Origin: Truepera sp.
GTDB taxonomy: Bacteria; Deinococcota; Deinococci; Deinococcales; Trueperaceae
Direction: 5' to 3'
Length of the DNA stretch: 64,000 nucleotides
Assembly (NCBI GenBank): GCA_965218435.1
Contig: CBDCKW010000009.1
Coordinates: 352,001 to 416,000, forward strand
A program made the translations under genes and the position numbers. Numbering within the stretch: the stretch's first letter is position 1; each line of letters begins with the position of its first letter. The notes below the pieces were generated by a model, which saw only the letters and a program-made list of their open reading frames with translations, did not search any database and was not told where the DNA came from. Positions 1 to 64,000 of this stretch are shown one piece after another.

Positions 1-655
1 ACGCTTTATCCTGCTTGGCGTACCCGTTTTGGCTGTATCCGCCCGTCGGGAGGGTGAGGGGCTCGAGCCCGTCGGCTAACAGCGGCCCTAAAAACGTACT
101 CGCCCGCTCCGACACCCCCGAGAGGAGTAACGGGGTGCGGACAGGCGCGGCGTCCCTAAAGTTGACCCTCGGGCCGAATGCGGCGGCTTGTAGGCGCTCG
201 CCGCTCCGTGGGTCGGTGCGGCGCATCGTTGCAACCGGAGTCACGAGACCCAGACCACCGGTGCTCTCGGGAAAGGTAAAGCTGATGGCACCTAACAGTG
301 CGTCTTTGCCCTTAAACTGCAGATAAACCGGGCTGCCGCTCATCCCCGAGGCGATGCCCCCGGCCTCTTCAATAACCCGGCCGCTGGCCCGTACCAGCAC
401 CAGCGGAAAACCTGCCCCGGCGTCGTACTGCAGCGCCAAAACCTCGACCTTAAAACGTTCGATACGGTTTCCTGCCACAGCGGTCAGGGCGTACCCGGTC
501 TGACCGGCGCTCAGCGCCGTAAGCGGGAATGTCGGGGTTGCAGCGTAGGCGACGCTGACACCAAAAATACCCAGTAACAACGCCCCGAAAGCGCCCGCTT
601 TGTGGGCGCTGAAGCTGGCCCAAATCAAATTGAGGGTAATAAGGGGGAGTTTCAT
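1..655 (-). CDS. SpoIVB/peptidase S55 domain protein (3' end runs off the window)
   Basis: Manual translation from the ATG at 655: MKLPLITLNL...GQTGYALTAVAGNRIERFKVEVL...GGIASGMSGSPVYL. GMSGSPV is the S55 catalytic-Ser motif. N-terminal hydrophobic segment. Absent from the ORF track because it is truncated. Confidence 0.8.
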   Translation of the reverse strand, partial: MKLPLITLNLIWASFSAHKAGAFGALLLGIFGVSVAYAATPTFPLTALSAGQTGYALTAVAGNRIERFKVEVLALQYDAGAGFPLVLVRASGRVIEEAGGIASGMSGSPVYLQFKGKDALLGAISFTFPESTGGLGLVTPVATMRRTDPRSGERLQAAAFGPRVNFRDAAPVRTPLLLSGVSERASTFLGPLLADGLEPLTLPTGGYSQNGYAKQDKA

Positions 656-715
656 AGCGGTAGAAGATAAAGAATCATAACGGAGTCGGGCAACTACCTT
701 TCGGGTCGGGACGAT

Positions 716-1753
716 CTACCTGGCTTGCTCGAGCACAAGGTCTAGCTGTTCGGTGAGCGCGAGCGCCTTGCCGGTACCCAGCACCGTAGCGTCGGAGGCG
801 TTTTCGGCGACTCTGGCGCGAATACCGGTCGTCTCTTGTAAAAGCTCGGCTAAGTTGGCGATGGGGGCGCTGCCTCCGGTCAACACCATGCCTGTATCAA
901 TCACGTCTGCGACCAGTTCGGGCGGCGCGGCTTCTAACACCCGCTGGACCCCGGCGGCGAGCTTCTCGAGCGGGTCGCGCAGAGCCTGGGCTACTTCGTC
1001 AGCGGTGACCACAACCTCTTTAACCACGCTGCTGGCGAGGTCGCGTCCACGAACCTCGAAGCTGTCGGTTCGTTCAAGACCGACGCCGACTTGCGCCGTG
1101 CCGACGCGCAGCTTGATCTCCTCGGCGCTCCGGTCACCGATCAGCACATTTTGCTGCTGCCGGACAAACCGCACAATCGCCTCGTCAAATTCGTTGCCGG
1201 CCAGCCGTAACGATTCGCCCACCACGACGCCGCCCAAACTGATGATAGCCACGTCCGCCGTACCGCCGCCGACGTCTACGACCAGCGAGCCGGTCGGTTC
1301 GGTTACGGGCAACCCGGCACCGAGCGCGGCCGCGAGCGGCGTTTCGATAAGCTGAACACGCTTTGCGCCGGTGTCGCGGACCGTTTGTAACACGTTCCTT
1401 TTGTCGGCGTCGGTGACGCCGCCGGGAACACAGAGCAAGATGTGTTGCCCCAGCAAGCGGCTCGGCCCGGTTTTTACGCGGCTAAAAAGCGCCTGTAGCA
1501 GCTCTTTAGTGAGCGCGTGGTCGGCAATAATGCCGTCTTGCAGCGGCCTCACCACTACAGTATTGCCGGGGTCACGGCCGAGCCGCCGGTAGGCGTCGTC
1601 ACCGACGGCTTGCACCTCGCCGGTTTTAGCGAGAGCGACGACTGCAGGTTCGCGGAGGACGATTTTGCCTCCGGCGCAGATGCGCACCGTCGTCGTACCC
1701 AGATCAACGCCGAGTTCTTGGGGTTTAAGCTGAGGTCTAAAGCGGGCGCTCAT
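716..1753 (-). CDS. mreB: Rod shape-determining actin-like ATPase MreB/Mbl
   Basis: GVDLGT, EPAVVA, RPLQDGII, VDVGGGT, LTGGSA motifs; 345 aa; no mreC/mreD adjacent. Confidence 0.9.
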   Translation of the reverse strand: MSARFRPQLKPQELGVDLGTTTVRICAGGKIVLREPAVVALAKTGEVQAVGDDAYRRLGRDPGNTVVVRPLQDGIIADHALTKELLQALFSRVKTGPSRLLGQHILLCVPGGVTDADKRNVLQTVRDTGAKRVQLIETPLAAALGAGLPVTEPTGSLVVDVGGGTADVAIISLGGVVVGESLRLAGNEFDEAIVRFVRQQQNVLIGDRSAEEIKLRVGTAQVGVGLERTDSFEVRGRDLASSVVKEVVVTADEVAQALRDPLEKLAAGVQRVLEAAPPELVADVIDTGMVLTGGSAPIANLAELLQETTGIRARVAENASDATVLGTGKALALTEQLDLVLEQAR

Positions 1754-1838
1754 ACTTTTTCCAGACGGGCGTATACCAGAGGGACATAAGCGGTGGGGTC
1801 AGCGCAGAAGTTACGGTCATCACGGTGAGGTGCAGTAT

Positions 1839-1940
1839 ACCCTGCGCACTAAAACCCTGCGCACTAGAACCTTGCGCACTAGAACCTTGCGCACTAGAAC
1901 CTTGCGCACTAGAACCTTGCGCACTAGAACCTTGCGCACC
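1839..1940. repeat. 15-bp tandem repeat (ACCTTGCGCACTAGA), about 6.8 copies
   Basis: Directly visible: four identical central units, slightly degenerate flanking units. Confidence 0.95.
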
Positions 1941-1999
1941 AAAGTCAGACCTCATCCGGGTTAGGGCTCGAGTCCACTCAGCCGCTACATAAAATCCTG

Positions 2000-2209
2000 C
2001 TTAGTACACGGCAAAAAACAGTTTTACGAGTCTGGAACGGGCTGTTGAGCCCTCTGAAAAGTAGCGTTCATGTCTCCCTAGATTGCTGTCTAGGACGATC
2101 TTTAAGGCGATCTACCGAGTCATGCTCAGGCAGACAAACATCTTCTTGTCTAGCTTATGCAACAAAGCACGTTCTGGATAAAGTTGCTAAAAAATTGTCG
2201 TGTACTTAG
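2000..2209 (+). mobile_element. 210-bp non-autonomous IS4-type MITE, copy 1
   Basis: Terminal inverted repeats CTTAGTACACGGCAAA ... ATTGTCGTGTACTTAG. Aligns end to end with the reverse complement of 58765-58974. Ends resemble the IS4 inverted repeat at 21593. Confidence 0.85.
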
Positions 2210-2269
2210 AACCCTGTACAAATCGGGGTTCGGCAGTCGCTTAAAGACAAATAAAGACAAAGCAGTCGC

Positions 2270-2851
2270 TTAGAGATAGATAGGTGAAACGGTGCTTGTG
2301 CCCGCCTCGGCACCTCGTCCAGCGTACTGTTCGGCGCATCGGGCGAGATAACTCGCAGCCGGGGGTACCCCTTCAAAATAGGGGAAATCCGAGTTTTGGG
2401 CCAGGTTTTGCGCTGCCGTCCGCTCGAGCTTTTTAAGCTCCCCCTCTTGCACTAGTCTGCCCGCTTGCCAGCCAAAGACACCGGCATAAACGTTGTCCCG
2501 GCGGGCGTCTAACGCGACGACGCCGCGCGGCTCGTACGCGCCTAACACACCGGCAGCCATCGCTGCCAAGGTGCTTTCGCCGCGCACAGGAACGCCTAAA
2601 CCTCGCGCAATCCCTTTAGCCGCCGCGACGCCGACCCGCAACCCGGTATACGAGCCCGGTCCGACGCCGACGCCGACACCCTCGAGGTGCGCCGGGGTTA
2701 GCTCGGCCTCTTTTAGAAGGTCGCTTAGCGCGGCCGGTAGCCGCGCTGCATGGTCACGGCCCACGGTTTCACAGCTCGAGGCGAGCAGACCATCCCTATA
2801 AAGTGCGAGTGCCAGGTAAGGCGTAGAACAGTCCACACCGAGATAAGCCAT
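2270..2851 (-). CDS. tsaB: tRNA threonylcarbamoyladenosine biosynthesis protein TsaB
   Basis: YLGVDCST, GVGPGSYTGLRVG, DARR motifs; follows tsaE. Start at 2851 (TATGCT 7 nt upstream) or 2863. Confidence 0.9.
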   Translation of the reverse strand: MAYLGVDCSTPYLALALYRDGLLASSCETVGRDHAARLPAALSDLLKEAELTPAHLEGVGVGVGPGSYTGLRVGVAAAKGIARGLGVPVRGESTLAAMAAGVLGAYEPRGVVALDARRDNVYAGVFGWQAGRLVQEGELKKLERTAAQNLAQNSDFPYFEGVPPAASYLARCAEQYAGRGAEAGTSTVSPIYL

Positions 2852-2867
2852 AGCTTTAAGCATAGCG

Positions 2868-3290
2868 TTAAAAGAGGACTTGATCGCCTTGGGTTACGGC
2901 GGCGCGGCGCGCGCTGCCGGTCAGCGACAACTGCACGACCAGCGCGTCCGGAAACGTCTTTAACAAACCTTTGCCCCACTCGACCGCAACGAGCCGTGCG
3001 CGGGCCAGATAATCTTCCAAACCCAGTTCAAAAAGTGCCTCCGTGCCCTCTAAACGGTAAGCGTCAATATGAACGAGCACGCCCTCAGGCGTCGGGTATT
3101 CGTGGATGAGCGTATAGGTAGGACTGCTGATCTGTGCGCTACTCCCGAGGGCGCGTCCGAGCGCCTGGACCAGCGCCGTTTTGCCCGCGCCGAGAGGCCC
3201 TAGCAAGATGAGCAGCGATCCGGGCGGTGCGTGGCGGACGAGTTCGTGAGCGAGTCTTTGCGTGTCTGCGAGTGAGCCGAGCGTGGCCAT
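2868..3290 (-). CDS. tsaE: tRNA threonylcarbamoyladenosine ATPase TsaE
   Basis: GPLGAGKT Walker A, SSPTYTL, HIDAYRL, VEW. Confidence 0.95.
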   Translation of the reverse strand: MATLGSLADTQRLAHELVRHAPPGSLLILLGPLGAGKTALVQALGRALGSSAQISSPTYTLIHEYPTPEGVLVHIDAYRLEGTEALFELGLEDYLARARLVAVEWGKGLLKTFPDALVVQLSLTGSARRAAVTQGDQVLF

Positions 3291-3330
3291 ACCCTTATTA
3301 TGTGCAGGTCGTATGCAGGTTTGCAGCGGT

Positions 3331-5364
3331 TTAAGAAGGTGTAGCGACCGGCTCGAGGAGCCGGGTCAGTTCGGGCAGTGCGCCCGCGACGGACTTTCGC
3401 GCCACGCCGAGCCAGCCCGGAGCGTAGGTCACAAGGGCGAGGCTATGGGCGCGGGACAACCAAAAAATCAGCAGCGTGTACCCTTCGGTTTCAACCGTCA
3501 GGGTCGCGGTGTGGCTGAGCTCTAACCCCTTGCCCAAAGTATCGGCCCGGCGTTTGCTCAGGCGCACGGCTCGCTGCAGCGTTTTGGTTTCGGTCGGCAA
3601 AGCTCCTGAAACGAGCGTGGCGGCGTGGTCGGCGAAAAGGGCGAGTCCGGTGACGCCTTCTTGCGCTGCTTGACGCTCGAGCCATCCCTGCACTGTACCG
3701 GCCCCGTGCGGTGGGATGGGCAGTTCTGAAAGCTGAGCAGCCTTCTGCTCGAGTCCTGTATCTTCTGGTCCTTCATCTTCTAGCTCTACCTTTTCTAATT
3801 TCTGCGCTGAGGTCGCGGGTTTGGTGGGCGCAGCGAAAAAATCAAAGCCGCCCAGCAGGTCATCTAACGAATCGTTGCCAGCCAGTAGCTGCGACGCGAC
3901 GGCGCGCGTCGCTTCGGCCTCTCTTTGCAAGCTCGAGATCAGCGTCTCGGTGTCTTGCAACTGTGTCTCGAGCTTCGCCTGCTGTTTGGGCGACTGCGCT
4001 GCAAATTGTGCTGCGGCGTGGAGTGACCGGCGGGGCGCAGTCAGCGTCCTGAGTTGCCCGCGCAGCGTCAGCGCCGCGTCGGAATTAAGGCTCGAGAGGG
4101 ACGCGGCGGCGTCTTGCACCGCGCGTAGGCGCGTTTCAAAGCTTTCGGCACTTCGCTGCTGTTCGGCTTTAGCTGCTCCTAAGAGCGCCCAACCCGCCTC
4201 TAACTCAGGGAGCGTACGGCCCGCCTCGAGCGTTTCCCTTACGCCGACCAAAAAGGCCGCCAACGCGCGGCCCGGTTCGTTGGGGACAGCGCGGTAATCG
4301 GCGGCGTCCGTCTCGAGGCGGTGAAAGTCGGCGAGCTGCGCAGAACCTGAGTCGCTCCCACGTAAGAGGTCACGAATCCTAATGACGTCGGCCGCGGGCG
4401 GGAGCATCTTGTCTAAAACTTTGAGCGAGAGTGCCAGCAGCTGCCCGAGTTCGGACTCAGCGCCACCAAGCTGGTCGTTAAGCGCCCCGAACTCCGCTTG
4501 CAATTCCCTTCTCAAAGCTTCGCGCCGCGCTTCCAGCTCGCTACGAAAGGTCTTTAAGGTTTCGCCTAACAGGGTGCCGCCGTCAACCTGCTTTTGCAAC
4601 TCGGTAAGTTTTTCGGCAAGGGTGGGCTCGAGATTTAGCAGCGTGCTGAAGGTGTTGGGGAGCGCCCGCAGTTCCCGCGCCTCTTCGCCCAAAATTCTGA
4701 GCTTTTCAGCGCGCAGGTCACCGGCTAACTGATGCGCCCGCTCGACCTCGGCCGGAACGCGCTGCTGCGCCTCTTGTGCGCCCCGAATCAGCTCTAAAAG
4801 CCCGCTAAGACGCCGCACTTTGGGGCTTTTAAGCATACTGTGCTCTTGCCAGGTGGTTTCTAACAGGGCCAGTTCCCGCGCCTGCACCGAAAGCTGGTCA
4901 TTTAACTTCTGCTGCAAGACCCCGAGTTGAACCCCAGCCGCCGCAATCAGCTCAGCGGCGCTGCGGCCCGCTGCGTGTTCGTTTTCGATCAGCGAGAGCT
5001 GAGCCCGCAACTTTTGCGTTTCGCTCCACTCGAAGTAGATATTAAACGGTTTGGCGGCGGCCTGTAACAGCCCGATCTGCCGAGCTTGCGTGCTCATCGT
5101 AAGCGCCTTGGCTGACCCCGCCGCGGCTTCGATAAGCCGCCCTGAAATCCCTTGCGCCGTCTCTTTGGCTTTGACTTCGCCGAGTGAAGACGTCAGGCGC
5201 GGCAGTACCCGGTTTTGCAAGATGGCTTCGGCGTCTTGTAAGGTAAGCGTCTCTGCAGTTTTTCCGGCGCTCGCCAGTCCTTCGTGCAGCGCCTGCGACA
5301 CGAGTCTAGGAGAGAGCACCGCCTCGAGTTCACGAACCGCTGCTTTATAAAGGGCGTTCGCCAT
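3331..5364 (-). CDS. Hypothetical helical/coiled-coil protein, possible C-terminal roadblock-like domain
   Basis: 677-aa ORF, Ala/Leu/Glu-rich, with a C-terminal alpha/beta segment (GVTGLALFAD...TLLIFW); 3 nt from the upstream gene. Confidence 0.7.
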   Translation of the reverse strand: MANALYKAAVRELEAVLSPRLVSQALHEGLASAGKTAETLTLQDAEAILQNRVLPRLTSSLGEVKAKETAQGISGRLIEAAAGSAKALTMSTQARQIGLLQAAAKPFNIYFEWSETQKLRAQLSLIENEHAAGRSAAELIAAAGVQLGVLQQKLNDQLSVQARELALLETTWQEHSMLKSPKVRRLSGLLELIRGAQEAQQRVPAEVERAHQLAGDLRAEKLRILGEEARELRALPNTFSTLLNLEPTLAEKLTELQKQVDGGTLLGETLKTFRSELEARREALRRELQAEFGALNDQLGGAESELGQLLALSLKVLDKMLPPAADVIRIRDLLRGSDSGSAQLADFHRLETDAADYRAVPNEPGRALAAFLVGVRETLEAGRTLPELEAGWALLGAAKAEQQRSAESFETRLRAVQDAAASLSSLNSDAALTLRGQLRTLTAPRRSLHAAAQFAAQSPKQQAKLETQLQDTETLISSLQREAEATRAVASQLLAGNDSLDDLLGGFDFFAAPTKPATSAQKLEKVELEDEGPEDTGLEQKAAQLSELPIPPHGAGTVQGWLERQAAQEGVTGLALFADHAATLVSGALPTETKTLQRAVRLSKRRADTLGKGLELSHTATLTVETEGYTLLIFWLSRAHSLALVTYAPGWLGVARKSVAGALPELTRLLEPVATPS

Positions 5365-5367
5365 ACC

Positions 5368-6963
5368 TTAGAAGTCGTCGTCCCAGTTGAGGGTACCCGT
5401 CGTCAGGGGTGACGACCGGGTAGCTTGGGTAGGTTGCGGCGTAGCGGTGGGTGTAGGCTCTGCCCGAGTCGGTTCGTACTCGGCGTGTGGGTCGCTGTCT
5501 GCTAGCTTCTGATTTGCGCGGGCCGGGGCAGTGCTTCTACTGAGTGCAAGGCAGAGCACCGCTGCGGCAGTCAGCAGCGTCCAGGCAAGTTGCATGACCG
5601 GGTTGATGAAGAGCGAATAAGCTGCTGCTTGCCTTAGGAGTGGTTGGTTAGTGAGCGGCACTAAAAATCCGGCGAGCGCGACGAGCCCTTCAGCAATCGC
5701 CGGTAACAGTAGCAGCGCGAGCGCCGCATCTCGCCACGGCGAAACGCTCACGGCAAATAGCAGCCGGACGAGTCCGATTAAAGCGAGAAAGCCCGCCACC
5801 ATCAAGAAAATGGTGTAGCGTTCCGGCGTTAAAAAGGGAAGTGCCGTGATCGTCTCAGGTTGAACTGTGCCGTTTTGAACCGTGCTGTCTTGAAAATCAG
5901 GTTGAACCGCGTTGTCTTGAAGATCAGATTGAACCGGATCACCCGGCAACGCTGTGGTGGGCGCGTCTGCGGTACCGCTCGCAAGGTCTTCGGTCATGGC
6001 TGCACCGGTGATGGTCGGTACAAACGGCTCGGTAGCCGGATCGGTCGTAGTGGCAGGTGTGCTGGTGGGTGTACTGGTAGCCGTGTTAGCAGCTACGTCG
6101 GCTGAACCGGTCGCGGCGCTCTCTGCGGCTGGGATGGGGCTCTGCGCCGCTGTTTGCGCCGCCGAGTTCTGACCAGCACTATTTTGACCCGTATTATCCT
6201 GCGTAGCACCTGTGTTCGCTCCAACACGTTCGGCTCTGTGGGCAAAACCGGCCAGCTGCGCCTTGAGCAAGGTAACGCCCTGTTCGGTGGGCTGCTCGGT
6301 GACGAGCGCCCGAATCGTTCCGACCACGGTGTCGCGCGTTTCCGGGGGCAGCCTCGGTGAATCTTGTACGAGGAAAATATAGCCGTACACCTGCGCGAGT
6401 GTCCGGTAGCGGCTGCCTAGATCGCCGCCGAACCCGGCCAGCTGAGCGAGGCCGCGCTTCGCTAGCCGCGCTTCAAAGGCACCCTGCAGTTCACGCTGCG
6501 ACGTACCCTTAAACCGGGCGTTCGCCAACCCTAAATCCTGACCCAGCATGTTTAAGAGGTTTCGCGCAGTTGCGGCGTCGCCACCAGCCGCGTCACGGAG
6601 GGCCTGCTGATAGACGGCTCGACCAAAACCGCCTTGCAGCACCGCTGCTTGAACCTGCAGGTCGGTTTCGCTCTGATTGACGATGGCCTCTTCCGCGCGG
6701 CTAAAAGTCTCTTGCAGGCCGCTGCGTAGGGCGGGCTCGAGCGCCTGTCCCAGCGGTGCAAAGGCGGTTTCGGCTTTTCTGAGCGCGTCCAAACTCTCGA
6801 CTTGGTCGGTTGAAAACGCCGCGACGCTCTCTTTTAGCGCCGTGGCCGCGTTTTGATACTCGTTTAAGAGGGACTGGGCGAGGCTCGAGCCCAACCCGAG
6901 CAGGCACAGGGTGGCTAACGTCGTAAGTAACAGTTGGGGACGTTTTGTCGGGGGTTTCATCAA
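5368..6963 (-). CDS. Hypothetical exported/membrane protein: signal peptide, helical domain, Thr/Ala/Gln/Pro linker, about three C-terminal TM helices
   Basis: Hydrophobic N-terminus ending SLA-Q, low-complexity linker with pentapeptide repeats, AAGGAG RBS upstream. Confidence 0.75.
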   Translation of the reverse strand: MMKPPTKRPQLLLTTLATLCLLGLGSSLAQSLLNEYQNAATALKESVAAFSTDQVESLDALRKAETAFAPLGQALEPALRSGLQETFSRAEEAIVNQSETDLQVQAAVLQGGFGRAVYQQALRDAAGGDAATARNLLNMLGQDLGLANARFKGTSQRELQGAFEARLAKRGLAQLAGFGGDLGSRYRTLAQVYGYIFLVQDSPRLPPETRDTVVGTIRALVTEQPTEQGVTLLKAQLAGFAHRAERVGANTGATQDNTGQNSAGQNSAAQTAAQSPIPAAESAATGSADVAANTATSTPTSTPATTTDPATEPFVPTITGAAMTEDLASGTADAPTTALPGDPVQSDLQDNAVQPDFQDSTVQNGTVQPETITALPFLTPERYTIFLMVAGFLALIGLVRLLFAVSVSPWRDAALALLLLPAIAEGLVALAGFLVPLTNQPLLRQAAAYSLFINPVMQLAWTLLTAAAVLCLALSRSTAPARANQKLADSDPHAEYEPTRAEPTPTATPQPTQATRSSPLTTGTLNWDDDF

Positions 6964-7354
6964 GGGCTCCTTAGGAGTTTCGCCCCGGAGGGTAGAGTAG
7001 CCATAACCGAGTACCGAAGCCGGTCTTTGGGCGCGTTTTAGAGAACTTGCCAGAGCTGCTCTAAAGACCGGTTTGAATAGCCCAGCATACTGCCGAGTAG
7101 GGCGTCCAGGTGTGAAATATCAGCTAGTAACCGTTTGGATCGGCGTCTCTGCTTGCGTCGGCATTCTTACTATCTTGCTACGCTACGCCGTGTTACATTT
7201 TCCCATGCCGTTTGCATTTCTGGCCTTTTCACCCTGCAGTCACCCCCATAGTCATCAAGGTTGTAACCGCTGTTTGCGCCGTCAGCCGTATCTTTGTGTT
7301 TATTAGTGCTTACAGCGTCCTCTTTAGGTGGCGTAGACGCCCGTACGGATCCCG

Positions 7355-7999
7355 ATGCCCGCTGATGTAACCGGTGCGCCCACCCCGGCTGAGCGCCCCG
7401 GTATTTTGTTTGTCATGACCGGCGCGTCGGGCGTCGGGAAAGATACGATTCGGCAGGCAGCTCTGCCGAACGTTGACCTCTACTTTTCCATCTCGGCGAC
7501 GACGCGGGGCCGCCGTCCCGGTGAAACGCACGGCAAACAGTACTTTTTTTACGAAAAAGAGGCGTTTCAAACGCTGCTCGCCGAGGACGCGCTGTTAGAG
7601 TACGCCGAATACGTCGGCGACTTTTACGGGACGCCGGTAGAGCCGGTGCAAACTGCACTGGCAGGGGGCCGAGACGTGCTTTTAGAGCTCGAGCTCGTCG
7701 GTGCTAGACAGGTCAAACAAAGGCTACCCAACGCGGTGATGATCTTTATCGCGCCGCCAAGTTTGAGCGAGCTCGAGCGCCGTTTGCGCGGGCGCGGGAC
7801 CGACTCCGAAAGCCGGATTCAAAAACGTCTCGCCCGCGCTCGTGAAGAGATTCGCGCCGTTCAAGAGTTTGATTACGTGGTCGTTAATGACACCTTGCCG
7901 ACGGCAGTCCGCGATTTTTGCAGTATTATCTACGCTGAGCGTGCTCGCACGTCACTTTTGAGTCGGCGCGAGATCGCCAACTTTTTGCGTGAACTGTAA
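7355..7999 (+). CDS. gmk: Guanylate kinase
   Basis: GASGVGKDT, SISATTR, YGTP; gmk-rpoZ-coaBC synteny. Confidence 0.97.
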   Translation: MPADVTGAPTPAERPGILFVMTGASGVGKDTIRQAALPNVDLYFSISATTRGRRPGETHGKQYFFYEKEAFQTLLAEDALLEYAEYVGDFYGTPVEPVQTALAGGRDVLLELELVGARQVKQRLPNAVMIFIAPPSLSELERRLRGRGTDSESRIQKRLARAREEIRAVQEFDYVVVNDTLPTAVRDFCSIIYAERARTSLLSRREIANFLREL

Positions 8000-8047
8000 C
8001 GCTTTGTCGCGGCTAGGACGCAGCAGAGCTAAACTAAGGAGACAACC

Positions 8048-8356
8048 ATGGCCCAAGAAGGCTTCGATACCCTGATGGCTTTAACCGAGTCGCGTTACCG
8101 GCTTTCGATGGTGACCGCGCGCCGCGCCGCGCAGCTCAAGCTTGGGATTCCGACGGTTTTACCCAAAGACGAAACCCCGCACACCTGCAACACCGTGACG
8201 ATTGCGATGAAAGAGCTCGAGGAGGGTGCGGGCGTCCGCTGGGGCGACGACCTCCCGAGTACCGACGAACTTCGGACGCTTATCGAACGCGAACGCCGCG
8301 AAGAACCGAGCAGCTACAGCGTCTCACGCCGCCCCCGTGACGAGGACGACGACTAA
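8048..8356 (+). CDS. rpoZ: RNA polymerase omega subunit
   Basis: SRYRLSMVTARRAAQL, VTIAMKEL; AAGGAG RBS; synteny. Confidence 0.93.
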   Translation: MAQEGFDTLMALTESRYRLSMVTARRAAQLKLGIPTVLPKDETPHTCNTVTIAMKELEEGAGVRWGDDLPSTDELRTLIERERREEPSSYSVSRRPRDEDDD

Positions 8357-8524
8357 CCGGTCGTTGCTGAGCTCCCAAAGCTGACACAGGTCTTGCTCTT
8401 GTTGTAGAAGTCGGAAGCGCCGAGCAGTTGACGCACCACGGCATTACAGCTATCGGCCCACAAAACTGAGTGAAGTGTACGAGGTTAACCATATGGGCAG
8501 CTGGCAACAATCCTCACCCCACTT

Positions 8525-9751
8525 TTGTCTGCTGATATTCCGGTGCGGTTAATCGTCGCCGCGTCAGGGGGCGTAGCCGCTCTCAAAACGCCGTCTCTTT
8601 TACGGCGGCTTGCGGAAGCCGGTCACGAAGTGCGCGCCGCTGCCACCGACGACGCGCTGCACTTTGTCACCAAGCTCTCGCTCGCGGTTGCAGCGGGCGC
8701 TGAGGTTTTCGACCGCGCCGCTTGGTTTACGCCGGACGGTGAAGCTCGTCACATCTCGTGGGCACGTTGGGCTGACGCGCTTGTAGTCGCCCCGGCAACC
8801 GCCGACGCGCTCGCCAGCGCCGCGACCGGCCGCGCCGACGACGTGGTTTCGGCGCTCATTTTGGCAGGTGTTCCGCAGGTCGTTTGGGTTCCGGCGATGA
8901 ACACGGCGATGTGGCAGCATCCACTTGTAAAACGCAACCTCGAGACCTTAAAAGCCATTGGTCATCACCTTGTCGAGCCTGCGACCGGTGCGCTGGCGGC
9001 CCAGGGTGAAGGCACAGGCGTCGGGCGGCTGCCTGAACCTGAAACCATCGTGTCGCTTCTTCCCGGACTGCTCGGCCCGCACGACCTGAAGGGTCGCCGG
9101 GTGCTCGTATCAGCGGGGCCGACCCGTGAATACCTCGACCCGGTGCGTTACCTGTCGAATCCGTCGTCCGGCAAGATGGGGTACGCGGTTGCGGCGGCGG
9201 CGAGAGACCGGGGCGCGGAGGTGACGCTGGTCAGTGGCCCGGTTTCGCTGCCTGAGCCGCACGGTCTCAAGCTCGTCCGGGTTGAAAGTGCCGAAGAGAT
9301 GTTAAGGGCGCTTACTGCTCACTTTGACACCTGCGACGTGCTGATTATGAGCGCCGCCGTCGCCGATTGGCGAGCTGCTAAAGTCAAGACCGAAAAAGAA
9401 CCCAAAACCGGCGCAGCGCAAGAGCTTCAGCTCATCCGTACGCCTGACATTCTGAGTGCTCTAGCTCTCCAAAAACACCGACAGATCATGGTCGGGTTTG
9501 CGATGGAAACGCATCAAGGGGTCGAGCGGGCGGCGGACAAAGCGCGGCGCAAAGGGCTTACGTTCATCTGTCTCAACTACCCGACGCGCGCGGGGTCGGC
9601 GTTTGGCGGCGACGACAATCAGGTCACGTTTGTGACGCCGCAAGGTAACGCTGACGAACTGCCCCGTATGAGTAAACGGGCGGTGGCTGAAGAGATTTTA
9701 GACCGGGTGGTGGGGGTGCTGGGGCCTGCTGACTTCTCTCAAATGCTTTGA
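8525..9751 (+). CDS. coaBC: Phosphopantothenoylcysteine decarboxylase/synthetase CoaBC
   Basis: APATAD, PAMNTAM, SAGPTREYLDPVRYLSNPSSGKMG, AAVADW, VGFAME. Confidence 0.96.
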   Translation: MSADIPVRLIVAASGGVAALKTPSLLRRLAEAGHEVRAAATDDALHFVTKLSLAVAAGAEVFDRAAWFTPDGEARHISWARWADALVVAPATADALASAATGRADDVVSALILAGVPQVVWVPAMNTAMWQHPLVKRNLETLKAIGHHLVEPATGALAAQGEGTGVGRLPEPETIVSLLPGLLGPHDLKGRRVLVSAGPTREYLDPVRYLSNPSSGKMGYAVAAAARDRGAEVTLVSGPVSLPEPHGLKLVRVESAEEMLRALTAHFDTCDVLIMSAAVADWRAAKVKTEKEPKTGAAQELQLIRTPDILSALALQKHRQIMVGFAMETHQGVERAADKARRKGLTFICLNYPTRAGSAFGGDDNQVTFVTPQGNADELPRMSKRAVAEEILDRVVGVLGPADFSQML

Positions 9752-9950
9752 CTGTCCCAGCCCGCTAGTTCAAGCTATGCCCTTTAGGGCAAGACTTTAG
9801 TTGCTACTCATCTCTAAAGAGGTGACCGCGTTGAAAAACAAAGTAGTTCCATTATGTCGTCACCCACCGACGATAGAACCAACCTGTGCCGCGAGGTGCG
9901 AGAAGAAAAGGGCGCTATTCGAGCATGAGTCGGGACTTTAGTCCAACTCA

Positions 9951-9977
9951 AACCTATGTACTTTCAGTGCATAGGTT
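9951..9977 (+). terminator. Stem-loop, probable terminator
   Basis: AACCTATGTAC-TTTCA-GTGCATAGGTT (one G-U pair) followed by GTTT. Confidence 0.5.
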
Positions 9978-10305
9978 GTTTAGTTCAAAGCAAATCGCAT
10001 CATGACGACACTGCTTAACTACAGCTGCCGGTTGCTCTGCTTGCCGGTTACGCCTGCTGTTTAACCTCCTTCGAGCAGGGAACAGGACTTAAAAATGGTG
10101 CTCGAGCGCCTGTCAGCCGGACCTTTTTACCCCATTTTTAGCCCGAACTTCTCCCACTAAAAACGCGATAAACCCACTGGCGACCAGTTCGTAAAGCGAA
10201 CGTTGTATTGCGTTACAGTAAGCGGTTTATGAGCGGCCCTATGCTCGGAGTGTTCGAGCGTTCGGCAGGCCGAACGCAAACTCAGCGGACCTTCTGGGGG
10301 CAGTT

Positions 10306-11148
10306 ATGAATTTTGCCAACACCTTCGTACCGGTAGCAGCCAACGTCGGACTATTGCCGATGATTACTTACTACATTCTCTTCGCGTCGCAGTTCGCGTT
10401 TCTCGGCGGTTTTATCTGGTTTGTGATGAACCGAGACCGCGTCGTGCCGCAGCACCGCGACTCGCTCGTCTTTTCTGCAATTATCGTCGGGGTCGCCGGC
10501 ATATCGTACTTTTTTATCCGCGACTTGTACCTCAGTATGCTCACGCAGCTTTCTAGCACTGCGGCTCCCGCAGCGCAGGCCAGACTAATTCAGGATTCGT
10601 TTTTGGCTATCGGTCAGTTTCGTTATATTGACTGGCTCATCACCACGCCCTTGCTGCTGCTTAAAACGGTCATGTCCCTGCGGATCAAACCTGCCAGGGC
10701 CGCCGGTGCGATTACGCTCCTACTGCTTGCCGACGTCTTTATGATCGTTACCGGGTACATCGGTGAACAGCAGTTTACGGCGAACGGCGCGGTTCAAGCA
10801 GGCCCGCTCTACTTCTGGGGTTTTATCTCGACAATCGGCTACGTGATCATCCCGCTTACCCTTTACGGCCTCTACCGCCGGTTTCAAGCCGACGCTCAAT
10901 CTGAAGAGCGCACCGCCTTTAAGATTTTGGCCTTTGCGACCGTGACCACTTGGGGCGTTTACCCGATCGGGTACATGTTGCCTGTTTTGGCCCCCGGACT
11001 ATCGCTCAACTGGGTGCATATCGCGTTTACGGTGTTCGACGTGATCAACAAAGTCGGGGCTGGCGTCGTGATGTACATCGCAGCGGCGCGGCTGACCGAA
11101 CGGCGGGTACCCGAAGATCGGATGGCGGGAGAACGTTCACTCGCTTAA
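10306..11148 (+). CDS. Microbial (type-1) rhodopsin, DTK motif, putative outward proton pump
   Basis: Seven hydrophobic segments; helix C RYIDWLITTPLLLLK (D109/T113/K120 = BR 85/89/96); helix F WGVYPIGY; helix G DVINK with Schiff-base Lys249. Confidence 0.93.
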   Translation: MNFANTFVPVAANVGLLPMITYYILFASQFAFLGGFIWFVMNRDRVVPQHRDSLVFSAIIVGVAGISYFFIRDLYLSMLTQLSSTAAPAAQARLIQDSFLAIGQFRYIDWLITTPLLLLKTVMSLRIKPARAAGAITLLLLADVFMIVTGYIGEQQFTANGAVQAGPLYFWGFISTIGYVIIPLTLYGLYRRFQADAQSEERTAFKILAFATVTTWGVYPIGYMLPVLAPGLSLNWVHIAFTVFDVINKVGAGVVMYIAAARLTERRVPEDRMAGERSLA

Positions 11149-11281
11149 CTAGCTGCCGTAAATAGCATTTTCATAAGAGGTTGCCACAAGTATCATCGCA
11201 GAATGTGCGTGCTGGTTAGCTAAGCTTAGATTGAGAGCGTTGCCGACCAGAGGATACCTGCTAAAAAATACCGTAAGAACG

Positions 11282-11307
11282 AGGGCTGACGCTAAGTCAG
11301 CTCTTTT
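11282..11307 (+). terminator. Rho-independent terminator downstream of the rhodopsin
   Basis: AGGGCTGAC-GCTAA-GTCAGCTCT followed by TTT. Confidence 0.65.
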
Positions 11308-11340
11308 ACTTTGAGACGCCTGCTTGGGCTGTTTATACCC

Positions 11341-11937
11341 TTAAGGAAGCACCTTGGCTGCAGCCTCGATAGTTTCCTCCAACTGTCCCAACGCGACCTT
11401 GACCGCGAGTTCAGGTCTCGGCGTTAAAGATGCTAAAAACGCCTCGTCTGCGTGGCCGATCCCGATAGCGATTACCGTAATGCCCTGCGCTCTCGCTAGG
11501 CGGGCGGCGTCTAACGTCGCCGCGCGGCTGTTCGGCATTCCGTCGGTGACGAGCAGTATCACCTTGTCGCCGCGCCGCCTTCGGAGTTGCCGAGTGCCGA
11601 GCCTAAGCGCCTGAGCCATCGCGGTGCGGCCGTAGGGCTCGAGCGTCCCGAGCTGCTTCTGAAACTGCGCCGCGTCGCACGTCGCACCCAACAAAAGCTG
11701 AGCGCGGTGCGCGAAACCGACAATCCCCACGGCGTACTCGCGTTGACGCGCCTCGGTAAATAACCGCAGCGCCCCGCGCGTCAGCTGCGCCATCTTGCCC
11801 GGGTCCGCCATGCTCGCCGAGTGATCCAAAAGCAAGTAGACGGTGCCGCGCACCGGTGATTGCCGGACGAGACCACCGAGCGTCTTCGGCACCAGATTTT
11901 TTGACACCGAGTTTTTTGACACCGAGCTTTTTGACAC
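11341..11937 (-). CDS. von Willebrand factor A (vWA) domain protein
   Basis: MIDAS DHSASM, GRTAM, LVTDG; start uncertain; N-terminal SVSK(S/N) repeats encoded by a 15-bp repeat. Confidence 0.85.
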   Translation of the reverse strand: MSKSSVSKNSVSKNLVPKTLGGLVRQSPVRGTVYLLLDHSASMADPGKMAQLTRGALRLFTEARQREYAVGIVGFAHRAQLLLGATCDAAQFQKQLGTLEPYGRTAMAQALRLGTRQLRRRRGDKVILLVTDGMPNSRAATLDAARLARAQGITVIAIGIGHADEAFLASLTPRPELAVKVALGQLEETIEAAAKVLP

Positions 11938-12194
11938 CGAGCTTTTAGGTGCGGACGTTGCTGATACGCCGCGTTCCAGGTCGCTACTGACCTCTAATTC
12001 GGTACGTTCGTCTTTTATACGCCACTTTACCGCAGCCCTAGGGGAGAAGTTAGCGAGCTGGCTTCACTGTTTTCAGGTATTAAGCAGCATTTTCAAAAGA
12101 GAGTGACACCGTTACCATCGTGAAATATGTGCTAGGCAGTGAAAGCTATATGAAGAGCGTTCCCGACCAGCTGACGTGCCTGCTTGTGCCCTAC

Positions 12195-12221
12195 GCGGGT
12201 ATGCCCCCAGGGTATACCCGC
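12195..12221 (-). terminator. Hairpin just downstream of the beta-barrel gene
   Basis: GCGGGTATGCCC-CCA-GGGTATACCCGC imperfect inverted repeat 8 nt past the stop codon. Confidence 0.4.
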
Positions 12222-12229
12222 TAAAGGTA

Positions 12230-12787
12230 TCAAAAATAGTAGTTTGCGCCGAGCGTCAGCTTGGGGGCGGGGGTTACTTCAACAGGAAATACCCTAAAGT
12301 AAGGGCCGACGAGTCCGAAAGCAGGGAGTGAGACGTCTAGCTCGAGCAGCAGCCCAAAGTTGCCCAAACGGGCCTCGAGGCCGCCCACCCCGCCTACGTC
12401 GAGCAGATATGAGGTAAAAGGGCCGTCGAACGAGTAGGCATAGTAGTAGATATCGGACCGAACGAGAAAGCGGGGGCCAAGGCCACCGTAGGCGATTAAC
12501 GCGAGACCCCGTTCCGGGTTCGGGTCGTAAGTATAAGCGAGCGCGTCGGCGCTCAGTTCAGCGGCGAAACCTGTAGTATTGTAAGGGTCAGCGTTAAAGT
12601 ACGAGATGCTAAAGCGGGCGTCGGTACCGGGAGCCAGCAGGTTTTGCTGACCATAGCTGAGCGTTAGCCCCGAGCCGCTAAACCGGGTCGCTGCGCCGAC
12701 GCCAGCCCACTGTTTAGAGCTGGTTTCATTTTGAGCAAAAGCAGGAACCGTAAAGCAAATGAGCACGAGAGCAAGGTAGATTTTCAT
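12230..12787 (-). CDS. Small outer-membrane beta-barrel protein
   Basis: Signal peptide (AFA-Q), amphipathic beta strands, C-terminal LGANYYF beta-signal. Confidence 0.75.
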   Translation of the reverse strand: MKIYLALVLICFTVPAFAQNETSSKQWAGVGAATRFSGSGLTLSYGQQNLLAPGTDARFSISYFNADPYNTTGFAAELSADALAYTYDPNPERGLALIAYGGLGPRFLVRSDIYYYAYSFDGPFTSYLLDVGGVGGLEARLGNFGLLLELDVSLPAFGLVGPYFRVFPVEVTPAPKLTLGANYYF

Positions 12788-12980
12788 GCCGTTACTATAA
12801 GCGCAGCAGCGTTGTACCTGAGTCTTAGATTAAAAAATGCTGAAGACTTGTTAAGGCGGGCTTCTCAAGGTAAACTTAGGTTCTGCAGAGGTAGAGCTTT
12901 TGCAGCTCGAGGTCGTCTCGAGACAGTTTTTGCTGAGGGCTTACCAGCTTGGTAAGTTTTCAGGAGGAAGATAGGTTAAC

Positions 12981-13217
12981 ATGGCAACAGGCAAGGTCAA
13001 ATGGTTTAGCAACGAAAAAGGCTTCGGCTTTATCGAACAAGACGACGGTGGCGCAGATGTATTTTGTCACTTTTCCGCCATCAGCGGCAGCGGTTACCGC
13101 AGCCTTAACGAAGGTGATGAGGTCGAGTTCGAGGTCGAACAGGGCCAAAAAGGGTTGCAGGCCAAAAACGTCGAGGTGACAAACCCCGCACCCGTGCAGG
13201 AACGCGCCCGCTACTAA
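12981..13217 (+). CDS. cspA: Cold-shock protein
   Basis: GKVKWF, KGFGFI (RNP1), VFCHFSAI (RNP2); AGGAGG RBS. Confidence 0.95.
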
Positions 13218-13264
13218 CAGGTCTTAGCACGATAGGTTCTAGCACGACAAGTCTTAACACGCTG

Positions 13265-13297
13265 AGCGCCTACCTCATAAGGTAGGCGCTTTATCTT
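13265..13297 (+). terminator. Rho-independent terminator of csp (may be bidirectional)
   Basis: Perfect 11-bp stem AGCGCCTACCT-CATA-AGGTAGGCGCT plus T-rich tail. Confidence 0.8.
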
Positions 13298-13728
13298 TAC
13301 GTGCGGCGAACCGCCGTTTTTAATCTACCCAAAAGATGGGTCCAATCGTCCAGCTGAGCTTGCCGCTCACGTCCCGCTTTACCTACGGTGTAAGGTCCTT
13401 GGGTTACCGTCAGCAAAGTATCCGCGTCTCGGCGTTCAAAGTCAACGACAACGCGCTGCTCTCTGTCCGTTTCATGCTCCCAGCGCCAGCTAAATGCCAA
13501 CCGTCTGCCGGGTTCTACGTCTGAAAACGTTCCGGTAAGGATGTGACCTGCTGCAAACTCGTAACAGTAGCGTCCCCCTGGAACCGGGTCTACTGTGACT
13601 TCGTTCGGCCACCACGTTTTGAGCTTTTCCGGTTCTATCCAGTAGCTAAAAAGCTCACCCGGCGTGACATCTCTAAACGTGTCCCAGACGCGGAGGCGTC
13701 CGTCGGAAGTCTGTACGGAGTCGAGCAT
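13297..13728 (-). CDS. SRPBCC/AHSA1 (START-like) domain protein
   Basis: FSYWIEPEKLKTWW, GGRY, EPGRRLAFSWRW, C-terminal helix. Confidence 0.85.
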   Translation of the reverse strand: MLDSVQTSDGRLRVWDTFRDVTPGELFSYWIEPEKLKTWWPNEVTVDPVPGGRYCYEFAAGHILTGTFSDVEPGRRLAFSWRWEHETDREQRVVVDFERRDADTLLTVTQGPYTVGKAGRERQAQLDDWTHLLGRLKTAVRRT

Positions 13729-13742
13729 CAGCGACTCACCGG

Positions 13743-14975
13743 TTAGTTGGCAGCCCGCGCGGTAGACACGGCTTTAGTTTCTGTGGCAGGCGCAAAACGG
13801 TAGAGTGTGCCGCTAAAGTCGGCCACGTAAAGCTCGCCGGACTCGTCTTCACCGAAGGCTACGACGTTAAAACCACTGTCTAGTAAGGTGGTGCTCTGAT
13901 AGCTGCCGCCACCCTGCGCCGCTGCGCTCCAGATCGTGCCACTGGAAAAGTCGCCGTAAACATAACGGCCCCCAAGCGCCGGAACCGCCTCGCCACGGTA
14001 CACGTAACCGCCGGTGATGGACTGACCTTCGCTGTGAGAATACTCGAGCACCGGTTTCACTAAACCTTGCTCAGCGCACGTCCCTAAAGGTGAAGTCGGA
14101 GCAGCGTCGTTATAGCAGCTGTCGGCCTCCATAATATTCCAGCCGTAATCTTCGCCGCCTTTGCTATCTGCAGGCTGATAATCAACCTCTTCAAAGGCGT
14201 TTTGACCTACGTCAGCAATCCACAAGTCGCCGGTCTCACGGTCGAACGAAAAACGCCACGGGTTACGCAGCCCGTACGCCCACACTTCAGGCCGAGCGTC
14301 ACCGGAGCCGACAAACGGATTGTCCGCCGGAATCCCGTAAGGCTCGCCGCTGGGGGCGCTGTCCACATCAATACGGAGCAGCTTGCCGAGCAGCGCGTCT
14401 TTATTCTGGCCGTTACCCTGGGGGTCGCCGCCCGCGCCGCCGTCGCCGGTCCCGATATAGAGGTAACCGTCCGGCCCGAATACGAGGTTGCCGCCGTTAT
14501 GGTTGCTGTAGGGTTGGGGGATAGTCAGCAAGACTTTTTCAGAAGCCGGGTCAGCGACGTTGGGGTCGCTCGAGACTGCAAACTCAGCAATAATGGTCGC
14601 GCCGTCTTGCCGGGTGTAATTGACGAAAAAGCGACCGTTTTGGGCGTAGTCAGGGTGAAAGGCGACGCCTAAAAGCCCTCTCTCGCTATCTGTCGAGACG
14701 GCGCTCGTCAGGTCTAAAAAAGGTTTGTTTAGGACGCTGCCGTCCTTGACGATCTTGAGCAAACCGGTTTTTTGGGTGATAAAAAGCCGCCCCGAACCGT
14801 CTTCGGCGCTGACGACTGAAGTGGGCTGGGTTAAACCGGAAACGACGGGCTCGAGCCTTACCTCAGCGGTGCCCGGACTTGTAACGGGTGTGCTTGCGTC
14901 AGCTTGGGGACTACCGCAAGCTGCGAGGGTAAAGACTAAGGGAAGCAGCGCGTGCTGCCAAGATAAACGAACCAC
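13743..14975 (-). CDS. PQQ-dependent sugar (aldose) dehydrogenase family lipoprotein
   Basis: ERGLLG, HNGG, FGPDGYLYIGTGDGG, GKLLRID, GLRNPWRFSFD. GTG start at 14975 after GGAGG; lipobox LAAC. Confidence 0.9.
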   Translation of the reverse strand: MVRLSWQHALLPLVFTLAACGSPQADASTPVTSPGTAEVRLEPVVSGLTQPTSVVSAEDGSGRLFITQKTGLLKIVKDGSVLNKPFLDLTSAVSTDSERGLLGVAFHPDYAQNGRFFVNYTRQDGATIIAEFAVSSDPNVADPASEKVLLTIPQPYSNHNGGNLVFGPDGYLYIGTGDGGAGGDPQGNGQNKDALLGKLLRIDVDSAPSGEPYGIPADNPFVGSGDARPEVWAYGLRNPWRFSFDRETGDLWIADVGQNAFEEVDYQPADSKGGEDYGWNIMEADSCYNDAAPTSPLGTCAEQGLVKPVLEYSHSEGQSITGGYVYRGEAVPALGGRYVYGDFSSGTIWSAAAQGGGSYQSTTLLDSGFNVVAFGEDESGELYVADFSGTLYRFAPATETKAVSTARAAN

Positions 14976-15054
14976 GGTGTAACCTCCACCTTTACGGTAG
15001 CAGTTACAGGCTGAAAAAGCTGTGTAGCAGCTTAGATTTGGACGCCGGCCAATC

Positions 15055-16140
15055 TTAGACGAACTGCCCGTTTTCTTGAAAGGTCTCGCCGTCAAGTGTT
15101 ATCACGCCGCCTTGCCGCAGATCACAGATCAAATCCCAGTGAATCGCCGAAGCGTTCGTCCCGCCTGTCTCCCGGTACGACTGCCCGAGCGCGAGGTGCA
15201 CGGTGCCGCCGATTTTCTCGTCGAACAAGATGCTTTTAGTTGGGCGCTGAATATTGAAGTTCGTGCCGATACCGAGTTCGCCTAAGAACCTTGCGCCGGG
15301 GTCGGTTTCTAATTGCGCTTGTAAGAGATCATCGCCTTCGTCAGCGTGGGCCGACACAACCTTGCCCTCTTTGAACGTCAGCTCGACGCCACTGACCAGT
15401 GTTCCCTGAACGGCGCTCGGAATATCAAAGCGGATGGTGCCTTCGGCGCTGGTCTCGAGCGGTCCTGTAAACACCTCACCCGAGGGCATGTTGCGGTGGC
15501 CGTCCGAATTGACCCAGGTGCGTCTACCGACGTTGAGCGTCACGTCGGTACCGTCAGCTTGAATGCGCACTTCATGGGCTTGTGAGAGCCGTTCAATCAG
15601 TCCGGCTTGCAGCTCGTGCAGCTTTTTCCACTCAGCTACCGGGTCGGGTTCAAACAAAAACATCGCGCCGTAAACGAAGCGTTCGTACTCGTCTAAGCTC
15701 ATGTCGGCGTCTTGGGCACCCGCGTAGGTCGGATAGAGCGTCCCGCACCATTTGGTCTCTTGAACGCGAATATCGGACACGCGCCGCAACCGTTTTTGCA
15801 GCCGTCCAAGTTTGGACTTGTCCGCCCCTTGCAGCGTGCGGGTATTGCTCGGCGCGCCGACGCGAATCCAGGCAGCGGCCTGTTTGATTTCGGAGAGCTC
15901 GAGCCCCGCTTCAGACTCCAGATAAGCGTCCGTAGCAAGCTCTAAAATATCGGCTGTGAGTTCTGGATAGCCTACGCGCAAATGCGGAATCCCGCCTGCT
16001 CGGAGGACTTCGCGGGTCAGCGCCCTAGCTAGCGGTAGCGCCGGACTTTCAATGTTTAAGAGCACATTCTCACCAGGCTGCACGTCCGTGCAGTAACCGA
16101 CTAAAAGCTGAGCGTAGCGTTCATGAAGAGGATAGATCAT
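15055..16140 (-). CDS. M29 family aminopeptidase (AmpT/PepS-like)
   Basis: NMPSGEVFT, LGELGIG, FDEKIGGTVHLALG, SAIHWD. Confidence 0.92.
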   Translation of the reverse strand: MIYPLHERYAQLLVGYCTDVQPGENVLLNIESPALPLARALTREVLRAGGIPHLRVGYPELTADILELATDAYLESEAGLELSEIKQAAAWIRVGAPSNTRTLQGADKSKLGRLQKRLRRVSDIRVQETKWCGTLYPTYAGAQDADMSLDEYERFVYGAMFLFEPDPVAEWKKLHELQAGLIERLSQAHEVRIQADGTDVTLNVGRRTWVNSDGHRNMPSGEVFTGPLETSAEGTIRFDIPSAVQGTLVSGVELTFKEGKVVSAHADEGDDLLQAQLETDPGARFLGELGIGTNFNIQRPTKSILFDEKIGGTVHLALGQSYRETGGTNASAIHWDLICDLRQGGVITLDGETFQENGQFV

Positions 16141-16193
16141 CCTCCCAAGCTAGCACGCGCCGACGCTCAAACTTTCCGGGTAGACTTGCCTCA

Positions 16194-17144
16194 ATGACAG
16201 CTGACAAAACCCTACCTTACGAACTGTGGGACGTATTTACGACCGAACCTTTTTACGGTAACCCGCTAGCGGTCGTGCCGGACGCGGGCGGCCTCAGTGA
16301 CGCGCAGCTGCAACGCGTCGCCAACGAGTTTGACCTCTCAGAAACGAGTTTTGTCTTTCCTTCGGAAGCTGCTGATGTTCGTGCTCGCTACTTTACGCCG
16401 ACGCAAGAATTGCCGATGGCGGGGCATCCGAGTGTCGGGACAGTCTTTGCGTTGGCAAACCGAGGCAAGTTGGTGGGCAAAGACGAGGTGACGCTGACGT
16501 TAAAGGTCGGCCCCATCAAGATGACGTTAGAGCGTGAGGGCGACACCTTAAACCGTGTGTGGATGAATCAGGGTGTACCGGAGCTGTTAGACACGTTTGA
16601 CAAAGCGAACGTAGCAGCGGCGCTCGGGTTGAGTGAAGGAGAGCTCGAGCCCGACTTACCCGTTCAACTCGGTAGTGCCGGAAATCCATTTTTGCTCGTT
16701 CCGGTTCGTTCTTTGGACGCGCTGGCACGGGCGCAGGTATCGCTACCTGAACTATCTAAACTTTTACGTGGCGAACATCGGGCGGTCTTTGCCTTTACCC
16801 GTCACACTTCTAAGTCTGATGTTCGGGCGCGGATGATAACCGCTAAAGTTACCGAGCAAAAAACTGACAAGGATGTGCCCAATATTCGGGCACGGATGCT
16901 GGGCGCGGCCCTCGGCGTCTATGAAGACCCCGCGACCGGCAGCGCCCACGGGCCGCTCGGAGCGTATTTGGCGGCTTACACGGACATCTTGCAAGGCAAC
17001 GAGGCTGAGTTTGTGAGTCATCAAGGCGTTGAGATGGGCCGAAAAAGTGAGCTGTTCGTACGGTTAAAACGAGTCGAGATGGGTGTCGAGGTCTCGGTCG
17101 GCGGTGCCGCCGTAAAAGTTGGGGAAGGTCAGCTCTTTTTGTGA
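16194..17144 (+). CDS. PhzF family isomerase
   Basis: DVFT..GNPLAV, LSET, RYFTP..ELPMAGH, EDPATGSA, QGVEMGR. Confidence 0.92.
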   Translation: MTADKTLPYELWDVFTTEPFYGNPLAVVPDAGGLSDAQLQRVANEFDLSETSFVFPSEAADVRARYFTPTQELPMAGHPSVGTVFALANRGKLVGKDEVTLTLKVGPIKMTLEREGDTLNRVWMNQGVPELLDTFDKANVAAALGLSEGELEPDLPVQLGSAGNPFLLVPVRSLDALARAQVSLPELSKLLRGEHRAVFAFTRHTSKSDVRARMITAKVTEQKTDKDVPNIRARMLGAALGVYEDPATGSAHGPLGAYLAAYTDILQGNEAEFVSHQGVEMGRKSELFVRLKRVEMGVEVSVGGAAVKVGEGQLFL

Positions 17145-17168
17145 TCGCTGTTAGAAAAGTCTTGATAG

Positions 17169-17855
17169 ATGGCTGAACGGCTGCAAAAGTTTCTCTCGAG
17201 GGCCGGAGTCGCCAGCCGCCGTAAAGCTGAAACGCTGATTCGTGAGGGCAAAGTGACGGTCAACGGCGTCCGCGCTGAGCTCGGGCAACAGGTCGAACCG
17301 GACGACGAGGTACGTGTAGACGGTGTTCGGGCAGAAGTGCAGCAGCACGTGACCTATCTGCTCTACAAACCCGTGGGTGTCCTCTCATCGGTGTCGGACG
17401 ACCGGGGCCGGGAAACGGTCATTGACCTGTTGCCGAAAGTACCGGGGCTGCATCCGGTCGGGAGGCTTGACCTCGAGTCCGAAGGTCTCTTACTCATAAC
17501 CAATGACGGGGCGCTCACCTTGCAACTCACGCACCCGCGGTATGAACACGAAAAAGAGTACCGGGTGTGGTGCGACGCGCCGCTTTCCGAACGCGACATG
17601 CACGCGCTCAGAAGTGGCGTCGAACTGGACGATGGCCCTGCAAGAGCTTTTACGGCGCACCTTTCGCCCGGTGGCTGCACTGTCGTTTTACGGGAAGGGC
17701 GTAACCGTGAAGTGCGGCGGATGCTCGGGGCGCTCGGGTTTGACGTGACGCGCCTGCTCCGTACCCGCGTCGCCCACTTGACGTTGGGTGACTTGGGGCT
17801 GGGTGACTACCGAGAACTTACCGAGACCGACCTCAAACCGCTGGGCATATACTAG
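17169..17855 (+). CDS. rRNA pseudouridine synthase, RsuA/RluB family with S4 domain
   Basis: ERLQKFLSRAGVASRR, PVGRLD, EGRNREVRRM. Confidence 0.93.
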   Translation: MAERLQKFLSRAGVASRRKAETLIREGKVTVNGVRAELGQQVEPDDEVRVDGVRAEVQQHVTYLLYKPVGVLSSVSDDRGRETVIDLLPKVPGLHPVGRLDLESEGLLLITNDGALTLQLTHPRYEHEKEYRVWCDAPLSERDMHALRSGVELDDGPARAFTAHLSPGGCTVVLREGRNREVRRMLGALGFDVTRLLRTRVAHLTLGDLGLGDYRELTETDLKPLGIY

Positions 17856-17943
17856 GTTCTGTCTTTCAGAATCAACTGGAAGCGTTTACAATGTGCTCCG
17901 AAAAAGAAGTAAGCATTCAGCATAAAGAATTTAGAGGTCGGTA

Positions 17944-18003
17944 GCTTGACACAAATAACTTTGATTAAGGCAACTATGTTAAAGACAACTTTGCTAAGGA
18001 CAG
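17944..18003. repeat. Degenerate 15-bp tandem repeat, about 4 copies
   Basis: GCTTGACACAAATAA / CTTTGATTAAGGCAA / CTATGTTAAAGACAA / CTTTGCTAAGGACAG. Confidence 0.55.
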
Positions 18004-18079
18004 CGGCGCTTTTCACGTACTTAAACCGTAACGCCAAAAGCAAAACTCAATATAGCTTAGCTGACACGCGGGGTCTTCG

Positions 18080-18616
18080 GTGACGATTTTCAAGCAGGGT
18101 AGCGGTTCGGTCCAACTCTCTGAAGACCAGGTCAAAGCGCGGGTGCAGGAGCTGGGTCAGGAGATTACCACCGCGTATCAAGACCAACCGTTACACCTGA
18201 TTTGCGTCTTAAACGGCGCATTTATCTTTATGGCCGACCTCGTGCGGGCGATTGACCTGCCGCTGACGCTCGACTTTATGGCAGTGTCGTCGTATGGCTC
18301 GCGGACTGAAAGCTCAGGTGAGGTGCGGCTCACCAAAGACCTCGACCAATCACTTAAAAATAAACACGTGATTTTGGTTGAAGACATCGTAGATACGGGC
18401 CTTACGATGAAATACCTGCTGAGCTATTTGCAGGGACGCGGGCCGCTCTCAGTCAAGGTGGCGACGCTTTTATCGAAACCCTCGAGGCGGCAAGTAGACG
18501 TGCCCCTGGACTTTGTGGGCTTCGACATTGATGACGCTTTTGTCTATGGTTACGGCTTAGATGTGGCGCACCAGTACCGCAATTTGCCCTTTGTCACGAG
18601 CCAGGAAACCGAGTAA
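18080..18616 (+). CDS. hpt: Hypoxanthine phosphoribosyltransferase
   Basis: VLNGAFIFMADL, VEDIVDTGLT PRPP motif, YGYGLD...RNLP. Confidence 0.95.
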   Translation: MTIFKQGSGSVQLSEDQVKARVQELGQEITTAYQDQPLHLICVLNGAFIFMADLVRAIDLPLTLDFMAVSSYGSRTESSGEVRLTKDLDQSLKNKHVILVEDIVDTGLTMKYLLSYLQGRGPLSVKVATLLSKPSRRQVDVPLDFVGFDIDDAFVYGYGLDVAHQYRNLPFVTSQETE

Positions 18617-18619
18617 CCG

Positions 18620-19795
18620 GTGGCTCACACCTTCCGTACCGACCAAAGGGGCCACCGCGCCAAACGCCGGCGGCGTGTTCTCCTTGTGCTGTTGCTCGGG
18701 CTGCTCGTCTTTTATTCGCTGGCGCTCTCGCAAGGTTGGCTCGACCGGGTTGCGCCGCAACTAGAAGCCCAAATCCCGAACCGTGTTGCTGCTGACGGAA
18801 AGTTTGAGGTGCTAGTCAGCTCGAGCGAACCCGTCGTTTATACCTACACTTACGGCGGCCAAACCGCCGAGGCTGTGACACAAAACCTGCGCCTAAACTT
18901 GAGCGCCCAAGCAGGGGAGAACGTGCTCGAGGTGACCGCGACGGATGGCGCTGATAACAAAACGACGGCTCGGTATATCGTCGTCGGCGTTCCTGCGCCG
19001 AAAGTCGCAGCTCAAACGACCCAAACCGCTGTCGCCGGTGACCCGGTGGGGGTGAGGCTCGAATATAGCTCCAACCCAAAAATTGAGCAGGTTTCAACCA
19101 CGTTAAACGGTCAACCTGTACCGACCTTTTGGAACCGCACCGGCGCAATCGCGTTCGGCGGTGTGCCGCTCAGTTCGGAAACGAGCACCCTGCCGCTGGA
19201 GATTTCACTTACCGATGAGTTCGGCCGGGTGACCAAATTGTCACGCACCGTCGCTGTCTCCGCCGACCCGCGCAGCGTTGAACTTTTGAACCTTTCGCCT
19301 GAAGTCCTGAGCAGTTCGACACCGGAAAACAAGGCGCTCGAGGAGGCCACCCTCACCGCCGCCTACGCCAAAAGCGCCCCGTACCCGGACTGGCGGCGTC
19401 CTTTTATGCTCCCCGTTAACGGCATCACCACGAGCAGCTTCGGCGCGTCGCGGCAGTACGGCCCCGGCGGAAATATCTCGTACCATCAGGGCGCAGACCT
19501 CGCCGCACCTGAAGGCACGCCCGTTCACGCAACGAACGTCGGGACGGTACGCGTCGCCGGGTTTTATCCCATCAAAGGCGGGCTGATTGTGATTGACCAC
19601 GGTGGTGGCATCTTTAGCCTTTACTTTCACCAGTCAAAACTGCTGGTCAAAGTGGGGGAGACCGTGAAACGCGGTCAAGTTATTGGAGAAGTCGGGACGA
19701 CCGGGCTTTCGACGGGGCCGCACCTCCACTGGGAGATGCGCGTGGATGAGGAGGCGACGAATCCGCTCGAGTGGGTGGGGAAGGTCATTCCGTGA
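18620..19795 (+). CDS. M23 family metallo-endopeptidase with N-terminal TM anchor
   Basis: HQGAD (HxxxD), YFH, STGPHLHWE (HxH). Confidence 0.92.
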   Translation: MAHTFRTDQRGHRAKRRRRVLLVLLLGLLVFYSLALSQGWLDRVAPQLEAQIPNRVAADGKFEVLVSSSEPVVYTYTYGGQTAEAVTQNLRLNLSAQAGENVLEVTATDGADNKTTARYIVVGVPAPKVAAQTTQTAVAGDPVGVRLEYSSNPKIEQVSTTLNGQPVPTFWNRTGAIAFGGVPLSSETSTLPLEISLTDEFGRVTKLSRTVAVSADPRSVELLNLSPEVLSSSTPENKALEEATLTAAYAKSAPYPDWRRPFMLPVNGITTSSFGASRQYGPGGNISYHQGADLAAPEGTPVHATNVGTVRVAGFYPIKGGLIVIDHGGGIFSLYFHQSKLLVKVGETVKRGQVIGEVGTTGLSTGPHLHWEMRVDEEATNPLEWVGKVIP

Positions 19796-19841
19796 AGTCC
19801 TTGTGCAACCTATTTCTGAGTATTTTGTCTAGGAGACTATT

Positions 19842-20147
19842 CTGATAGCTAAATGGTTTTCTCTTGCTGGCTTAACTTTCGATATAGTTGGAGTCATTGC
19901 GCTGATAGGAAACGAAATCCTGACGCGCCGTAAAGAGGCTGCTGAAGATAACCTACCGGAAGACTTCTATGCCAAGTACTTAATATTTGATGATAAGCCT
20001 ATCCGAGCCAATACTGAAGCGGAAGATACTTACGACAGAGCTAGGGGAGCGTTCTTACCCCGTCGTGCTTTGGTTACAGCAATAGTCAGCTCAATTTTAA
20101 TCGTGGCAGGTTTTGTTTTGCAGGCAGTGGGAGTCGTTTTAGATTAG
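19842..20147 (+). CDS. Small two-TM membrane protein, probable CTG start (not in the ORF track)
   Basis: Open frame of 101 codons: (M)IAKWFSLAGLTFDIVGVIALIG...LVTAIVSSILIVAGFVLQAVGVVLD. AGGAG 6 nt before CTG; in-frame TAG at 19830. Confidence 0.6.
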   Translation: MIAKWFSLAGLTFDIVGVIALIGNEILTRRKEAAEDNLPEDFYAKYLIFDDKPIRANTEAEDTYDRARGAFLPRRALVTAIVSSILIVAGFVLQAVGVVLD

Positions 20148-20209
20148 CCCTTTTCGATGGGTAAGTCCTGAAGAGTTATCTAGCATGGTATCCGTGCTAC
20201 TATGTCTAA

Positions 20210-20503
20210 GTGATTCGCTCGTTCAAAGATTCGGGTACTGAAGACATCTTTAACGGCGAAAACACCAAAGCTGCCCGAAAAACTTGTCCCGAAACGATTT
20301 GGAAAATAGCTGGTAGAAAACTCGACCAACTTGACTCGGTGGAGTCTTTGGACGAACTTAAAATTCCTCCGGCTAACCGTTTAGAAGCACTTAAAGGCGA
20401 CCGCAAAGGGCAATGCAGCATCCGTATCAACGACAAATATCGTATCTGTTTCGTCTGGGAAGATGACGAGCCTGAAGACGTAGAAATCGTGGATTACCAC
20501 TAG
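20210..20503 (+). CDS. higB: HigB/RelE-family toxin
   Basis: MIRSFKD, RKLDQL, PPANRLEALKGDRKGQ.SIRINDKYRICF.W, VEIVDYH. Confidence 0.92.
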   Translation: MIRSFKDSGTEDIFNGENTKAARKTCPETIWKIAGRKLDQLDSVESLDELKIPPANRLEALKGDRKGQCSIRINDKYRICFVWEDDEPEDVEIVDYH

Positions 20504-20516
20504 AAAGGATTTGCTT

Positions 20517-20828
20517 ATGGTCAGAGTACCGACAAAACGCCAACCAACCCATCCCGGTGAGATGTTGTCAGAAGAGTTTCTGATACCCATGAACCTGACC
20601 CAGCGTGAACTTGCGACTGCAATTCGCGTACCGTATCAGCGTCTTAACGAAATTGTCAACGGACGCAGGGGAATAACGCCCAGCACTGCTCTGCGGCTAT
20701 CCAGATTTTTTGGCAACTCTGCTGGTTTTTGGCTGAATCTGCAAACACGTTGGGATTTGTATCAGGCGCAGCAAGTCGAGAGCGACATTATTCAGAGCAT
20801 TGAGCCTTACAGCCTACACTTACATTAA
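20517..20828 (+). CDS. higA: HigA antitoxin (HTH)
   Basis: PTHPGEML.EEFL.P, RLNEIVNGRRGITP.TALRL, FWLNLQ; directly follows the toxin. Confidence 0.93.
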   Translation: MVRVPTKRQPTHPGEMLSEEFLIPMNLTQRELATAIRVPYQRLNEIVNGRRGITPSTALRLSRFFGNSAGFWLNLQTRWDLYQAQQVESDIIQSIEPYSLHLH

Positions 20829-20859
20829 CAAGAGCAAAAGTTTTACGAAGGAGGTTAGC

Positions 20860-21513
20860 ATGGCAAAAGACGATCTGAAACCTGAATATGATTTCAGCAG
20901 ACTCGGTAACTCCATAAGAGACAAGTATGCCGAAGCATACAAAATGACTCAATTTGCTTTCATCGGCCCTAAGCCGGATTTGTTTCAGCTCGAGATTGAG
21001 GGCGAGCGTATCCGCCTTATCAGTATCACCGAAGCGTTTGCGGAGGACATTTTTACCGAGTTCAGCAGCGACATCACGACCTACATGACTCCTAAACCCG
21101 CTGATTCTATCGAAGAAACAAAAGCTTTTGTCCGCTCGAGCCTAGCAGCGTTCGGTGAAGGGGATAATCTTCAGCTGGTCATTTTAGACAAAACCACGGG
21201 TGCATTTCTCGGTTGTTGCGGTTTACACGGTAGAGATGATGTCAAAAATCCTGAAATCGGCATCTGGCTTAAAAAATCTGCTCATGGCAAAGCTTTGGGG
21301 AAAGAAGCGGTTTGGACACTCGTTTACTGGGCGCAAGACCATATGCACATTGACTCTTTTATCTACCCCGTTGATAAGCGAAACCAGCCCAGTCGTAACA
21401 TCCCTATCTCGTTAGGTGGCCAGGTTATAGAAGAAAAGGTTGACAAAGGTATGGCGGGCAATGTGCTTGACGAAGTGGTTTACAGAATATCTTTACCGTT
21501 GCCTATTTCCTAA
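20860..21513 (+). CDS. GNAT (RimJ/RimL-like) acetyltransferase with an antitoxin-like N-terminal extension
   Basis: AAGGAGG RBS before ATG 20860; FLGCCGL, EIGIWL, HGKALGKEA, N..S motifs; second Met at 20944. Confidence 0.8.
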   Translation: MAKDDLKPEYDFSRLGNSIRDKYAEAYKMTQFAFIGPKPDLFQLEIEGERIRLISITEAFAEDIFTEFSSDITTYMTPKPADSIEETKAFVRSSLAAFGEGDNLQLVILDKTTGAFLGCCGLHGRDDVKNPEIGIWLKKSAHGKALGKEAVWTLVYWAQDHMHIDSFIYPVDKRNQPSRNIPISLGGQVIEEKVDKGMAGNVLDEVVYRISLPLPIS

Positions 21514-21592
21514 TTGGATGCTATAGAGGATTTAGACTTCTAAGCCTAAGTAAGTAGGGAAGGTTGTTCCATAAAGATTATGTCTATCTTGC

Positions 21593-22669
21593 CTAAGTAC
21601 GGGACAAAAAGTGAATACAGAGAAGCAGGTCGTCATGCTTGAGGTGTAGATTCTTAAGCAGATGCCTGAGATAGTCAAGACCGTGACGGAAGAAAGACTT
21701 TTCTCTGCGTAGGTGAGACTTGATACGCAGAAGCTTTCGTTTGCTGTCGTGGAGCCATTCACCTACATGATGCGCCCAGGTAAAAGCCAGAGCCAAGAGG
21801 GTAAAAAGGGTATCGAGTTTATAAAGCCGAGTAAGGTGGCTAGCTTCAAGCTCAAAGCCGGTTGTTTTCAAGGCGGAAAAAAGCATTTCGATCTCCCACC
21901 TACGCTTGTAAACCACAAAGGCTTGAGCAGGCGCACGGTTGGTGACAACTATGAGGTAATCGCTACCAGAGAGCTTCATACCAGCGGCACGCAAGTTACA
22001 GCCGTAAAAGCCATAGCTATTGTTTAGAACCTTGAGTTCGCCTATAGCTAAGTGGGCGAAAAGCGCACGAACGGGACACCAGTTGTCACATAGGCTGTCT
22101 TTACGGATACGAATGGCAAAAGGAACCTGGCGTTTATCCAGATAGTTAATCCAGGTTACTCCGATAAACTCCCTATCAGCCAAGAAAAACGCTACGTCTT
22201 TGGAGGCTATAAGCTCGAAAAAACATTGGAGCAGGCTGATACGTTCTTCACTAGATGAATTTCCACCTTTATTCAGAAACGACCATACGATAGGAAAAGC
22301 AACACCTCTATGGGCTATGGCAATCACTAGAATGTTGATGTCGAGGCTGCCAAACTGCCAGTTCGTGCGGTCAACGCAGACGGTGTAAGGCGGTGGTGGT
22401 AGCAAGTTGAGGATAAACTGAGCAACTTTCACCTTGTCTAAGCGTACTTCTGTAAAAAATCGCTTGATGCGACGGTACGCTGATTCTGGCTCCGCTCTAC
22501 CCTGAAATGCTAAGCTCAGACTTACTAGGTTGACCGTCTTCTCTTGAATCAGTACGAGTAGCAACGTGCTCAGGCATGTCAGCCTTGCTCCATTCATAGG
22601 CAACTTTGCCGCTAGTATTTGTTTCAGGCTTGTCTTATGCTGATAATGGCTTCCACGAGATTCTTTCAC
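21593..22669 (-). CDS. IS4-family DDE transposase, apparently intact
   Basis: VDRTNW, LADREF, YKRRWEIEMLFSALK (YREK); stop codon lies inside the inverted repeat. Confidence 0.93.
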   Translation of the reverse strand: MKESRGSHYQHKTSLKQILAAKLPMNGARLTCLSTLLLVLIQEKTVNLVSLSLAFQGRAEPESAYRRIKRFFTEVRLDKVKVAQFILNLLPPPPYTVCVDRTNWQFGSLDINILVIAIAHRGVAFPIVWSFLNKGGNSSSEERISLLQCFFELIASKDVAFFLADREFIGVTWINYLDKRQVPFAIRIRKDSLCDNWCPVRALFAHLAIGELKVLNNSYGFYGCNLRAAGMKLSGSDYLIVVTNRAPAQAFVVYKRRWEIEMLFSALKTTGFELEASHLTRLYKLDTLFTLLALAFTWAHHVGEWLHDSKRKLLRIKSHLRREKSFFRHGLDYLRHLLKNLHLKHDDLLLCIHFLSRT

Positions 22670-22721
22670 ACAGCTATTCTCGCTCAGGAAGCCTTTTTCC
22701 TTTGATTTGTCCCGTACTTAG
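21593..22721 (-). mobile_element. IS4-family (IS10/ISAba1-like) insertion sequence, 1129 bp
   Basis: Perfect 16-bp terminal inverted repeats CTAAGTACGGGACAAA (21593-21608) / TTTGTCCCGTACTTAG (22706-22721); no flanking direct repeat. Confidence 0.93.
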
Positions 22722-22736
22722 AAGTGGTTTATAAAA

Positions 22737-23661
22737 TAGACCTCCGGCGAAAGTAGCTCGAAGATGACAACATGTAAAGATGCGCGAACAAACAGCACGG
22801 AGTCTAAAGTTGTCACCTGAGAAGTTCAAACGCAAACTTGGGGTCAAGCCCACCACTTTCAGAACGATGCTGGAGTTACTTAAAGCGAGAGAGGGGCGGA
22901 AGAAGAAACGCGGACGAACTCCCGCGCTGTGTCTTGAAGACCAACTTGTACTGACCCTATCGTTTTTACGAGAATACCGAACCCACTTTCACTTGTCAGA
23001 AGATTGGGGCGTAGACGAGAGCACCGTGCGGCGCACCATAGAACGCGTCGAAGACGCCCTCATCAGCTCGGGTAAGTTCACACTGCCGGGACGCAAAGCG
23101 TTGCGTGACGACCAGACGCTAGAAGTTGTGGTAGTGGATATTGCCGAGTCGCCGGTTGAACGTCCCAAAAAAACAAAGTGCCCCAAGCGCAGCGGCAGGG
23201 TAGCGGCGTTACTACTCGGGTAAGAAGAAACGACACACGCAAAAGAGCCAAGTATTTGTTGCACAAAACAGTCAGCGCATCCTATGTACGGCTTATGGCA
23301 AAGGCCGAGCACACGACTTCAAGTTATTGACACAAAGCCGCTGCGCTACGGTGCTCGCGCCAAACACCGAACTTCTTTCTGATAGCGGCTTTCAGGGCGT
23401 GGCTAAGCTTCATCCCAAAAGCCGTACCCCGCATAAACGTTGGAAGGGTAACGTACTTACCCCAGAGCAACAGCTACATAACCGCATCCTAGCTAAAGAA
23501 CGCATCCTCGCTGAACACGTCATTCGTAAGCTTAAGGTCTGGCGTATCCTCAAAGAAACCTATCGTCATCGGCGCAGGCGCTTTGGACTTCGGCTTAATC
23601 TCATTGCTGCTCTCTACAACCATGATCTACAAGCCATTGTGTGACTTTCGCCGGAGGTCTA
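22737..23661 (+). mobile_element. IS5-family (ISL2/IS702-like) insertion sequence
   Basis: Perfect 18-bp inverted ends TAGACCTCCGGCGAAAGT / ACTTTCGCCGGAGGTCTA (the outer TA may be the target duplication); split transposase inside. Confidence 0.9.
22780..23644 (+). pseudogene. IS5-family transposase (HTH OrfA + DDE OrfB joined at an A7 run), probably inactivated
   Basis: OrfA ...LSFLREY..FH..DWGVDESTV...VVVDIAESPVERPKK. OrfB frame RYYSGKKKRHT...DSGFQG...ERILAEHVIRKLK from 23204, preceded by an in-frame TAG at 23201. Confidence 0.75.
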
Positions 23662-23781
23662 ATGTCTTTACCACAGGTGTTGCGAAGAGAGTTGAATTGT
23701 TCTTCAATATAAATTTGAAGTAGATAAGTCTGCTGACTATCTTAAAACCGGTGAATCGCTTGAGCTTGATATACTGTTGCC

Positions 23782-23970
23782 ATGAAACAAAGATATATCT
23801 ACTGGCAAGATGACGAAATGTGGCTGGGGTATCTGGAAGACTATCCCGACTACTGGACGCAAGGCAAAAGTGAAGCAGAACTCCGCGCTAACCTTACTGA
23901 CATCTTCAAAGATTTGAGCAGCGGCGCAGTCCCAAATGTCCGCCGGGTAGCTGAACTCGATGTTGCGTGA
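23782..23970 (+). CDS. hicB: HicB-like antitoxin (short form)
   Basis: YWQDDEMWLGYLEDYPDYWTQG...L; TATACT 6 nt before ATG; GTGA overlap with hicA. Confidence 0.8.
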   Translation: MKQRYIYWQDDEMWLGYLEDYPDYWTQGKSEAELRANLTDIFKDLSSGAVPNVRRVAELDVA

Positions 23971-24152
23971 AACGGCGTGACCTTATCAGACGTCTTGAGG
24001 AGCTAGGGTGCGAGTTTGTACGTCATGGCGGAAACCACGACTGGTATATAAATCCGCGTACAAAGATGTCGCAACCTATACCTAGACACCGTGAAGTCAA
24101 AGACCGACTTGCTCGCCATATCATCAAAATGCTTGATGACGACAACGCCTAA
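23967..24152 (+). CDS. hicA: HicA mRNA interferase toxin
   Basis: MKRRDLIRRLEELGC..RHGGNHDWY.NP...PIPRH.E. Confidence 0.9.
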   Translation: MKRRDLIRRLEELGCEFVRHGGNHDWYINPRTKMSQPIPRHREVKDRLARHIIKMLDDDNA

Positions 24153-24228
24153 GGGTCGCACCGCTCTGCCCACTCTGTTCTGAACAGTTTCTCGCGTCTC
24201 CCTCTCCCGGCTTGGTAGACTCACCTAC

Positions 24229-27200
24229 GTGCGCCTCGTCTCCCTCACGCTCCAAGGTTTTAAGAGCTTCGCCGACAAGACGACCGTCGAGTTTACCGAC
24301 CCGGTAACGGCGATTGTCGGGCCGAACGGCTCGGGTAAGTCGAACCTGATTGACGCGCTCCGGTGGGCCTCGAGCGGGGGGCGCGCGGGTGAGTTTCGGG
24401 CGAGTGACAAACGTGAACTCATCTTTCACGGCTCGTCAGGCAAGCGGAGTTTGGGCTTTGCCGAGGTGACGCTTGGCCTCGAGCACGGGGGCCGCCCTCT
24501 CACCGTCGCCCGCACCTTGACGCGCGACGGTGAGAGCAAACTCAAGGTCGGTGGACGGACGGCAAGGTTCTTAGACTTGGAGGACGAACTCTCCGGGACC
24601 GGCCTTGGGCGCGGCGGCCTAGCGGTGATCGGCCAGGGCGAGGTCAGCAGTGTGTTGATGGCGGACCCACCAAAACTGCTCGCATATGTTGCAGAGAGCG
24701 TCGGCGTCGCTAAGTTAACGTCACGGCGAGAGGGGACGATTGCGAGTCTCGAGCAGGCCCAAGCGCATCTCACCCGCCTAGATGACCTTTGCGAAACTTT
24801 GCGCGAACGGGCTGAAATGCTCGCGCTCGAGGCCGCTGAAGCCGAACGCGCCGCCGAGCTGACCCGCGAAGGGCTCCGGCTCCGGTTTACGCTCTCGCTG
24901 CGGCGTGTCGAGGGCTTAAGTGGCGAGCTGGCGGGATTGCGTGAAAAAGGGTCGGAACTCGAGGCGCAACTTTTAGAAGGTCGTGAAGCTCTTTCTGACG
25001 CGCAAACGGCGCGTCAAGTTGCCAAACATCAACTCGGTGAAGCAGAAGCTCGTTACCGGCAGTTTATGGCCGACGCTGAGGCTCGCCGGGGTGATGTGCG
25101 CGTCGCGGCTGAGCAGCTCAGGGGCGCTGAAGCGCAGGTCGCGGCGGTAGAGCGCGAGCACACCCGTATTGCTGAAGAACTTGGGGGCTTGGCGGCTTTG
25201 ACCCCGCCGGAGCCGCTGGGGGGTACTGAAGTCATCCTTACGGCGGCGCTCGTTACCGCGCGAGAGCAAGAAAGAGTTCTCGAACACAGCTACGCGGCGG
25301 TGCGTGCAGAGGTTGCGGCGCGGCGTGAGGCGCTGTTAACGGCAGAGCGTGCCGGAGCAGCAGCGGCGCAGGCGCGGGCGCGTTACGCGGCCAACCAAGA
25401 GGGGCTGCTCGAGCAACTTGCCGAGGTCGAGTCCCAAGCGCAAACCCTGGCACCTACCGACGTTCATACGCCGGAGGCAGCCTTACGTGAGGCAGACGAG
25501 ATGCTTACGGTTTTGCGGGAGAGGCTTGAGACCCTCCAAGCATCCCTTGTTAACGTACAGCGTGAGCACGCGTCAGCTTTTGCCGACGCACAGGCGCGGA
25601 CGCAGGCCCTGTCGCGGCAGCGGGCCGCGTTCGAGGCGCGGCGCGGGTACGCGCAGGGGCCGAAAAGTGCGTTGACCTCCGGTATCGCCGGGGTAATCGG
25701 CTCAGTCGCCGACCTGATTACGGTGCCGCCCGAATACGCGCAGGCGGTTGGGGGCGCGCTGGGCCGCCGCGCCGAACACGTCGTCGTCGAGTCGTCCGGG
25801 GTCGCGCAGCGGGTGTTGACGCACGTCCGGCAAGCTGGCGGTTGGGTGACGCTGTTGCCGCTCGACCTTATGCAAAACCGGGTGCAGACGTTGCCGCCTG
25901 CGCTGGCCGCTGAAGAGAACGTGATCGCCCTAGCGAGTGACGTCACCGAAAGTGACGCGCGATTTCGCAGTCTCATTCAAGGAATGCTGAGCGGGACAGC
26001 TCTGGTAACGACGCTGCCCGACGCCGTGGCCCTCGCCAAACGGCACCGCATGCGGCCCCGGTTGGTGACCCTGACGGGGGATGTGCTCGAGGCGTACGGG
26101 GCCATTTCCGGCGGGCGCTCGGGGGGTGCCGGGTTGATGCTGGGGGGTGCCGCCGATTTGAGGCGCGCCGAACGCGACACCGAAGTTGCACAAACCCTCG
26201 CCGATGAACTAACACAGACCTTAAAGGACCGACAAGCTGAGGTAAAGGCGAAACAGCTCGAGGTCGCGGCGGGGCAGTCGCGGCAGCAGGCGGCGGCGAA
26301 GGCGTTTGCCACGGCGCGGGAGCAGGCAGCGGCAGGCGCATCGTTGAAAGCTGAGCTGACCCGCCGCGCACTGCAACTTCGGGACACGCTGGCGGGACTC
26401 GAGGCTCCCCCTCAAACTGACAGCACCGACCTCACGCCCCTACAAGAGGCGCTGAAAACAGCTCAGCTGGAAGAAGAGCAGCTGCAAACTGCGCTGGGAG
26501 ACGCGCGAACGGGTGTCGCCGCGGCGCAGGGCACCCTGGCCGTCTGGCGCGAACGCAAACGTGCGTTCGACGCTGCCGCACAGCGTTTTACCGAGGCGCA
26601 GACACGCGCCTCAGCACTCCGTACGCAGCTGGACACCCTAAACGTCTCCGCAGCTGAAGCGGAGGCGCTCAGGGATACGGCCGCCGCCGCCCTAACCGCC
26701 GCCGAAGCTGCGCTGCCTACTGAGGACGCCCCCGAACGGGCGCAGTACGCGCTGGCCCAACAGACCGAGCGGGACGCGGAGGCGCATTTAGATACCCTGA
26801 CTCGGCAGCAGGCGGCGCTTGCCGGTGAATTAGAAGCCCTCAATCTCACACTGGCCCGCCGCGAGGCCGCCGCCGAACTCGCTGAAACCGAGCACCGAGG
26901 GTTTCCGGCGGGCGTCGTTGCCCTTTCTGGAGGGCTCAGGGCGTTACGCGACCGTCTGGGTGAAGTGGAGGGTGAACTCGAGACCCTCGGCCCGGTCAAC
27001 CACCGCGCCGCCCAAGAGTACGCCGCGCAGCAGGCGCGTTTAGCAGAGTTGTCCGGGCAGATGAACGATGCGCGGAGCGCCGCCGCCGAACTCGCCAAAA
27101 TCCTGAGTGACCTGGACGACGCCGTGCGTGTCCGCCTCGTGAGCGGAACAAACGCCCTTGCTCAAGGGTTTGCGCACTACGCCGAAAGGCTTTTCGGTAC

Positions 27201-27615
27201 GGGCGCACAGGCGAGCGCCGAACTCATCTGGGAAGAGGGCCGTCCGGCGGGGCTCAAACTCGGGCTACAACCGCCCACCAAACAGACGCGGGCGCTCTCG
27301 CTCTTGTCGGTCGGCGAAAGGACGATGGGCGCACTCGCTTTTTTGTTCGCGCTGATGGGCTCAACTTCGGATACGGCCTCAGGCTTGCCGCTCGCTATCT
27401 TAGACGAGGTAGACGCGCCTTTAGATGAGGCTAACATCCGCCGCTTCTGCGCCTTTTTAGGTGAACTTTCAGAACGTGGCACGCAGTTTGTGCTGATTAC
27501 GCATCAAAAAGCGACGATGGAGGTCGCGTCGTCCCTGTGGGGTGTGACGACACAGGGGGGCGTGAGCCGGGTTTTTAGCATTCGCCGTGAGGCCGCTGAA
27601 GCTGCCCTGAGATGA
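24229..27615 (+). CDS. smc: Chromosome segregation protein SMC
   Basis: GFKSF, GPNGSGKSN, hinge (GVIGSVADL, VTLTGD...GAISGG), LSVGE, ILDEVDAPLD, ITH. Confidence 0.95.
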   Translation: MRLVSLTLQGFKSFADKTTVEFTDPVTAIVGPNGSGKSNLIDALRWASSGGRAGEFRASDKRELIFHGSSGKRSLGFAEVTLGLEHGGRPLTVARTLTRDGESKLKVGGRTARFLDLEDELSGTGLGRGGLAVIGQGEVSSVLMADPPKLLAYVAESVGVAKLTSRREGTIASLEQAQAHLTRLDDLCETLRERAEMLALEAAEAERAAELTREGLRLRFTLSLRRVEGLSGELAGLREKGSELEAQLLEGREALSDAQTARQVAKHQLGEAEARYRQFMADAEARRGDVRVAAEQLRGAEAQVAAVEREHTRIAEELGGLAALTPPEPLGGTEVILTAALVTAREQERVLEHSYAAVRAEVAARREALLTAERAGAAAAQARARYAANQEGLLEQLAEVESQAQTLAPTDVHTPEAALREADEMLTVLRERLETLQASLVNVQREHASAFADAQARTQALSRQRAAFEARRGYAQGPKSALTSGIAGVIGSVADLITVPPEYAQAVGGALGRRAEHVVVESSGVAQRVLTHVRQAGGWVTLLPLDLMQNRVQTLPPALAAEENVIALASDVTESDARFRSLIQGMLSGTALVTTLPDAVALAKRHRMRPRLVTLTGDVLEAYGAISGGRSGGAGLMLGGAADLRRAERDTEVAQTLADELTQTLKDRQAEVKAKQLEVAAGQSRQQAAAKAFATAREQAAAGASLKAELTRRALQLRDTLAGLEAPPQTDSTDLTPLQEALKTAQLEEEQLQTALGDARTGVAAAQGTLAVWRERKRAFDAAAQRFTEAQTRASALRTQLDTLNVSAAEAEALRDTAAAALTAAEAALPTEDAPERAQYALAQQTERDAEAHLDTLTRQQAALAGELEALNLTLARREAAAELAETEHRGFPAGVVALSGGLRALRDRLGEVEGELETLGPVNHRAAQEYAAQQARLAELSGQMNDARSAAAELAKILSDLDDAVRVRLVSGTNALAQGFAHYAERLFGTGAQASAELIWEEGRPAGLKLGLQPPTKQTRALSLLSVGERTMGALAFLFALMGSTSDTASGLPLAILDEVDAPLDEANIRRFCAFLGELSERGTQFVLITHQKATMEVASSLWGVTTQGGVSRVFSIRREAAEAALR

Positions 27616-28325
27616 TCCCTTTTAAGATCCAAGCGTTTGATACGTTGCCCTCGACGCAAGACGAGTTGCGGCGGCGTTTAGAAGCGGGCGAAGACGTTCA
27701 TGGGCTGGTCATCCAAGCAGCGCAGCAGACCGCAGGACGGGGGCAGCGTGCCAGGGACTGGCACGCGACTGAAGGCGGCAGCTACCAAACACTCGCCGTC
27801 CGATTTGAAAGCGCCCCACCGCCCTACGCGGCGCTCGTTTTTGCTCTCGGAATCGCTGAAGTGATGCCGACTTATGGCGTACAGGTCGGGCTCAAATGGC
27901 CGAATGACCTCTACTACCGGGGCAAAAAGTTAGCGGGGCTGCTCGTCGAACAGGTCCAAGGGCATCTACTTATCGGTGTTGGGCTGAACGTCAATAACGA
28001 GGTGCCGGAGGGCGCGGTCGGGCTGCGCGGCTGGGACGTGCAGGGGGCAAACATGATTGTCTTAGAGGGTTTGGGTCGTGGTTTCGCCCATCTGGAAGAC
28101 GAGGCGTTGAGTCTGAGCAGAGTATATGCCCCTTTTGACCTGCTTTTAGGCGAGCAAGTTGAAATCCTCACGGCAACCGGGCTCGAGACCGGCGTGGCCG
28201 CCGGAGTTGACCCCAGTGGTAGGCTTTTGCTGCAACAGGGAGAAACGCGGACAGCTTACGCTGGACGGCTGCAGACATTCTCGCTGCGGCAGCTACCGCG
28301 TTTCGCTGTACCGTCAGCTGAGTAG
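27612..28325 (+). CDS. birA: Biotin-[acetyl-CoA-carboxylase] ligase (no HTH)
   Basis: STQD, QTAGRGQ, LKWPND, KKLAGLL, IGVGLNV. Confidence 0.92.
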   Translation: MIPFKIQAFDTLPSTQDELRRRLEAGEDVHGLVIQAAQQTAGRGQRARDWHATEGGSYQTLAVRFESAPPPYAALVFALGIAEVMPTYGVQVGLKWPNDLYYRGKKLAGLLVEQVQGHLLIGVGLNVNNEVPEGAVGLRGWDVQGANMIVLEGLGRGFAHLEDEALSLSRVYAPFDLLLGEQVEILTATGLETGVAAGVDPSGRLLLQQGETRTAYAGRLQTFSLRQLPRFAVPSAE

Positions 28326-28426
28326 TACAAGACAGTTAAGCGTGTACCTAGCAGTGCAAACAGCTACATCATCAGTACATTCAGGCTGTTTTCTCGACGC
28401 TTCGTAGCCGGCAATCTCTGTAAGCT

Positions 28427-28903
28427 TTAGAGTTTTTTCGTCATAAAGACGCTGTTTGGATCGCCTTGGTACTCGGCAAACGGGCCGCAAACCTCAAACC
28501 CGTGCCGCAGATAGAGTGACCTTGCCGGGGTGAATTCAGGCATCGCCCCCGTTTCTAAGCTCAGCGTGTCGTAACCCCGCCGCTCGGCCTCGCTGACGAT
28601 GTGCGCTAACATCTTTTTAGCGACGCCCCGGCGACGGTACGCCGGTGTTGTGCGCATTGATTTGATCTCGCCGGTCTTTGAGTCTAACTCTTTGAGTGCG
28701 CCGCAACCGAGCAGTTTACCGTTTTCCCAAATCGTCCAAAAGGTGATATCCGGTGTGCGTAGTGCTTCCAAATCCAGTGCGTGAACGCTTTCGGGCGGAG
28801 TGATGTGGTGCATGTCCTCTAAATGCTCTTGGAGCAACCCTGCGATTTCTTGCCCGCTCAAATTGTCTTGGCGTAGCTCCAGCTTAGCTGCATTAGCCTT
28901 CAT
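28427..28903 (-). CDS. GNAT family N-acetyltransferase
   Basis: PPESVHAL, GCGAL, EIKSMRT, RRRGVA, LETG, SVFMTK. Confidence 0.88.
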   Translation of the reverse strand: MKANAAKLELRQDNLSGQEIAGLLQEHLEDMHHITPPESVHALDLEALRTPDITFWTIWENGKLLGCGALKELDSKTGEIKSMRTTPAYRRRGVAKKMLAHIVSEAERRGYDTLSLETGAMPEFTPARSLYLRHGFEVCGPFAEYQGDPNSVFMTKKL

Positions 28904-31154
28904 AATCGTGCCCTAATTTAACCCGTTTGCTGAGCGCCGCGACCGGGCGCGGCAGCCACCAGTTTGCCTGCCCGAATAAGAGCATGACCGACGGTACCAA
29001 CACGAGCCGCACAAGCGTCGCGTCGAGCAAGATGGCGACGGTCAGGCCCAGCGAAAGCGTTTTAATCAGCACGACGTGCGAAAACATAAAAACGGCAAAC
29101 ACGACGCCCATCACCAGTGCCGCGCTCGTAATCACGCCCCCGGTTGCGCCGACGGCGGCGACTACCGCGTCACGGTCGGACGCGCCCTGATCGTGGTGCT
29201 CGACGACCCGTGAGACTAAAAAAACTTCGTAGTCCATACTGAGACCAAAGACGATGGCGAAGATAAAGATGGGAACGCTCGTCTCAACAAAGCCGAGACC
29301 ACCCGGCAAGCCGAACACGCCAGCGCCCCAGCCGTGCTGAAAGACGAGCGTGATGACCCCGAAGGCCGCGCCGACGGTCAGGGTGTTGAGCACAATGCTT
29401 TTAAGCGGAATTAAAATAGAGCGGAAGGCGAGCCCCAACAAGATAAACGTTGCCAGGTAGACCAGGCCGATGGCGAGCGGAAACGAGCGGTAGAGGACCC
29501 CGGCCCATTCGCGCTCGATGACCGGACTACCGCCTACTTTGGCAGACAACCCCTCGGCTGCCGCGAGGTGACGTAAGTCGGCCTCGAGCCTCGCCGCCGC
29601 TGCCGGGGTAGCGGTACTTCTGGGAAACACGCGCAGCAGGGCGTAACGCCCCGAACGGCTGAGCGTCGCTTTAGCCAGCCCTGCGAGCGGGCTCTTTTGC
29701 GCCGTCTCTGGGGTAGCGTAGTAGCTGCTGACAAACAGGGGCGGCAAGGTTCCGGCGGTAGTCGGGCTTAGGATTTGAACGACGCCGGGTAGTCCGGCGG
29801 CTTGGCGCGAAAAGCTCGAGACCGCCCGGACCGAGTTGGGGTGATAAAAGCCGCGTACCCCAAAGTCAACGAGTACGTCGTACGAGCGGAGCAAACTGCC
29901 GAGCCCCAGCTCGTCTAAAACTTCTTGTGCCTGCCGCGTCGTCGTCTGTTCGGTCAGCCCGCGTACCCCGGAAAAAGCGACCTGCATCCCCGTCAGCGGA
30001 AACGCTAACAGCAATAAAATAAGGGTGCCGACGATGGTCCAGAGCAAGGGCCGGTTGGTGACAGCTTCGGCCCTTGCCTGCCAGAAACTACGACTACGAC
30101 TGCCGGGGGCGACCCGTGACAAACTAAACCGGTTGACTCGGCCGCCGAGCAGGGTAAACGCAGCCGGTAGCGCGGTCAGCGACACCAAGACGCTAAAGGT
30201 CATGACGATCACGCTGGCAATTCCCATCGACTGCACGAACGCCAGCGGCGGTACCAAGAGCGCCATCAGCGCGACCAAAACGGTCAAACCGCTGAAAGTC
30301 ACCGCCCGACCTGCAGTCTGCACCGTTTTTTGCGCAGCCTGCGCCGAACTCTCGCAGCGGGGCAACTCTTCGCGGAAGCGGTTGACCATCAGAAGCGCGT
30401 AGTCAATGCCGGTGGCGAGCCCCAGCATCGTAATCACGATCTGGGCAAAGGTGGCAAAGGCAAACACATGACCGAGTAAAAAAAGTACGGCCAGCGAAAG
30501 CGTCACCGACAACACCGCGACAAAAAGTGGCAGGGCGGCGGCGACGAGTGCGCCGAACGCCACGGTCAACACGAGCAAACTGAGGGGCAGACCGAAAAGC
30601 TCAGCGCGGAGCGAATCACGGGCGCTGATCTGATTGATCTCTTGGTCTACCGGGACGCTGCCGGTAAGGAGGAGCTCGAGCCCCGGCGTCTCAAACTCGG
30701 CGAGCAGCTCACGGATATGCGTCGTCGCCTCGTCAACGTTCGCTTTAGTTCGCCCCGACAGCGTGATCAGGGCCGCGCTCCGGGCGCTCTGCGAAAGTTT
30801 GGGTAGAGGGAGTGGGCTCCCTGAGGCGCTGTCGGTCACACTTTCAACCGCCCCCAGCGTGCGGAGCTTGGCGAGCACCGCCTTAAAATGGGCAGCGTTG
30901 GCCTTGTCCCCCCCGGAAGGCGCAGGTTTGACCTTAGCAACGAGGATCAGCTGAAAGTTGTTATTGCCCGGAAACTCGCGTAGCAGGGCACGCCGCACAT
31001 CTTGAGCGACGCTGTTAGGCGCCACGCCCGAGTCGGTCGTCAACACCTCTTCGGCGCGTCCGGCTAAAGGCAGCGCGACCACGAGCAAAAGCCCCCAAAG
31101 CGCCAGCACACGGCGCGGGTAGCGCGTACTCAGCCGACTCAGGAATCTAAGCAT
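28893..31154 (-). CDS. MMPL (RND-related) family transporter
   Basis: Two TM bundles; GIDYALL..RFREE, GLSMDYEVFLVSR, TGGVITSAA, DATLVRLVLVP. Confidence 0.93.
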   Translation of the reverse strand: MLRFLSRLSTRYPRRVLALWGLLLVVALPLAGRAEEVLTTDSGVAPNSVAQDVRRALLREFPGNNNFQLILVAKVKPAPSGGDKANAAHFKAVLAKLRTLGAVESVTDSASGSPLPLPKLSQSARSAALITLSGRTKANVDEATTHIRELLAEFETPGLELLLTGSVPVDQEINQISARDSLRAELFGLPLSLLVLTVAFGALVAAALPLFVAVLSVTLSLAVLFLLGHVFAFATFAQIVITMLGLATGIDYALLMVNRFREELPRCESSAQAAQKTVQTAGRAVTFSGLTVLVALMALLVPPLAFVQSMGIASVIVMTFSVLVSLTALPAAFTLLGGRVNRFSLSRVAPGSRSRSFWQARAEAVTNRPLLWTIVGTLILLLLAFPLTGMQVAFSGVRGLTEQTTTRQAQEVLDELGLGSLLRSYDVLVDFGVRGFYHPNSVRAVSSFSRQAAGLPGVVQILSPTTAGTLPPLFVSSYYATPETAQKSPLAGLAKATLSRSGRYALLRVFPRSTATPAAAARLEADLRHLAAAEGLSAKVGGSPVIEREWAGVLYRSFPLAIGLVYLATFILLGLAFRSILIPLKSIVLNTLTVGAAFGVITLVFQHGWGAGVFGLPGGLGFVETSVPIFIFAIVFGLSMDYEVFLVSRVVEHHDQGASDRDAVVAAVGATGGVITSAALVMGVVFAVFMFSHVVLIKTLSLGLTVAILLDATLVRLVLVPSVMLLFGQANWWLPRPVAALSKRVKLGHDYEG

Positions 31155-31248
31155 GGGCCGGGTTTAGTCGAAGTAAGTACATAGCTCCTCGCAACACGCT
31201 CACCGTACGGCGCGGAACGCTCACGTTCGGTGGTGCTTTAGCAGCGTA

Positions 31249-32040
31249 TCATACGCCAACAAACTGCTCGATAGTGCCTCTCGCCTCGCCGTTACCTGTC
31301 AAAGTTTCACCGACGAGCTGCCCGTCACGTAAAAAGACGATGCGGTCAGCGTAAAGTGCCGCCTTTGGGTCATGGGTGACCATCACGACCGTCCAACCCT
31401 CGTCTCTGACCCCGCGCTGAAACAACTCCAAAACCTCTTCGCCGGTACGCGAATCGAGGTTGCCGGTCGGTTCATCGGCCAAAATCACCGCCGGGTCGTT
31501 GATCAGGGCCCGGGCCAGCGCGACGCGTTGCTGCTGCCCCCCCGAAAGCTGCGCGGGGCGGTGCGTCAGGCGGCTTTCGATCCCCAACACAGCTGCAAGG
31601 CGGGCGAGCGTCCCTTCCGCCTCTTGGCGGCGTCCGGCAACTTCGGCGGGCAAGAGGATGTTTTCGCGGGCGCTCAAATTGGGGATCAGTTCAAACCCTT
31701 GAAAGACAAACCCCAGCTGGTCACGCCGCAACGCGGTCAGCGCGTCGTCGGACAAGTTGGCGGTCGGTTTCCCGGCAATCTCAACGGTCCCAGCGTCGGC
31801 GCTATCTAGGAGCCCCAGCAGGTGTAAAAGCGTTGATTTACCGCTTCCTGAAGGCCCCATCACGGCCACGAATTGGCCTTGGGGGACGCTCAGCTCGAGC
31901 TGAGAGAGCGCGTCAACGACTTCGCTACCCAACCGGTAGCGTTTGCTCAAGCCTTTAGCGACGAGGGCCGGAGGCCGAGTTGCAGCCGCAGACGTCTCTA
32001 TAGTCTCAGGGTTTAACGTAGTTTGCACAGAGTTCTCCAT
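31249..32040 (-). CDS. ABC transporter ATP-binding protein (LolD/MacB type)
   Basis: [26 protein letters not shown]. Real start is probably the ATG at 32040, overlapping the permease stop (TAATG). Confidence 0.93.
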
Positions 32041-34595
32041 TACTCGCCGCCCAAGGCGACGACCGGTGACAACCGGGCCGCACGCCGCGCCGGAACAAGC
32101 GACGCCAACAGGCCGACCAGCGGCGACGAGATGAGGGCGACAACGATCAGTCGCCACGGATAGATAGGCGTAATGCGGTAACCCGTCAGGGCGCTCGCGC
32201 CGGTGGTGATAACCTGCGACAACAGCAGCCCGGTCAAAACCCCAAGTACCGTGCCGAGCGCGACGACGACGATCCCTTCAGCGGTCACTAAGCGCCGAAC
32301 GCCGCGCCGGGTCAGCCCGAGCGTGCGGAGGACGGCAACCTCGTGTTGCCGGCTCGAGAGGTTCATCCCCAGGGTATTGGCGACACCTAGTGCCGCGATA
32401 AAAATAGCTAAGATAAGCAGACCGTTGGTCGTGGTAAACGTCTGCTGCGTCAGGTTCAAAATCCGGGCGCGGTAATTTTGATTGAGCGTGACGTCTAGGT
32501 AGAGTTTGGGAAACGCTTTGATGAGGGCGTCTCTAGCCGTAGCCGCATTTGCGCCGGGTGGAACAGTCATGACAAATAGGTCAGGCGAGCCGCCGCCGAA
32601 CAGCTCCGCGTCTCCCAAGCTGCCGACAAACGTTTCGCCGCCGCCGGTAAAGTCAACGACCACGCCGCCGACCTTAAAGTCTTTGTAGCCGTCCGAGGTG
32701 CGAAGCGTCGCCACGTCGCCTTTTGAGACGTTGTAGCGGTCACGGATGGTATTGGCCGCTAAGACCTCGCCGCCCGCTTTAAGTGTGGTGTAGGCGTCGG
32801 CAGCGTCACCTTGACCGGGGACAAACTGAAAACGGCCGAAGCCCGACGCAGGATTAAAGCGTTCCGGGTCTACCAGCACGAGTGCGACGCTCCGGCCCTG
32901 TGGGGCGTTTTTCGGGGTGAAGCGGACGATCCGCAGACCGATCCCGCTGACCTCGGCGACTTGGGGCACCTTTTCTTTGATCTGCGCCGCAAAATCTCTA
33001 GGGAAACTGACGGGTGAGGTGACGAACAGGTCACCGACGACCGTTGTATCGACCCAGCTCTGAATCGAATGGTTGATCCCCGCGACCATCGCGCCGACAC
33101 CGATGGTGAGCCCCATCCCGACGACGACCGCGCCGACGGCGACCCCATTGCGGGTCGCGTTGCGCAGGGAAAAGCTCGAGCCCAACCTCCCAGCGAGGCC
33201 GAAAGCCCGTTCTAAAAGAGGACTTAACACCCTGAGGGTCGGTTTCAGCAAGACGGGCGTGGCGAGGCTAAAACCGGTAAAAAGTAGGCCCATCGCCAGC
33301 GCCGCACCGAAGAGCGCGGTAAACCCCCGCCACGGCGCGAGCGAAGCTGCGACCCCGGCGGCGAGGAGCACAAAACCCCACAACGGTGCGCCGCGCAGCT
33401 CTGGGCTGCTGACCGCGCGGGCTGCGGCTAAAGGCGGCGTCCTCGAGGCGCTTCGGGCGGGCAGATATCCGGCCAGGAGCGAAATCACCACCCCGACGAG
33501 GCTGGCGAGGAGCACGGCCGGAACCGGGACGACGAGCGTCCGAAACTCGAACCCGAGTGCGACCGCGTTCAGATAGGTGATCGCCGCAGACAAACCGACG
33601 CCTAAAAGCAGCCCGAAGATGATACCTAAAATGCTGACTAAAAGAGCCTCGAGCAGCGCCAAACGCTGCACCTGCCCGCGCGTCAGGCAAACTGTTCTGA
33701 GCAGGGCAAACTCCCGCTGCCGTTCTAACACACTCGCGGCAAAGGTGTTGTACGCCATAAAACCGCCCAAGGCGATGAGCGTCGCGGCTAAAATCTGGAG
33801 CCCTGACTGGAGCGTGTCCACCACGCCGGTCGCCAAGTTGCCGCTACCTGCAGGCAACGTCACGGTGTAATCTTCGCCTAGTTTGTTTTGCAGCGCCGTC
33901 TGCACCGCGCTGCTCTGACCCTGCGCAGTCAAGACCTCGAAAAACGACGCCCGTCCGCCCAGCCGGAGCGCGTCTTGTAGGTCTTGAAGCGCCATGATCC
34001 CGACGCGGCCACCGTTGGTGGTGGCGTAACCGAGGCTGTCGTCTAACAGGCCGGTGACCCTAAGCGGCAGGTCGCCGAACTGTGCAGCAAAGGTGACCAC
34101 CTCGCCGACCTTAAAACCGCGACCCTGCGCAAACCCCTCAGCGAGCGCGACGCCTTGCGACCCCGCCTCCGGCCACGTCCCTTTCGCCAAGGCGCTCGGT
34201 AGGTCGGCCGGGACGCTCGTCACACGGCCTGACAGCTGAAAGCCCGAATCCACGCCGGGAATCACCGAATCGCTTACATCGCCGATGTCACGAACCGGCT
34301 CGGCCCTGGTATTAAGGACCGGGTAGACCTTCCGCACGCCGGGTGTGTCTCGTACGGTCGCTAGAATGTCGTCAACCGAGAAGACGGAGCGGCCTTCTGC
34401 GCCAGGGGTGACGAGCAGGTCGGCTTTTCCGGCGGCGGCTTGGAGCGCACTCGAGACGTTCGCCTCGACGTTATCGCCGATGGACAGCGTGGCTAAGACT
34501 GCCGCAATCCCGAGCGCGACCCCAAGCACGGTGGCGAAGGTACGGCTTTTGTAACGGAACAGGTTTCGGCGGGCGAGGCGCAGCAGCACAGGCAT
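32040..34595 (-). CDS. ABC transporter permease with duplicated MacB-periplasmic/FtsX domains
   Basis: 851 aa; two repeats each ending in PARxAxR; ERQREFALLR and RQHEVAVLR motifs. Confidence 0.9.
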   Translation of the reverse strand: MPVLLRLARRNLFRYKSRTFATVLGVALGIAAVLATLSIGDNVEANVSSALQAAAGKADLLVTPGAEGRSVFSVDDILATVRDTPGVRKVYPVLNTRAEPVRDIGDVSDSVIPGVDSGFQLSGRVTSVPADLPSALAKGTWPEAGSQGVALAEGFAQGRGFKVGEVVTFAAQFGDLPLRVTGLLDDSLGYATTNGGRVGIMALQDLQDALRLGGRASFFEVLTAQGQSSAVQTALQNKLGEDYTVTLPAGSGNLATGVVDTLQSGLQILAATLIALGGFMAYNTFAASVLERQREFALLRTVCLTRGQVQRLALLEALLVSILGIIFGLLLGVGLSAAITYLNAVALGFEFRTLVVPVPAVLLASLVGVVISLLAGYLPARSASRTPPLAAARAVSSPELRGAPLWGFVLLAAGVAASLAPWRGFTALFGAALAMGLLFTGFSLATPVLLKPTLRVLSPLLERAFGLAGRLGSSFSLRNATRNGVAVGAVVVGMGLTIGVGAMVAGINHSIQSWVDTTVVGDLFVTSPVSFPRDFAAQIKEKVPQVAEVSGIGLRIVRFTPKNAPQGRSVALVLVDPERFNPASGFGRFQFVPGQGDAADAYTTLKAGGEVLAANTIRDRYNVSKGDVATLRTSDGYKDFKVGGVVVDFTGGGETFVGSLGDAELFGGGSPDLFVMTVPPGANAATARDALIKAFPKLYLDVTLNQNYRARILNLTQQTFTTTNGLLILAIFIAALGVANTLGMNLSSRQHEVAVLRTLGLTRRGVRRLVTAEGIVVVALGTVLGVLTGLLLSQVITTGASALTGYRITPIYPWRLIVVALISSPLVGLLASLVPARRAARLSPVVALGGE

Positions 34596-34706
34596 ATCCG
34601 CATAAGTCTAACAGGATGGGTGATACTGGAATGGTTTCCGAGGTAAGTTGAGGCCGTTTGGCTGAAGTTTTTCTAAGCAGTCTCGTCTCACTATCCCTGC
34701 TCAGCG

Positions 34707-35522
34707 TTACAGATAAGCGCCGACTTCGACCAGCTCGTATTCAGGTGAAGCCCCCAAGCAATGCCGTAAAATCGCGGTGTGACCGAAGCCGTACACGACG
34801 AGTAGGCGTTCATTTGGCGCTCCGGTAATGCGCTGCAAGTTGGCAAAGATACGCAGGTTGCGGTTATACCAGGCCGCCACCGCGTCCACGCCGGGGTATT
34901 CGTGCCCGACCCTAACCTTAAAGTGGTCTACTAAATAGACGCCATGCCACTCGAGGATATTTTCCGGCCTGTTCATTTTGAGCAGCGTTTGCCGTAAGGG
35001 TTGCTGCATCTTTTTCTCGTCCTCCGCCGCGGCGCGTTCAAGATACGCTTCTGTCCACTGGTTTAATACCTCGGTTTGCGCGTACTCACGCGCGTAAGTC
35101 TCGAGCTTCTCGTGGAGGTCAAAAGCTTCGCCCGGTTTGCCCAAAGCGTCCTCGAGGTCAAAGTCACGAGGCGGATCGTAAGCGCGGCCCCAAGCATTGA
35201 CGGCGTAGACGCGTTTGTGTCCCAGGCGCTCCGCTATCCGAAACCCGGGCTGATACGCTTCACTACCCGGAAGCTCGAAGTCTCCCTGCAAAAACTTCTG
35301 GTGGTCACGGTCCAAGGCGGCTTGCTGAAGCGCGTCAACTTCAACGGCGACTTTGGTGGGTTGAAACTCGGCCAAGCGTTCGACCACCTCTAGGATTTCG
35401 GCTTGCCGCGACGGAAGCTCGAGCCTGTGCTGCGATTTGTAACGGTCGCGCCCCTTATCGTCGACGTGAAAGGTGCCGAGGAGTAAAACGGGCGTTGGGG
35501 ACGCTCGAGCTGTGTCAGCCAT
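34707..35522 (-). CDS. DUF5694-like (TraB/GumN-related) protein
   Basis: LLGTFH, FQPTKVAVE, WYNRNLRIFAN, VVYGFGH. Confidence 0.7.
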   Translation of the reverse strand: MADTARASPTPVLLLGTFHVDDKGRDRYKSQHRLELPSRQAEILEVVERLAEFQPTKVAVEVDALQQAALDRDHQKFLQGDFELPGSEAYQPGFRIAERLGHKRVYAVNAWGRAYDPPRDFDLEDALGKPGEAFDLHEKLETYAREYAQTEVLNQWTEAYLERAAAEDEKKMQQPLRQTLLKMNRPENILEWHGVYLVDHFKVRVGHEYPGVDAVAAWYNRNLRIFANLQRITGAPNERLLVVYGFGHTAILRHCLGASPEYELVEVGAYL

Positions 35523-35683
35523 AGCTTGCTCACTTTCTTACGTTTAGGACGAGCTTGGCTCGAGGTTGCCTGAGTAGTCTATAAAGCTCGCTGTCAAAAA
35601 GTCTGTTATATAGTATGGCGGCCCACAAAAATACAGTGTGGCGACCCATCACGGCGTCTTTAAGCGTATGTTACAACGTCTTT

Positions 35684-36646
35684 ATGACCCACCCGCTCGT
35701 CAGCGTCTGTATCTTGTCGTACAACCGTAAAACCGACCTCACCCACACCCTTCAACTACTTCAAAACGACCCTTATGGGCGGCTCGAGCTGCTCGTCGCC
35801 GATAACGCTTCGCAAGACGGCACGCCCGAACTGCTAGCGCAGGAGTTTCCCGAGGTGCGCCTCTTTACGCATCCCAAAAATATTGGGATAGACGCGCTCA
35901 ATACCGCGTTTGCGGCGGCCACAGGCGAGTACGTGCTCGTCTTAGACGATGACTCGTGGCCCGAACCGGGGACCATCGAGCGGGCCGTGGCGCGGTTTGA
36001 ACAAAACCCCGGCTTGGGGCTCATCACGTGCGATATCTTGGAGCCTAAAAGCTATAAGCGCTGGGACCTCGCGTATCTGCCGCTGCACCCCGGCTACGGG
36101 CCGCAACCGTGGTTTTGCTTTTTAGGGTGTGGGTTTTTAATCCGTACGGCGCTCTTACAAAAAATCGGTGGTTACCCCGAAGGCTTCTTTTTATACGCTA
36201 ACGAAGCGCCGGTGGCCGCTGAAGTCTTTTTGCACGGCTATGACATCGAGTTTTTACCCGACGCACGGGTGTTTCACAAGATGCCCAACCGTCAGTCGGG
36301 CTTTAGTCAGTCGCACGTCTTTTACGGCCTCCGCAACGACCTGCAAACCGCGTGGCGTTACTTTCACGGCTGGCGTTACTACGACATCTTGTTGGGCCGG
36401 ATGGTGACGGGCTTTATCTTGCTGGCGACGCTCGGCCGGGGGTCACTGAAGAGTTACTTCCGGGCGCTGCGCGAAGCGCACCGGTATCAGCGCACCACCA
36501 CGCGTCGCCCCCTCCCCAAACCGGCGATGCGGCGCGCCGTCGGCGCGTTTCACGGCACGACGCTCTCGAGCCTCCTGAGCTACCGGACGCTCCGGCGGGT
36601 TTTATGGTACGCCGGATTTTATAAAGACGGGCGGGTGGTGAGCTAA
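35684..36646 (+). CDS. GT2 family glycosyltransferase
   Basis: VSVCILSYNR, DNASQDGT, LDDD, GGY..FFLY; start probably ATG 35684. Confidence 0.9.
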   Translation: MTHPLVSVCILSYNRKTDLTHTLQLLQNDPYGRLELLVADNASQDGTPELLAQEFPEVRLFTHPKNIGIDALNTAFAAATGEYVLVLDDDSWPEPGTIERAVARFEQNPGLGLITCDILEPKSYKRWDLAYLPLHPGYGPQPWFCFLGCGFLIRTALLQKIGGYPEGFFLYANEAPVAAEVFLHGYDIEFLPDARVFHKMPNRQSGFSQSHVFYGLRNDLQTAWRYFHGWRYYDILLGRMVTGFILLATLGRGSLKSYFRALREAHRYQRTTTRRPLPKPAMRRAVGAFHGTTLSSLLSYRTLRRVLWYAGFYKDGRVVS

Positions 36647-36647
36647 C

Positions 36648-37712
36648 CTACTTGCGCTCGCCGGACTGCACTGCTTTGGGTTTGGGCTCGCGTGGCGCGG
36701 TGCCCGGTGCTGCCGCCTCAGGCGCGGCGGTCTCCGCTTCCGGCCCCAACCGTCTAGCAAGGGCTACTCCTCCGAGCGTCGGCCCCAGCAAAAACGACGA
36801 ATAAAACGCGAGCAGACGCCAGACAATCACGGCCGGAACGACGGCCGCCGGATTTCCCGAACTGAGCAGGAGCGGGAGTGAAAGCTCGTAAACACCGCTG
36901 CCGCCGGGGGTTGGGACGACGTGCGACGCGGCAAAAACCAGAAACAAGATTGCCAGCGTCGGCAAGATAGGGAGCGAGAGCCCCAAATCGGCAGCGACGA
37001 CCAAAAAAATCCCAAATACGCTGATGTGAACCCCTACCGAAAGCAGTTGTAAGAGGATGTGCTGAAACCACGTGGTCGCCGAAAGCCGCGCGACGGTCGC
37101 TGTTAAACCCAACACGAACCGGTCGGCGCGGGCGCTAAAACGCCTCAGCGGACGCCACCGAAACACCCGGCTTACCAGCGTAGTGACGACTGAAAGATGA
37201 AAAACTAGCAGGTACCAGAGCCCGAAAAAAAGGGCGCTCGCCAAAACGCCGCCTAGCAGCAGCCAGCTGCCACCTGGCAGACGCTTACTCAGATAAAGCG
37301 TCAACAACGAAGCGGGCGCAAACCAAGCGTAAAAGAGCAGATCAATCACACTCGTGTAGAGCGCAACCGACCAGGCGTGTGCAGGAGCGAGCCCGTCACG
37401 CCGGAGCATCAGCGCGATAGCGGGCGCGTTGCCACTGCCGCTCGGGGTCACCGCCGCGCTAAACGCGCCCAAGATGTGACAGCGAACCGCGCTTAAGAGC
37501 CGCAAACGGTAGCGAAGCGTCCGGGCCAACAGCAAAATTCGCAACCCGCCGGAGAAAAACGACGTGCCGAGGAGCAGGGCGCTAAAAAGGAGTGCTTTAC
37601 CCGAAAGGGAAAAGATGTCGCGCAAATCGGTGGGTTTGCCGAATAACAGCGCCGCGCCGAGACCCAAAAGACCGAAAACGAGCGAGAGTAACAGGGGTCT
37701 AACGAGCCGCAT
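36648..37712 (-). CDS. Lysylphosphatidylglycerol-synthase TM / flippase-like membrane protein (UPF0104)
   Basis: About eight TM helices; SAAVTPSGSG, PTPGGSGVYE, VWRL..FY. Confidence 0.85.
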   Translation of the reverse strand: MRLVRPLLLSLVFGLLGLGAALLFGKPTDLRDIFSLSGKALLFSALLLGTSFFSGGLRILLLARTLRYRLRLLSAVRCHILGAFSAAVTPSGSGNAPAIALMLRRDGLAPAHAWSVALYTSVIDLLFYAWFAPASLLTLYLSKRLPGGSWLLLGGVLASALFFGLWYLLVFHLSVVTTLVSRVFRWRPLRRFSARADRFVLGLTATVARLSATTWFQHILLQLLSVGVHISVFGIFLVVAADLGLSLPILPTLAILFLVFAASHVVPTPGGSGVYELSLPLLLSSGNPAAVVPAVIVWRLLAFYSSFLLGPTLGGVALARRLGPEAETAAPEAAAPGTAPREPKPKAVQSGERK

Positions 37713-37744
37713 AGGGACTCCAGTAAGGCTGGTCAAATGGAAGG

Positions 37745-38845
37745 TTAAACATCCGGCAGTTTCTCATAGACCTGCAGCGCCTGCGCAACAACTTGATCCA
37801 TGTTGTAATACTGATAATTTCCCAAACGTCCGACAAAGGTCACGTCACGGCGCGCCTCTGCTAACTTTTTATATTCGGCGTAGCGGGCGCGGTTTTCGGG
37901 GCGCGGAATCGGATAGTAAGGGTCGCCCTCCGCCTGCGGCTCCTCAAAGGTCAAGACGCTCTGCGCGTGCCGCTGCCCGGTCAGGTATTTGACCTCAGTT
38001 ACGCGGGTATAGGGCGTGTCGTTGGGCAAATTGACCGTGCCGACGGGTTGCACTTTCTCCTGGTCAAACGTTTCGTGATGAAAAGTGAGCGAACGGTAGG
38101 GGAGCGCCCCGAGTTGATGGTCAAAAAAGAGGTCAATGGGGCCGGTAAAGATCAGATGTTTATGTGGAATCATCTCTACGACGCTGCGGTAGTCGGTTTG
38201 CAGCAGCACGCTGACGTTGGGGTGCGCCAAAAGTTTTTCAAACAATCTGGTGTAGCCGTCTCTGGGCATCAGCTGATAGGTATCGGTAAAATAGCGGTCG
38301 TCGCGGTTTGTGCGGGTTGGGACCCTGGCTGTGACCGACGCGTCGAGTTCGCTGGGGTCCAGGTCCCACTGTTTGCGGGTGTACCCGCGAAAAAACTTTT
38401 CGTACAGCTCACGGCCGACTTTGGACACGACGACATCTTCGGAAGTGCGGATTTGAGCGACGGGTTCGGCGCGTTCGGCAAAAAATCGCTCGAGCTCAAA
38501 ACTGTTTAGACTGAGCCCGTAAAGCTGATTGACCGTATCCAAATTGATGGGAATCGGTACGAGCTGTCCGTCTACACTGGCCCGGACGCGGTGCTCGTAG
38601 GGCCGCCACGCCGTAAAACGTGACAGGTACTCAAAGACCTTTCGCGAGTTCGTATGAAAGATATGCGGGCCGTAGCGGTGGACTAAAATCCCGTTGTCGT
38701 CATAGTGATCGTAGGCGTTGCCACCGACGTGCGGGCGTTTATCCACAACTAGCACGCGGGCATTCCGGCCGTTTGCCAAACGCTCGGCGAGGACGCTACC
38801 CGCGAACCCGGCCCCAACAATAAGATAATCGAAACCATGAGTCAC
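37745..38845 (-). CDS. glf: UDP-galactopyranose mutase
   Basis: VGAGFAG, GGNAYD, YGPHIFHT, YTRKQW, PYRSL, PYYP, GRLG.Y.YYNMDQ. Confidence 0.96.
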   Translation of the reverse strand: MTHGFDYLIVGAGFAGSVLAERLANGRNARVLVVDKRPHVGGNAYDHYDDNGILVHRYGPHIFHTNSRKVFEYLSRFTAWRPYEHRVRASVDGQLVPIPINLDTVNQLYGLSLNSFELERFFAERAEPVAQIRTSEDVVVSKVGRELYEKFFRGYTRKQWDLDPSELDASVTARVPTRTNRDDRYFTDTYQLMPRDGYTRLFEKLLAHPNVSVLLQTDYRSVVEMIPHKHLIFTGPIDLFFDHQLGALPYRSLTFHHETFDQEKVQPVGTVNLPNDTPYTRVTEVKYLTGQRHAQSVLTFEEPQAEGDPYYPIPRPENRARYAEYKKLAEARRDVTFVGRLGNYQYYNMDQVVAQALQVYEKLPDV

Positions 38846-39036
38846 AGCGTCCGAGTATAACGTAGAGTGGGGTGGAAAAACGGTTCAAACACGCAGACAC
38901 TTCATAGTTTTTCAAATTCTGCGGAGGGCGTTCAGCTTGAGTAATGAGCGTAGTTCGCCGTAACGTGCAAGATGAAGTTACCGAATAGGAATTTTTCAGT
39001 AATTTTAAGTATTAAGTGCATTGGAGACCTATAGCT

Positions 39037-39867
39037 ATGTCAGAAGAACTTCACCCACAACATAAACGACTTGTAGAAACACTAAAAGCTGATAAATCTA
39101 TACAAAGCGAGGCTGTAGAACGGGCATTTCTAGCTGTCCCTCGTCATAAATTTTTGCCTCATCTCAGTCCAGAAGAAGCTTACGAGAATGAGAACATACC
39201 CACGAAACACAGTATCGAAGGTGAAGTTATCAGTTCAGCTTCCCATCCTGGTGTCGTAGCTGAAATTCTTGAGGAGCTCAAGTTGTCCTCAGGTCAAAAA
39301 GTCTTAGAAATCGGTGCAGGTACAGGCTTCAATGCTGCCCTCATTGCTCATCTTGTCGGGGATAAAGGAAGGGTCATTAGCCTGGACTTTGACGGTGATA
39401 TTGTCGAACAAGCTAAGGCAAACTTAGACAACGCTGGAGTAACTAACGTTGATGTTTACCGAGCGGACGGTCACTTCGGATTTGAAGCACTAGCACCTTA
39501 TGACTGTATCGTTATGTCAACGTCTTCCAATGATATCTATCCCAGCTGGTTTGGTCAGCTTAAGGAAGGCGGTTTACTTGGACTTGCTGTACGCTTTCGC
39601 GCTGAGACGGCTACTTTTGTTGTTTTTGTGAAAAAATCTGACCACTTTGCGAGCTACTCGGGCGCTCAAGCTAACTTTATGCCTATGCGTGGCGCTACAG
39701 CCGATTTCATTTCAGGTGAGGGTGAAGCTCTTCTGCGCGAACGAATTGAGTCTGGTAAGGCATTTAACAGAATTCTAGTGTATCCGAGCGGAACCCACTT
39801 ACCTCAGAATGATAGGCAAATTGCTCTGAGACGAAAATATGCTACTTTTTTATTTCAGTGGGACTAA
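39037..39867 (+). CDS. Protein-L-isoaspartate O-methyltransferase-like SAM methyltransferase
   Basis: VPRHKF, ISSASHP, VLEIGAGTGFNAA, APYD, QLKEGG; visibly more AT-rich than flanks. Confidence 0.85.
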   Translation: MSEELHPQHKRLVETLKADKSIQSEAVERAFLAVPRHKFLPHLSPEEAYENENIPTKHSIEGEVISSASHPGVVAEILEELKLSSGQKVLEIGAGTGFNAALIAHLVGDKGRVISLDFDGDIVEQAKANLDNAGVTNVDVYRADGHFGFEALAPYDCIVMSTSSNDIYPSWFGQLKEGGLLGLAVRFRAETATFVVFVKKSDHFASYSGAQANFMPMRGATADFISGEGEALLRERIESGKAFNRILVYPSGTHLPQNDRQIALRRKYATFLFQWD

Positions 39868-39988
39868 GTAGCTCTATACGAAAACGGTTAAAAAGCTTTG
39901 AGAAAGCTAGGTCGTGCAACTTCAGCAAGGTAGCGGCCAAAGTTCCGTGCCACCATCCCGAACCGGTAAGTAGCGAGTACAATCCGGT

Positions 39989-40243
39989 ATGACTGAACGA
40001 ATTGTACTCGAGCTACCCTCGGAAAGTCTGCTCAGCTTGAAGCTCAGGCCGAGTGAAATGGGGCAGGAACTGCGTTTAGCTGCAGCCATGAAACTCTATG
40101 AGTTGGGCAAACTCTCGTCAGGCGCGGCAGCTAACTTGGCCGGTATCCCTAAACCTCTATTTTTGACGAAGTTAGCGGACTACGGGATAGACAGCTTTGA
40201 CCTGACAGATGAAGCATTCGGTCTCGAAGCGCGTCTTGCCTAA
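39989..40243 (+). CDS. UPF0175 family protein (putative antitoxin)
   Basis: ELRLAAAMKLYE.GKLSSGAAA.LAG...F; overlaps the downstream PIN gene. Confidence 0.85.
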   Translation: MTERIVLELPSESLLSLKLRPSEMGQELRLAAAMKLYELGKLSSGAAANLAGIPKPLFLTKLADYGIDSFDLTDEAFGLEARLA

Positions 40244-40727
40244 GCTGATTTGTAACACCTCGCTTTTGCAATATCTCCACCAGTTAGAGCTTTTGTCTAT
40301 CTTGCCCGCGCTAGCTGAGGACATCGTTGTCCCTGAAGCGGTCGTTGCAGAGTTGGAAGCCGGACGCAGCGCAGGGGTAAATGTCCCGAAAGTTGAGGAA
40401 CTCGGCTGGCTAACTGTTCAGTTGCCAAAAAGCTTGTCAGTTCTGCCCCTAGTCACAGATTTGGGGAGAGGTGAAACGGAGGTTTTGGCGTTGGCACTCG
40501 AGCGACCGGGGTACATAACTGTTTTAGATGACAAGCTGGCGCGAAGTTTCGCCCAGACGCTAGCGGTGCCTTTTACCGGAACACTCGGTCTGCTCCTCGA
40601 CGCCAAACGAAAGCACCTCCTTGAGGCTGTCTCGCCGGTGCTTGATACACTGAGGGCGTTGGGTTTTCGGCTCAGCCCGAGTACAGTGAAGCTGATCCTC
40701 CGGTTAGCTGATGAGTCCAGCGTTTGA
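40236..40727 (+). CDS. DUF3368 PIN-like protein (putative toxin)
   Basis: ICNTS, VP.AV..EL, LG.GE.E..ALA, LDD..AR, GTLGLL..AK, GFRLS; TTG start at 40236. Confidence 0.85.
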   Translation: MPKLICNTSLLQYLHQLELLSILPALAEDIVVPEAVVAELEAGRSAGVNVPKVEELGWLTVQLPKSLSVLPLVTDLGRGETEVLALALERPGYITVLDDKLARSFAQTLAVPFTGTLGLLLDAKRKHLLEAVSPVLDTLRALGFRLSPSTVKLILRLADESSV

Positions 40728-40765
40728 AGGTTTAGAGGTCGGCTCGAGAGTTTTGCGTCTTGGCC

Positions 40766-41920
40766 CTACCCCAATCCTCGCAACCTTACAGGCGTTTCGG
40801 GAAATCCGTATGTAACAACTTCAGCGAGATAACGGCTGAAGTCTCGCATCATCGTACTGAGCTGAAGCTCTTGGCTAAGCTCAGCAACACGCTCTTGGGC
40901 TTCAGGCGCAGCAAGCTCAGTTAATGTTTTGGCCAACTGCGCCGGTTTGGGAACATACGCTCCCAACGATTTTTGCTCTAAAAACCGCACCAGCTTGGCT
41001 TCGTTGAGACCGGCGTAGCTCGAGACCAGCACCCCCCGACCGACCGCGAGCGCCTCTAAAACCGACGCCGGACCAGCTTTGCCGACCACCACGTCACACG
41101 CTGCCAGATAGTCGGCCATGTGCTCGGTAAACCCAACCACGTGGACGCGCTCGAGGGTTTCTAACCGCGCTTTTAACGCCTGATTACGCCCGGTCATCAC
41201 GATAATTTGAGGCTTTAGAGGATGGTTTAACAGGGTTTCAATCACCTTGTCGGTGCTCCGGCCTACCCCTTCACCGCCCAACGAGACGAGGCAGGTCAGG
41301 TGTTCGGCGAGGGCGAGCTTGGCCCTGGCCGCGCTCTTAGACGGCGCGTGTAAAAAGGCGTTTTGTATGGGATAGCCGATCAGGTCTATTTTGTCTGCCG
41401 GGACGCCGAAGTGCCCCAAGTCACGCAGCGCCCCTTTCGAGGGTACCGCAAACCGCTCCGCGTCCGGCTCGGCCCAGAGTGCGCTGGCGTCTAGAGGTTC
41501 GGTAGCAAAGGTCAAGATGGGGACGCGCAGTCCGTAGCGCCGCTGCGCCCTGGTCAGCGCGACGCTGACCCAGCCGTGATTGGCGACGACTAAAGCAGGG
41601 CTTAAGTCTTTTAGATGAGCCGCTGCACGCCTCGCAAACTCATCTAAAAAGAGCCGGTGATAGCGGTTGGTGAGCCTGGGAAAGGTGTCGAGGACCCGCT
41701 GCCCGTAGCGGGCACTCCACGGGTGCGCGAGCATCCACGCCCAGCTCTTTTTGTGCTGCGCATCTTGTTCGGTTAGTCCCAGTTCCAACATATAGTCTGA
41801 AATCGTCGTTTGGAACGTGCCGGGATAATAGGTTTCTAAACCCTCAGCCATCGCCCTAGCCGTCGCAACGTGACCGCCGCCGGCGGCAATCGTGGCAAAA
41901 AAGATATGCGGTTTAGTCAC
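40766..41920 (-). CDS. GT28 / MGDG-synthase-like glycosyltransferase (candidate ceramide or diacylglycerol glycosyltransferase)
   Basis: GGGHxxxAxA, G.PI...F, GGEG, GFT.HM..YLAACDVVVGKAG..SV.EA; overlaps the SDR stop. Confidence 0.88.
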   Translation of the reverse strand: MTKPHIFFATIAAGGGHVATARAMAEGLETYYPGTFQTTISDYMLELGLTEQDAQHKKSWAWMLAHPWSARYGQRVLDTFPRLTNRYHRLFLDEFARRAAAHLKDLSPALVVANHGWVSVALTRAQRRYGLRVPILTFATEPLDASALWAEPDAERFAVPSKGALRDLGHFGVPADKIDLIGYPIQNAFLHAPSKSAARAKLALAEHLTCLVSLGGEGVGRSTDKVIETLLNHPLKPQIIVMTGRNQALKARLETLERVHVVGFTEHMADYLAACDVVVGKAGPASVLEALAVGRGVLVSSYAGLNEAKLVRFLEQKSLGAYVPKPAQLAKTLTELAAPEAQERVAELSQELQLSTMMRDFSRYLAEVVTYGFPETPVRLRGLG

Positions 41921-42896
41921 GCGTGTTTAGCGCAGTGACCGTCCGCGCCAAGCCTTCTTGCCAACTGACCTCAGGGCAATACCCGAGTTCGTGGGCTGCG
42001 GCGGCAGTTGAAAAATGCACGTCGCGGCGCATCAGTGCGCCCCGGTAACGGGTCAGCGGGGGTTCCCGCGAGCCTGCCAGTGCGTACGTCCGCTCGAGCG
42101 CCTCGCCCAAAGGTTCGGTCAGTGACCCCGGCAAGCTGAGACGCGGCGCAGGGGCGTGCAACAGGGCGGCAAGCTCAGAAAACACAGCTTTCCAAGTCGG
42201 CGCACCCGCATCTGCCAGGACATACGTTCGGCCTGCAGCCTGCGGCACCGTCCCGGCCAACCACAACCCGGCAACTAAGTTTTCACTGTACGCGGTGTTG
42301 AGAACGGCTTTGCCGCCGCCCACCAGCGGAAATGTCCCCTGTTTAAGTGCCTGGGCGACGCGCACGAAGTTGGGGTCGCGGGGGCCGAAGGGCCACAGTC
42401 CAGGGCGGACGATGACAGTCTCGAGCCCCGCCCTCTTTAAGACATCTTCAGCTGCAACTTTCGAGTGCGCATAGGCGTTGATCATCCCGTCCCTGGGTTG
42501 TACACGTGGGTCGGCGTCCCGAAAGCCGCTGTAGCGGTGAACGGCGACGCTCGAGACCAACACCAACCTTTTGACGCCGGCGCGTTCCGCCTCGCGTAAA
42601 AGGTTTTCGGTTCCCTTTACATTAGCCTGCCAGAACGCTTTTTCAGGGCCGTAATCGGCGACTCTGGCGGCTGCATGATAGACCAGCTCGACGCCGTCAC
42701 AAACGCCTACCAAACTCTCCGGTTGGGTGATGTCGGCGCGGACGAGCTCGAGCCTGGGCCTACCCAATACACCTGCTAGATTATCCAACTGCCCCCAAGG
42801 GCTGACCAGCGCCCGTACCGACGCGCCCTCAGCGAGCACCTTGTCAACCAAGTGACTGCCGATAAACCCGTGTGCGCCGGTGACGAGGACTTTCAC
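41913..42896 (-). CDS. Extended SDR NAD(P)-dependent reductase (candidate oxidized-ceramide or 3-ketosphinganine reductase)
   Basis: TGAHGFIG, HAAA, NV.GT, VSS, YAHSK (YxxxK), RP...FGP. Confidence 0.88.
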   Translation of the reverse strand: MKVLVTGAHGFIGSHLVDKVLAEGASVRALVSPWGQLDNLAGVLGRPRLELVRADITQPESLVGVCDGVELVYHAAARVADYGPEKAFWQANVKGTENLLREAERAGVKRLVLVSSVAVHRYSGFRDADPRVQPRDGMINAYAHSKVAAEDVLKRAGLETVIVRPGLWPFGPRDPNFVRVAQALKQGTFPLVGGGKAVLNTAYSENLVAGLWLAGTVPQAAGRTYVLADAGAPTWKAVFSELAALLHAPAPRLSLPGSLTEPLGEALERTYALAGSREPPLTRYRGALMRRDVHFSTAAAAHELGYCPEVSWQEGLARTVTALNTRD

Positions 42897-42951
42897 ACGG
42901 TTCCCTTCATGCTGCTATCTTCACCCGGTTACCCAAATCACCACCAACCGA

Positions 42952-43629
42952 TTACCACAGCAGCCCTTGACGCCCCAAAACTGCTGCGTCCGTGACCAAG
43001 CCGATCGTGAGATGCAGCAACACGGGCCAAACTAGTGACCGTGTACGCAGCGCCAAAACTGCAAATAAAAATCCGGCGGGAAACGCCGCCAGCGTTTCGG
43101 TCAGGGGTTTGCCGACGTGAATCAGCGTTGACAGCAACACTTGTGTCCACACCGCCGCAGAAAGGCCCCACGAATCTTTAAGCGTAAAGAGTAAAAAACC
43201 TCGGTAAAAAAACTCGAACGAGATGTAGTAGAGCGCGTACAGTCCGGCCCACGCTGCAAAGTGCCAAGGCGAGAGTCCCGGCCACGACCCGGCCCACGGA
43301 TACGTCCCCTGTAACCCCGTATCACCGCTACCCAGATAGATAACGCCTGCCAGGATGAGACCGAGCCCGACGGTAAGTGGGAGGCCGAGCTGCCAGCGTC
43401 CCCAGCTTGTCGGGATACGCGCCAAGTCGCCACGCCAGAAGAGCAGAGCTGCCGGGATGATGAGTAGAAAGAGCAGCGCCCAACCGATATTGGTAACGGC
43501 TGCCGGTAACGTTCTAGGTGCGCCTCCCAGCGTCGGCCCCGGGCTGCCGAGATACCAGTAGCCGATCTGTACGAGCACGGCGGCGCTCAGATAGAGCTCG
43601 AGCCTTCTACGTTCGAGAAAAGCCGACAC
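42952..43629 (-). CDS. CPBP (Abi/CAAX protease-like) intramembrane protein
   Basis: FEFFYRG, LIHVGKP, LLH motifs; multi-TM; GTG start at 43629, 4 nt after the upstream stop. Confidence 0.85.
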   Translation of the reverse strand: MSAFLERRRLELYLSAAVLVQIGYWYLGSPGPTLGGAPRTLPAAVTNIGWALLFLLIIPAALLFWRGDLARIPTSWGRWQLGLPLTVGLGLILAGVIYLGSGDTGLQGTYPWAGSWPGLSPWHFAAWAGLYALYYISFEFFYRGFLLFTLKDSWGLSAAVWTQVLLSTLIHVGKPLTETLAAFPAGFLFAVLALRTRSLVWPVLLHLTIGLVTDAAVLGRQGLLW

Positions 43630-43633
43630 CGTA

Positions 43634-44770
43634 TTACAGCGACTTTTGAAACAAACGGTAGGTTTTGTAAAGCGTCGCGCCCGTCGCGGCAATCCCCTTA
43701 TTGATGCCGTCGTTGTCTTCTAAAATCCACGAGCACTCGCCGCGCAGATAGCCTTTGGCCTTGGTACGCTGGATCACCTCATCGATTAAGACGAGCTCGA
43801 GCCCCTTGTTGCGGTGCTCCGGGACCACGCCTAAGATCGGCAGCCGCGCCTGCTTGATCAGACGTTTGCGGTTTAGGTAGTGGATAAAGCCAAAGGGTAG
43901 CAGCCGCCCGTTCATCTTCTTAAAAACCTGATTGGCGTCGGGCAGCGTCAAGGCTAAACCGGCCACCTGACCGCCCAGCTCCAAAAAAAAGACGATTTCA
44001 GGGTCAATAATCAGCTTGAGCTCAGCGGCGAGGTGGTCAAATTCGGCTTCGGTATAGCGGACAAAACCCCAGTTGTGTTCCCAGACCTCATTATAAAAAT
44101 GTTTGAGCACGCCGAGTTCGGCCTCAAAGTTGTTTTTAAGGTCAGGTGTGCGAATACGCAGCGGGTAACGTTTTCTAGCCCGTTCCGCGAGGCGGTGCAG
44201 CCGCGAAAAGTCGCTCTCGTAGTGGTCAAACAACCACGCATAGAGGTCCTTGACTTTGATGTAGCCGGCAGCTTCGGCGTAGTGCGGGTAGGCGGGTAAG
44301 CTCGCAGGCATCATCACATACGGATCGGTGTCGAACGCGTTTAGCTGAAAGCCCGAGCCGTCGTTCATCGACGGGTTGACGGGGCCGCGAACGGCGCTTC
44401 GGCCCCTCGCTTTAGCCCAGGTTTCGACCGTCTCGAACAGTGCTTGGGCGGCCGCTTCGTCTTCGGCTTCAAAAAAACCAAAAAAGGCCAGATTGTCGTG
44501 ATGCGTGGCGTTGTGGTTGTGGTCGTCAACCGCGGCCACACGCCCGACCACCCGTCCCGAACGCTCCGCCAAAAAGAGCTCGACGACCGCGTGCTGATAA
44601 AAAGGATTTTTCTTCGGGTCAAACCGCTCGTGCTCTGACATACGCAGGGGCGGCACCCAGTGCGGGTCGTTCTTATAGAGCTCGTAGGGGTAGCCGATAA
44701 ATCTGTCCAGCTCACGTTTTCCCGACACCTGCCGAATCTGCACGGCGGGCGTTGTCAAGGTGCTCGTCAC
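43634..44770 (-). CDS. Bacterial ceramide synthase-type double-GNAT acyltransferase (bCerS/YghO-like)
   Basis: LY.NDP.WVPPL, KNPF..H, GRVAA, FGFFE, RGP.NPS.N, GY.K..DL, W..NWGFV, LGV.P..R.KG, SWILEDN, K.YR. Confidence 0.82.
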   Translation of the reverse strand: MTSTLTTPAVQIRQVSGKRELDRFIGYPYELYKNDPHWVPPLRMSEHERFDPKKNPFYQHAVVELFLAERSGRVVGRVAAVDDHNHNATHHDNLAFFGFFEAEDEAAAQALFETVETWAKARGRSAVRGPVNPSMNDGSGFQLNAFDTDPYVMMPASLPAYPHYAEAAGYIKVKDLYAWLFDHYESDFSRLHRLAERARKRYPLRIRTPDLKNNFEAELGVLKHFYNEVWEHNWGFVRYTEAEFDHLAAELKLIIDPEIVFFLELGGQVAGLALTLPDANQVFKKMNGRLLPFGFIHYLNRKRLIKQARLPILGVVPEHRNKGLELVLIDEVIQRTKAKGYLRGECSWILEDNDGINKGIAATGATLYKTYRLFQKSL

Positions 44771-44773
44771 GTT

Positions 44774-46072
44774 TTAGATAACCCCGAGCGAACGCCCAAT
44801 ACGGCCGAACGAGCTGAGCAGCCGGTCTAACTGCTCCGGCGTATGGTTCGCGTTGACGCTGGTGCGAATGATGCTCTGACCGACCGGCACACCCGGGGGC
44901 AAGGCCGGGGTGGTGAACACGCCGTCGTCCCACAGCCCTTTCCAAAAGGCCATCGCCAGGTCGTCGTCCCCGACTAACACCGGAACAATCGGCGTTTGGG
45001 AACCCAACGTGTCGAAGCCGAGCGCGTCCATCCCGTTTCGTAAGTGGGCGACGTTACGCCACAGTTTTTCGCGGTGCCCTGGTTCGGCGTCCATAATTTC
45101 CAACGCTTCTAACGCGGCGGCCATCTGCATGGCCGGGAGCGCCGCCGTAAAGATAAAGGGGCGCGCTTTATGCTTGATGTAATTGACCACTTCGCGTGGC
45201 CCACTGACAAACCCGCCGACCGAGGCGAACGATTTAGAAAAGGTGCCTAAAATCAGGTCAACCTCGCCCTCTAACCCGTAGTGCTCGGCGGTGCCGCGCC
45301 CGCTTCTACCCAACACGCCGGTCGCGTGCGCGTCGTCTACGACGACCCGCGCCCCGTAACGCTTGGCCAAGGTGACGATTTCCGGCAGCTTGGCGATATG
45401 CCCGGTCATCGAAAAAACGCCGTCGGTCACAATCATGCGGCCACCGGGCTTATCGGCGTCGCGTTGCAGCAAGGTCTCGAGTTCAGCTAAATTATGGTGT
45501 TCATATTTGCGCAGCGTCCCGTAAGAGAGCCGCGCCCCGTCGTATAAACAGGCGTGGTTTTCACGGTCGAAGTAAAAAATATCGTGGCGTCCGGCAATCG
45601 CACTTAACACAGCCAGCGACCCTAAAAATCCGGCGCTAAAGGTCAGCGCGGACTCGGCGCGTAAAAATTCAGCTAAGCGGCGCTCGAGGGCCTCGTGCAG
45701 AGTCAGCGTCCCGGTCAAAAAGCGCGACCCGGTACACGACGTGCCGAAATTGTCTAACGCCCGCCGCGACGCCGTTTTAAGACGCGTATCTTGCGTTAAG
45801 CCCAAATAATCGTTTGAACCCGTGATAATCATCTCGCGCCCGTCTACGACCACCGTACCGCCGCGCTGCTCGGCAATCGGCTTGAAGTAGGGGTGCATCC
45901 CGGCGGCCACGGCTTCGTCGGCGCGGGTAAAGCTGTAGGCTTTGCTAAAAATATCACCCGGCCGCGTCGCAAGGTGAGCCGTATCAGGTTTGGGCGGCCC
46001 GGCCTGAGGGGGCGCTTCTGAAACTTCCGGGCTGATCGTCTTAGTAACGGTATCAACTGCTGTGTCTGACAA
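44774..46072 (-). CDS. spt: Serine palmitoyltransferase (PLP-dependent alpha-oxoamine synthase)
   Basis: PYFKPI N-terminus, GSNDYLGL, GTSCTGSRFL.GT, H..LYDG, DGVFSM, D.AH, GTFSKS (PLP Lys), ARPFIFTA. GGAGG 6 nt before TTG 46072. Confidence 0.8.
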   Translation of the reverse strand: MSDTAVDTVTKTISPEVSEAPPQAGPPKPDTAHLATRPGDIFSKAYSFTRADEAVAAGMHPYFKPIAEQRGGTVVVDGREMIITGSNDYLGLTQDTRLKTASRRALDNFGTSCTGSRFLTGTLTLHEALERRLAEFLRAESALTFSAGFLGSLAVLSAIAGRHDIFYFDRENHACLYDGARLSYGTLRKYEHHNLAELETLLQRDADKPGGRMIVTDGVFSMTGHIAKLPEIVTLAKRYGARVVVDDAHATGVLGRSGRGTAEHYGLEGEVDLILGTFSKSFASVGGFVSGPREVVNYIKHKARPFIFTAALPAMQMAAALEALEIMDAEPGHREKLWRNVAHLRNGMDALGFDTLGSQTPIVPVLVGDDDLAMAFWKGLWDDGVFTTPALPPGVPVGQSIIRTSVNANHTPEQLDRLLSSFGRIGRSLGVI

Positions 46073-46119
46073 AAGATTCCTCCAGAGCGTCGGTGCCAAG
46101 AAACTGCAAGAGAACCCGT

Positions 46120-46175
46120 GCTCGAGACTTTGCGCTCGGGGGTTTGCCCTCGAGACTTTGCGGTCAAGACTGCCA
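46120..46175. repeat. 14-bp tandem repeat (4 degenerate copies) upstream of spt
   Basis: GCTCGAGACTTTGC / GCTCGGGGGTTTGC / CCTCGAGACTTTGC / GGTCAAGACTGCCA. Confidence 0.7.
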
Positions 46176-46616
46176 GCTGTCAAGACTCTTAAAGTCCGGT
46201 CGCGGCGCTCTCAGTAGCGTCTATCTCTGCACCTCAGCCGGTATGTACTTGCTACTTTTATGTTGCTACCGCAGGCGAGGCGTTAAAACTGGCGGTCGGG
46301 CGAGGAGCCTGTGCCAGCCGTGTAACTTGCACATCGTACCCTAAAGCCCTACCAAACGCCAAGGTAGCTGCTTACATGGTGACGAGCGGGCGCAGCGTCA
46401 CTAATTCCTGACGCTCAACTGACTGAAACCCGCACCGCGCCGGACCAGGCCGAACTGTGCGCTGGCGTACAAGCAAGCTGCAAAAAGTAGCGGGGTGCAG
46501 TGCTAAACTGAGCTCGTGAACGGTTTTTTGCGCTTTGAACAGCTATGCAATTTTGCAGATATTTCATGCAGGTTTATTTTGCCCAGGTTTTCAGCTAACC
46601 TCATTTTGCCTACGCT

Positions 46617-47354
46617 GTGAGTAGCGTGTCAAGGTCTGCTGCTGCGCTTCCGGGTGTCGGTGTACGCGCCACGGTGGTTCAGTTTCCCGGTTCAAATTGC
46701 GACGAAGACACCGTATTTGCGCTTCAGTCACTTGGGGCTGAGGTGACGCGGGTGTGGCACACTAGTGCGCTGGGCGACGCCGACCTGGTAGTGCTTCCCG
46801 GCGGTTTTTCGTATGGCGACTACCTCCGGAGCGGGGCGATGGCCGCTCTGAGCCCGGTCATAAACGACGTTAAACGTTTTGCCGCGCGGGGCGGCCTGGT
46901 ACTGGGTATCTGTAACGGCTTTCAGCTCTTGACCGAAGCGCGGCTCTTACCGGGGGCGCTCGTCCGCAACACCGGCCTGCACTTTGTCTGTGAACGGGTT
47001 TATGTTCGCGCCGACGGTGACTCGAGCTTTACCTCGGCGTGTCAACCCGGTGAGGTTTTAGCACTACCGGTAGCTCACGGCGAAGGGCGTTTTATTGCGG
47101 ATGAAGCGGTGTTAGAGCGGCTCGAGCATGAAAACCGCGTTGTCTTTCGCTACTGCACCCCTGACGGCGAAGTGACAAGTACAGCCAATCCGAACGGCAG
47201 TTTGAACCATATCGCCGGAATCGTGAATGAACGTGGCAACGTCTGCGGGTTGATGCCGCACCCCGAACGGGCAGTTGACCCGCTTTTAGGGGGCACCGAC
47301 GGGCGAAAGGTCTTTGAATCGGTGTTTAGGGCGCTGGTGGAGGCTGGGGGGTAA
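46617..47354 (+). CDS. purQ: Phosphoribosylformylglycinamidine synthase glutaminase subunit
   Basis: FPGSNCD, PGGFSYGDYLR.GA, GICNGFQ, AHGEG, NPNGS, MPHPER; start uncertain. Confidence 0.95.
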   Translation: MSSVSRSAAALPGVGVRATVVQFPGSNCDEDTVFALQSLGAEVTRVWHTSALGDADLVVLPGGFSYGDYLRSGAMAALSPVINDVKRFAARGGLVLGICNGFQLLTEARLLPGALVRNTGLHFVCERVYVRADGDSSFTSACQPGEVLALPVAHGEGRFIADEAVLERLEHENRVVFRYCTPDGEVTSTANPNGSLNHIAGIVNERGNVCGLMPHPERAVDPLLGGTDGRKVFESVFRALVEAGG

Positions 47355-47623
47355 ACAGTGCGGAACTCGGTAGTTTAGCGCCACTCTGCTGCGCAAGAGA
47401 AACTGAGTTGATGCGAACCAGTCCCTGATATATCCAAATATCCCTAAACCACCGAGCACTTATTTCCGAGTAGGCAAAAGCTGCCTGCGTAACAAACTCG
47501 TTAGGAAGTTTCGCAAACCGGTCGCAACTTACCCGCAAGCGACTCTGCTTAAACTTTGCTGGGGGCGTCCGGGGTCAGTGGGGTGACTTGAACAGCTCGG
47601 AGCTGCGAGAAGAGGGGAGCACC

Positions 47624-48571
47624 GTGTTTTGGGAACGTTTGGTTGAGACCGCCGAACAACATTTTGCCTGGAAGGTCCGGCAGCGCAAGCGCCAAGACCG
47701 AAATCCTCTGTTGGTCACTTTTCAGGACAAATACGAAGCCAAACTTTATGCGCTCGAGCGGGGTATAAAGAGTGCTGAACTGCTCTGGGTAACAGACGAA
47801 GCGGCAACCCTACCTTTCAAGAAACTCCCGTCAGACTACTTTATCAAAGCGACGCACGGTCAAAACTGGAACATCCGCTGTGCTAAGTCGCAGCTTTACC
47901 TTTACCGTAACGGTGCGAACCTGGTCAAACCGCCCAGCGCCCACGAGACCCATGCGCCCCTGCTCCCTACTTCCAGGCCCCCTATACCCAAGCTGAGCAA
48001 GCAGGCATGTATAGCGTTGTGTCACGACTGGTTGAGTCGTTCTTACTCGGCGTCAGAGTGGGCTTATACCAAGATCAAACCGCGCCTCATCGTCGAAGCG
48101 CCACTGATTCAGCGCGAAGGCGAGCAACTTTTTGACTACCGGTTTTACACGTTTGGCGGCAAGGTTAGAGCTATCAGTCTAGGTTCGCCCCTTTACCGCA
48201 AGGGCAAGTTGAACGTCTTTTTTACGCCTGCGTGGAACGTGATCAAACTCAGCCGTTACGCAGAAGCGCTGCCCTCGCCTGTACCGGATAAACCGGATAC
48301 ACTTGGGGAGATGATCGTTACAGCTGAACTACTCGGAAAGAACATAGATTTTGTGCGTGTTGACCTTTATGACACGTCTCAGGGCGTCATGTTGGGAGAA
48401 CTTACCGTCTATCCCCACGCCGGACTTGTCGGTACACCTACAGGTTGCCGCACGTTTAATCGTTGGCTGGGACAGCAGTGGACACCTACGGTTGCAAGCC
48501 GCTGCTTAAGTTATGACCGTGTACCAGGATGTCTCCTAAGAAAAGCCGTCTCTATCCCTGATCTTCTTTGA
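47624..48571 (+). CDS. TupA-like ATP-grasp amidoligase
   Basis: DKY..K, IKA.HG, EWAY..IKP.LI.E, DYRFY.F.G, FVRVDLY, GELT.YP; GAGGGGAG before GTG 47624. Confidence 0.85.
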   Translation: MFWERLVETAEQHFAWKVRQRKRQDRNPLLVTFQDKYEAKLYALERGIKSAELLWVTDEAATLPFKKLPSDYFIKATHGQNWNIRCAKSQLYLYRNGANLVKPPSAHETHAPLLPTSRPPIPKLSKQACIALCHDWLSRSYSASEWAYTKIKPRLIVEAPLIQREGEQLFDYRFYTFGGKVRAISLGSPLYRKGKLNVFFTPAWNVIKLSRYAEALPSPVPDKPDTLGEMIVTAELLGKNIDFVRVDLYDTSQGVMLGELTVYPHAGLVGTPTGCRTFNRWLGQQWTPTVASRCLSYDRVPGCLLRKAVSIPDLL

Positions 48572-48764
48572 GTTTGTTTACAAAGCTGGAGCCAGCGGCA
48601 AAGCCCTTTGGCCTCGCCCGTCGAAGTCTTAGCTCCCTGAAACACAGCTAGAGCTGAAAAAATACCGCATAGCGGTGTCGGACTTTTACAGTTGCTACAT
48701 TCACAATGAACTTATGAAGAGACGCACGTCACACGGCCTTCACTTTTTCTCAGTACGATAAAGT

Positions 48765-50045
48765 GTGATAATTCGCCTGCTAACCTGCCTCCTGATAACG
48801 CTACTGACGAGCTGCACCCTACCCGGTGTAAGGTCGCAAGCCGTTTCCCGCGTAAGTCCGCCGCTTAAGCCAGTAGGGACGTACAGTTTAAGGGGTGATC
48901 CGAACTTCGACCCCAACCAGCTTCCCGGTGAGATGAAACTCTGGCATACGCGCCTGTGGGACGGGATCAGATACGTCAATGACAGCGACAGCAGTTTTAA
49001 TCCGGAAGAGCTCGCGGCCAGCGGCGACTTGCCCGCCATAGGTAGAAAGTTTAACAACTACATTACGACGCTGATCACAGCTCTGCGCGTAACGAAAGAC
49101 CTGGCGCTACTTGACGAAATTGATCGCCTCATGGAAATAGCCCGGACGCAACTCGCAGATTACGACGGCGACGGTTTTAGGAACTGGCGTTATCTAGATG
49201 AAGATGGGGACGCGGAATACTACGGTAATGATTACTACACGATGGAAGAAATATTAGCGCATTCTGTTGTAGCCGCCGCTGCTGCGGCCCTTTATGAAAA
49301 CGCAGCGTTTAACGAGCGTTACCGCGAACACGCCATTTTTTGGGAAGACTACCTAAAAAACGATTTCGAGGCCAAGTGGCGCAAACGTAACGGCGTACCC
49401 TTCGGCTTTCCGTTTCTTGTCCGTAACCTCATGCACCCCTACGTCGAGTTTATCCGCTATCACCTCTATATGTACGACTTAACCGGCGACGCGGCTTACT
49501 ACAGCGAAGCCGAGCGGATGGCGCGCGAGGTAACGCAGCAGGTCAGAAAGGTTTATACCGCAGGTGGACCGGCCTACGTGTGGGATCAGCGGTTCTTGCC
49601 CGAAGCTGAAAGGAGCGACGCGGTAGGTTGCCAACCGTTTGCCTATCTGCGGCTTACTTTCCAGACGTTTCAAGATTTAGCGTTAGAAGGCTTTAGCATC
49701 TTTGACGACACCTTTATGCAGTACATAGCGACGGCGATGACCTCTCTCGTGATGAAAGACAGCTACCGTTCATTCGCCGGCGATATCTGTGGTGGTAGGT
49801 TTCAGGCCGGACTCCGGCCTTCCGGTAGAGACGACGGCATTACGTTTCACTTCGTCAACTATCCCTACGCAGTTGTCGGCAAATGGGACGCGACCGGCAA
49901 GCTCGAGCGCGCCGTCAGACGGGCTTATAACGAGGTTGACCTAGACGACAACTATTACACGATGGGCCGCGCCAACCTCTCCGCTGAGATGCTGTTTTTG
50001 CTGGCGAATAACCCTGACGGTAGGCGTGAAAGTGCTAAACGCTAA
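48765..50045 (+). CDS. Hypothetical lipoprotein, helical and aromatic-rich
   Basis: Lipobox LTSC; DYDGDG Ca-binding-like motif; TACGAT 5 nt before GTG. Confidence 0.7.
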   Translation: MIIRLLTCLLITLLTSCTLPGVRSQAVSRVSPPLKPVGTYSLRGDPNFDPNQLPGEMKLWHTRLWDGIRYVNDSDSSFNPEELAASGDLPAIGRKFNNYITTLITALRVTKDLALLDEIDRLMEIARTQLADYDGDGFRNWRYLDEDGDAEYYGNDYYTMEEILAHSVVAAAAAALYENAAFNERYREHAIFWEDYLKNDFEAKWRKRNGVPFGFPFLVRNLMHPYVEFIRYHLYMYDLTGDAAYYSEAERMAREVTQQVRKVYTAGGPAYVWDQRFLPEAERSDAVGCQPFAYLRLTFQTFQDLALEGFSIFDDTFMQYIATAMTSLVMKDSYRSFAGDICGGRFQAGLRPSGRDDGITFHFVNYPYAVVGKWDATGKLERAVRRAYNEVDLDDNYYTMGRANLSAEMLFLLANNPDGRRESAKR

Positions 50046-50280
50046 GCAGTACACGTTAGACGTAGCGCCTCCTTTGTAGGTATTGTGGGTAAGTCTACCT
50101 ACACTACACCATTACACTCTGGGACTGAGCAGCTAGAGAACACAATAACCTTGCTTGCAAGTGGCGTTGCCGCACAAATTGGAATTAGTAGGTCTTAAAA
50201 TGCTTCGACTTCAAACAAGGTTACCCAAACTAGTCTCGACCGTAATACGAAATCTATAGACGCATCAAGTGTTCTAAATC

Positions 50281-50316
50281 AGGATTGAGCTGAGGGAAAC
50301 CTCAGCTCAATCCTTT
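50281..50316 (+). terminator. Perfect 15-bp stem with GAAA tetraloop
   Basis: AGGATTGAGCTGAGG-GAAA-CCTCAGCTCAATCCT-TT. Confidence 0.7.
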
Positions 50317-50397
50317 GATAACAAAGAGCGCGGTTGTCTTTACTAAGCGGAGTATGGAAGGACTACAAAAATGTTTCTAACATTAGCAAACAAGGTA

Positions 50398-50426
50398 TTG
50401 ACTTCCATATGAAAAGATGATAATTT
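50398..50426 (+). promoter_or_regulatory. Sigma-70-type promoter for the lipoprotein pair
   Basis: TTGACT-17 nt-TAATTT with extended TG; AGGAG RBS before ATG 50487. Confidence 0.5.
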
Positions 50427-50486
50427 CATTTCACCAACCAACTTCTATGCCGGTTGAGACCTCATCTCTAAAGTCAGGAGCAAAGT

Positions 50487-50951
50487 ATGCGTCCACATCG
50501 GCGCACTATTTTAGTCTTAGTTCTAACTGCTGTACTGATACCAAGTCTATCGAGCTGTAGCAAGCAGCCGCTCACAACTATTATGATTGTCGGCAATCAA
50601 AGCGCGGTGGGTTCACCGACTTGCGCAGACGGTTTACAAGCCACACTGTTCGACGCGAAAACGAAGGCCATTTTGATTGAAAGCCCGAAGGTTGAAGCAG
50701 GTCAGCAGTCTAACCAAACCGCTAAGCAGCCGATTCTTCCGGGAACTGAAGCCATTATAGAGGTAAATTGCTTTAACGGAGAGCAAACCGGTATTTTTGA
50801 AGGAAAAAGGGAGCTTTATCCACCTGGATCATACGCGAGCGCAATCACTATTGTAGTTGGCCCACAGGACAGTTCAGACAGTAACTGTTGGTCTAAACTT
50901 CCAAACATGACCCTTAAAAGTGTTGAGCCAACACCTTGTGTTGTAAGTTAA
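50487..50951 (+). CDS. Hypothetical small lipoprotein with four additional Cys
   Basis: Lipobox LSSC; AGGAG RBS; AT-richer than backbone. Confidence 0.75.
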   Translation: MRPHRRTILVLVLTAVLIPSLSSCSKQPLTTIMIVGNQSAVGSPTCADGLQATLFDAKTKAILIESPKVEAGQQSNQTAKQPILPGTEAIIEVNCFNGEQTGIFEGKRELYPPGSYASAITIVVGPQDSSDSNCWSKLPNMTLKSVEPTPCVVS

Positions 50952-50967
50952 TTTCCAGGAGAACAGC

Positions 50968-52137
50968 ATGAAAAACCTGCGCTTTTCACGTTTGTTAGGT
51001 GTAGCTTCAGTCCTTTCGTTGAGCGTTGCCCTTATCTCTTGTGGCACGAGCAACAACCTTCCCTCTGATGCCAATGGTTCGGATATACAGCTGTTTACTC
51101 AGAGTGCAAAACTCTATACTTCAGAAGAGGTCAGAGATTTAACGACTGACAAGCTCGAGGCACTTTCACTCGGAGGTTCGCCTGAGAACGCTATTGTACC
51201 TGTAGTTTTCGCGGCAGATGGACACTTGCTTACAACAACAGAGTTCAATGACATGCTCAGGAAAAATACTAAAACTAACGACAACTTCAAAGGTACTAAA
51301 ACGTACTTTACCAACCTTCAAACTTACAGAACAATGCTTGATGGAAATCAATCTCTGAAATCGGCGAACTTGGATAAGATAAAATATCTACAACCGAGGT
51401 ATGCATACGCGCTCTCCGCACCCGAACCTTTGGATTCTAGCCTTAGCACCTCTTCAACTGATACTCAAACAGAAGGCAAAATCTATCTTTTTGATGCTTA
51501 TGAGACTGAGTATCGTACTCCAGCAGAACAGACGAAGCTCGTAGAGACGAAACTTGAAGAGGCGCAGTCCCATCAACTTTCTACGCAAGCTGTTGCATTA
51601 CCGTCGCTTACTGCTGTTGGCGACTTTGCCTGGACTAATCAGCAGAAAAGCCAAACAGCTATATCAGGTCATAATGGCATTGTTGTAGCCTTAAATAACG
51701 GCGGCCTTACGGGAGGAAGCAGAACAGCAAAAGGAACGATGACATTTGAGGCTCGTGGCTCATCAGGTGGCTCTTCTGCAAACAGTGATGTCAAAACTCG
51801 GGCTCAAGAAGTTGCTAAATGGCCTATAGGGACATCTTTCGGAGGTGTTGGGAGACAAGCTCTAGTTGGTATTCCAGGGGGCATGACAAATAACCAAAGG
51901 ATTGCGGTAAGAAACTTTGCCCTTGCTCAAGACCCTGGTAAATACGACTGGACACGGAAAAAGTGGGATCATTGTTCAGGCAATGCGTCTTGCGGGTGGT
52001 ACTGTTCGTACCTCGTTTGGAAAGACTGGCTATGGGTTTTGGGAGTTGACCTTGATCCGGGCCTTGGATTTTGGGTATACCCATACGAACTCATGGCAAG
52101 CGACAAAATACACGTATATTTCAAACAGGGTTACTAA
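50968..52137 (+). CDS. Lipoprotein with a C-terminal permuted papain-like (YiiX/YaeF/YycO-type NlpC/P60) domain
   Basis: Lipobox LISC; GD...GHNGIV...E, then YCSYLVW...LD..G..VYP (His precedes Cys, the permuted order). Confidence 0.75.
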   Translation: MKNLRFSRLLGVASVLSLSVALISCGTSNNLPSDANGSDIQLFTQSAKLYTSEEVRDLTTDKLEALSLGGSPENAIVPVVFAADGHLLTTTEFNDMLRKNTKTNDNFKGTKTYFTNLQTYRTMLDGNQSLKSANLDKIKYLQPRYAYALSAPEPLDSSLSTSSTDTQTEGKIYLFDAYETEYRTPAEQTKLVETKLEEAQSHQLSTQAVALPSLTAVGDFAWTNQQKSQTAISGHNGIVVALNNGGLTGGSRTAKGTMTFEARGSSGGSSANSDVKTRAQEVAKWPIGTSFGGVGRQALVGIPGGMTNNQRIAVRNFALAQDPGKYDWTRKKWDHCSGNASCGWYCSYLVWKDWLWVLGVDLDPGLGFWVYPYELMASDKIHVYFKQGY

Positions 52138-52209
52138 GAGGGATTTAACTAAGGCTTTGCTTTCCGAGTATGCCAAGCGTTAGCCGCTAACAAGAAGCTG
52201 GGGGAGACC

Positions 52210-52602
52210 TCAGCTTTTTTGACGGAAGCTAAAAAATAAAATAGCCCAACCGGTGAGTTGCAGTACACCGCCGATAGGGGCGACTGCGCCCAAAATGCTC
52301 ACGCCGCTAAAGACGAGCGTGTAAAGACTCCCTGAAAAGACGATACTCCCGATGAAAAGCCACGGCGCAGCCCGCTGCGCTTTGAGCGGCAATGCACCTA
52401 GAGCGAGCAGCCCGAGGGCGTGAAACATCTGATAGCGGACGGCAGTTTGGTAGGTCTCGAGCCGATCCGGGGTCAGTACGCCGTTAAGCGCGTGTGCGCC
52501 AAAAGCCCCCAACGCAACGCCTAAAAAAGCGAGCAGTGCGCCGAGTTGAGCCGGGTTGACGCGGGCGCGTCTGGATGTGCGAGTTTGAACAGTGCCAGCC
52601 AT
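52210..52602 (-). CDS. DUF423 (YgdD/TMEM256) membrane protein
   Basis: GAFGAH, TAVRYQMFH, FSGSLY, APIGG. Confidence 0.9.
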   Translation of the reverse strand: MAGTVQTRTSRRARVNPAQLGALLAFLGVALGAFGAHALNGVLTPDRLETYQTAVRYQMFHALGLLALGALPLKAQRAAPWLFIGSIVFSGSLYTLVFSGVSILGAVAPIGGVLQLTGWAILFFSFRQKS

Positions 52603-52609
52603 CTCTTAA

Positions 52610-53308
52610 TTATAGGGCGACCGTGGCCGGAAGGTGTTCAGCCTCCAACATGCCGTCGGAAAAGGTGAGCACCTGGTCTACTTCGTCTACGAGCCGCGCG
52701 TCGTGCGTGACCAAGATGACCGTTCGGCCTTCCTCGGCGGCCTGCCGAAGCGCCGCGACGACGACCTTGCCGCTCTTCGAGTCGAGGTTGCCGGTAGGTT
52801 CGTCGGCAAAGACGACGTTCGGGTCGTTGGCTAAAGCGCGTGCGATGCTGACGCGCTGCCGCTCGCCGCCGGAGAGCTTGTGCGGCAGATGATGGGCGCG
52901 TCCCTCCAACCCAAAACGTCCCAAAAGCTCGAGCGCCTTCGCTTTACATTGCGCTGTGTGAACCCCCGCTAACCCCATCGGAAAGGCGACATTTTGCCAC
53001 GCGTTTTGCACCGCGATGAGGTTGTACGACTGAAACACAAAGCCGAAGTACCGGAGCCGCAGCTCAGCCCGTGCGTCTTCTGGTAAGGCGCTGATAACCC
53101 TGTCGCCGAGCCTGACTTCACCCGCGGTCGGGGTATCGAGTCCGGCCAAGAGGTTGAGCAGGGTCGTTTTACCCGAACCCGACGGTCCCATAATGGCCGT
53201 AACCGAACCGGTTGGAAAGGTGTAAGAAAACCCCGCAAGCGCGACGACCTCGCCGCCAGGGTCTTGGTAAACTTTGCGTAACTGACGGGCACTAAGCTGC
53301 TGATTCAC
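52610..53308 (-). CDS. ABC transporter ATP-binding protein (LolD/MacB type)
   Basis: [28 protein letters not shown]. Confidence 0.93.
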   Translation of the reverse strand: MNQQLSARQLRKVYQDPGGEVVALAGFSYTFPTGSVTAIMGPSGSGKTTLLNLLAGLDTPTAGEVRLGDRVISALPEDARAELRLRYFGFVFQSYNLIAVQNAWQNVAFPMGLAGVHTAQCKAKALELLGRFGLEGRAHHLPHKLSGGERQRVSIARALANDPNVVFADEPTGNLDSKSGKVVVAALRQAAEEGRTVILVTHDARLVDEVDQVLTFSDGMLEAEHLPATVAL

Positions 53309-53356
53309 GCTCGAGTATAGCTTGACTCCTTACCAGCAAGTGTTGTCATAAGGGCT

Positions 53357-55084
53357 TTAGCGGCCACCGCCCCCACCCCCGCCACCCCCCCCGCCACCGC
53401 CTGCAACCGACCCGCCCGACGACGCGGACGCGCCTGCTGCACTCAGGGCGCTGCTAAGTGAACTCAGCGAACTCGTCACCTCACCCAAACTCTGAAGCTG
53501 CCCCGTTGACATATTTCCCAGCCAGAGCGGGGCGTAGGTTGCGGTACTCTGCCCGCGTTCGGGTGCGGCCCGCTGCATGTTTTTAAGAAACTTGTCGGCC
53601 ACCCCGAGCGCCGCTGCGTAGCAGTAGTACACTTCCCAGAGCTTGAAAAAATCGTCGGGGGCGCGTTTCATCTGCGTGTAGTCGGACAAGGTGCGCTTAA
53701 AGCCCTGCCAACCGAGAGCTTCGGGTGCGACCTCTTGACGCCACGCCGGGATGCTGAATAGTGCGACTGCCCCCAAGCTGCCGCAGAGCACAGCTCCGAC
53801 GACAAAGGCGACCTGGGCCACGCCGAGGGTTAAAACAATTCCTAAAACACACCCGGCCGTTGAAAGTAGCGCCAGCGCAAACCACACCCCGGCGGCGCGT
53901 TGGCTCGCAGGCTCGAGCCTCGTCCCGCCTAACTCTTGACTGAGCCATAAGCCGACCCCATTCCACCAGCCGCTCATAAACCCCCTCAGATTTTTTTCGG
54001 AATAGCGTTTGAGTTCACGGAACTCGAGGTAATCGGGGTCGCCTTGGCTACTTTTAGCAGCGCGTTTAAGGTAATTCAAAACGTCGCACTCGAAAGGCAA
54101 CAACTCAGTGTCGTCTTTGTCTGAGAGCTGCATATTGAACTTGCCCAATTTGGAATCGAACACGCCGTAGCCGCGCCGCGCCAAATCCATAATCGTGGCG
54201 TGAAACGCGGGGCTGGAATTATTAGCAAATCGTGACGCGAAATAAGGCACCGTCGCCGGGGGCCGGTCAGCTGGAGGTTCAAACGGATATTGCATCACTG
54301 GAGCGGTCGGGCGATAGCGCCGCGCTGCCCGTGTGATGCCGAATACTAGGCCGCTGAGCGGTAGCAGCACGAGCAGACCCCAAAACGGATTACGCCGCGC
54401 TTTGTCGAGTTCGGCGACTTGGGTTTCGTTGCGTAAAAGGCGTTCAAATCCAGGTTGCTTACCCTTGACGCTAAACAGTTGCGGCGGCATGAAATAGCGG
54501 ATTTCGACACCGGTATCTGCTGGAATATAGTTGTAGTGAACCTCGAGCGTCTGCCGGTCGTCTGACAGGTTGACGGTCGGTAGTTCGGTATTACCGAGCC
54601 GGTGAACATACGCGTTATAAGGGTCACGCATCGGCCCCGGTATCTGCACCGTCAGGTCGTAGCCTTGTACTTGTTGGTCTCTTTGTCCGAGGATGTGCCA
54701 ATACCACTGCACCACGTCGCTGTAGGGGTCCAGCGACCCCTCTAAGCGGTAACGGTAAAAGACGCGCCGCTCGCTGACGCGTGTTTCTTGCTGAACCACC
54801 AGCTCAGTTCCCCCCGAACCGTCTTCGCACGGTTGCTGAAACGCCCGTGCTGCCGGACCGGGGGAGACCGCACCGCCCTCTAGCAGCGTCACCGTCTGCT
54901 CTGCGGTGTGGTCGATACAGATATACGCTTCACCGAAATCCTCATCAGTCGTTAGCGTTCGTTCGTCTCTGACGATGACCGAGCCGTCGGCCTGAACGTT
55001 GACCTGTTGCACCACGCCCTGCCAGGTAAAGTCTTGAGCACTTGCTAAGCCGACAAAAAAAAGCCCTACAAAAAACCATTTCAT
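53357..55084 (-). CDS. DUF2207 family membrane protein
   Basis: Signal peptide, beta-rich N-domain (DGSV.V..E), ATIMDLARRG, W.GFK..L, YA.ALGV, Gly/Ser-rich tail. Confidence 0.88.
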   Translation of the reverse strand: MKWFFVGLFFVGLASAQDFTWQGVVQQVNVQADGSVIVRDERTLTTDEDFGEAYICIDHTAEQTVTLLEGGAVSPGPAARAFQQPCEDGSGGTELVVQQETRVSERRVFYRYRLEGSLDPYSDVVQWYWHILGQRDQQVQGYDLTVQIPGPMRDPYNAYVHRLGNTELPTVNLSDDRQTLEVHYNYIPADTGVEIRYFMPPQLFSVKGKQPGFERLLRNETQVAELDKARRNPFWGLLVLLPLSGLVFGITRAARRYRPTAPVMQYPFEPPADRPPATVPYFASRFANNSSPAFHATIMDLARRGYGVFDSKLGKFNMQLSDKDDTELLPFECDVLNYLKRAAKSSQGDPDYLEFRELKRYSEKNLRGFMSGWWNGVGLWLSQELGGTRLEPASQRAAGVWFALALLSTAGCVLGIVLTLGVAQVAFVVGAVLCGSLGAVALFSIPAWRQEVAPEALGWQGFKRTLSDYTQMKRAPDDFFKLWEVYYCYAAALGVADKFLKNMQRAAPERGQSTATYAPLWLGNMSTGQLQSLGEVTSSLSSLSSALSAAGASASSGGSVAGGGGGGGGGGGGGR

Positions 55085-55128
55085 AGGGCTGAGCTTACGC
55101 GTTTTGAGGTGTCACTGGCTAGAACACA

Positions 55129-56283
55129 TTATTCTCTCGACATCGCTACCGCGATGGGGATACGGGCGGCGCGGGCGGCAGGTAACAGCCCGGACAACAC
55201 ACCCATCAAAAAGGCGATGGCTACCGCGAACACGCCGAGCCGCAGAGTGAGGGCGGCCACATCCAGCCCGATTAAACGTTCGGCAATCCGGTTGACCACC
55301 AAAATACCAAACCAGCCGAGCAAAACGCCGAACGCAGCCCCGACTAGACTGAGTAGTACAGACTCGCTCAAGACCAGGCCGAACAAAAAGCGCGGTTTTG
55401 CGCCGACGGCGCGGATGACGCCGAACTCGCGGGTGCGTTCAAAGACGCTCATCAACACGGTGTTGGCCACGGCGATGGCCCCGACGATCAGGGCGATGGC
55501 GCTGATCCCGAGCCTTACGACGTCGCTGATACGGATGCCGCGCTCGAGCACCTTCAAAACTTCACCCTGAGTTTGAAACCCGAGGTCCGGGTAGGCTTGA
55601 GTGAGCGCCGCAGCCACCTCACCGGCCCTGGCGGGTTCTGCTAAGTCGAGCGCGAAAAAGCTGACGCGGTTACGAATCCCGATGGCCGCTTGCAAACTCT
55701 TCAGTGGCACGAGCACCGCGTTGTCAACCAGCCCGCTCCCCGAACGCGCCACGCCGACAATCTTAAGGCTGCTCTGCGGATTAAGCCGAAGCGTGTCGCC
55801 GACACCGATGCTGTTTCTCTCAGCGACCTGCTCACCGACCACCGCGACGTTGGCAGTCTCGTCTTTTTGAGTCAGCCCGCGCCCTTTTACTACGGCGTAA
55901 TCAAAGTAGATACTGCCCACCTCTAAACCGGGGGGCAACCCCTGAAACAAAAACGAATTTCCCAGTGAAAAGCTGCCCCGTGCGTAGAGCAAGATCGGAG
56001 TGACGCGGGTGATGCCGTACTCCTCACTTTGGGTACGAAGCTCAGCGGCGAAGCGGAGCGGGAGTTCGGGCACAGCGGTCAGCGCAGTCGTATCGAAGGG
56101 GCCGTAACTCACCTGAACGGCGGGGCCGATGCCGCCGATTTCGCGGCTAAAAACCTGCCGCAACCCTTCCCCGAGCGACAAAAAGATCACCGTCGAGGCG
56201 ACTGCCACGGCGATACCTAGCGCGGTCAGAAAGGTCCTTAAGGGGCGGAGGCGAAGCGATTGTAACGCGAGAGACCAGATCAT
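55129..56283 (-). CDS. ABC transporter permease (MacB/FtsX family)
   Basis: [33 protein letters not shown]. Confidence 0.92.
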
Positions 56284-56453
56284 ACGTTCACCCCTCTAGT
56301 CTACCGGTGACCGAGCGCCGCCGCCCTCTTTAAGCTTACGTGGCAGGTATCATCTGGCTGGCAGCCCTCTCCGTTTAGATTTTGCTGATCAGCACGCATA
56401 TTCTGTGATGATAGCTGGTGCAAGCTTACTTGGAAATGCTGATGGTTATGGCT

Positions 56454-57545
56454 TTACGGTTGCCGGTACGCTTGGCCGATAACTGCTCCGGGCGCACCTA
56501 GAGGTTGTACCGGAGCGTCGCCCTGCGCAACTGAAACGCCGCCCGCGTTGCCGCTAAAGACGTAGACAGGCGTGGTAAAGCTGTAGGTCTCGCCGGGTTG
56601 CGCCGTTTCGTAAACGAGGCGCTCGCCAGCTCTGGCGCTGCCCCGGTAGACCTCGAGCCAAGCCTCTGCGGTGACACTGACAACGACCTGTTGCGCCGCG
56701 GGCGTCGGGGTCGTCCCAGTGCGTACAAGTGCGGCAGGTGTAGAAGACGTAACAACGGCTTTCTCTGCGCCTTGAGGGGACAACGTGACGTTTAAGTGGT
56801 GGCCCCGGCTCAAATCGAGGGTGCGTTCAAACGTCCCGTAACCGCTGCGTTCAACTTTGATGGTGCGGTTTCCGGCGCGTACCGGCGCGTCAACGATGGG
56901 GCTCTGCCCAAAGTGGTAGCCGTCGATACTGACCTCCGCACCCGGCGGCGTCGTCTGCAGTGAAAGCAAGATCATGGCGGGTGCCGGAGTGGTCGTGCGG
57001 TGCGGGGCCGCCCTTGCCCCTACACCGGTCGCTGTGTTGGGGTCTACATCTGCCTGCGCTGGCGCAAATCCCCCTGGCACGAGCGCACCGTCAAACGCCC
57101 GTAGTGCAAGCCAGCTGGCGGCGGCGACGAGTAATAGTGACGCGCAGAGTCGGACGAATCGGCCAAACTGTGGAGGTACCGTAAGTGCGCCCTCTGCGGC
57201 GGGCAGCTCGAGTCCCCTAAGCCTTTCTACCGGGTCCGCCGCCTCCAGGGTCCGCTCTTGCTTGTATAACACCAGCACCCGCGTCGGGTCGAGGCCGACG
57301 GCCTGGGCGTAGCGCCGGACGAAACTTTTGCCGTGAGCGTCGCCGGGTAGTTCGGCAAAGCGGCCGGCCTCGAGCGCCTCTAAGTAGCCGAGCCGGATGC
57401 CCGTTAGCTCTGTGAGGTCTTCGAGCCCCAAACGGCTGTCTTGCCGCGCCTCGCGGAGCGTCTGGCCGAGCCGACTCGGGCGTGGTGACGTGACCCGGAC
57501 GCGGCGCGCCGGGGCCCCGGTGAACTCAGAAAACGAATCGGTCAT
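56454..57545 (-). CDS. RodZ-like protein (HTH, TM, PEGA, DUF4115-like C-terminus)
   Basis: GQTLREAR, YLEALE.G.F..LP, FVRRYA..VGLD; PEGA T.PPGAEV.IDG; AWLEV, GNAGGV. Confidence 0.82.
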   Translation of the reverse strand: MTDSFSEFTGAPARRVRVTSPRPSRLGQTLREARQDSRLGLEDLTELTGIRLGYLEALEAGRFAELPGDAHGKSFVRRYAQAVGLDPTRVLVLYKQERTLEAADPVERLRGLELPAAEGALTVPPQFGRFVRLCASLLLVAAASWLALRAFDGALVPGGFAPAQADVDPNTATGVGARAAPHRTTTPAPAMILLSLQTTPPGAEVSIDGYHFGQSPIVDAPVRAGNRTIKVERSGYGTFERTLDLSRGHHLNVTLSPQGAEKAVVTSSTPAALVRTGTTPTPAAQQVVVSVTAEAWLEVYRGSARAGERLVYETAQPGETYSFTTPVYVFSGNAGGVSVAQGDAPVQPLGAPGAVIGQAYRQP

Positions 57546-57567
57546 AACGCGCTCCTAATACCTGAAC

Positions 57568-58473
57568 TTAGGCGAGTTGGGGACTCTTAGGGCGGACCAG
57601 CTCGAGCGCTACTTGTGCGCCCAAACGGGCATTTTCTTGTAATAGTCTGAGGTTGACGTCCAGCGCCTGCCCGTCTGAAAGCGCGGCGAAGCGGGTGAGT
57701 AAAAACGGCGTCAGGTCTTTGCCGCTAAAGCCCTGCGTTTTAGCCTCGCGGAGGGCGGTCTCTAACCAGCCCGCCACCTCACCTGCGTCCAGCCCCTGAG
57801 AGACAGGTTTGGCGACTAAGAGCGCACCGGGTAGCCCTAGCTCAAGGGCCGCGCGGAAGGTCTGGGCCACCTCAGCGGGTGTGTCACAGCGGGCTGGGAC
57901 GCGCCACTCGGTTTCCGACACGTGAAATCCGGCCAAGCGGTCGGTGCCGTACCCGACGACGGGTACGCCGAGGGTCTCGAGGCGCTCTAAGGTCGCCCCT
58001 TGATTTAAGATAGATTTGGCCCCGGCAGAGACTACGACCAGCGGGTTTTTAGACAGCGCCAAGAGGTCGGCGGACTCGTCAAACGCGTCGAAATGCACGC
58101 CGCCGATCCCGCCTGTGGCAAAAACTTTGATCCCGACCTGTGCGGCGAGGTGGAGCGTCGCGGCAACTGTGGTGCCGCCGTCGCATTTTTGAGCCACGAG
58201 TGCGGGCAGATTCCACAAGGACGCCTTGCTTACGTCTTCGGTATCGGCGAGGTGACGGAGTTCAGCGTCGGAGAGTCCGATGACCACGTCGCCGCCGATC
58301 AGCCCGACCGTCGCCGGAACTGCGCCCGTCTCGCGGACGGTCTTTTCCAGGGCTTCAGCGAGCGCCAAATTTTGCGGGCGCGGCAGGCCGTGGGTGATGA
58401 CCGTAGACTCGAGCGCGACGACCGCGCGGCCCTCACGTAGCGCCGTTTGAACAGTTGGATGAATACGCCTCAC
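57568..58473 (-). CDS. psuG: Pseudouridine-5'-phosphate glycosidase
   Basis: VVALESTVITHG.P.P.N, GGTTVAAT, FATGGIGGVH, SADL, GAKSIL, TPFLL. Confidence 0.95.
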   Translation of the reverse strand: MRRIHPTVQTALREGRAVVALESTVITHGLPRPQNLALAEALEKTVRETGAVPATVGLIGGDVVIGLSDAELRHLADTEDVSKASLWNLPALVAQKCDGGTTVAATLHLAAQVGIKVFATGGIGGVHFDAFDESADLLALSKNPLVVVSAGAKSILNQGATLERLETLGVPVVGYGTDRLAGFHVSETEWRVPARCDTPAEVAQTFRAALELGLPGALLVAKPVSQGLDAGEVAGWLETALREAKTQGFSGKDLTPFLLTRFAALSDGQALDVNLRLLQENARLGAQVALELVRPKSPQLA

Positions 58474-58764
58474 GCCCCGTATCGTACCGCAATGGTGTGC
58501 GAAATATCACGGGTCGTTATTTTGAAGGCCAGGGCTTACGCATGTACCAGTTTTCGTAAGTGACCTAAAAAGTTTAGGTTATAAAAACAGCTGTTTTTGG
58601 CCTGGCTGAGCTGACTCAAGAAAAGGCCACCTTCAAAAGTTGTGTTGAAAGCGCAGATAGCTTTTGAAAGAAATCTACATGTGTTGGCCCTGTTATTTTG
58701 AAGGTAGGGCAAAACTTACGCTTTAAGCGACCGGAATTTCTGCACTAAATTTGTACTAAATGCT

Positions 58765-58974
58765 CTGAGTACACGACAATTTTTTAGCAACCTTGTCCAG
58801 AACGTGATTGTTGTGTAAGCCCAAAAAGAAGATTTTTGTCTACATGAGCACGACCGGGTAAACTCCTTTGAACATTGTCCTAGACAGCAATCTAGGGGGA
58901 CATAAACGCTACTCTTCAGAGAGCTCAATGGCCCGTTCCAGATTCGTAAAATTGTTTTTTGTCGTGATACTAAG
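58765..58974 (-). mobile_element. 210-bp non-autonomous IS4-type MITE, copy 2, with 9-bp target-site duplication
   Basis: Ends CTGAGTACACGACAA ... TTGTCGTGATACTAAG; flanked by CTAAATGCT at 58756-58764 and 58975-58983; homologous to 2000-2209. Confidence 0.9.
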
Positions 58975-59066
58975 CTAAATGCTAAAACTATGTTTTCACG
59001 CGGTAACTATTAAAGATTGGCCTGTCAGGGTGAAGTGCATTTTAGGTCGCCTCACCCTGAGCTACG

Positions 59067-60776
59067 TTAATCGTGTGACGTGGCGACGCCGTAAGCCGCC
59101 GCAAAATCTTCGGGCAGCGGGGTGTGCTTTTCGCCCTCGAGCGTCTTTGCCAAAAGCGCCTTCAGCTCATCTAAGCCTGCACCCGTCACGGCTGACACGC
59201 TGCTCGCGTCGTAGCGTTCCCCGAGGTCACGCACTGTGTGTGCGTCGGCGAGGTCAGCTTTATTGAGCACGACGAGACGGGGAACCTCGAGCCCCAGCTC
59301 GTCTAAAATCCGGTTGACGGCGTCTACGCGGTCGGGTGCGCCGGGAGTCGCGGCGTCAACAACGTGTAAGAGCAGGTCAGCGTCGTGAAGCTCCTCTAGG
59401 GTCGCCCGGAACGCGTTTAAGAGTTCGTCCGGCAAATCGCGGATAAAGCCCACCGTGTCGGTATAAAGTGCCTTTGCACCCCAGTCACCCAGCGCGGGCA
59501 GCCAGCCCTCGCGGGTCGTCGGACGGAGCGTAGCGAAGAGTCTGTTCTGACTGAGCGCGTCGGCCTTGGCGAGCGCGTTAAAGAGCGTGGATTTTCCGGC
59601 GTTCGTGTAACCGACTAACGCAATCACCGGCACGTCCGAACGAGTACGCCCTTTGCGGCTCTCGCTGCGGCGCTGACTGATTTCGCCAACGCTGCCCTCG
59701 AGCGCGGTAATCCGGTCGCGGATACGGCGGCGGTCCACCTCGAGCTTCGTTTCCCCCGGCCCCCGTGAGCCGATGCCCCCACCCAGACGGCTCATCGCGC
59801 GGCCCCGACCGGCAAGTCGCGTCACTTGATACTGAAGCTGCGCCAATTCGACCTGGAGCTGCGCTTCGCGGCCCCGCGCGTTTTGCGCGAAGATGTCTAA
59901 AATCAGCTGCGTCCGGTCAACGACCTTGAGCTTCGTTTCGGTCTCGATATCTCTGGCCTGTGCGGGGTTGAGTTCGCGGTCAAAAATCAGTAGGTCGGCG
60001 TCTTCGTGATACGCCTTGGAAACGAGTTCTTGCAGTTTGCCACGTCCAATCAAAGTACGCGGGTCGGGTGCGGCGCGGTGCTGTTTGCTCATCACCGCGA
60101 CCGTCGCCCCGGCACTCCGGGTAAGTTCGGCGAGTTCAGCGAGCCGCGCGTCGCTTTCAAAGGTGCCCTCACCGGTGTTGAGGCCGATCAGCACGGCCCG
60201 TTCTTGTGAACTGCGCGTCGTCTCGCGGGCCGTCACGCTTCTCGTGAGTTCTTCTTCTAACGCCCGAATCCGCTCTAAGATGTTGATCTTTTCGGCGTCT
60301 CTGGCACTCAGCGGCGCTTCTAACAGCCAATCTTCTTCTTCAGACCCCGGCGGCGCAACCTGCGCCAAATGCACCTGCCCGACTTCAGTGTGACCCCGGC
60401 TATTTTCCTGAATATCTACGGCAATCACCGCGTCGAGGCGGTTCAAAAACAGCATGGACAGGTCGCTATTCGATAACCCGCCCGGTTTGAGGTGCGTGTG
60501 GATGAGACGCAGGCCGTAGAGCCTCGAGTCGGCCTCACCCATCAGGCTCGGTAAGGGCGTCTCGGCAGCGTCACCCAGAGCAACCGTCACGACGCGGCCC
60601 CGGCGGTCAACGAGGGTCGAGACGTTTTTGCGAAGTTCCAGGGCCAATTCGCCCAAATCTCTAGCAAACTCCAAAGAGACCGGAACCTCGGGGTCTAAGC
60701 GGCGGCGATACAAGTTCGATAAGCGTTTAATTTGGGCATTTTTAAGCGAAGAGAGTTTGCCGTGAACTTTATTTAT
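59067..60776 (-). CDS. hflX: Ribosome-splitting GTPase HflX (long form), probable ATA start
   Basis: GYTNAGKST, FATL, DTVGFI, NKAD, GPGETKLE. Frame stays open upstream of the ORF-track start to ATA 60776, with GGAGG 6 nt before it. Confidence 0.93.
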   Translation of the reverse strand: MNKVHGKLSSLKNAQIKRLSNLYRRRLDPEVPVSLEFARDLGELALELRKNVSTLVDRRGRVVTVALGDAAETPLPSLMGEADSRLYGLRLIHTHLKPGGLSNSDLSMLFLNRLDAVIAVDIQENSRGHTEVGQVHLAQVAPPGSEEEDWLLEAPLSARDAEKINILERIRALEEELTRSVTARETTRSSQERAVLIGLNTGEGTFESDARLAELAELTRSAGATVAVMSKQHRAAPDPRTLIGRGKLQELVSKAYHEDADLLIFDRELNPAQARDIETETKLKVVDRTQLILDIFAQNARGREAQLQVELAQLQYQVTRLAGRGRAMSRLGGGIGSRGPGETKLEVDRRRIRDRITALEGSVGEISQRRSESRKGRTRSDVPVIALVGYTNAGKSTLFNALAKADALSQNRLFATLRPTTREGWLPALGDWGAKALYTDTVGFIRDLPDELLNAFRATLEELHDADLLLHVVDAATPGAPDRVDAVNRILDELGLEVPRLVVLNKADLADAHTVRDLGERYDASSVSAVTGAGLDELKALLAKTLEGEKHTPLPEDFAAAYGVATSHD

Positions 60777-61091
60777 TGGGACCCTCCAAAGGGACGAGCG
60801 GCGTAATACCGCCCCAAAAAGGCTTTTTATACGTGAATTGTGACAGGGATGTATTTAGCAGCACACATGCGCATACTGCACGAAAGGCGGCAGCGTTCAG
60901 TGCTGCACCTTTGCGGCGTGTTCCGTTTGGAACGTGTTAAACGTACGTCAACCTCAACATAACGATGGTTTAGTGTAACGCATTTTTGCCCTTTTGGGTA
61001 GCGCCGAAACGACAGCTGTGCGCAGTTTAATAAGTCGGCAAAGCGGGGACTGCTCACGATTAAGCTGCACCCGCTGAGCCGTAAATATGCC

Positions 61092-62660
61092 ATGCTTAAA
61101 CGCATGAACGCCCATGAACAACGCCTCGCCGAAGGCTTTTTATTTACCGACTTATACCAACTTACGATGGCGCAGCTTTACTTTCGTACCGGGATGGGGG
61201 AGACCTGCGCCCAGTTCGACCATTTTTTTCGTGAGTACCCCAACTACGGCGACCATCAGGCCGGGTACTGCGTCAACGCGGGGCTCGGATGGCTGCTCGA
61301 CTGGATGGAGGGCGCACGGGTCAACGATGAGGACTTAAAAGTCTTAAAAAGTCTGACGGGGCGTACCGGGGCGCGGCTTTTTGGCGACGACTTTTTAGAT
61401 TGGCTCAAAGTTTACGGCACCTTCGAATCTTTGACGCTCCGGGCTGTTCCTGAAGGGCGCGTGGTGCATCCGGGTGTGCCCCTCACAGTCGTTGAAGGCC
61501 CGCTGATTATGGCGCAGATTTTAGAAACGGCGCTCTTGGCGCAGCTCAACTATCAGACGCTGATCGCCACCAAAGCGGCCAGAGTCAAAGAGAGTGCGCG
61601 GGGCGGGATGGTCTTGGAGTTCGGCGTGCGCCGCGCTCACGACCGGGGAGCCAACGCCGGAACCCGGGCCGCTTTAATCGGTGGCGCAGACTTTACCTCG
61701 AATACCGGTATCTCGTACGTGTTGGGGTTTCCGCCCAAAGGTACGCACGCGCACTCGATGGTGCAGGCGTTTATCGCATTAGGCTTGGGAGAACTCGAGG
61801 CGTTCCGCGCCTACGCTGAGACCTATCCAGACGAGTGCTTGCTGCTCGTAGACACCGTAGACACGCTCCACAGCGGCGTGCCGCACGCGATTACGGTGTT
61901 TGAAGAGCTGCGGCGCAAAGGGCACGCGCCGGTCGGCATCCGCCTCGATTCAGGCGATTTAGCCTACTTGAGCATCCAAGCGGCGAAGATGCTTAACGAC
62001 GCGGGCTTTCCCGACACTTCGATTACGCTGAGCAGTAACTTAGACGAACTCGTGATCTGGCAAATCCTAACGCAGATTACCCAGGAAGCGCCCGCGTATG
62101 GTTTGGACCCCGACGCCCTGATTCACCGCCTGACCTTTGGTGTCGGTACCCGCCTCATCACCTCTGCTGGAGAAACGGCTCTGGGCGGCGTCTACAAACT
62201 CGTTTCTATCGCTAAAGACGGCGCGTGGCAACCGGCGATCAAACTTTCGGACTCACGTGACAAAGTGCCCAACCCCGGCGATAAACGGGCGTGGCGCGTG
62301 TACGACGCCCGGAACCACGCGACCGCCGACTTGCTGACGCTCCCGGACGAAGCGCCGAAAGCAGGCGAACCCTTGCGTCTGCATCATCCGTCTGACCCGG
62401 CCAGAACGCGTACCTTAAAAGCTCGAGACGTCACGCGGGTTGAACCCTTGCTCGCGACCATCTTAGACGAAGGCCGTTTGGTCTATGACCTCCCCGACAT
62501 CACCGAGATGCGTGAAAGGCGCGTTCACGACATTGACGCGCTAAATACCGGGGTGCGCCGTCTGGTCAATCCGCACATCTATCACGTCTCGCTTTCAGAC
62601 AAGCTCTGGCAGCTTAAGCAAGACCTGATTACGTCGGTACGTGAGGATAACCATGAGTAG
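61092..62660 (+). CDS. pncB: Nicotinate phosphoribosyltransferase
   Basis: [45 protein letters not shown]; start may be 61104. Confidence 0.94.
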
Positions 62661-62717
62661 TGCTGTCACCTACCGTCTTACGCCAGCCCACTCTGTGCCC
62701 GCGTATGCTGAGAGGCC

Positions 62718-63923
62718 ATGAAAGATAACCAAAATGTACAGGGACGGCCTTCAAAGGCCGTGATTGTCGGTGCGGCAAGGACGCCGTTCGGAAGTTTTCA
62801 GGGAGCACTCTCACCGCTTAAGGCTTCGGAGTTGGGCGCGGTCGCGGTGCGTGAGGCGGTCTCACGCGCGGGCCTCACCGGAACCGACGTCGAGCAGGTC
62901 TATATGGGCAATGTGCTTCCGGCCGGGATGGGCCAAGCCCCGGCGCGGCAGGTCGTGCGTTACGCGGGCTTTCCGGACAGTGTTCCGGCGGTGACAGTCA
63001 GTAAGGTCTGCGGGAGCGGGCTCGAGGCTGTCATCCAAGCGGCTCGCACCGTCGCTTTAGGGGACGCTGACATCGTGGTCGCGGGCGGGATGGAATCTAT
63101 GAGTAACGCACCGTATTTACTCCCCGGGGCTAGGGGTGGGTTGCGCTTCGGCAACAAAGAACTCGTAGACCACATGGTTTACGACGGGCTTCAAGATGTG
63201 TATAGCGGTAGAGCGATGGGTAGTTGCGCTGAGTCGTGTGCGGCGCATTACAACTTTTCCCGCGAGACGCAAGATGCGTTTGCCGAACAGTCGTACCGCC
63301 GTGCTCAAGAAGCAACGGCGAACGGTTACTTTGCCGAAGAGATTGCGCCCGTCACCGTACCGAGTCGTAAGGGCGACGTTATCGTCACAGAAGATGAAGA
63401 ACCGGGGCGAGTCAATTTTGAGCGGTTGCCGGGACTACGGCCTGCGTTTGAGGCGGACGGGACGGTGACGGCGGCAAACGCCTCGAGCATCAACGACGGG
63501 GCGGCAGCGGTGGCGGTGTGCTCGGCAGAGACGGCAGCCACGCGTGGCTTGCCCGTTCTCGCCGAGATTGACGGCTACAGCGGTTTTGCCACCGAACCCG
63601 AGTGGTTTACGGTTGCACCGGTTGGGGCGATGCAAAAGCTCTTTGCCAAATTGGGTACGCGCCCGGAAGATTACGACCTTTTTGAAATCAACGAAGCGTT
63701 TGCCGTCGTCACGCTGGCCGCCATGACGGAGCTAAACTTAGACCCGGAAAAGGTCAATGTTCACGGCGGCGCGGTGGCTTTAGGTCACCCCATCGGCGCG
63801 TCGGGGGCACGGCTCGTGGTGACGCTGCTGCACGCCTTGCGGCAACGCGGCGGAAAACGCGGGCTGGCGTCAATCTGTATCGGGGGTGGCGAGGCATTAG
63901 CACTGGCACTTAGCGTTCCTTGA
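62718..63923 (+). CDS. Acetyl-CoA C-acetyltransferase (thiolase)
   Basis: KVCGSG, GGMESMS, NDGA, EINEAF, GHPIGASG, CIGGG; TATGCT 7 nt before ATG. Confidence 0.95.
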   Translation: MKDNQNVQGRPSKAVIVGAARTPFGSFQGALSPLKASELGAVAVREAVSRAGLTGTDVEQVYMGNVLPAGMGQAPARQVVRYAGFPDSVPAVTVSKVCGSGLEAVIQAARTVALGDADIVVAGGMESMSNAPYLLPGARGGLRFGNKELVDHMVYDGLQDVYSGRAMGSCAESCAAHYNFSRETQDAFAEQSYRRAQEATANGYFAEEIAPVTVPSRKGDVIVTEDEEPGRVNFERLPGLRPAFEADGTVTAANASSINDGAAAVAVCSAETAATRGLPVLAEIDGYSGFATEPEWFTVAPVGAMQKLFAKLGTRPEDYDLFEINEAFAVVTLAAMTELNLDPEKVNVHGGAVALGHPIGASGARLVVTLLHALRQRGGKRGLASICIGGGEALALALSVP

Positions 63924-64000
63924 GCCATACTAATTTGCTAGACAAACAGAACTTGCTTGGTAGCGGTTAGTTCATTGGCAACGCGCTCCGTCTAGCTTTT

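Follow-up and report, generated by a model that had tools for sequence, protein, structure and literature searches.

Comparison with described sphingolipid systems

The described systems closest to the locus analysed here are the Caulobacter/Rhodobacteria pathway (Spt, bCerS, CerR, AcpR and AasR), which we compared through E. coli BL21(DE3) orthologues, and the SPT of Sphingobacterium multivorum (PDB 8GUH, 3A2B), the nearest relative of solved structure. According to PMC11324152, cerS is in a separate operon in all cases, the sphingolipid export step is described as unidentified (PMC11087976), and a gene-based survey claims producers in 40 phyla (PMC11334938). Rubrobacter, Acidobacteriota and Myxococcus have spt-bcerS-cerR operons, known from uncharacterised records. 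A literature search on sphingolipids, ceramide and SPT in Deinococcus, Truepera and Rubrobacter, with the phylum lists of two key surveys (the 2022 bCerS/CerR paper and the Black Sea supplement) outside its scope, found no paper on the pathway in Deinococcota, and "Deinococc" occurs nowhere in the main texts of PMC9386255, PMC13028669 and PMC11334938 or in the preprint of the last. An excerpt of PMC3072082 gives the polar lipids of Truepera radiovictrix as not characterised in detail.

We propose that a cluster in the window (the whole 64,000-nt stretch of Truepera sp. DNA that was analysed) probably produces and exports a glycosylated lipid of ceramide type through a branched glycosyl-dihydroceramide pathway. 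Like the Caulobacter/Rhodobacteria system it holds an SPT-like synthase (36%), a bCerS/YghO acyltransferase (33%) and an extended SDR. Unlike that system, the genome has no AcpR match and only weak AasR matches, the SDR lies outside the CerR clade and is paired with a CPBP protein, and GT28, flippase-like and MmpL genes are present in place of second LptF/G copies; furthermore, spt and bcerS share one operon, in contrast to the statement from PMC11324152. The Rubrobacter, Acidobacteriota and Myxococcus loci lack the CPBP, the window-type SDR and GT28, and the CerR-type gene of the Rubrobacter operon is common to a minority operon of Trueperaceae. The pathway would add Deinococcota to the phyla of bacterial sphingolipid makers, a surprise tempered by the 40 phyla already claimed from genes, and offers the CPBP and SDR pair for CerR, a ceramide-acting GT28 and MmpL/flippase export as candidate new parts.

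Gene order and extent of the cluster

Table 1. Features of the cluster and its neighbours, in window positions
Feature	Position	Strand	Remarks
spt-like alpha-oxoamine synthase gene	44774-46072	minus	432 aa; TTG start; GGAGGA at 46083-46078; Pfam Aminotran_1_2
bCerS/YghO-family tandem GNAT N-acyltransferase gene	43634-44770	minus	378 aa; Pfam GNAT (weak)
CPBP/Rce1-like intramembrane protein gene, putative SDR partner	42952-43629	minus	225 aa; Pfam Rce1-like
Extended SDR gene, 3-beta-HSD/OleD type, putative 3-keto reductase	41913-42896	minus	327 aa; Pfam Epimerase/3Beta_HSD
GT28 lipid glycosyltransferase gene (MGD1/UgtP-like)	40766-41920	minus	384 aa; Pfam Glyco_tran_28_C
Low-GC (0.48) variable stretch interrupting the cluster	38866-40764		PCMT-like 39016-39867 (+); DUF3368 40209-40727 (+)
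UDP-galactopyranose mutase (Glf), accessory	37745-38845	minus	NCBIfam over cut-off
LPG_synthase_TM flippase-like membrane protein	36648-37736	minus	Pfam PF03706 over cut-off
GT2 glycosyltransferase, convergent, accessory	35615-36646	plus	Pfam Glycos_transf_2
MacB/FtsX-type ABC permease	32040-34595	minus	Pfam FtsX, MacB_PCD
ABC ATPase, LolD/MacB-like	31249-32157	minus	start position uncertain
MmpL-family lipid exporter candidate	28893-31154	minus	best NCBIfam MmpL3, 313 bits, under cut-off

The five-gene operon of the original prediction was verified on the sequence in its coordinates, its spacing (3, 4 and 55 nt, then an 8-nt overlap) and the motifs of its translations (PYF, GTSCTGSRFL, GTFSKS, DPHWVPPL, NWGFV, SWILEDN). 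The proposed Deinococcota origin of the contig was also supported, the nearest named relatives being Trueperaceae, as was the absence of a dedicated ACP gene from the cluster. The genome's single ACP gene lies outside the window, and this housekeeping ACP could serve as acyl donor in place of the acyl-CoA suggested in the original prediction. No Rfam match was found in the 64-kb window, and promoter and terminator scans stayed near shuffle levels. In the suggested synteny survey across Deinococcota the five-gene order recurs in 21 of 35 hand-picked Trueperaceae loci, which argues that the arrangement is not chance; spt and bcerS occur together in 97/127 genomes of this family (102 with at least one of them, 25 with neither) and are both missing from 216 genomes of three other families.

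The predicted limits of the cluster did not stand, as flippase-like, ABC and MmpL genes come after the five. The flippase-like gene follows gt28 in 17/21 five-gene loci, and the MmpL gene still adjoins bcerS/gt28 in rearranged loci (G321, G323, G324, G349). The ABC permease is a recurrent downstream neighbour that is also retained in a genome without spt and bcerS (G292), and we regard it as a conserved neighbour whose role in the cluster is uncertain. Glf, which could supply galactofuranose, lies within the cluster in 4/35 Trueperaceae and 5/28 metagenome loci, and the GT2 gene adjoins it in 6/35 Trueperaceae loci. By blastn the low-GC stretch has no counterpart in G361, a close relative in which both flanks are matched, and gt28 adjoins glf directly in G357.

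The synthase and the acyltransferase

The best PDB match of the synthase is S. multivorum SPT (362 bits), against 297 bits for Kbl, 261 for BioF and 206 for HemA, with the cysteate enzymes at 255 and 234 bits. SerpalmtaseCFB is its best NCBIfam model, and all its SPT equivalog scores fall under the cut-offs (428/640, 374/500 and 307/670), the equivalogs being phylum-specific, with the CFB cut-off reached in 0/41 genomes of an FCB-group phylum. In a 47-row tree the synthase falls inside the SPT group (support 92/99; HemA was outside the trees), which under a mixture model is not a single supported clade, and AU tests rejected its grouping with Kbl (p 0.014) and with BioF (p 0.002). Together with the lack of a bioB or bioD match in the genome, these results uphold the proposal of an SPT-like rather than a BioF/Kbl synthase. 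Database labels would make gene 1 a Kbl or BioF with unrelated neighbours (in UniRef the T. radiovictrix synthase is called glycine C-acetyltransferase, while JGI lists relatives as AONS), and it is the genome's sole detected alpha-oxoamine synthase; however, with both groupings rejected, no biotin genes found in the genome, a second, Kbl-like paralogue in many relatives and bcerS adjoining the gene, such an identity is barely credible, and our analysis flags these names as a mislabel.

The serine and PLP contacts of S. multivorum SPT, as named in a portion of PMC10196870, are retained in the synthase (N52, G80, S81, H138, S185, H213, T241, S243, K244, A274), and we infer L-serine as the substrate. 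The synthase differs from that enzyme in scoring under the Bacteroidota equivalog cut-off and in clade-specific changes (N117S, S140C, D189H, M271I, S273T), of which Cys140 and the loss of N117 are common to cysteate enzymes. These active-site changes, an AU test that did not reject grouping with the cysteate clade (p 0.16; the two are separate clades in the trees) and the finding of PMC13692747 that a handful of residues does not fix substrate choice would all fit a synthase using alanine, glycine or cysteate, which would yield a 1-deoxy- or sulfono-type amino-lipid with CPBP and SDR chemistry unlike that of CerR. We consider this decidedly unlikely, as four of five cysteate marks are missing (Ala82, Glu187, Ala249, Lys280), SPT outscores the cysteate enzymes by the bit scores above, and the linked glycosyltransferase would imply a free 1-OH, which only serine among these amino acids fits.

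The tandem GNAT aligns at full length with E. coli BL21 YghO (33% over 377 aa, E 2e-75), which stood in for the Caulobacter protein and is given in part of PMC9386255 as the orthologue of Caulobacter CC_1154. In the reciprocal search it is the only YghO match in the genome. The predicted model (pLDDT 87) has a tandem GNAT as its best Foldseek match (E 6e-14), and no sequence relative was found in the PDB. Homology, fold and family motifs agree with the predicted bCerS-family membership, and the strong homology points to a putative N-acyltransferase of the long-chain base. Across many phyla an oxoamine-synthase match lies <=8 kb from a bCerS match in 44/80 loci.

The putative reductase module and the glycosyltransferase

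The SDR had been likened to CerR, a reading that needs correction. It shares only 28% identity with E. coli BL21 CerR and is the reciprocal best match only by a narrow margin (76 vs 72 bits), and its own clade (100/100) lies outside a 19-row CerR clade (89/94) that includes E. coli CerR, with placement as sister group of the CerR-type genes in the family not rejected (p 0.17). It is the genome's top scorer (197 bits) to a profile of 53 SDRs adjoining spt or bcerS in other phyla, and its TGxxGxxG, Ser and YxxxK motifs are intact; the copy in G292, where both core genes are missing, has lost the Gly motif and the catalytic Lys. Among relatives the window-type SDR occurs in 82 genomes, a CerR-type gene in 15 and both in 1, with neither seen in 6/102 genomes carrying spt or bcerS. 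As the CPBP gene is present in 82/82 genomes with the SDR, and SDR and CerR-type gene are nearly exclusive, the CPBP and SDR module seems to substitute for CerR, which other family members carry instead.

The CPBP matches the folds of SpdC (Z 15.4) and Rce1 (Z 12.8), with E139, R143, H171, E178, H206 and D214 invariant in 41/41 rows and Phe replacing the first Glu of the EExxxR motif. Staphylococcus LnsAB and SagB-SpdC, in an extract of PMC7387801, likewise have a CPBP-fold membrane partner of an envelope enzyme, and the CPBP may be the partner of the SDR; catalytic residues are missing from LnsB and SpdC, whereas the Truepera protein retains most. The window-type CPBP was not found in the 5/5 genomes of family f3 searched, a plasmid search gave 0 matches for the CPBP and three distant ones for the SDR, and atlas clusters were generic Rce1-like and 3Beta_HSD only.

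Epimerase and HpnA are the top Pfam and NCBIfam models of the SDR, and the SDR and gt28 remain paired where the operon is split (G264, G266), as would be expected of a nucleotide-sugar epimerase feeding GT28, with the ceramide left oxidized or reduced by another enzyme. That assignment is very improbable, since the SDR takes the place of the CerR-type gene rather than accompanying it, gt28 stands beside CerR-type genes without the window-type SDR in G262, G263, G337 and G348, and the second-best score goes to OleD, which is a long-chain 3-oxo reductase.

GT28 shares its family and an N-terminal GGGH motif with MGD1/UgtP, and matches MGD1 (E 4e-23) and a processive DAG glucosyltransferase (E 5e-12) in the PDB; unlike them it falls far under the family cut-offs (78 bits to the NCBIfam diglucosyl-DAG synthase), and their known acceptor is diacylglycerol. 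S. aureus UgtP is able to glucosylate ceramide in vitro. Co-occurrence of gt28 (94/102 genomes with spt or bcerS vs 3/25 without), the flippase-like gene (93/102 vs 2/25) and the MmpL gene (87/102 vs 4/25) counts in favour of the glycosyl-ceramide pathway, although such counts overstate, as linked genes are lost together in incomplete assemblies and kin are non-independent. These three genes could instead be co-located only, serving a glycerolipid or long-chain-diol glycolipid beside a ceramide made by spt, bcerS and the SDR. The DAG glycosyltransferases among the solved relatives of GT28, the presence of complex glycolipids and 1,2-diols in T. radiovictrix (PMC3072082) and, in G258, G259 and G341, a gt28 gene set apart from the operon speak for such co-location, which we hold to be unlikely given the association of gt28 with the core genes and the confinement of close homologues (E <= 1e-54) to families f1 and f3, both with spt/bcerS; the 54 GT28 matches in f2, f4 and f5 (121 genomes) all have E >= 4e-26. 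Linkage and co-occurrence lead us to infer that GT28 glycosylates ceramide.

Proposed pathway and its distribution

In the glycosyl-ceramide pathway that we favour, read from the genes, the synthase would join L-serine to a branched acyl thioester to give a 3-keto long-chain base (strong homology for the enzyme), which the tandem GNAT, again by strong homology, would N-acylate to oxidized ceramide. Gene replacement suggests that the 3-keto group would then be reduced by the SDR, with the CPBP probably docking or feeding it, or by a CerR-type enzyme alone in a minority of the family. GT28 would place a hexose on the 1-OH, in some lineages with head-group extension by Glf, GT2 and GT4 genes, and the flippase-like protein and MmpL may carry the lipid outward. 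Truepera acyl chains are iso/anteiso C15-C17, so d17:0/d19:0 dihydroceramides and their hexosides are the expected products.

The alternative of a route to alkylamine or diol lipids was weakened, as neither core gene occurs in the lineages taken to contain Deinococcus and Thermus; the cluster was likewise rejected as the source of these lipids in Deinococcus/Thermus, with families f2, f4 and f5 lacking the core genes. Deinococcota envelopes would be split between lineages that carry the pathway and lineages that lack it. As a point against the pathway, in genus g26 bCerS, GT28, flippase-like and MmpL genes are kept, with no Spt match in 4/4 genomes. Outside the phylum the nearest genes are those of Rubrobacter (Spt 70-72%, bCerS 58-61%). 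One tree nested Rubrobacter inside Trueperaceae and two later trees did not, so this nesting was rejected. More tentatively, and with some doubt, a two-part ceramide reductase/remodelling unit (Rce1-fold enzyme and 3-beta-HSD-type SDR), a GT28 ceramide glycosyltransferase and MmpL export might together serve a Trueperaceae envelope glycosphingolipid that is old in Deinococcota, lost in Deinococcus and Thermus and exchanged with Rubrobacter; if so, sphingolipids would tie two unrelated radiation- and desiccation-tolerant groups (Trueperaceae and Rubrobacter). Unlike most genome-only predictions, the proposed glycosyl-ceramide pathway is immediately testable in culture: T. radiovictrix carries both core genes (84% and 67%), which have consecutive accessions in its cultured type strain, DSM 17093.

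Proposed route to a glycosylated ceramide

We propose a model for ceramide-type lipid synthesis that builds on the observed gene content, order, homology and distribution of the operon. The synthase encoded by gene 1 would convert serine and a branched acyl thioester to a 3-keto base, which gene 2 would N-acylate; the SDR together with the CPBP protein would carry out the reduction, GT28 would glycosylate the product, and the flippase-like protein and MmpL would export it. Placing acylation before reduction follows the Caulobacter model in passages of PMC11087976, where that order is noted as disputed. The window genome (4.8 Mb, 9 contigs, completeness 100%) has a single ACP gene and gave no match to AcpR, and the acyl donor would therefore be acyl-CoA or the housekeeping ACP. 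Passages of PMC3072082 describe T. radiovictrix chains as mainly anteiso-C15, anteiso-C17 and iso-C17, from which we computed predicted ceramide masses, and mention glycolipids without detailed characterisation.

As in the original prediction of a ceramide operon, the minus strand carries five co-oriented genes, spaced 3, 4 and 55 nt apart with one 8-nt overlap; gene 1 starts with TTG at 46072, preceded by GGAGGA. The pathway type is known, gene surveys claiming 40 phyla according to part of PMC11334938. New phyla are no longer rare for this pathway, and the Deinococcota case is a prediction from genes. A search that ran without most subscription literature and supplementary phylum lists found no report of a Deinococcota sphingolipid pathway. 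The 2022 paper defining bCerS and CerR reportedly has no Deinococci in its phylum list, and we consider it unlikely that Truepera already stands on a published one.

Identity of the synthase and acyltransferase

Gene 1, the sole alpha-oxoamine synthase detected in the window genome, has S. multivorum SPT as its top PDB match (362 bits), followed by AONS/KBL (297), E. coli-type Kbl (261), cysteate enzymes (255 and 234) and BioF (206); its top NCBIfam model is SPT, every SPT model scoring below its own cut-off. E. coli BioB and BioD found no match in this genome. Trees were built from 47- and 93-row subsets of 139 collected rows, and in the former gene 1 joins the Sphingomonas and Myxococcus homologues and the Spt of E. 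coli BL21 in one group (92/99), separate from the Kbl-like (99/98) and cysteate-type (100/100) clades; the deep nodes of a 23-row mixture-model tree are without resolution. As predicted, gene 1 stands apart from the Kbl-like clade. In AU tests the p value is 0.014 for a grouping with Kbl and 0.002 for one with BioF, and both are rejected. Grouping with the cysteate-type clade, a label resting on residue marks from a section of PMC13692747 rather than named sequences, was not rejected (p 0.16); four of five such marks are missing from gene 1 in the residue table. Aligned to S. multivorum SPT, gene 1 keeps the contacts to serine and PLP that part of PMC10196870 names, and its clade differs at N117, S140, D189, M271 and S273.

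Gene 2 aligns with E. coli BL21 YghO over 377 residues (33% identity, E 2e-75) and has a predicted tandem-GNAT structure, bearing out its assignment as a bCerS-type acyltransferase; it is the sole YghO match in the genome. The comparison was made through YghO, given in a passage of PMC9386255 as the orthologue of Caulobacter CC_1154. Among 80 loci with bCerS matches, from many phyla, an oxoamine-synthase match lies nearby in 44 and an SDR match in 37, with CPBP and GT28 only at the Trueperaceae locus.

Distribution of the core genes

The closest named relatives of the window genome are Trueperaceae (gene 2 identity 87%), from which its family, f1, is probably Trueperaceae; f2, f4 and f5 are presumed lineages of Deinococcus, Marinithermus and Thermus. 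Across 364 Deinococcota genomes, gene 2 is matched in 106/127 of f1 (all f1 tallies count the unpublished genome G325, on which no conclusion depends by itself), 19/19 of f3, 1/1 of f6, 0/23 of f4, 0/68 of f5 and, weakly (E about 5e-4), 2/125 of f2. Gene 1 identity is bimodal, at 57-88% in f1, f3 (18/19) and f6 versus at most about 45% in f2, f4 and f5. At stricter limits (1e-70 and 1e-100) f1 retains bcerS in 101 genomes (one, G337, with an interrupted gene), spt in 98, either in 102 and both in 97 of 127, so that the survey finds the core pair family-wide. Core-gene loss within f1 is real, because both genes are missing from several near-complete genomes (G292, G298, G300, G347, G352). In T. 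radiovictrix the two proteins have consecutive accessions, ADI14675.1 (84%) and ADI14676.1 (67%).

Outside the phylum the closest core-gene relatives are in Rubrobacter, which is sister to the Deinococcota clade in the 47- and 23-row trees and nested in the 93-row tree, making transfer, in one direction or the other, likely. Rubrobacteraceae loci L006 and L002-L005 carry the spt-bcerS-cerR genes closest to those of Trueperaceae, followed in L249 by a sulfatase-domain gene; our literature search turned up no report of Rubrobacter ceramide. Within f3 (G126-G144) spt and bcerS are unlinked; three loci have spt placed after a gene for asparaginase II. In four genomes of genus g26 (G321-G324; completeness 92-96%) a distant bCerS adjoins GT4, flippase-like, GT28 and MmpL genes and an Spt search gave no match; suggested readings are that long-chain bases are salvaged or that the acceptor is a different amine.

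Candidate reductase and wider cluster

The predicted role of the SDR as CerR needs revising: with motifs intact, it is the best match of E. coli CerR in the window genome, if narrowly (76 vs 72 bits), but it forms its own clade outside that of CerR. It also ranks first in the genome (197 vs 163 bits) for a profile built from 53 SDRs that accompany spt/bcerS in other phyla, and a sister position to f1 CerR-type genes was not rejected (p 0.17). A census scoring six candidates in each f1 genome found a CerR-type gene, also present in Rubrobacter, in 15. The window SDR has raw matches in 88/127 f1 genomes, and 82 once three at ≤36% identity are removed along with three copies, 40-42% identical, from genomes that lack the core genes; the two types overlap in one genome, and neither was detected in six core genomes of f1. 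CPBP occurs in 86/127 f1 genomes, including 82/82 with the window-type SDR and 2/15 with the CerR type, and in metagenome loci with window-type CPBP the SDR is directly next in 26/28. The simplest reading is that CPBP and SDR, as putative partners, took the place of CerR. The CPBP fold resembles SpdC and Rce1 and retains most catalytic residues; LnsB is an earlier case in which a CPBP protein acts as a partner in lipid chemistry (a passage of PMC7387801).

An SDR-GT28 pair remains beside the ABC permease in G292, its SDR having lost the Gly motif and catalytic Lys. The 97% complete genome G290 has spt-bcerS-flippase, with neither reductase type nor window-type GT28 detected, and may stop at oxidized ceramide or rely on a reductase of a third type.

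Thirty-five f1 loci, hand-chosen across genera because they gave matches, comprise 21 with all five genes in order, 3 missing only gt28, 5 of CerR type and 6 split or partial. A flippase-like gene is next in 17 of the 21, often followed by ABC permease, ATPase and MmpL genes; in the window these are separated from the operon by glf and a variable 1.9-kb low-GC stretch, where G361 has a different insert. Of the 102 core genomes, 94 have GT28, 93 the flippase-like gene and 87 MmpL; among the other 25 the figures are 3, 2 and 4. Such counts overstate independence, because incomplete assemblies lose linked genes jointly and related genomes have a common history. The ABC permease, retained in G292 without core genes, may be a mere neighbour. 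In the loci examined outside Trueperaceae we saw neither the CPBP+SDR substitution nor GT28 or MmpL linkage.

Positions of cluster genes and neighbouring features
Feature	Position	Sequence
Flippase-like gene	36648-37736	window
ABC permease	32040-34595	window
ABC ATPase	31249-32157	window
MmpL gene	28893-31154	window
Low-GC stretch (PCMT-like methyltransferase, DUF3368)	38866-40764	window
TupA-like ATP-grasp gene and 426-aa ORF, after purQ	47588-50045	window
Low-GC ORF	21593-22669	window
lpxD-lpxC-oxidoreductase-fabZ-lpxA	C9:345300-350900 (L248:8679-15812)	source genome G000, directly left of window
g26 bCerS locus L123	C310:3989-11811	G321
SDR-GT28 pair	L124:4754-6909	G292
spt-bcerS-flippase locus L120	C1:1559000-1573000	G290

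The lpx locus also includes a gene with weak similarity to LpxB and an ABC gene resembling MsbA. Its LpxC scores above the cut-off, the controls from T. thermophilus and D. radiodurans stay below it, and E. coli LpxB, LpxK and WaaA queries gave no match; the gene set hints at a Kdo-free lipid similar to lipid A alongside the ceramide pathway. The 426-aa lipoprotein-like ORF has no Pfam or NCBIfam match, and the low-GC ORF reads like what we take to be an IS4/IS5-type transposase.
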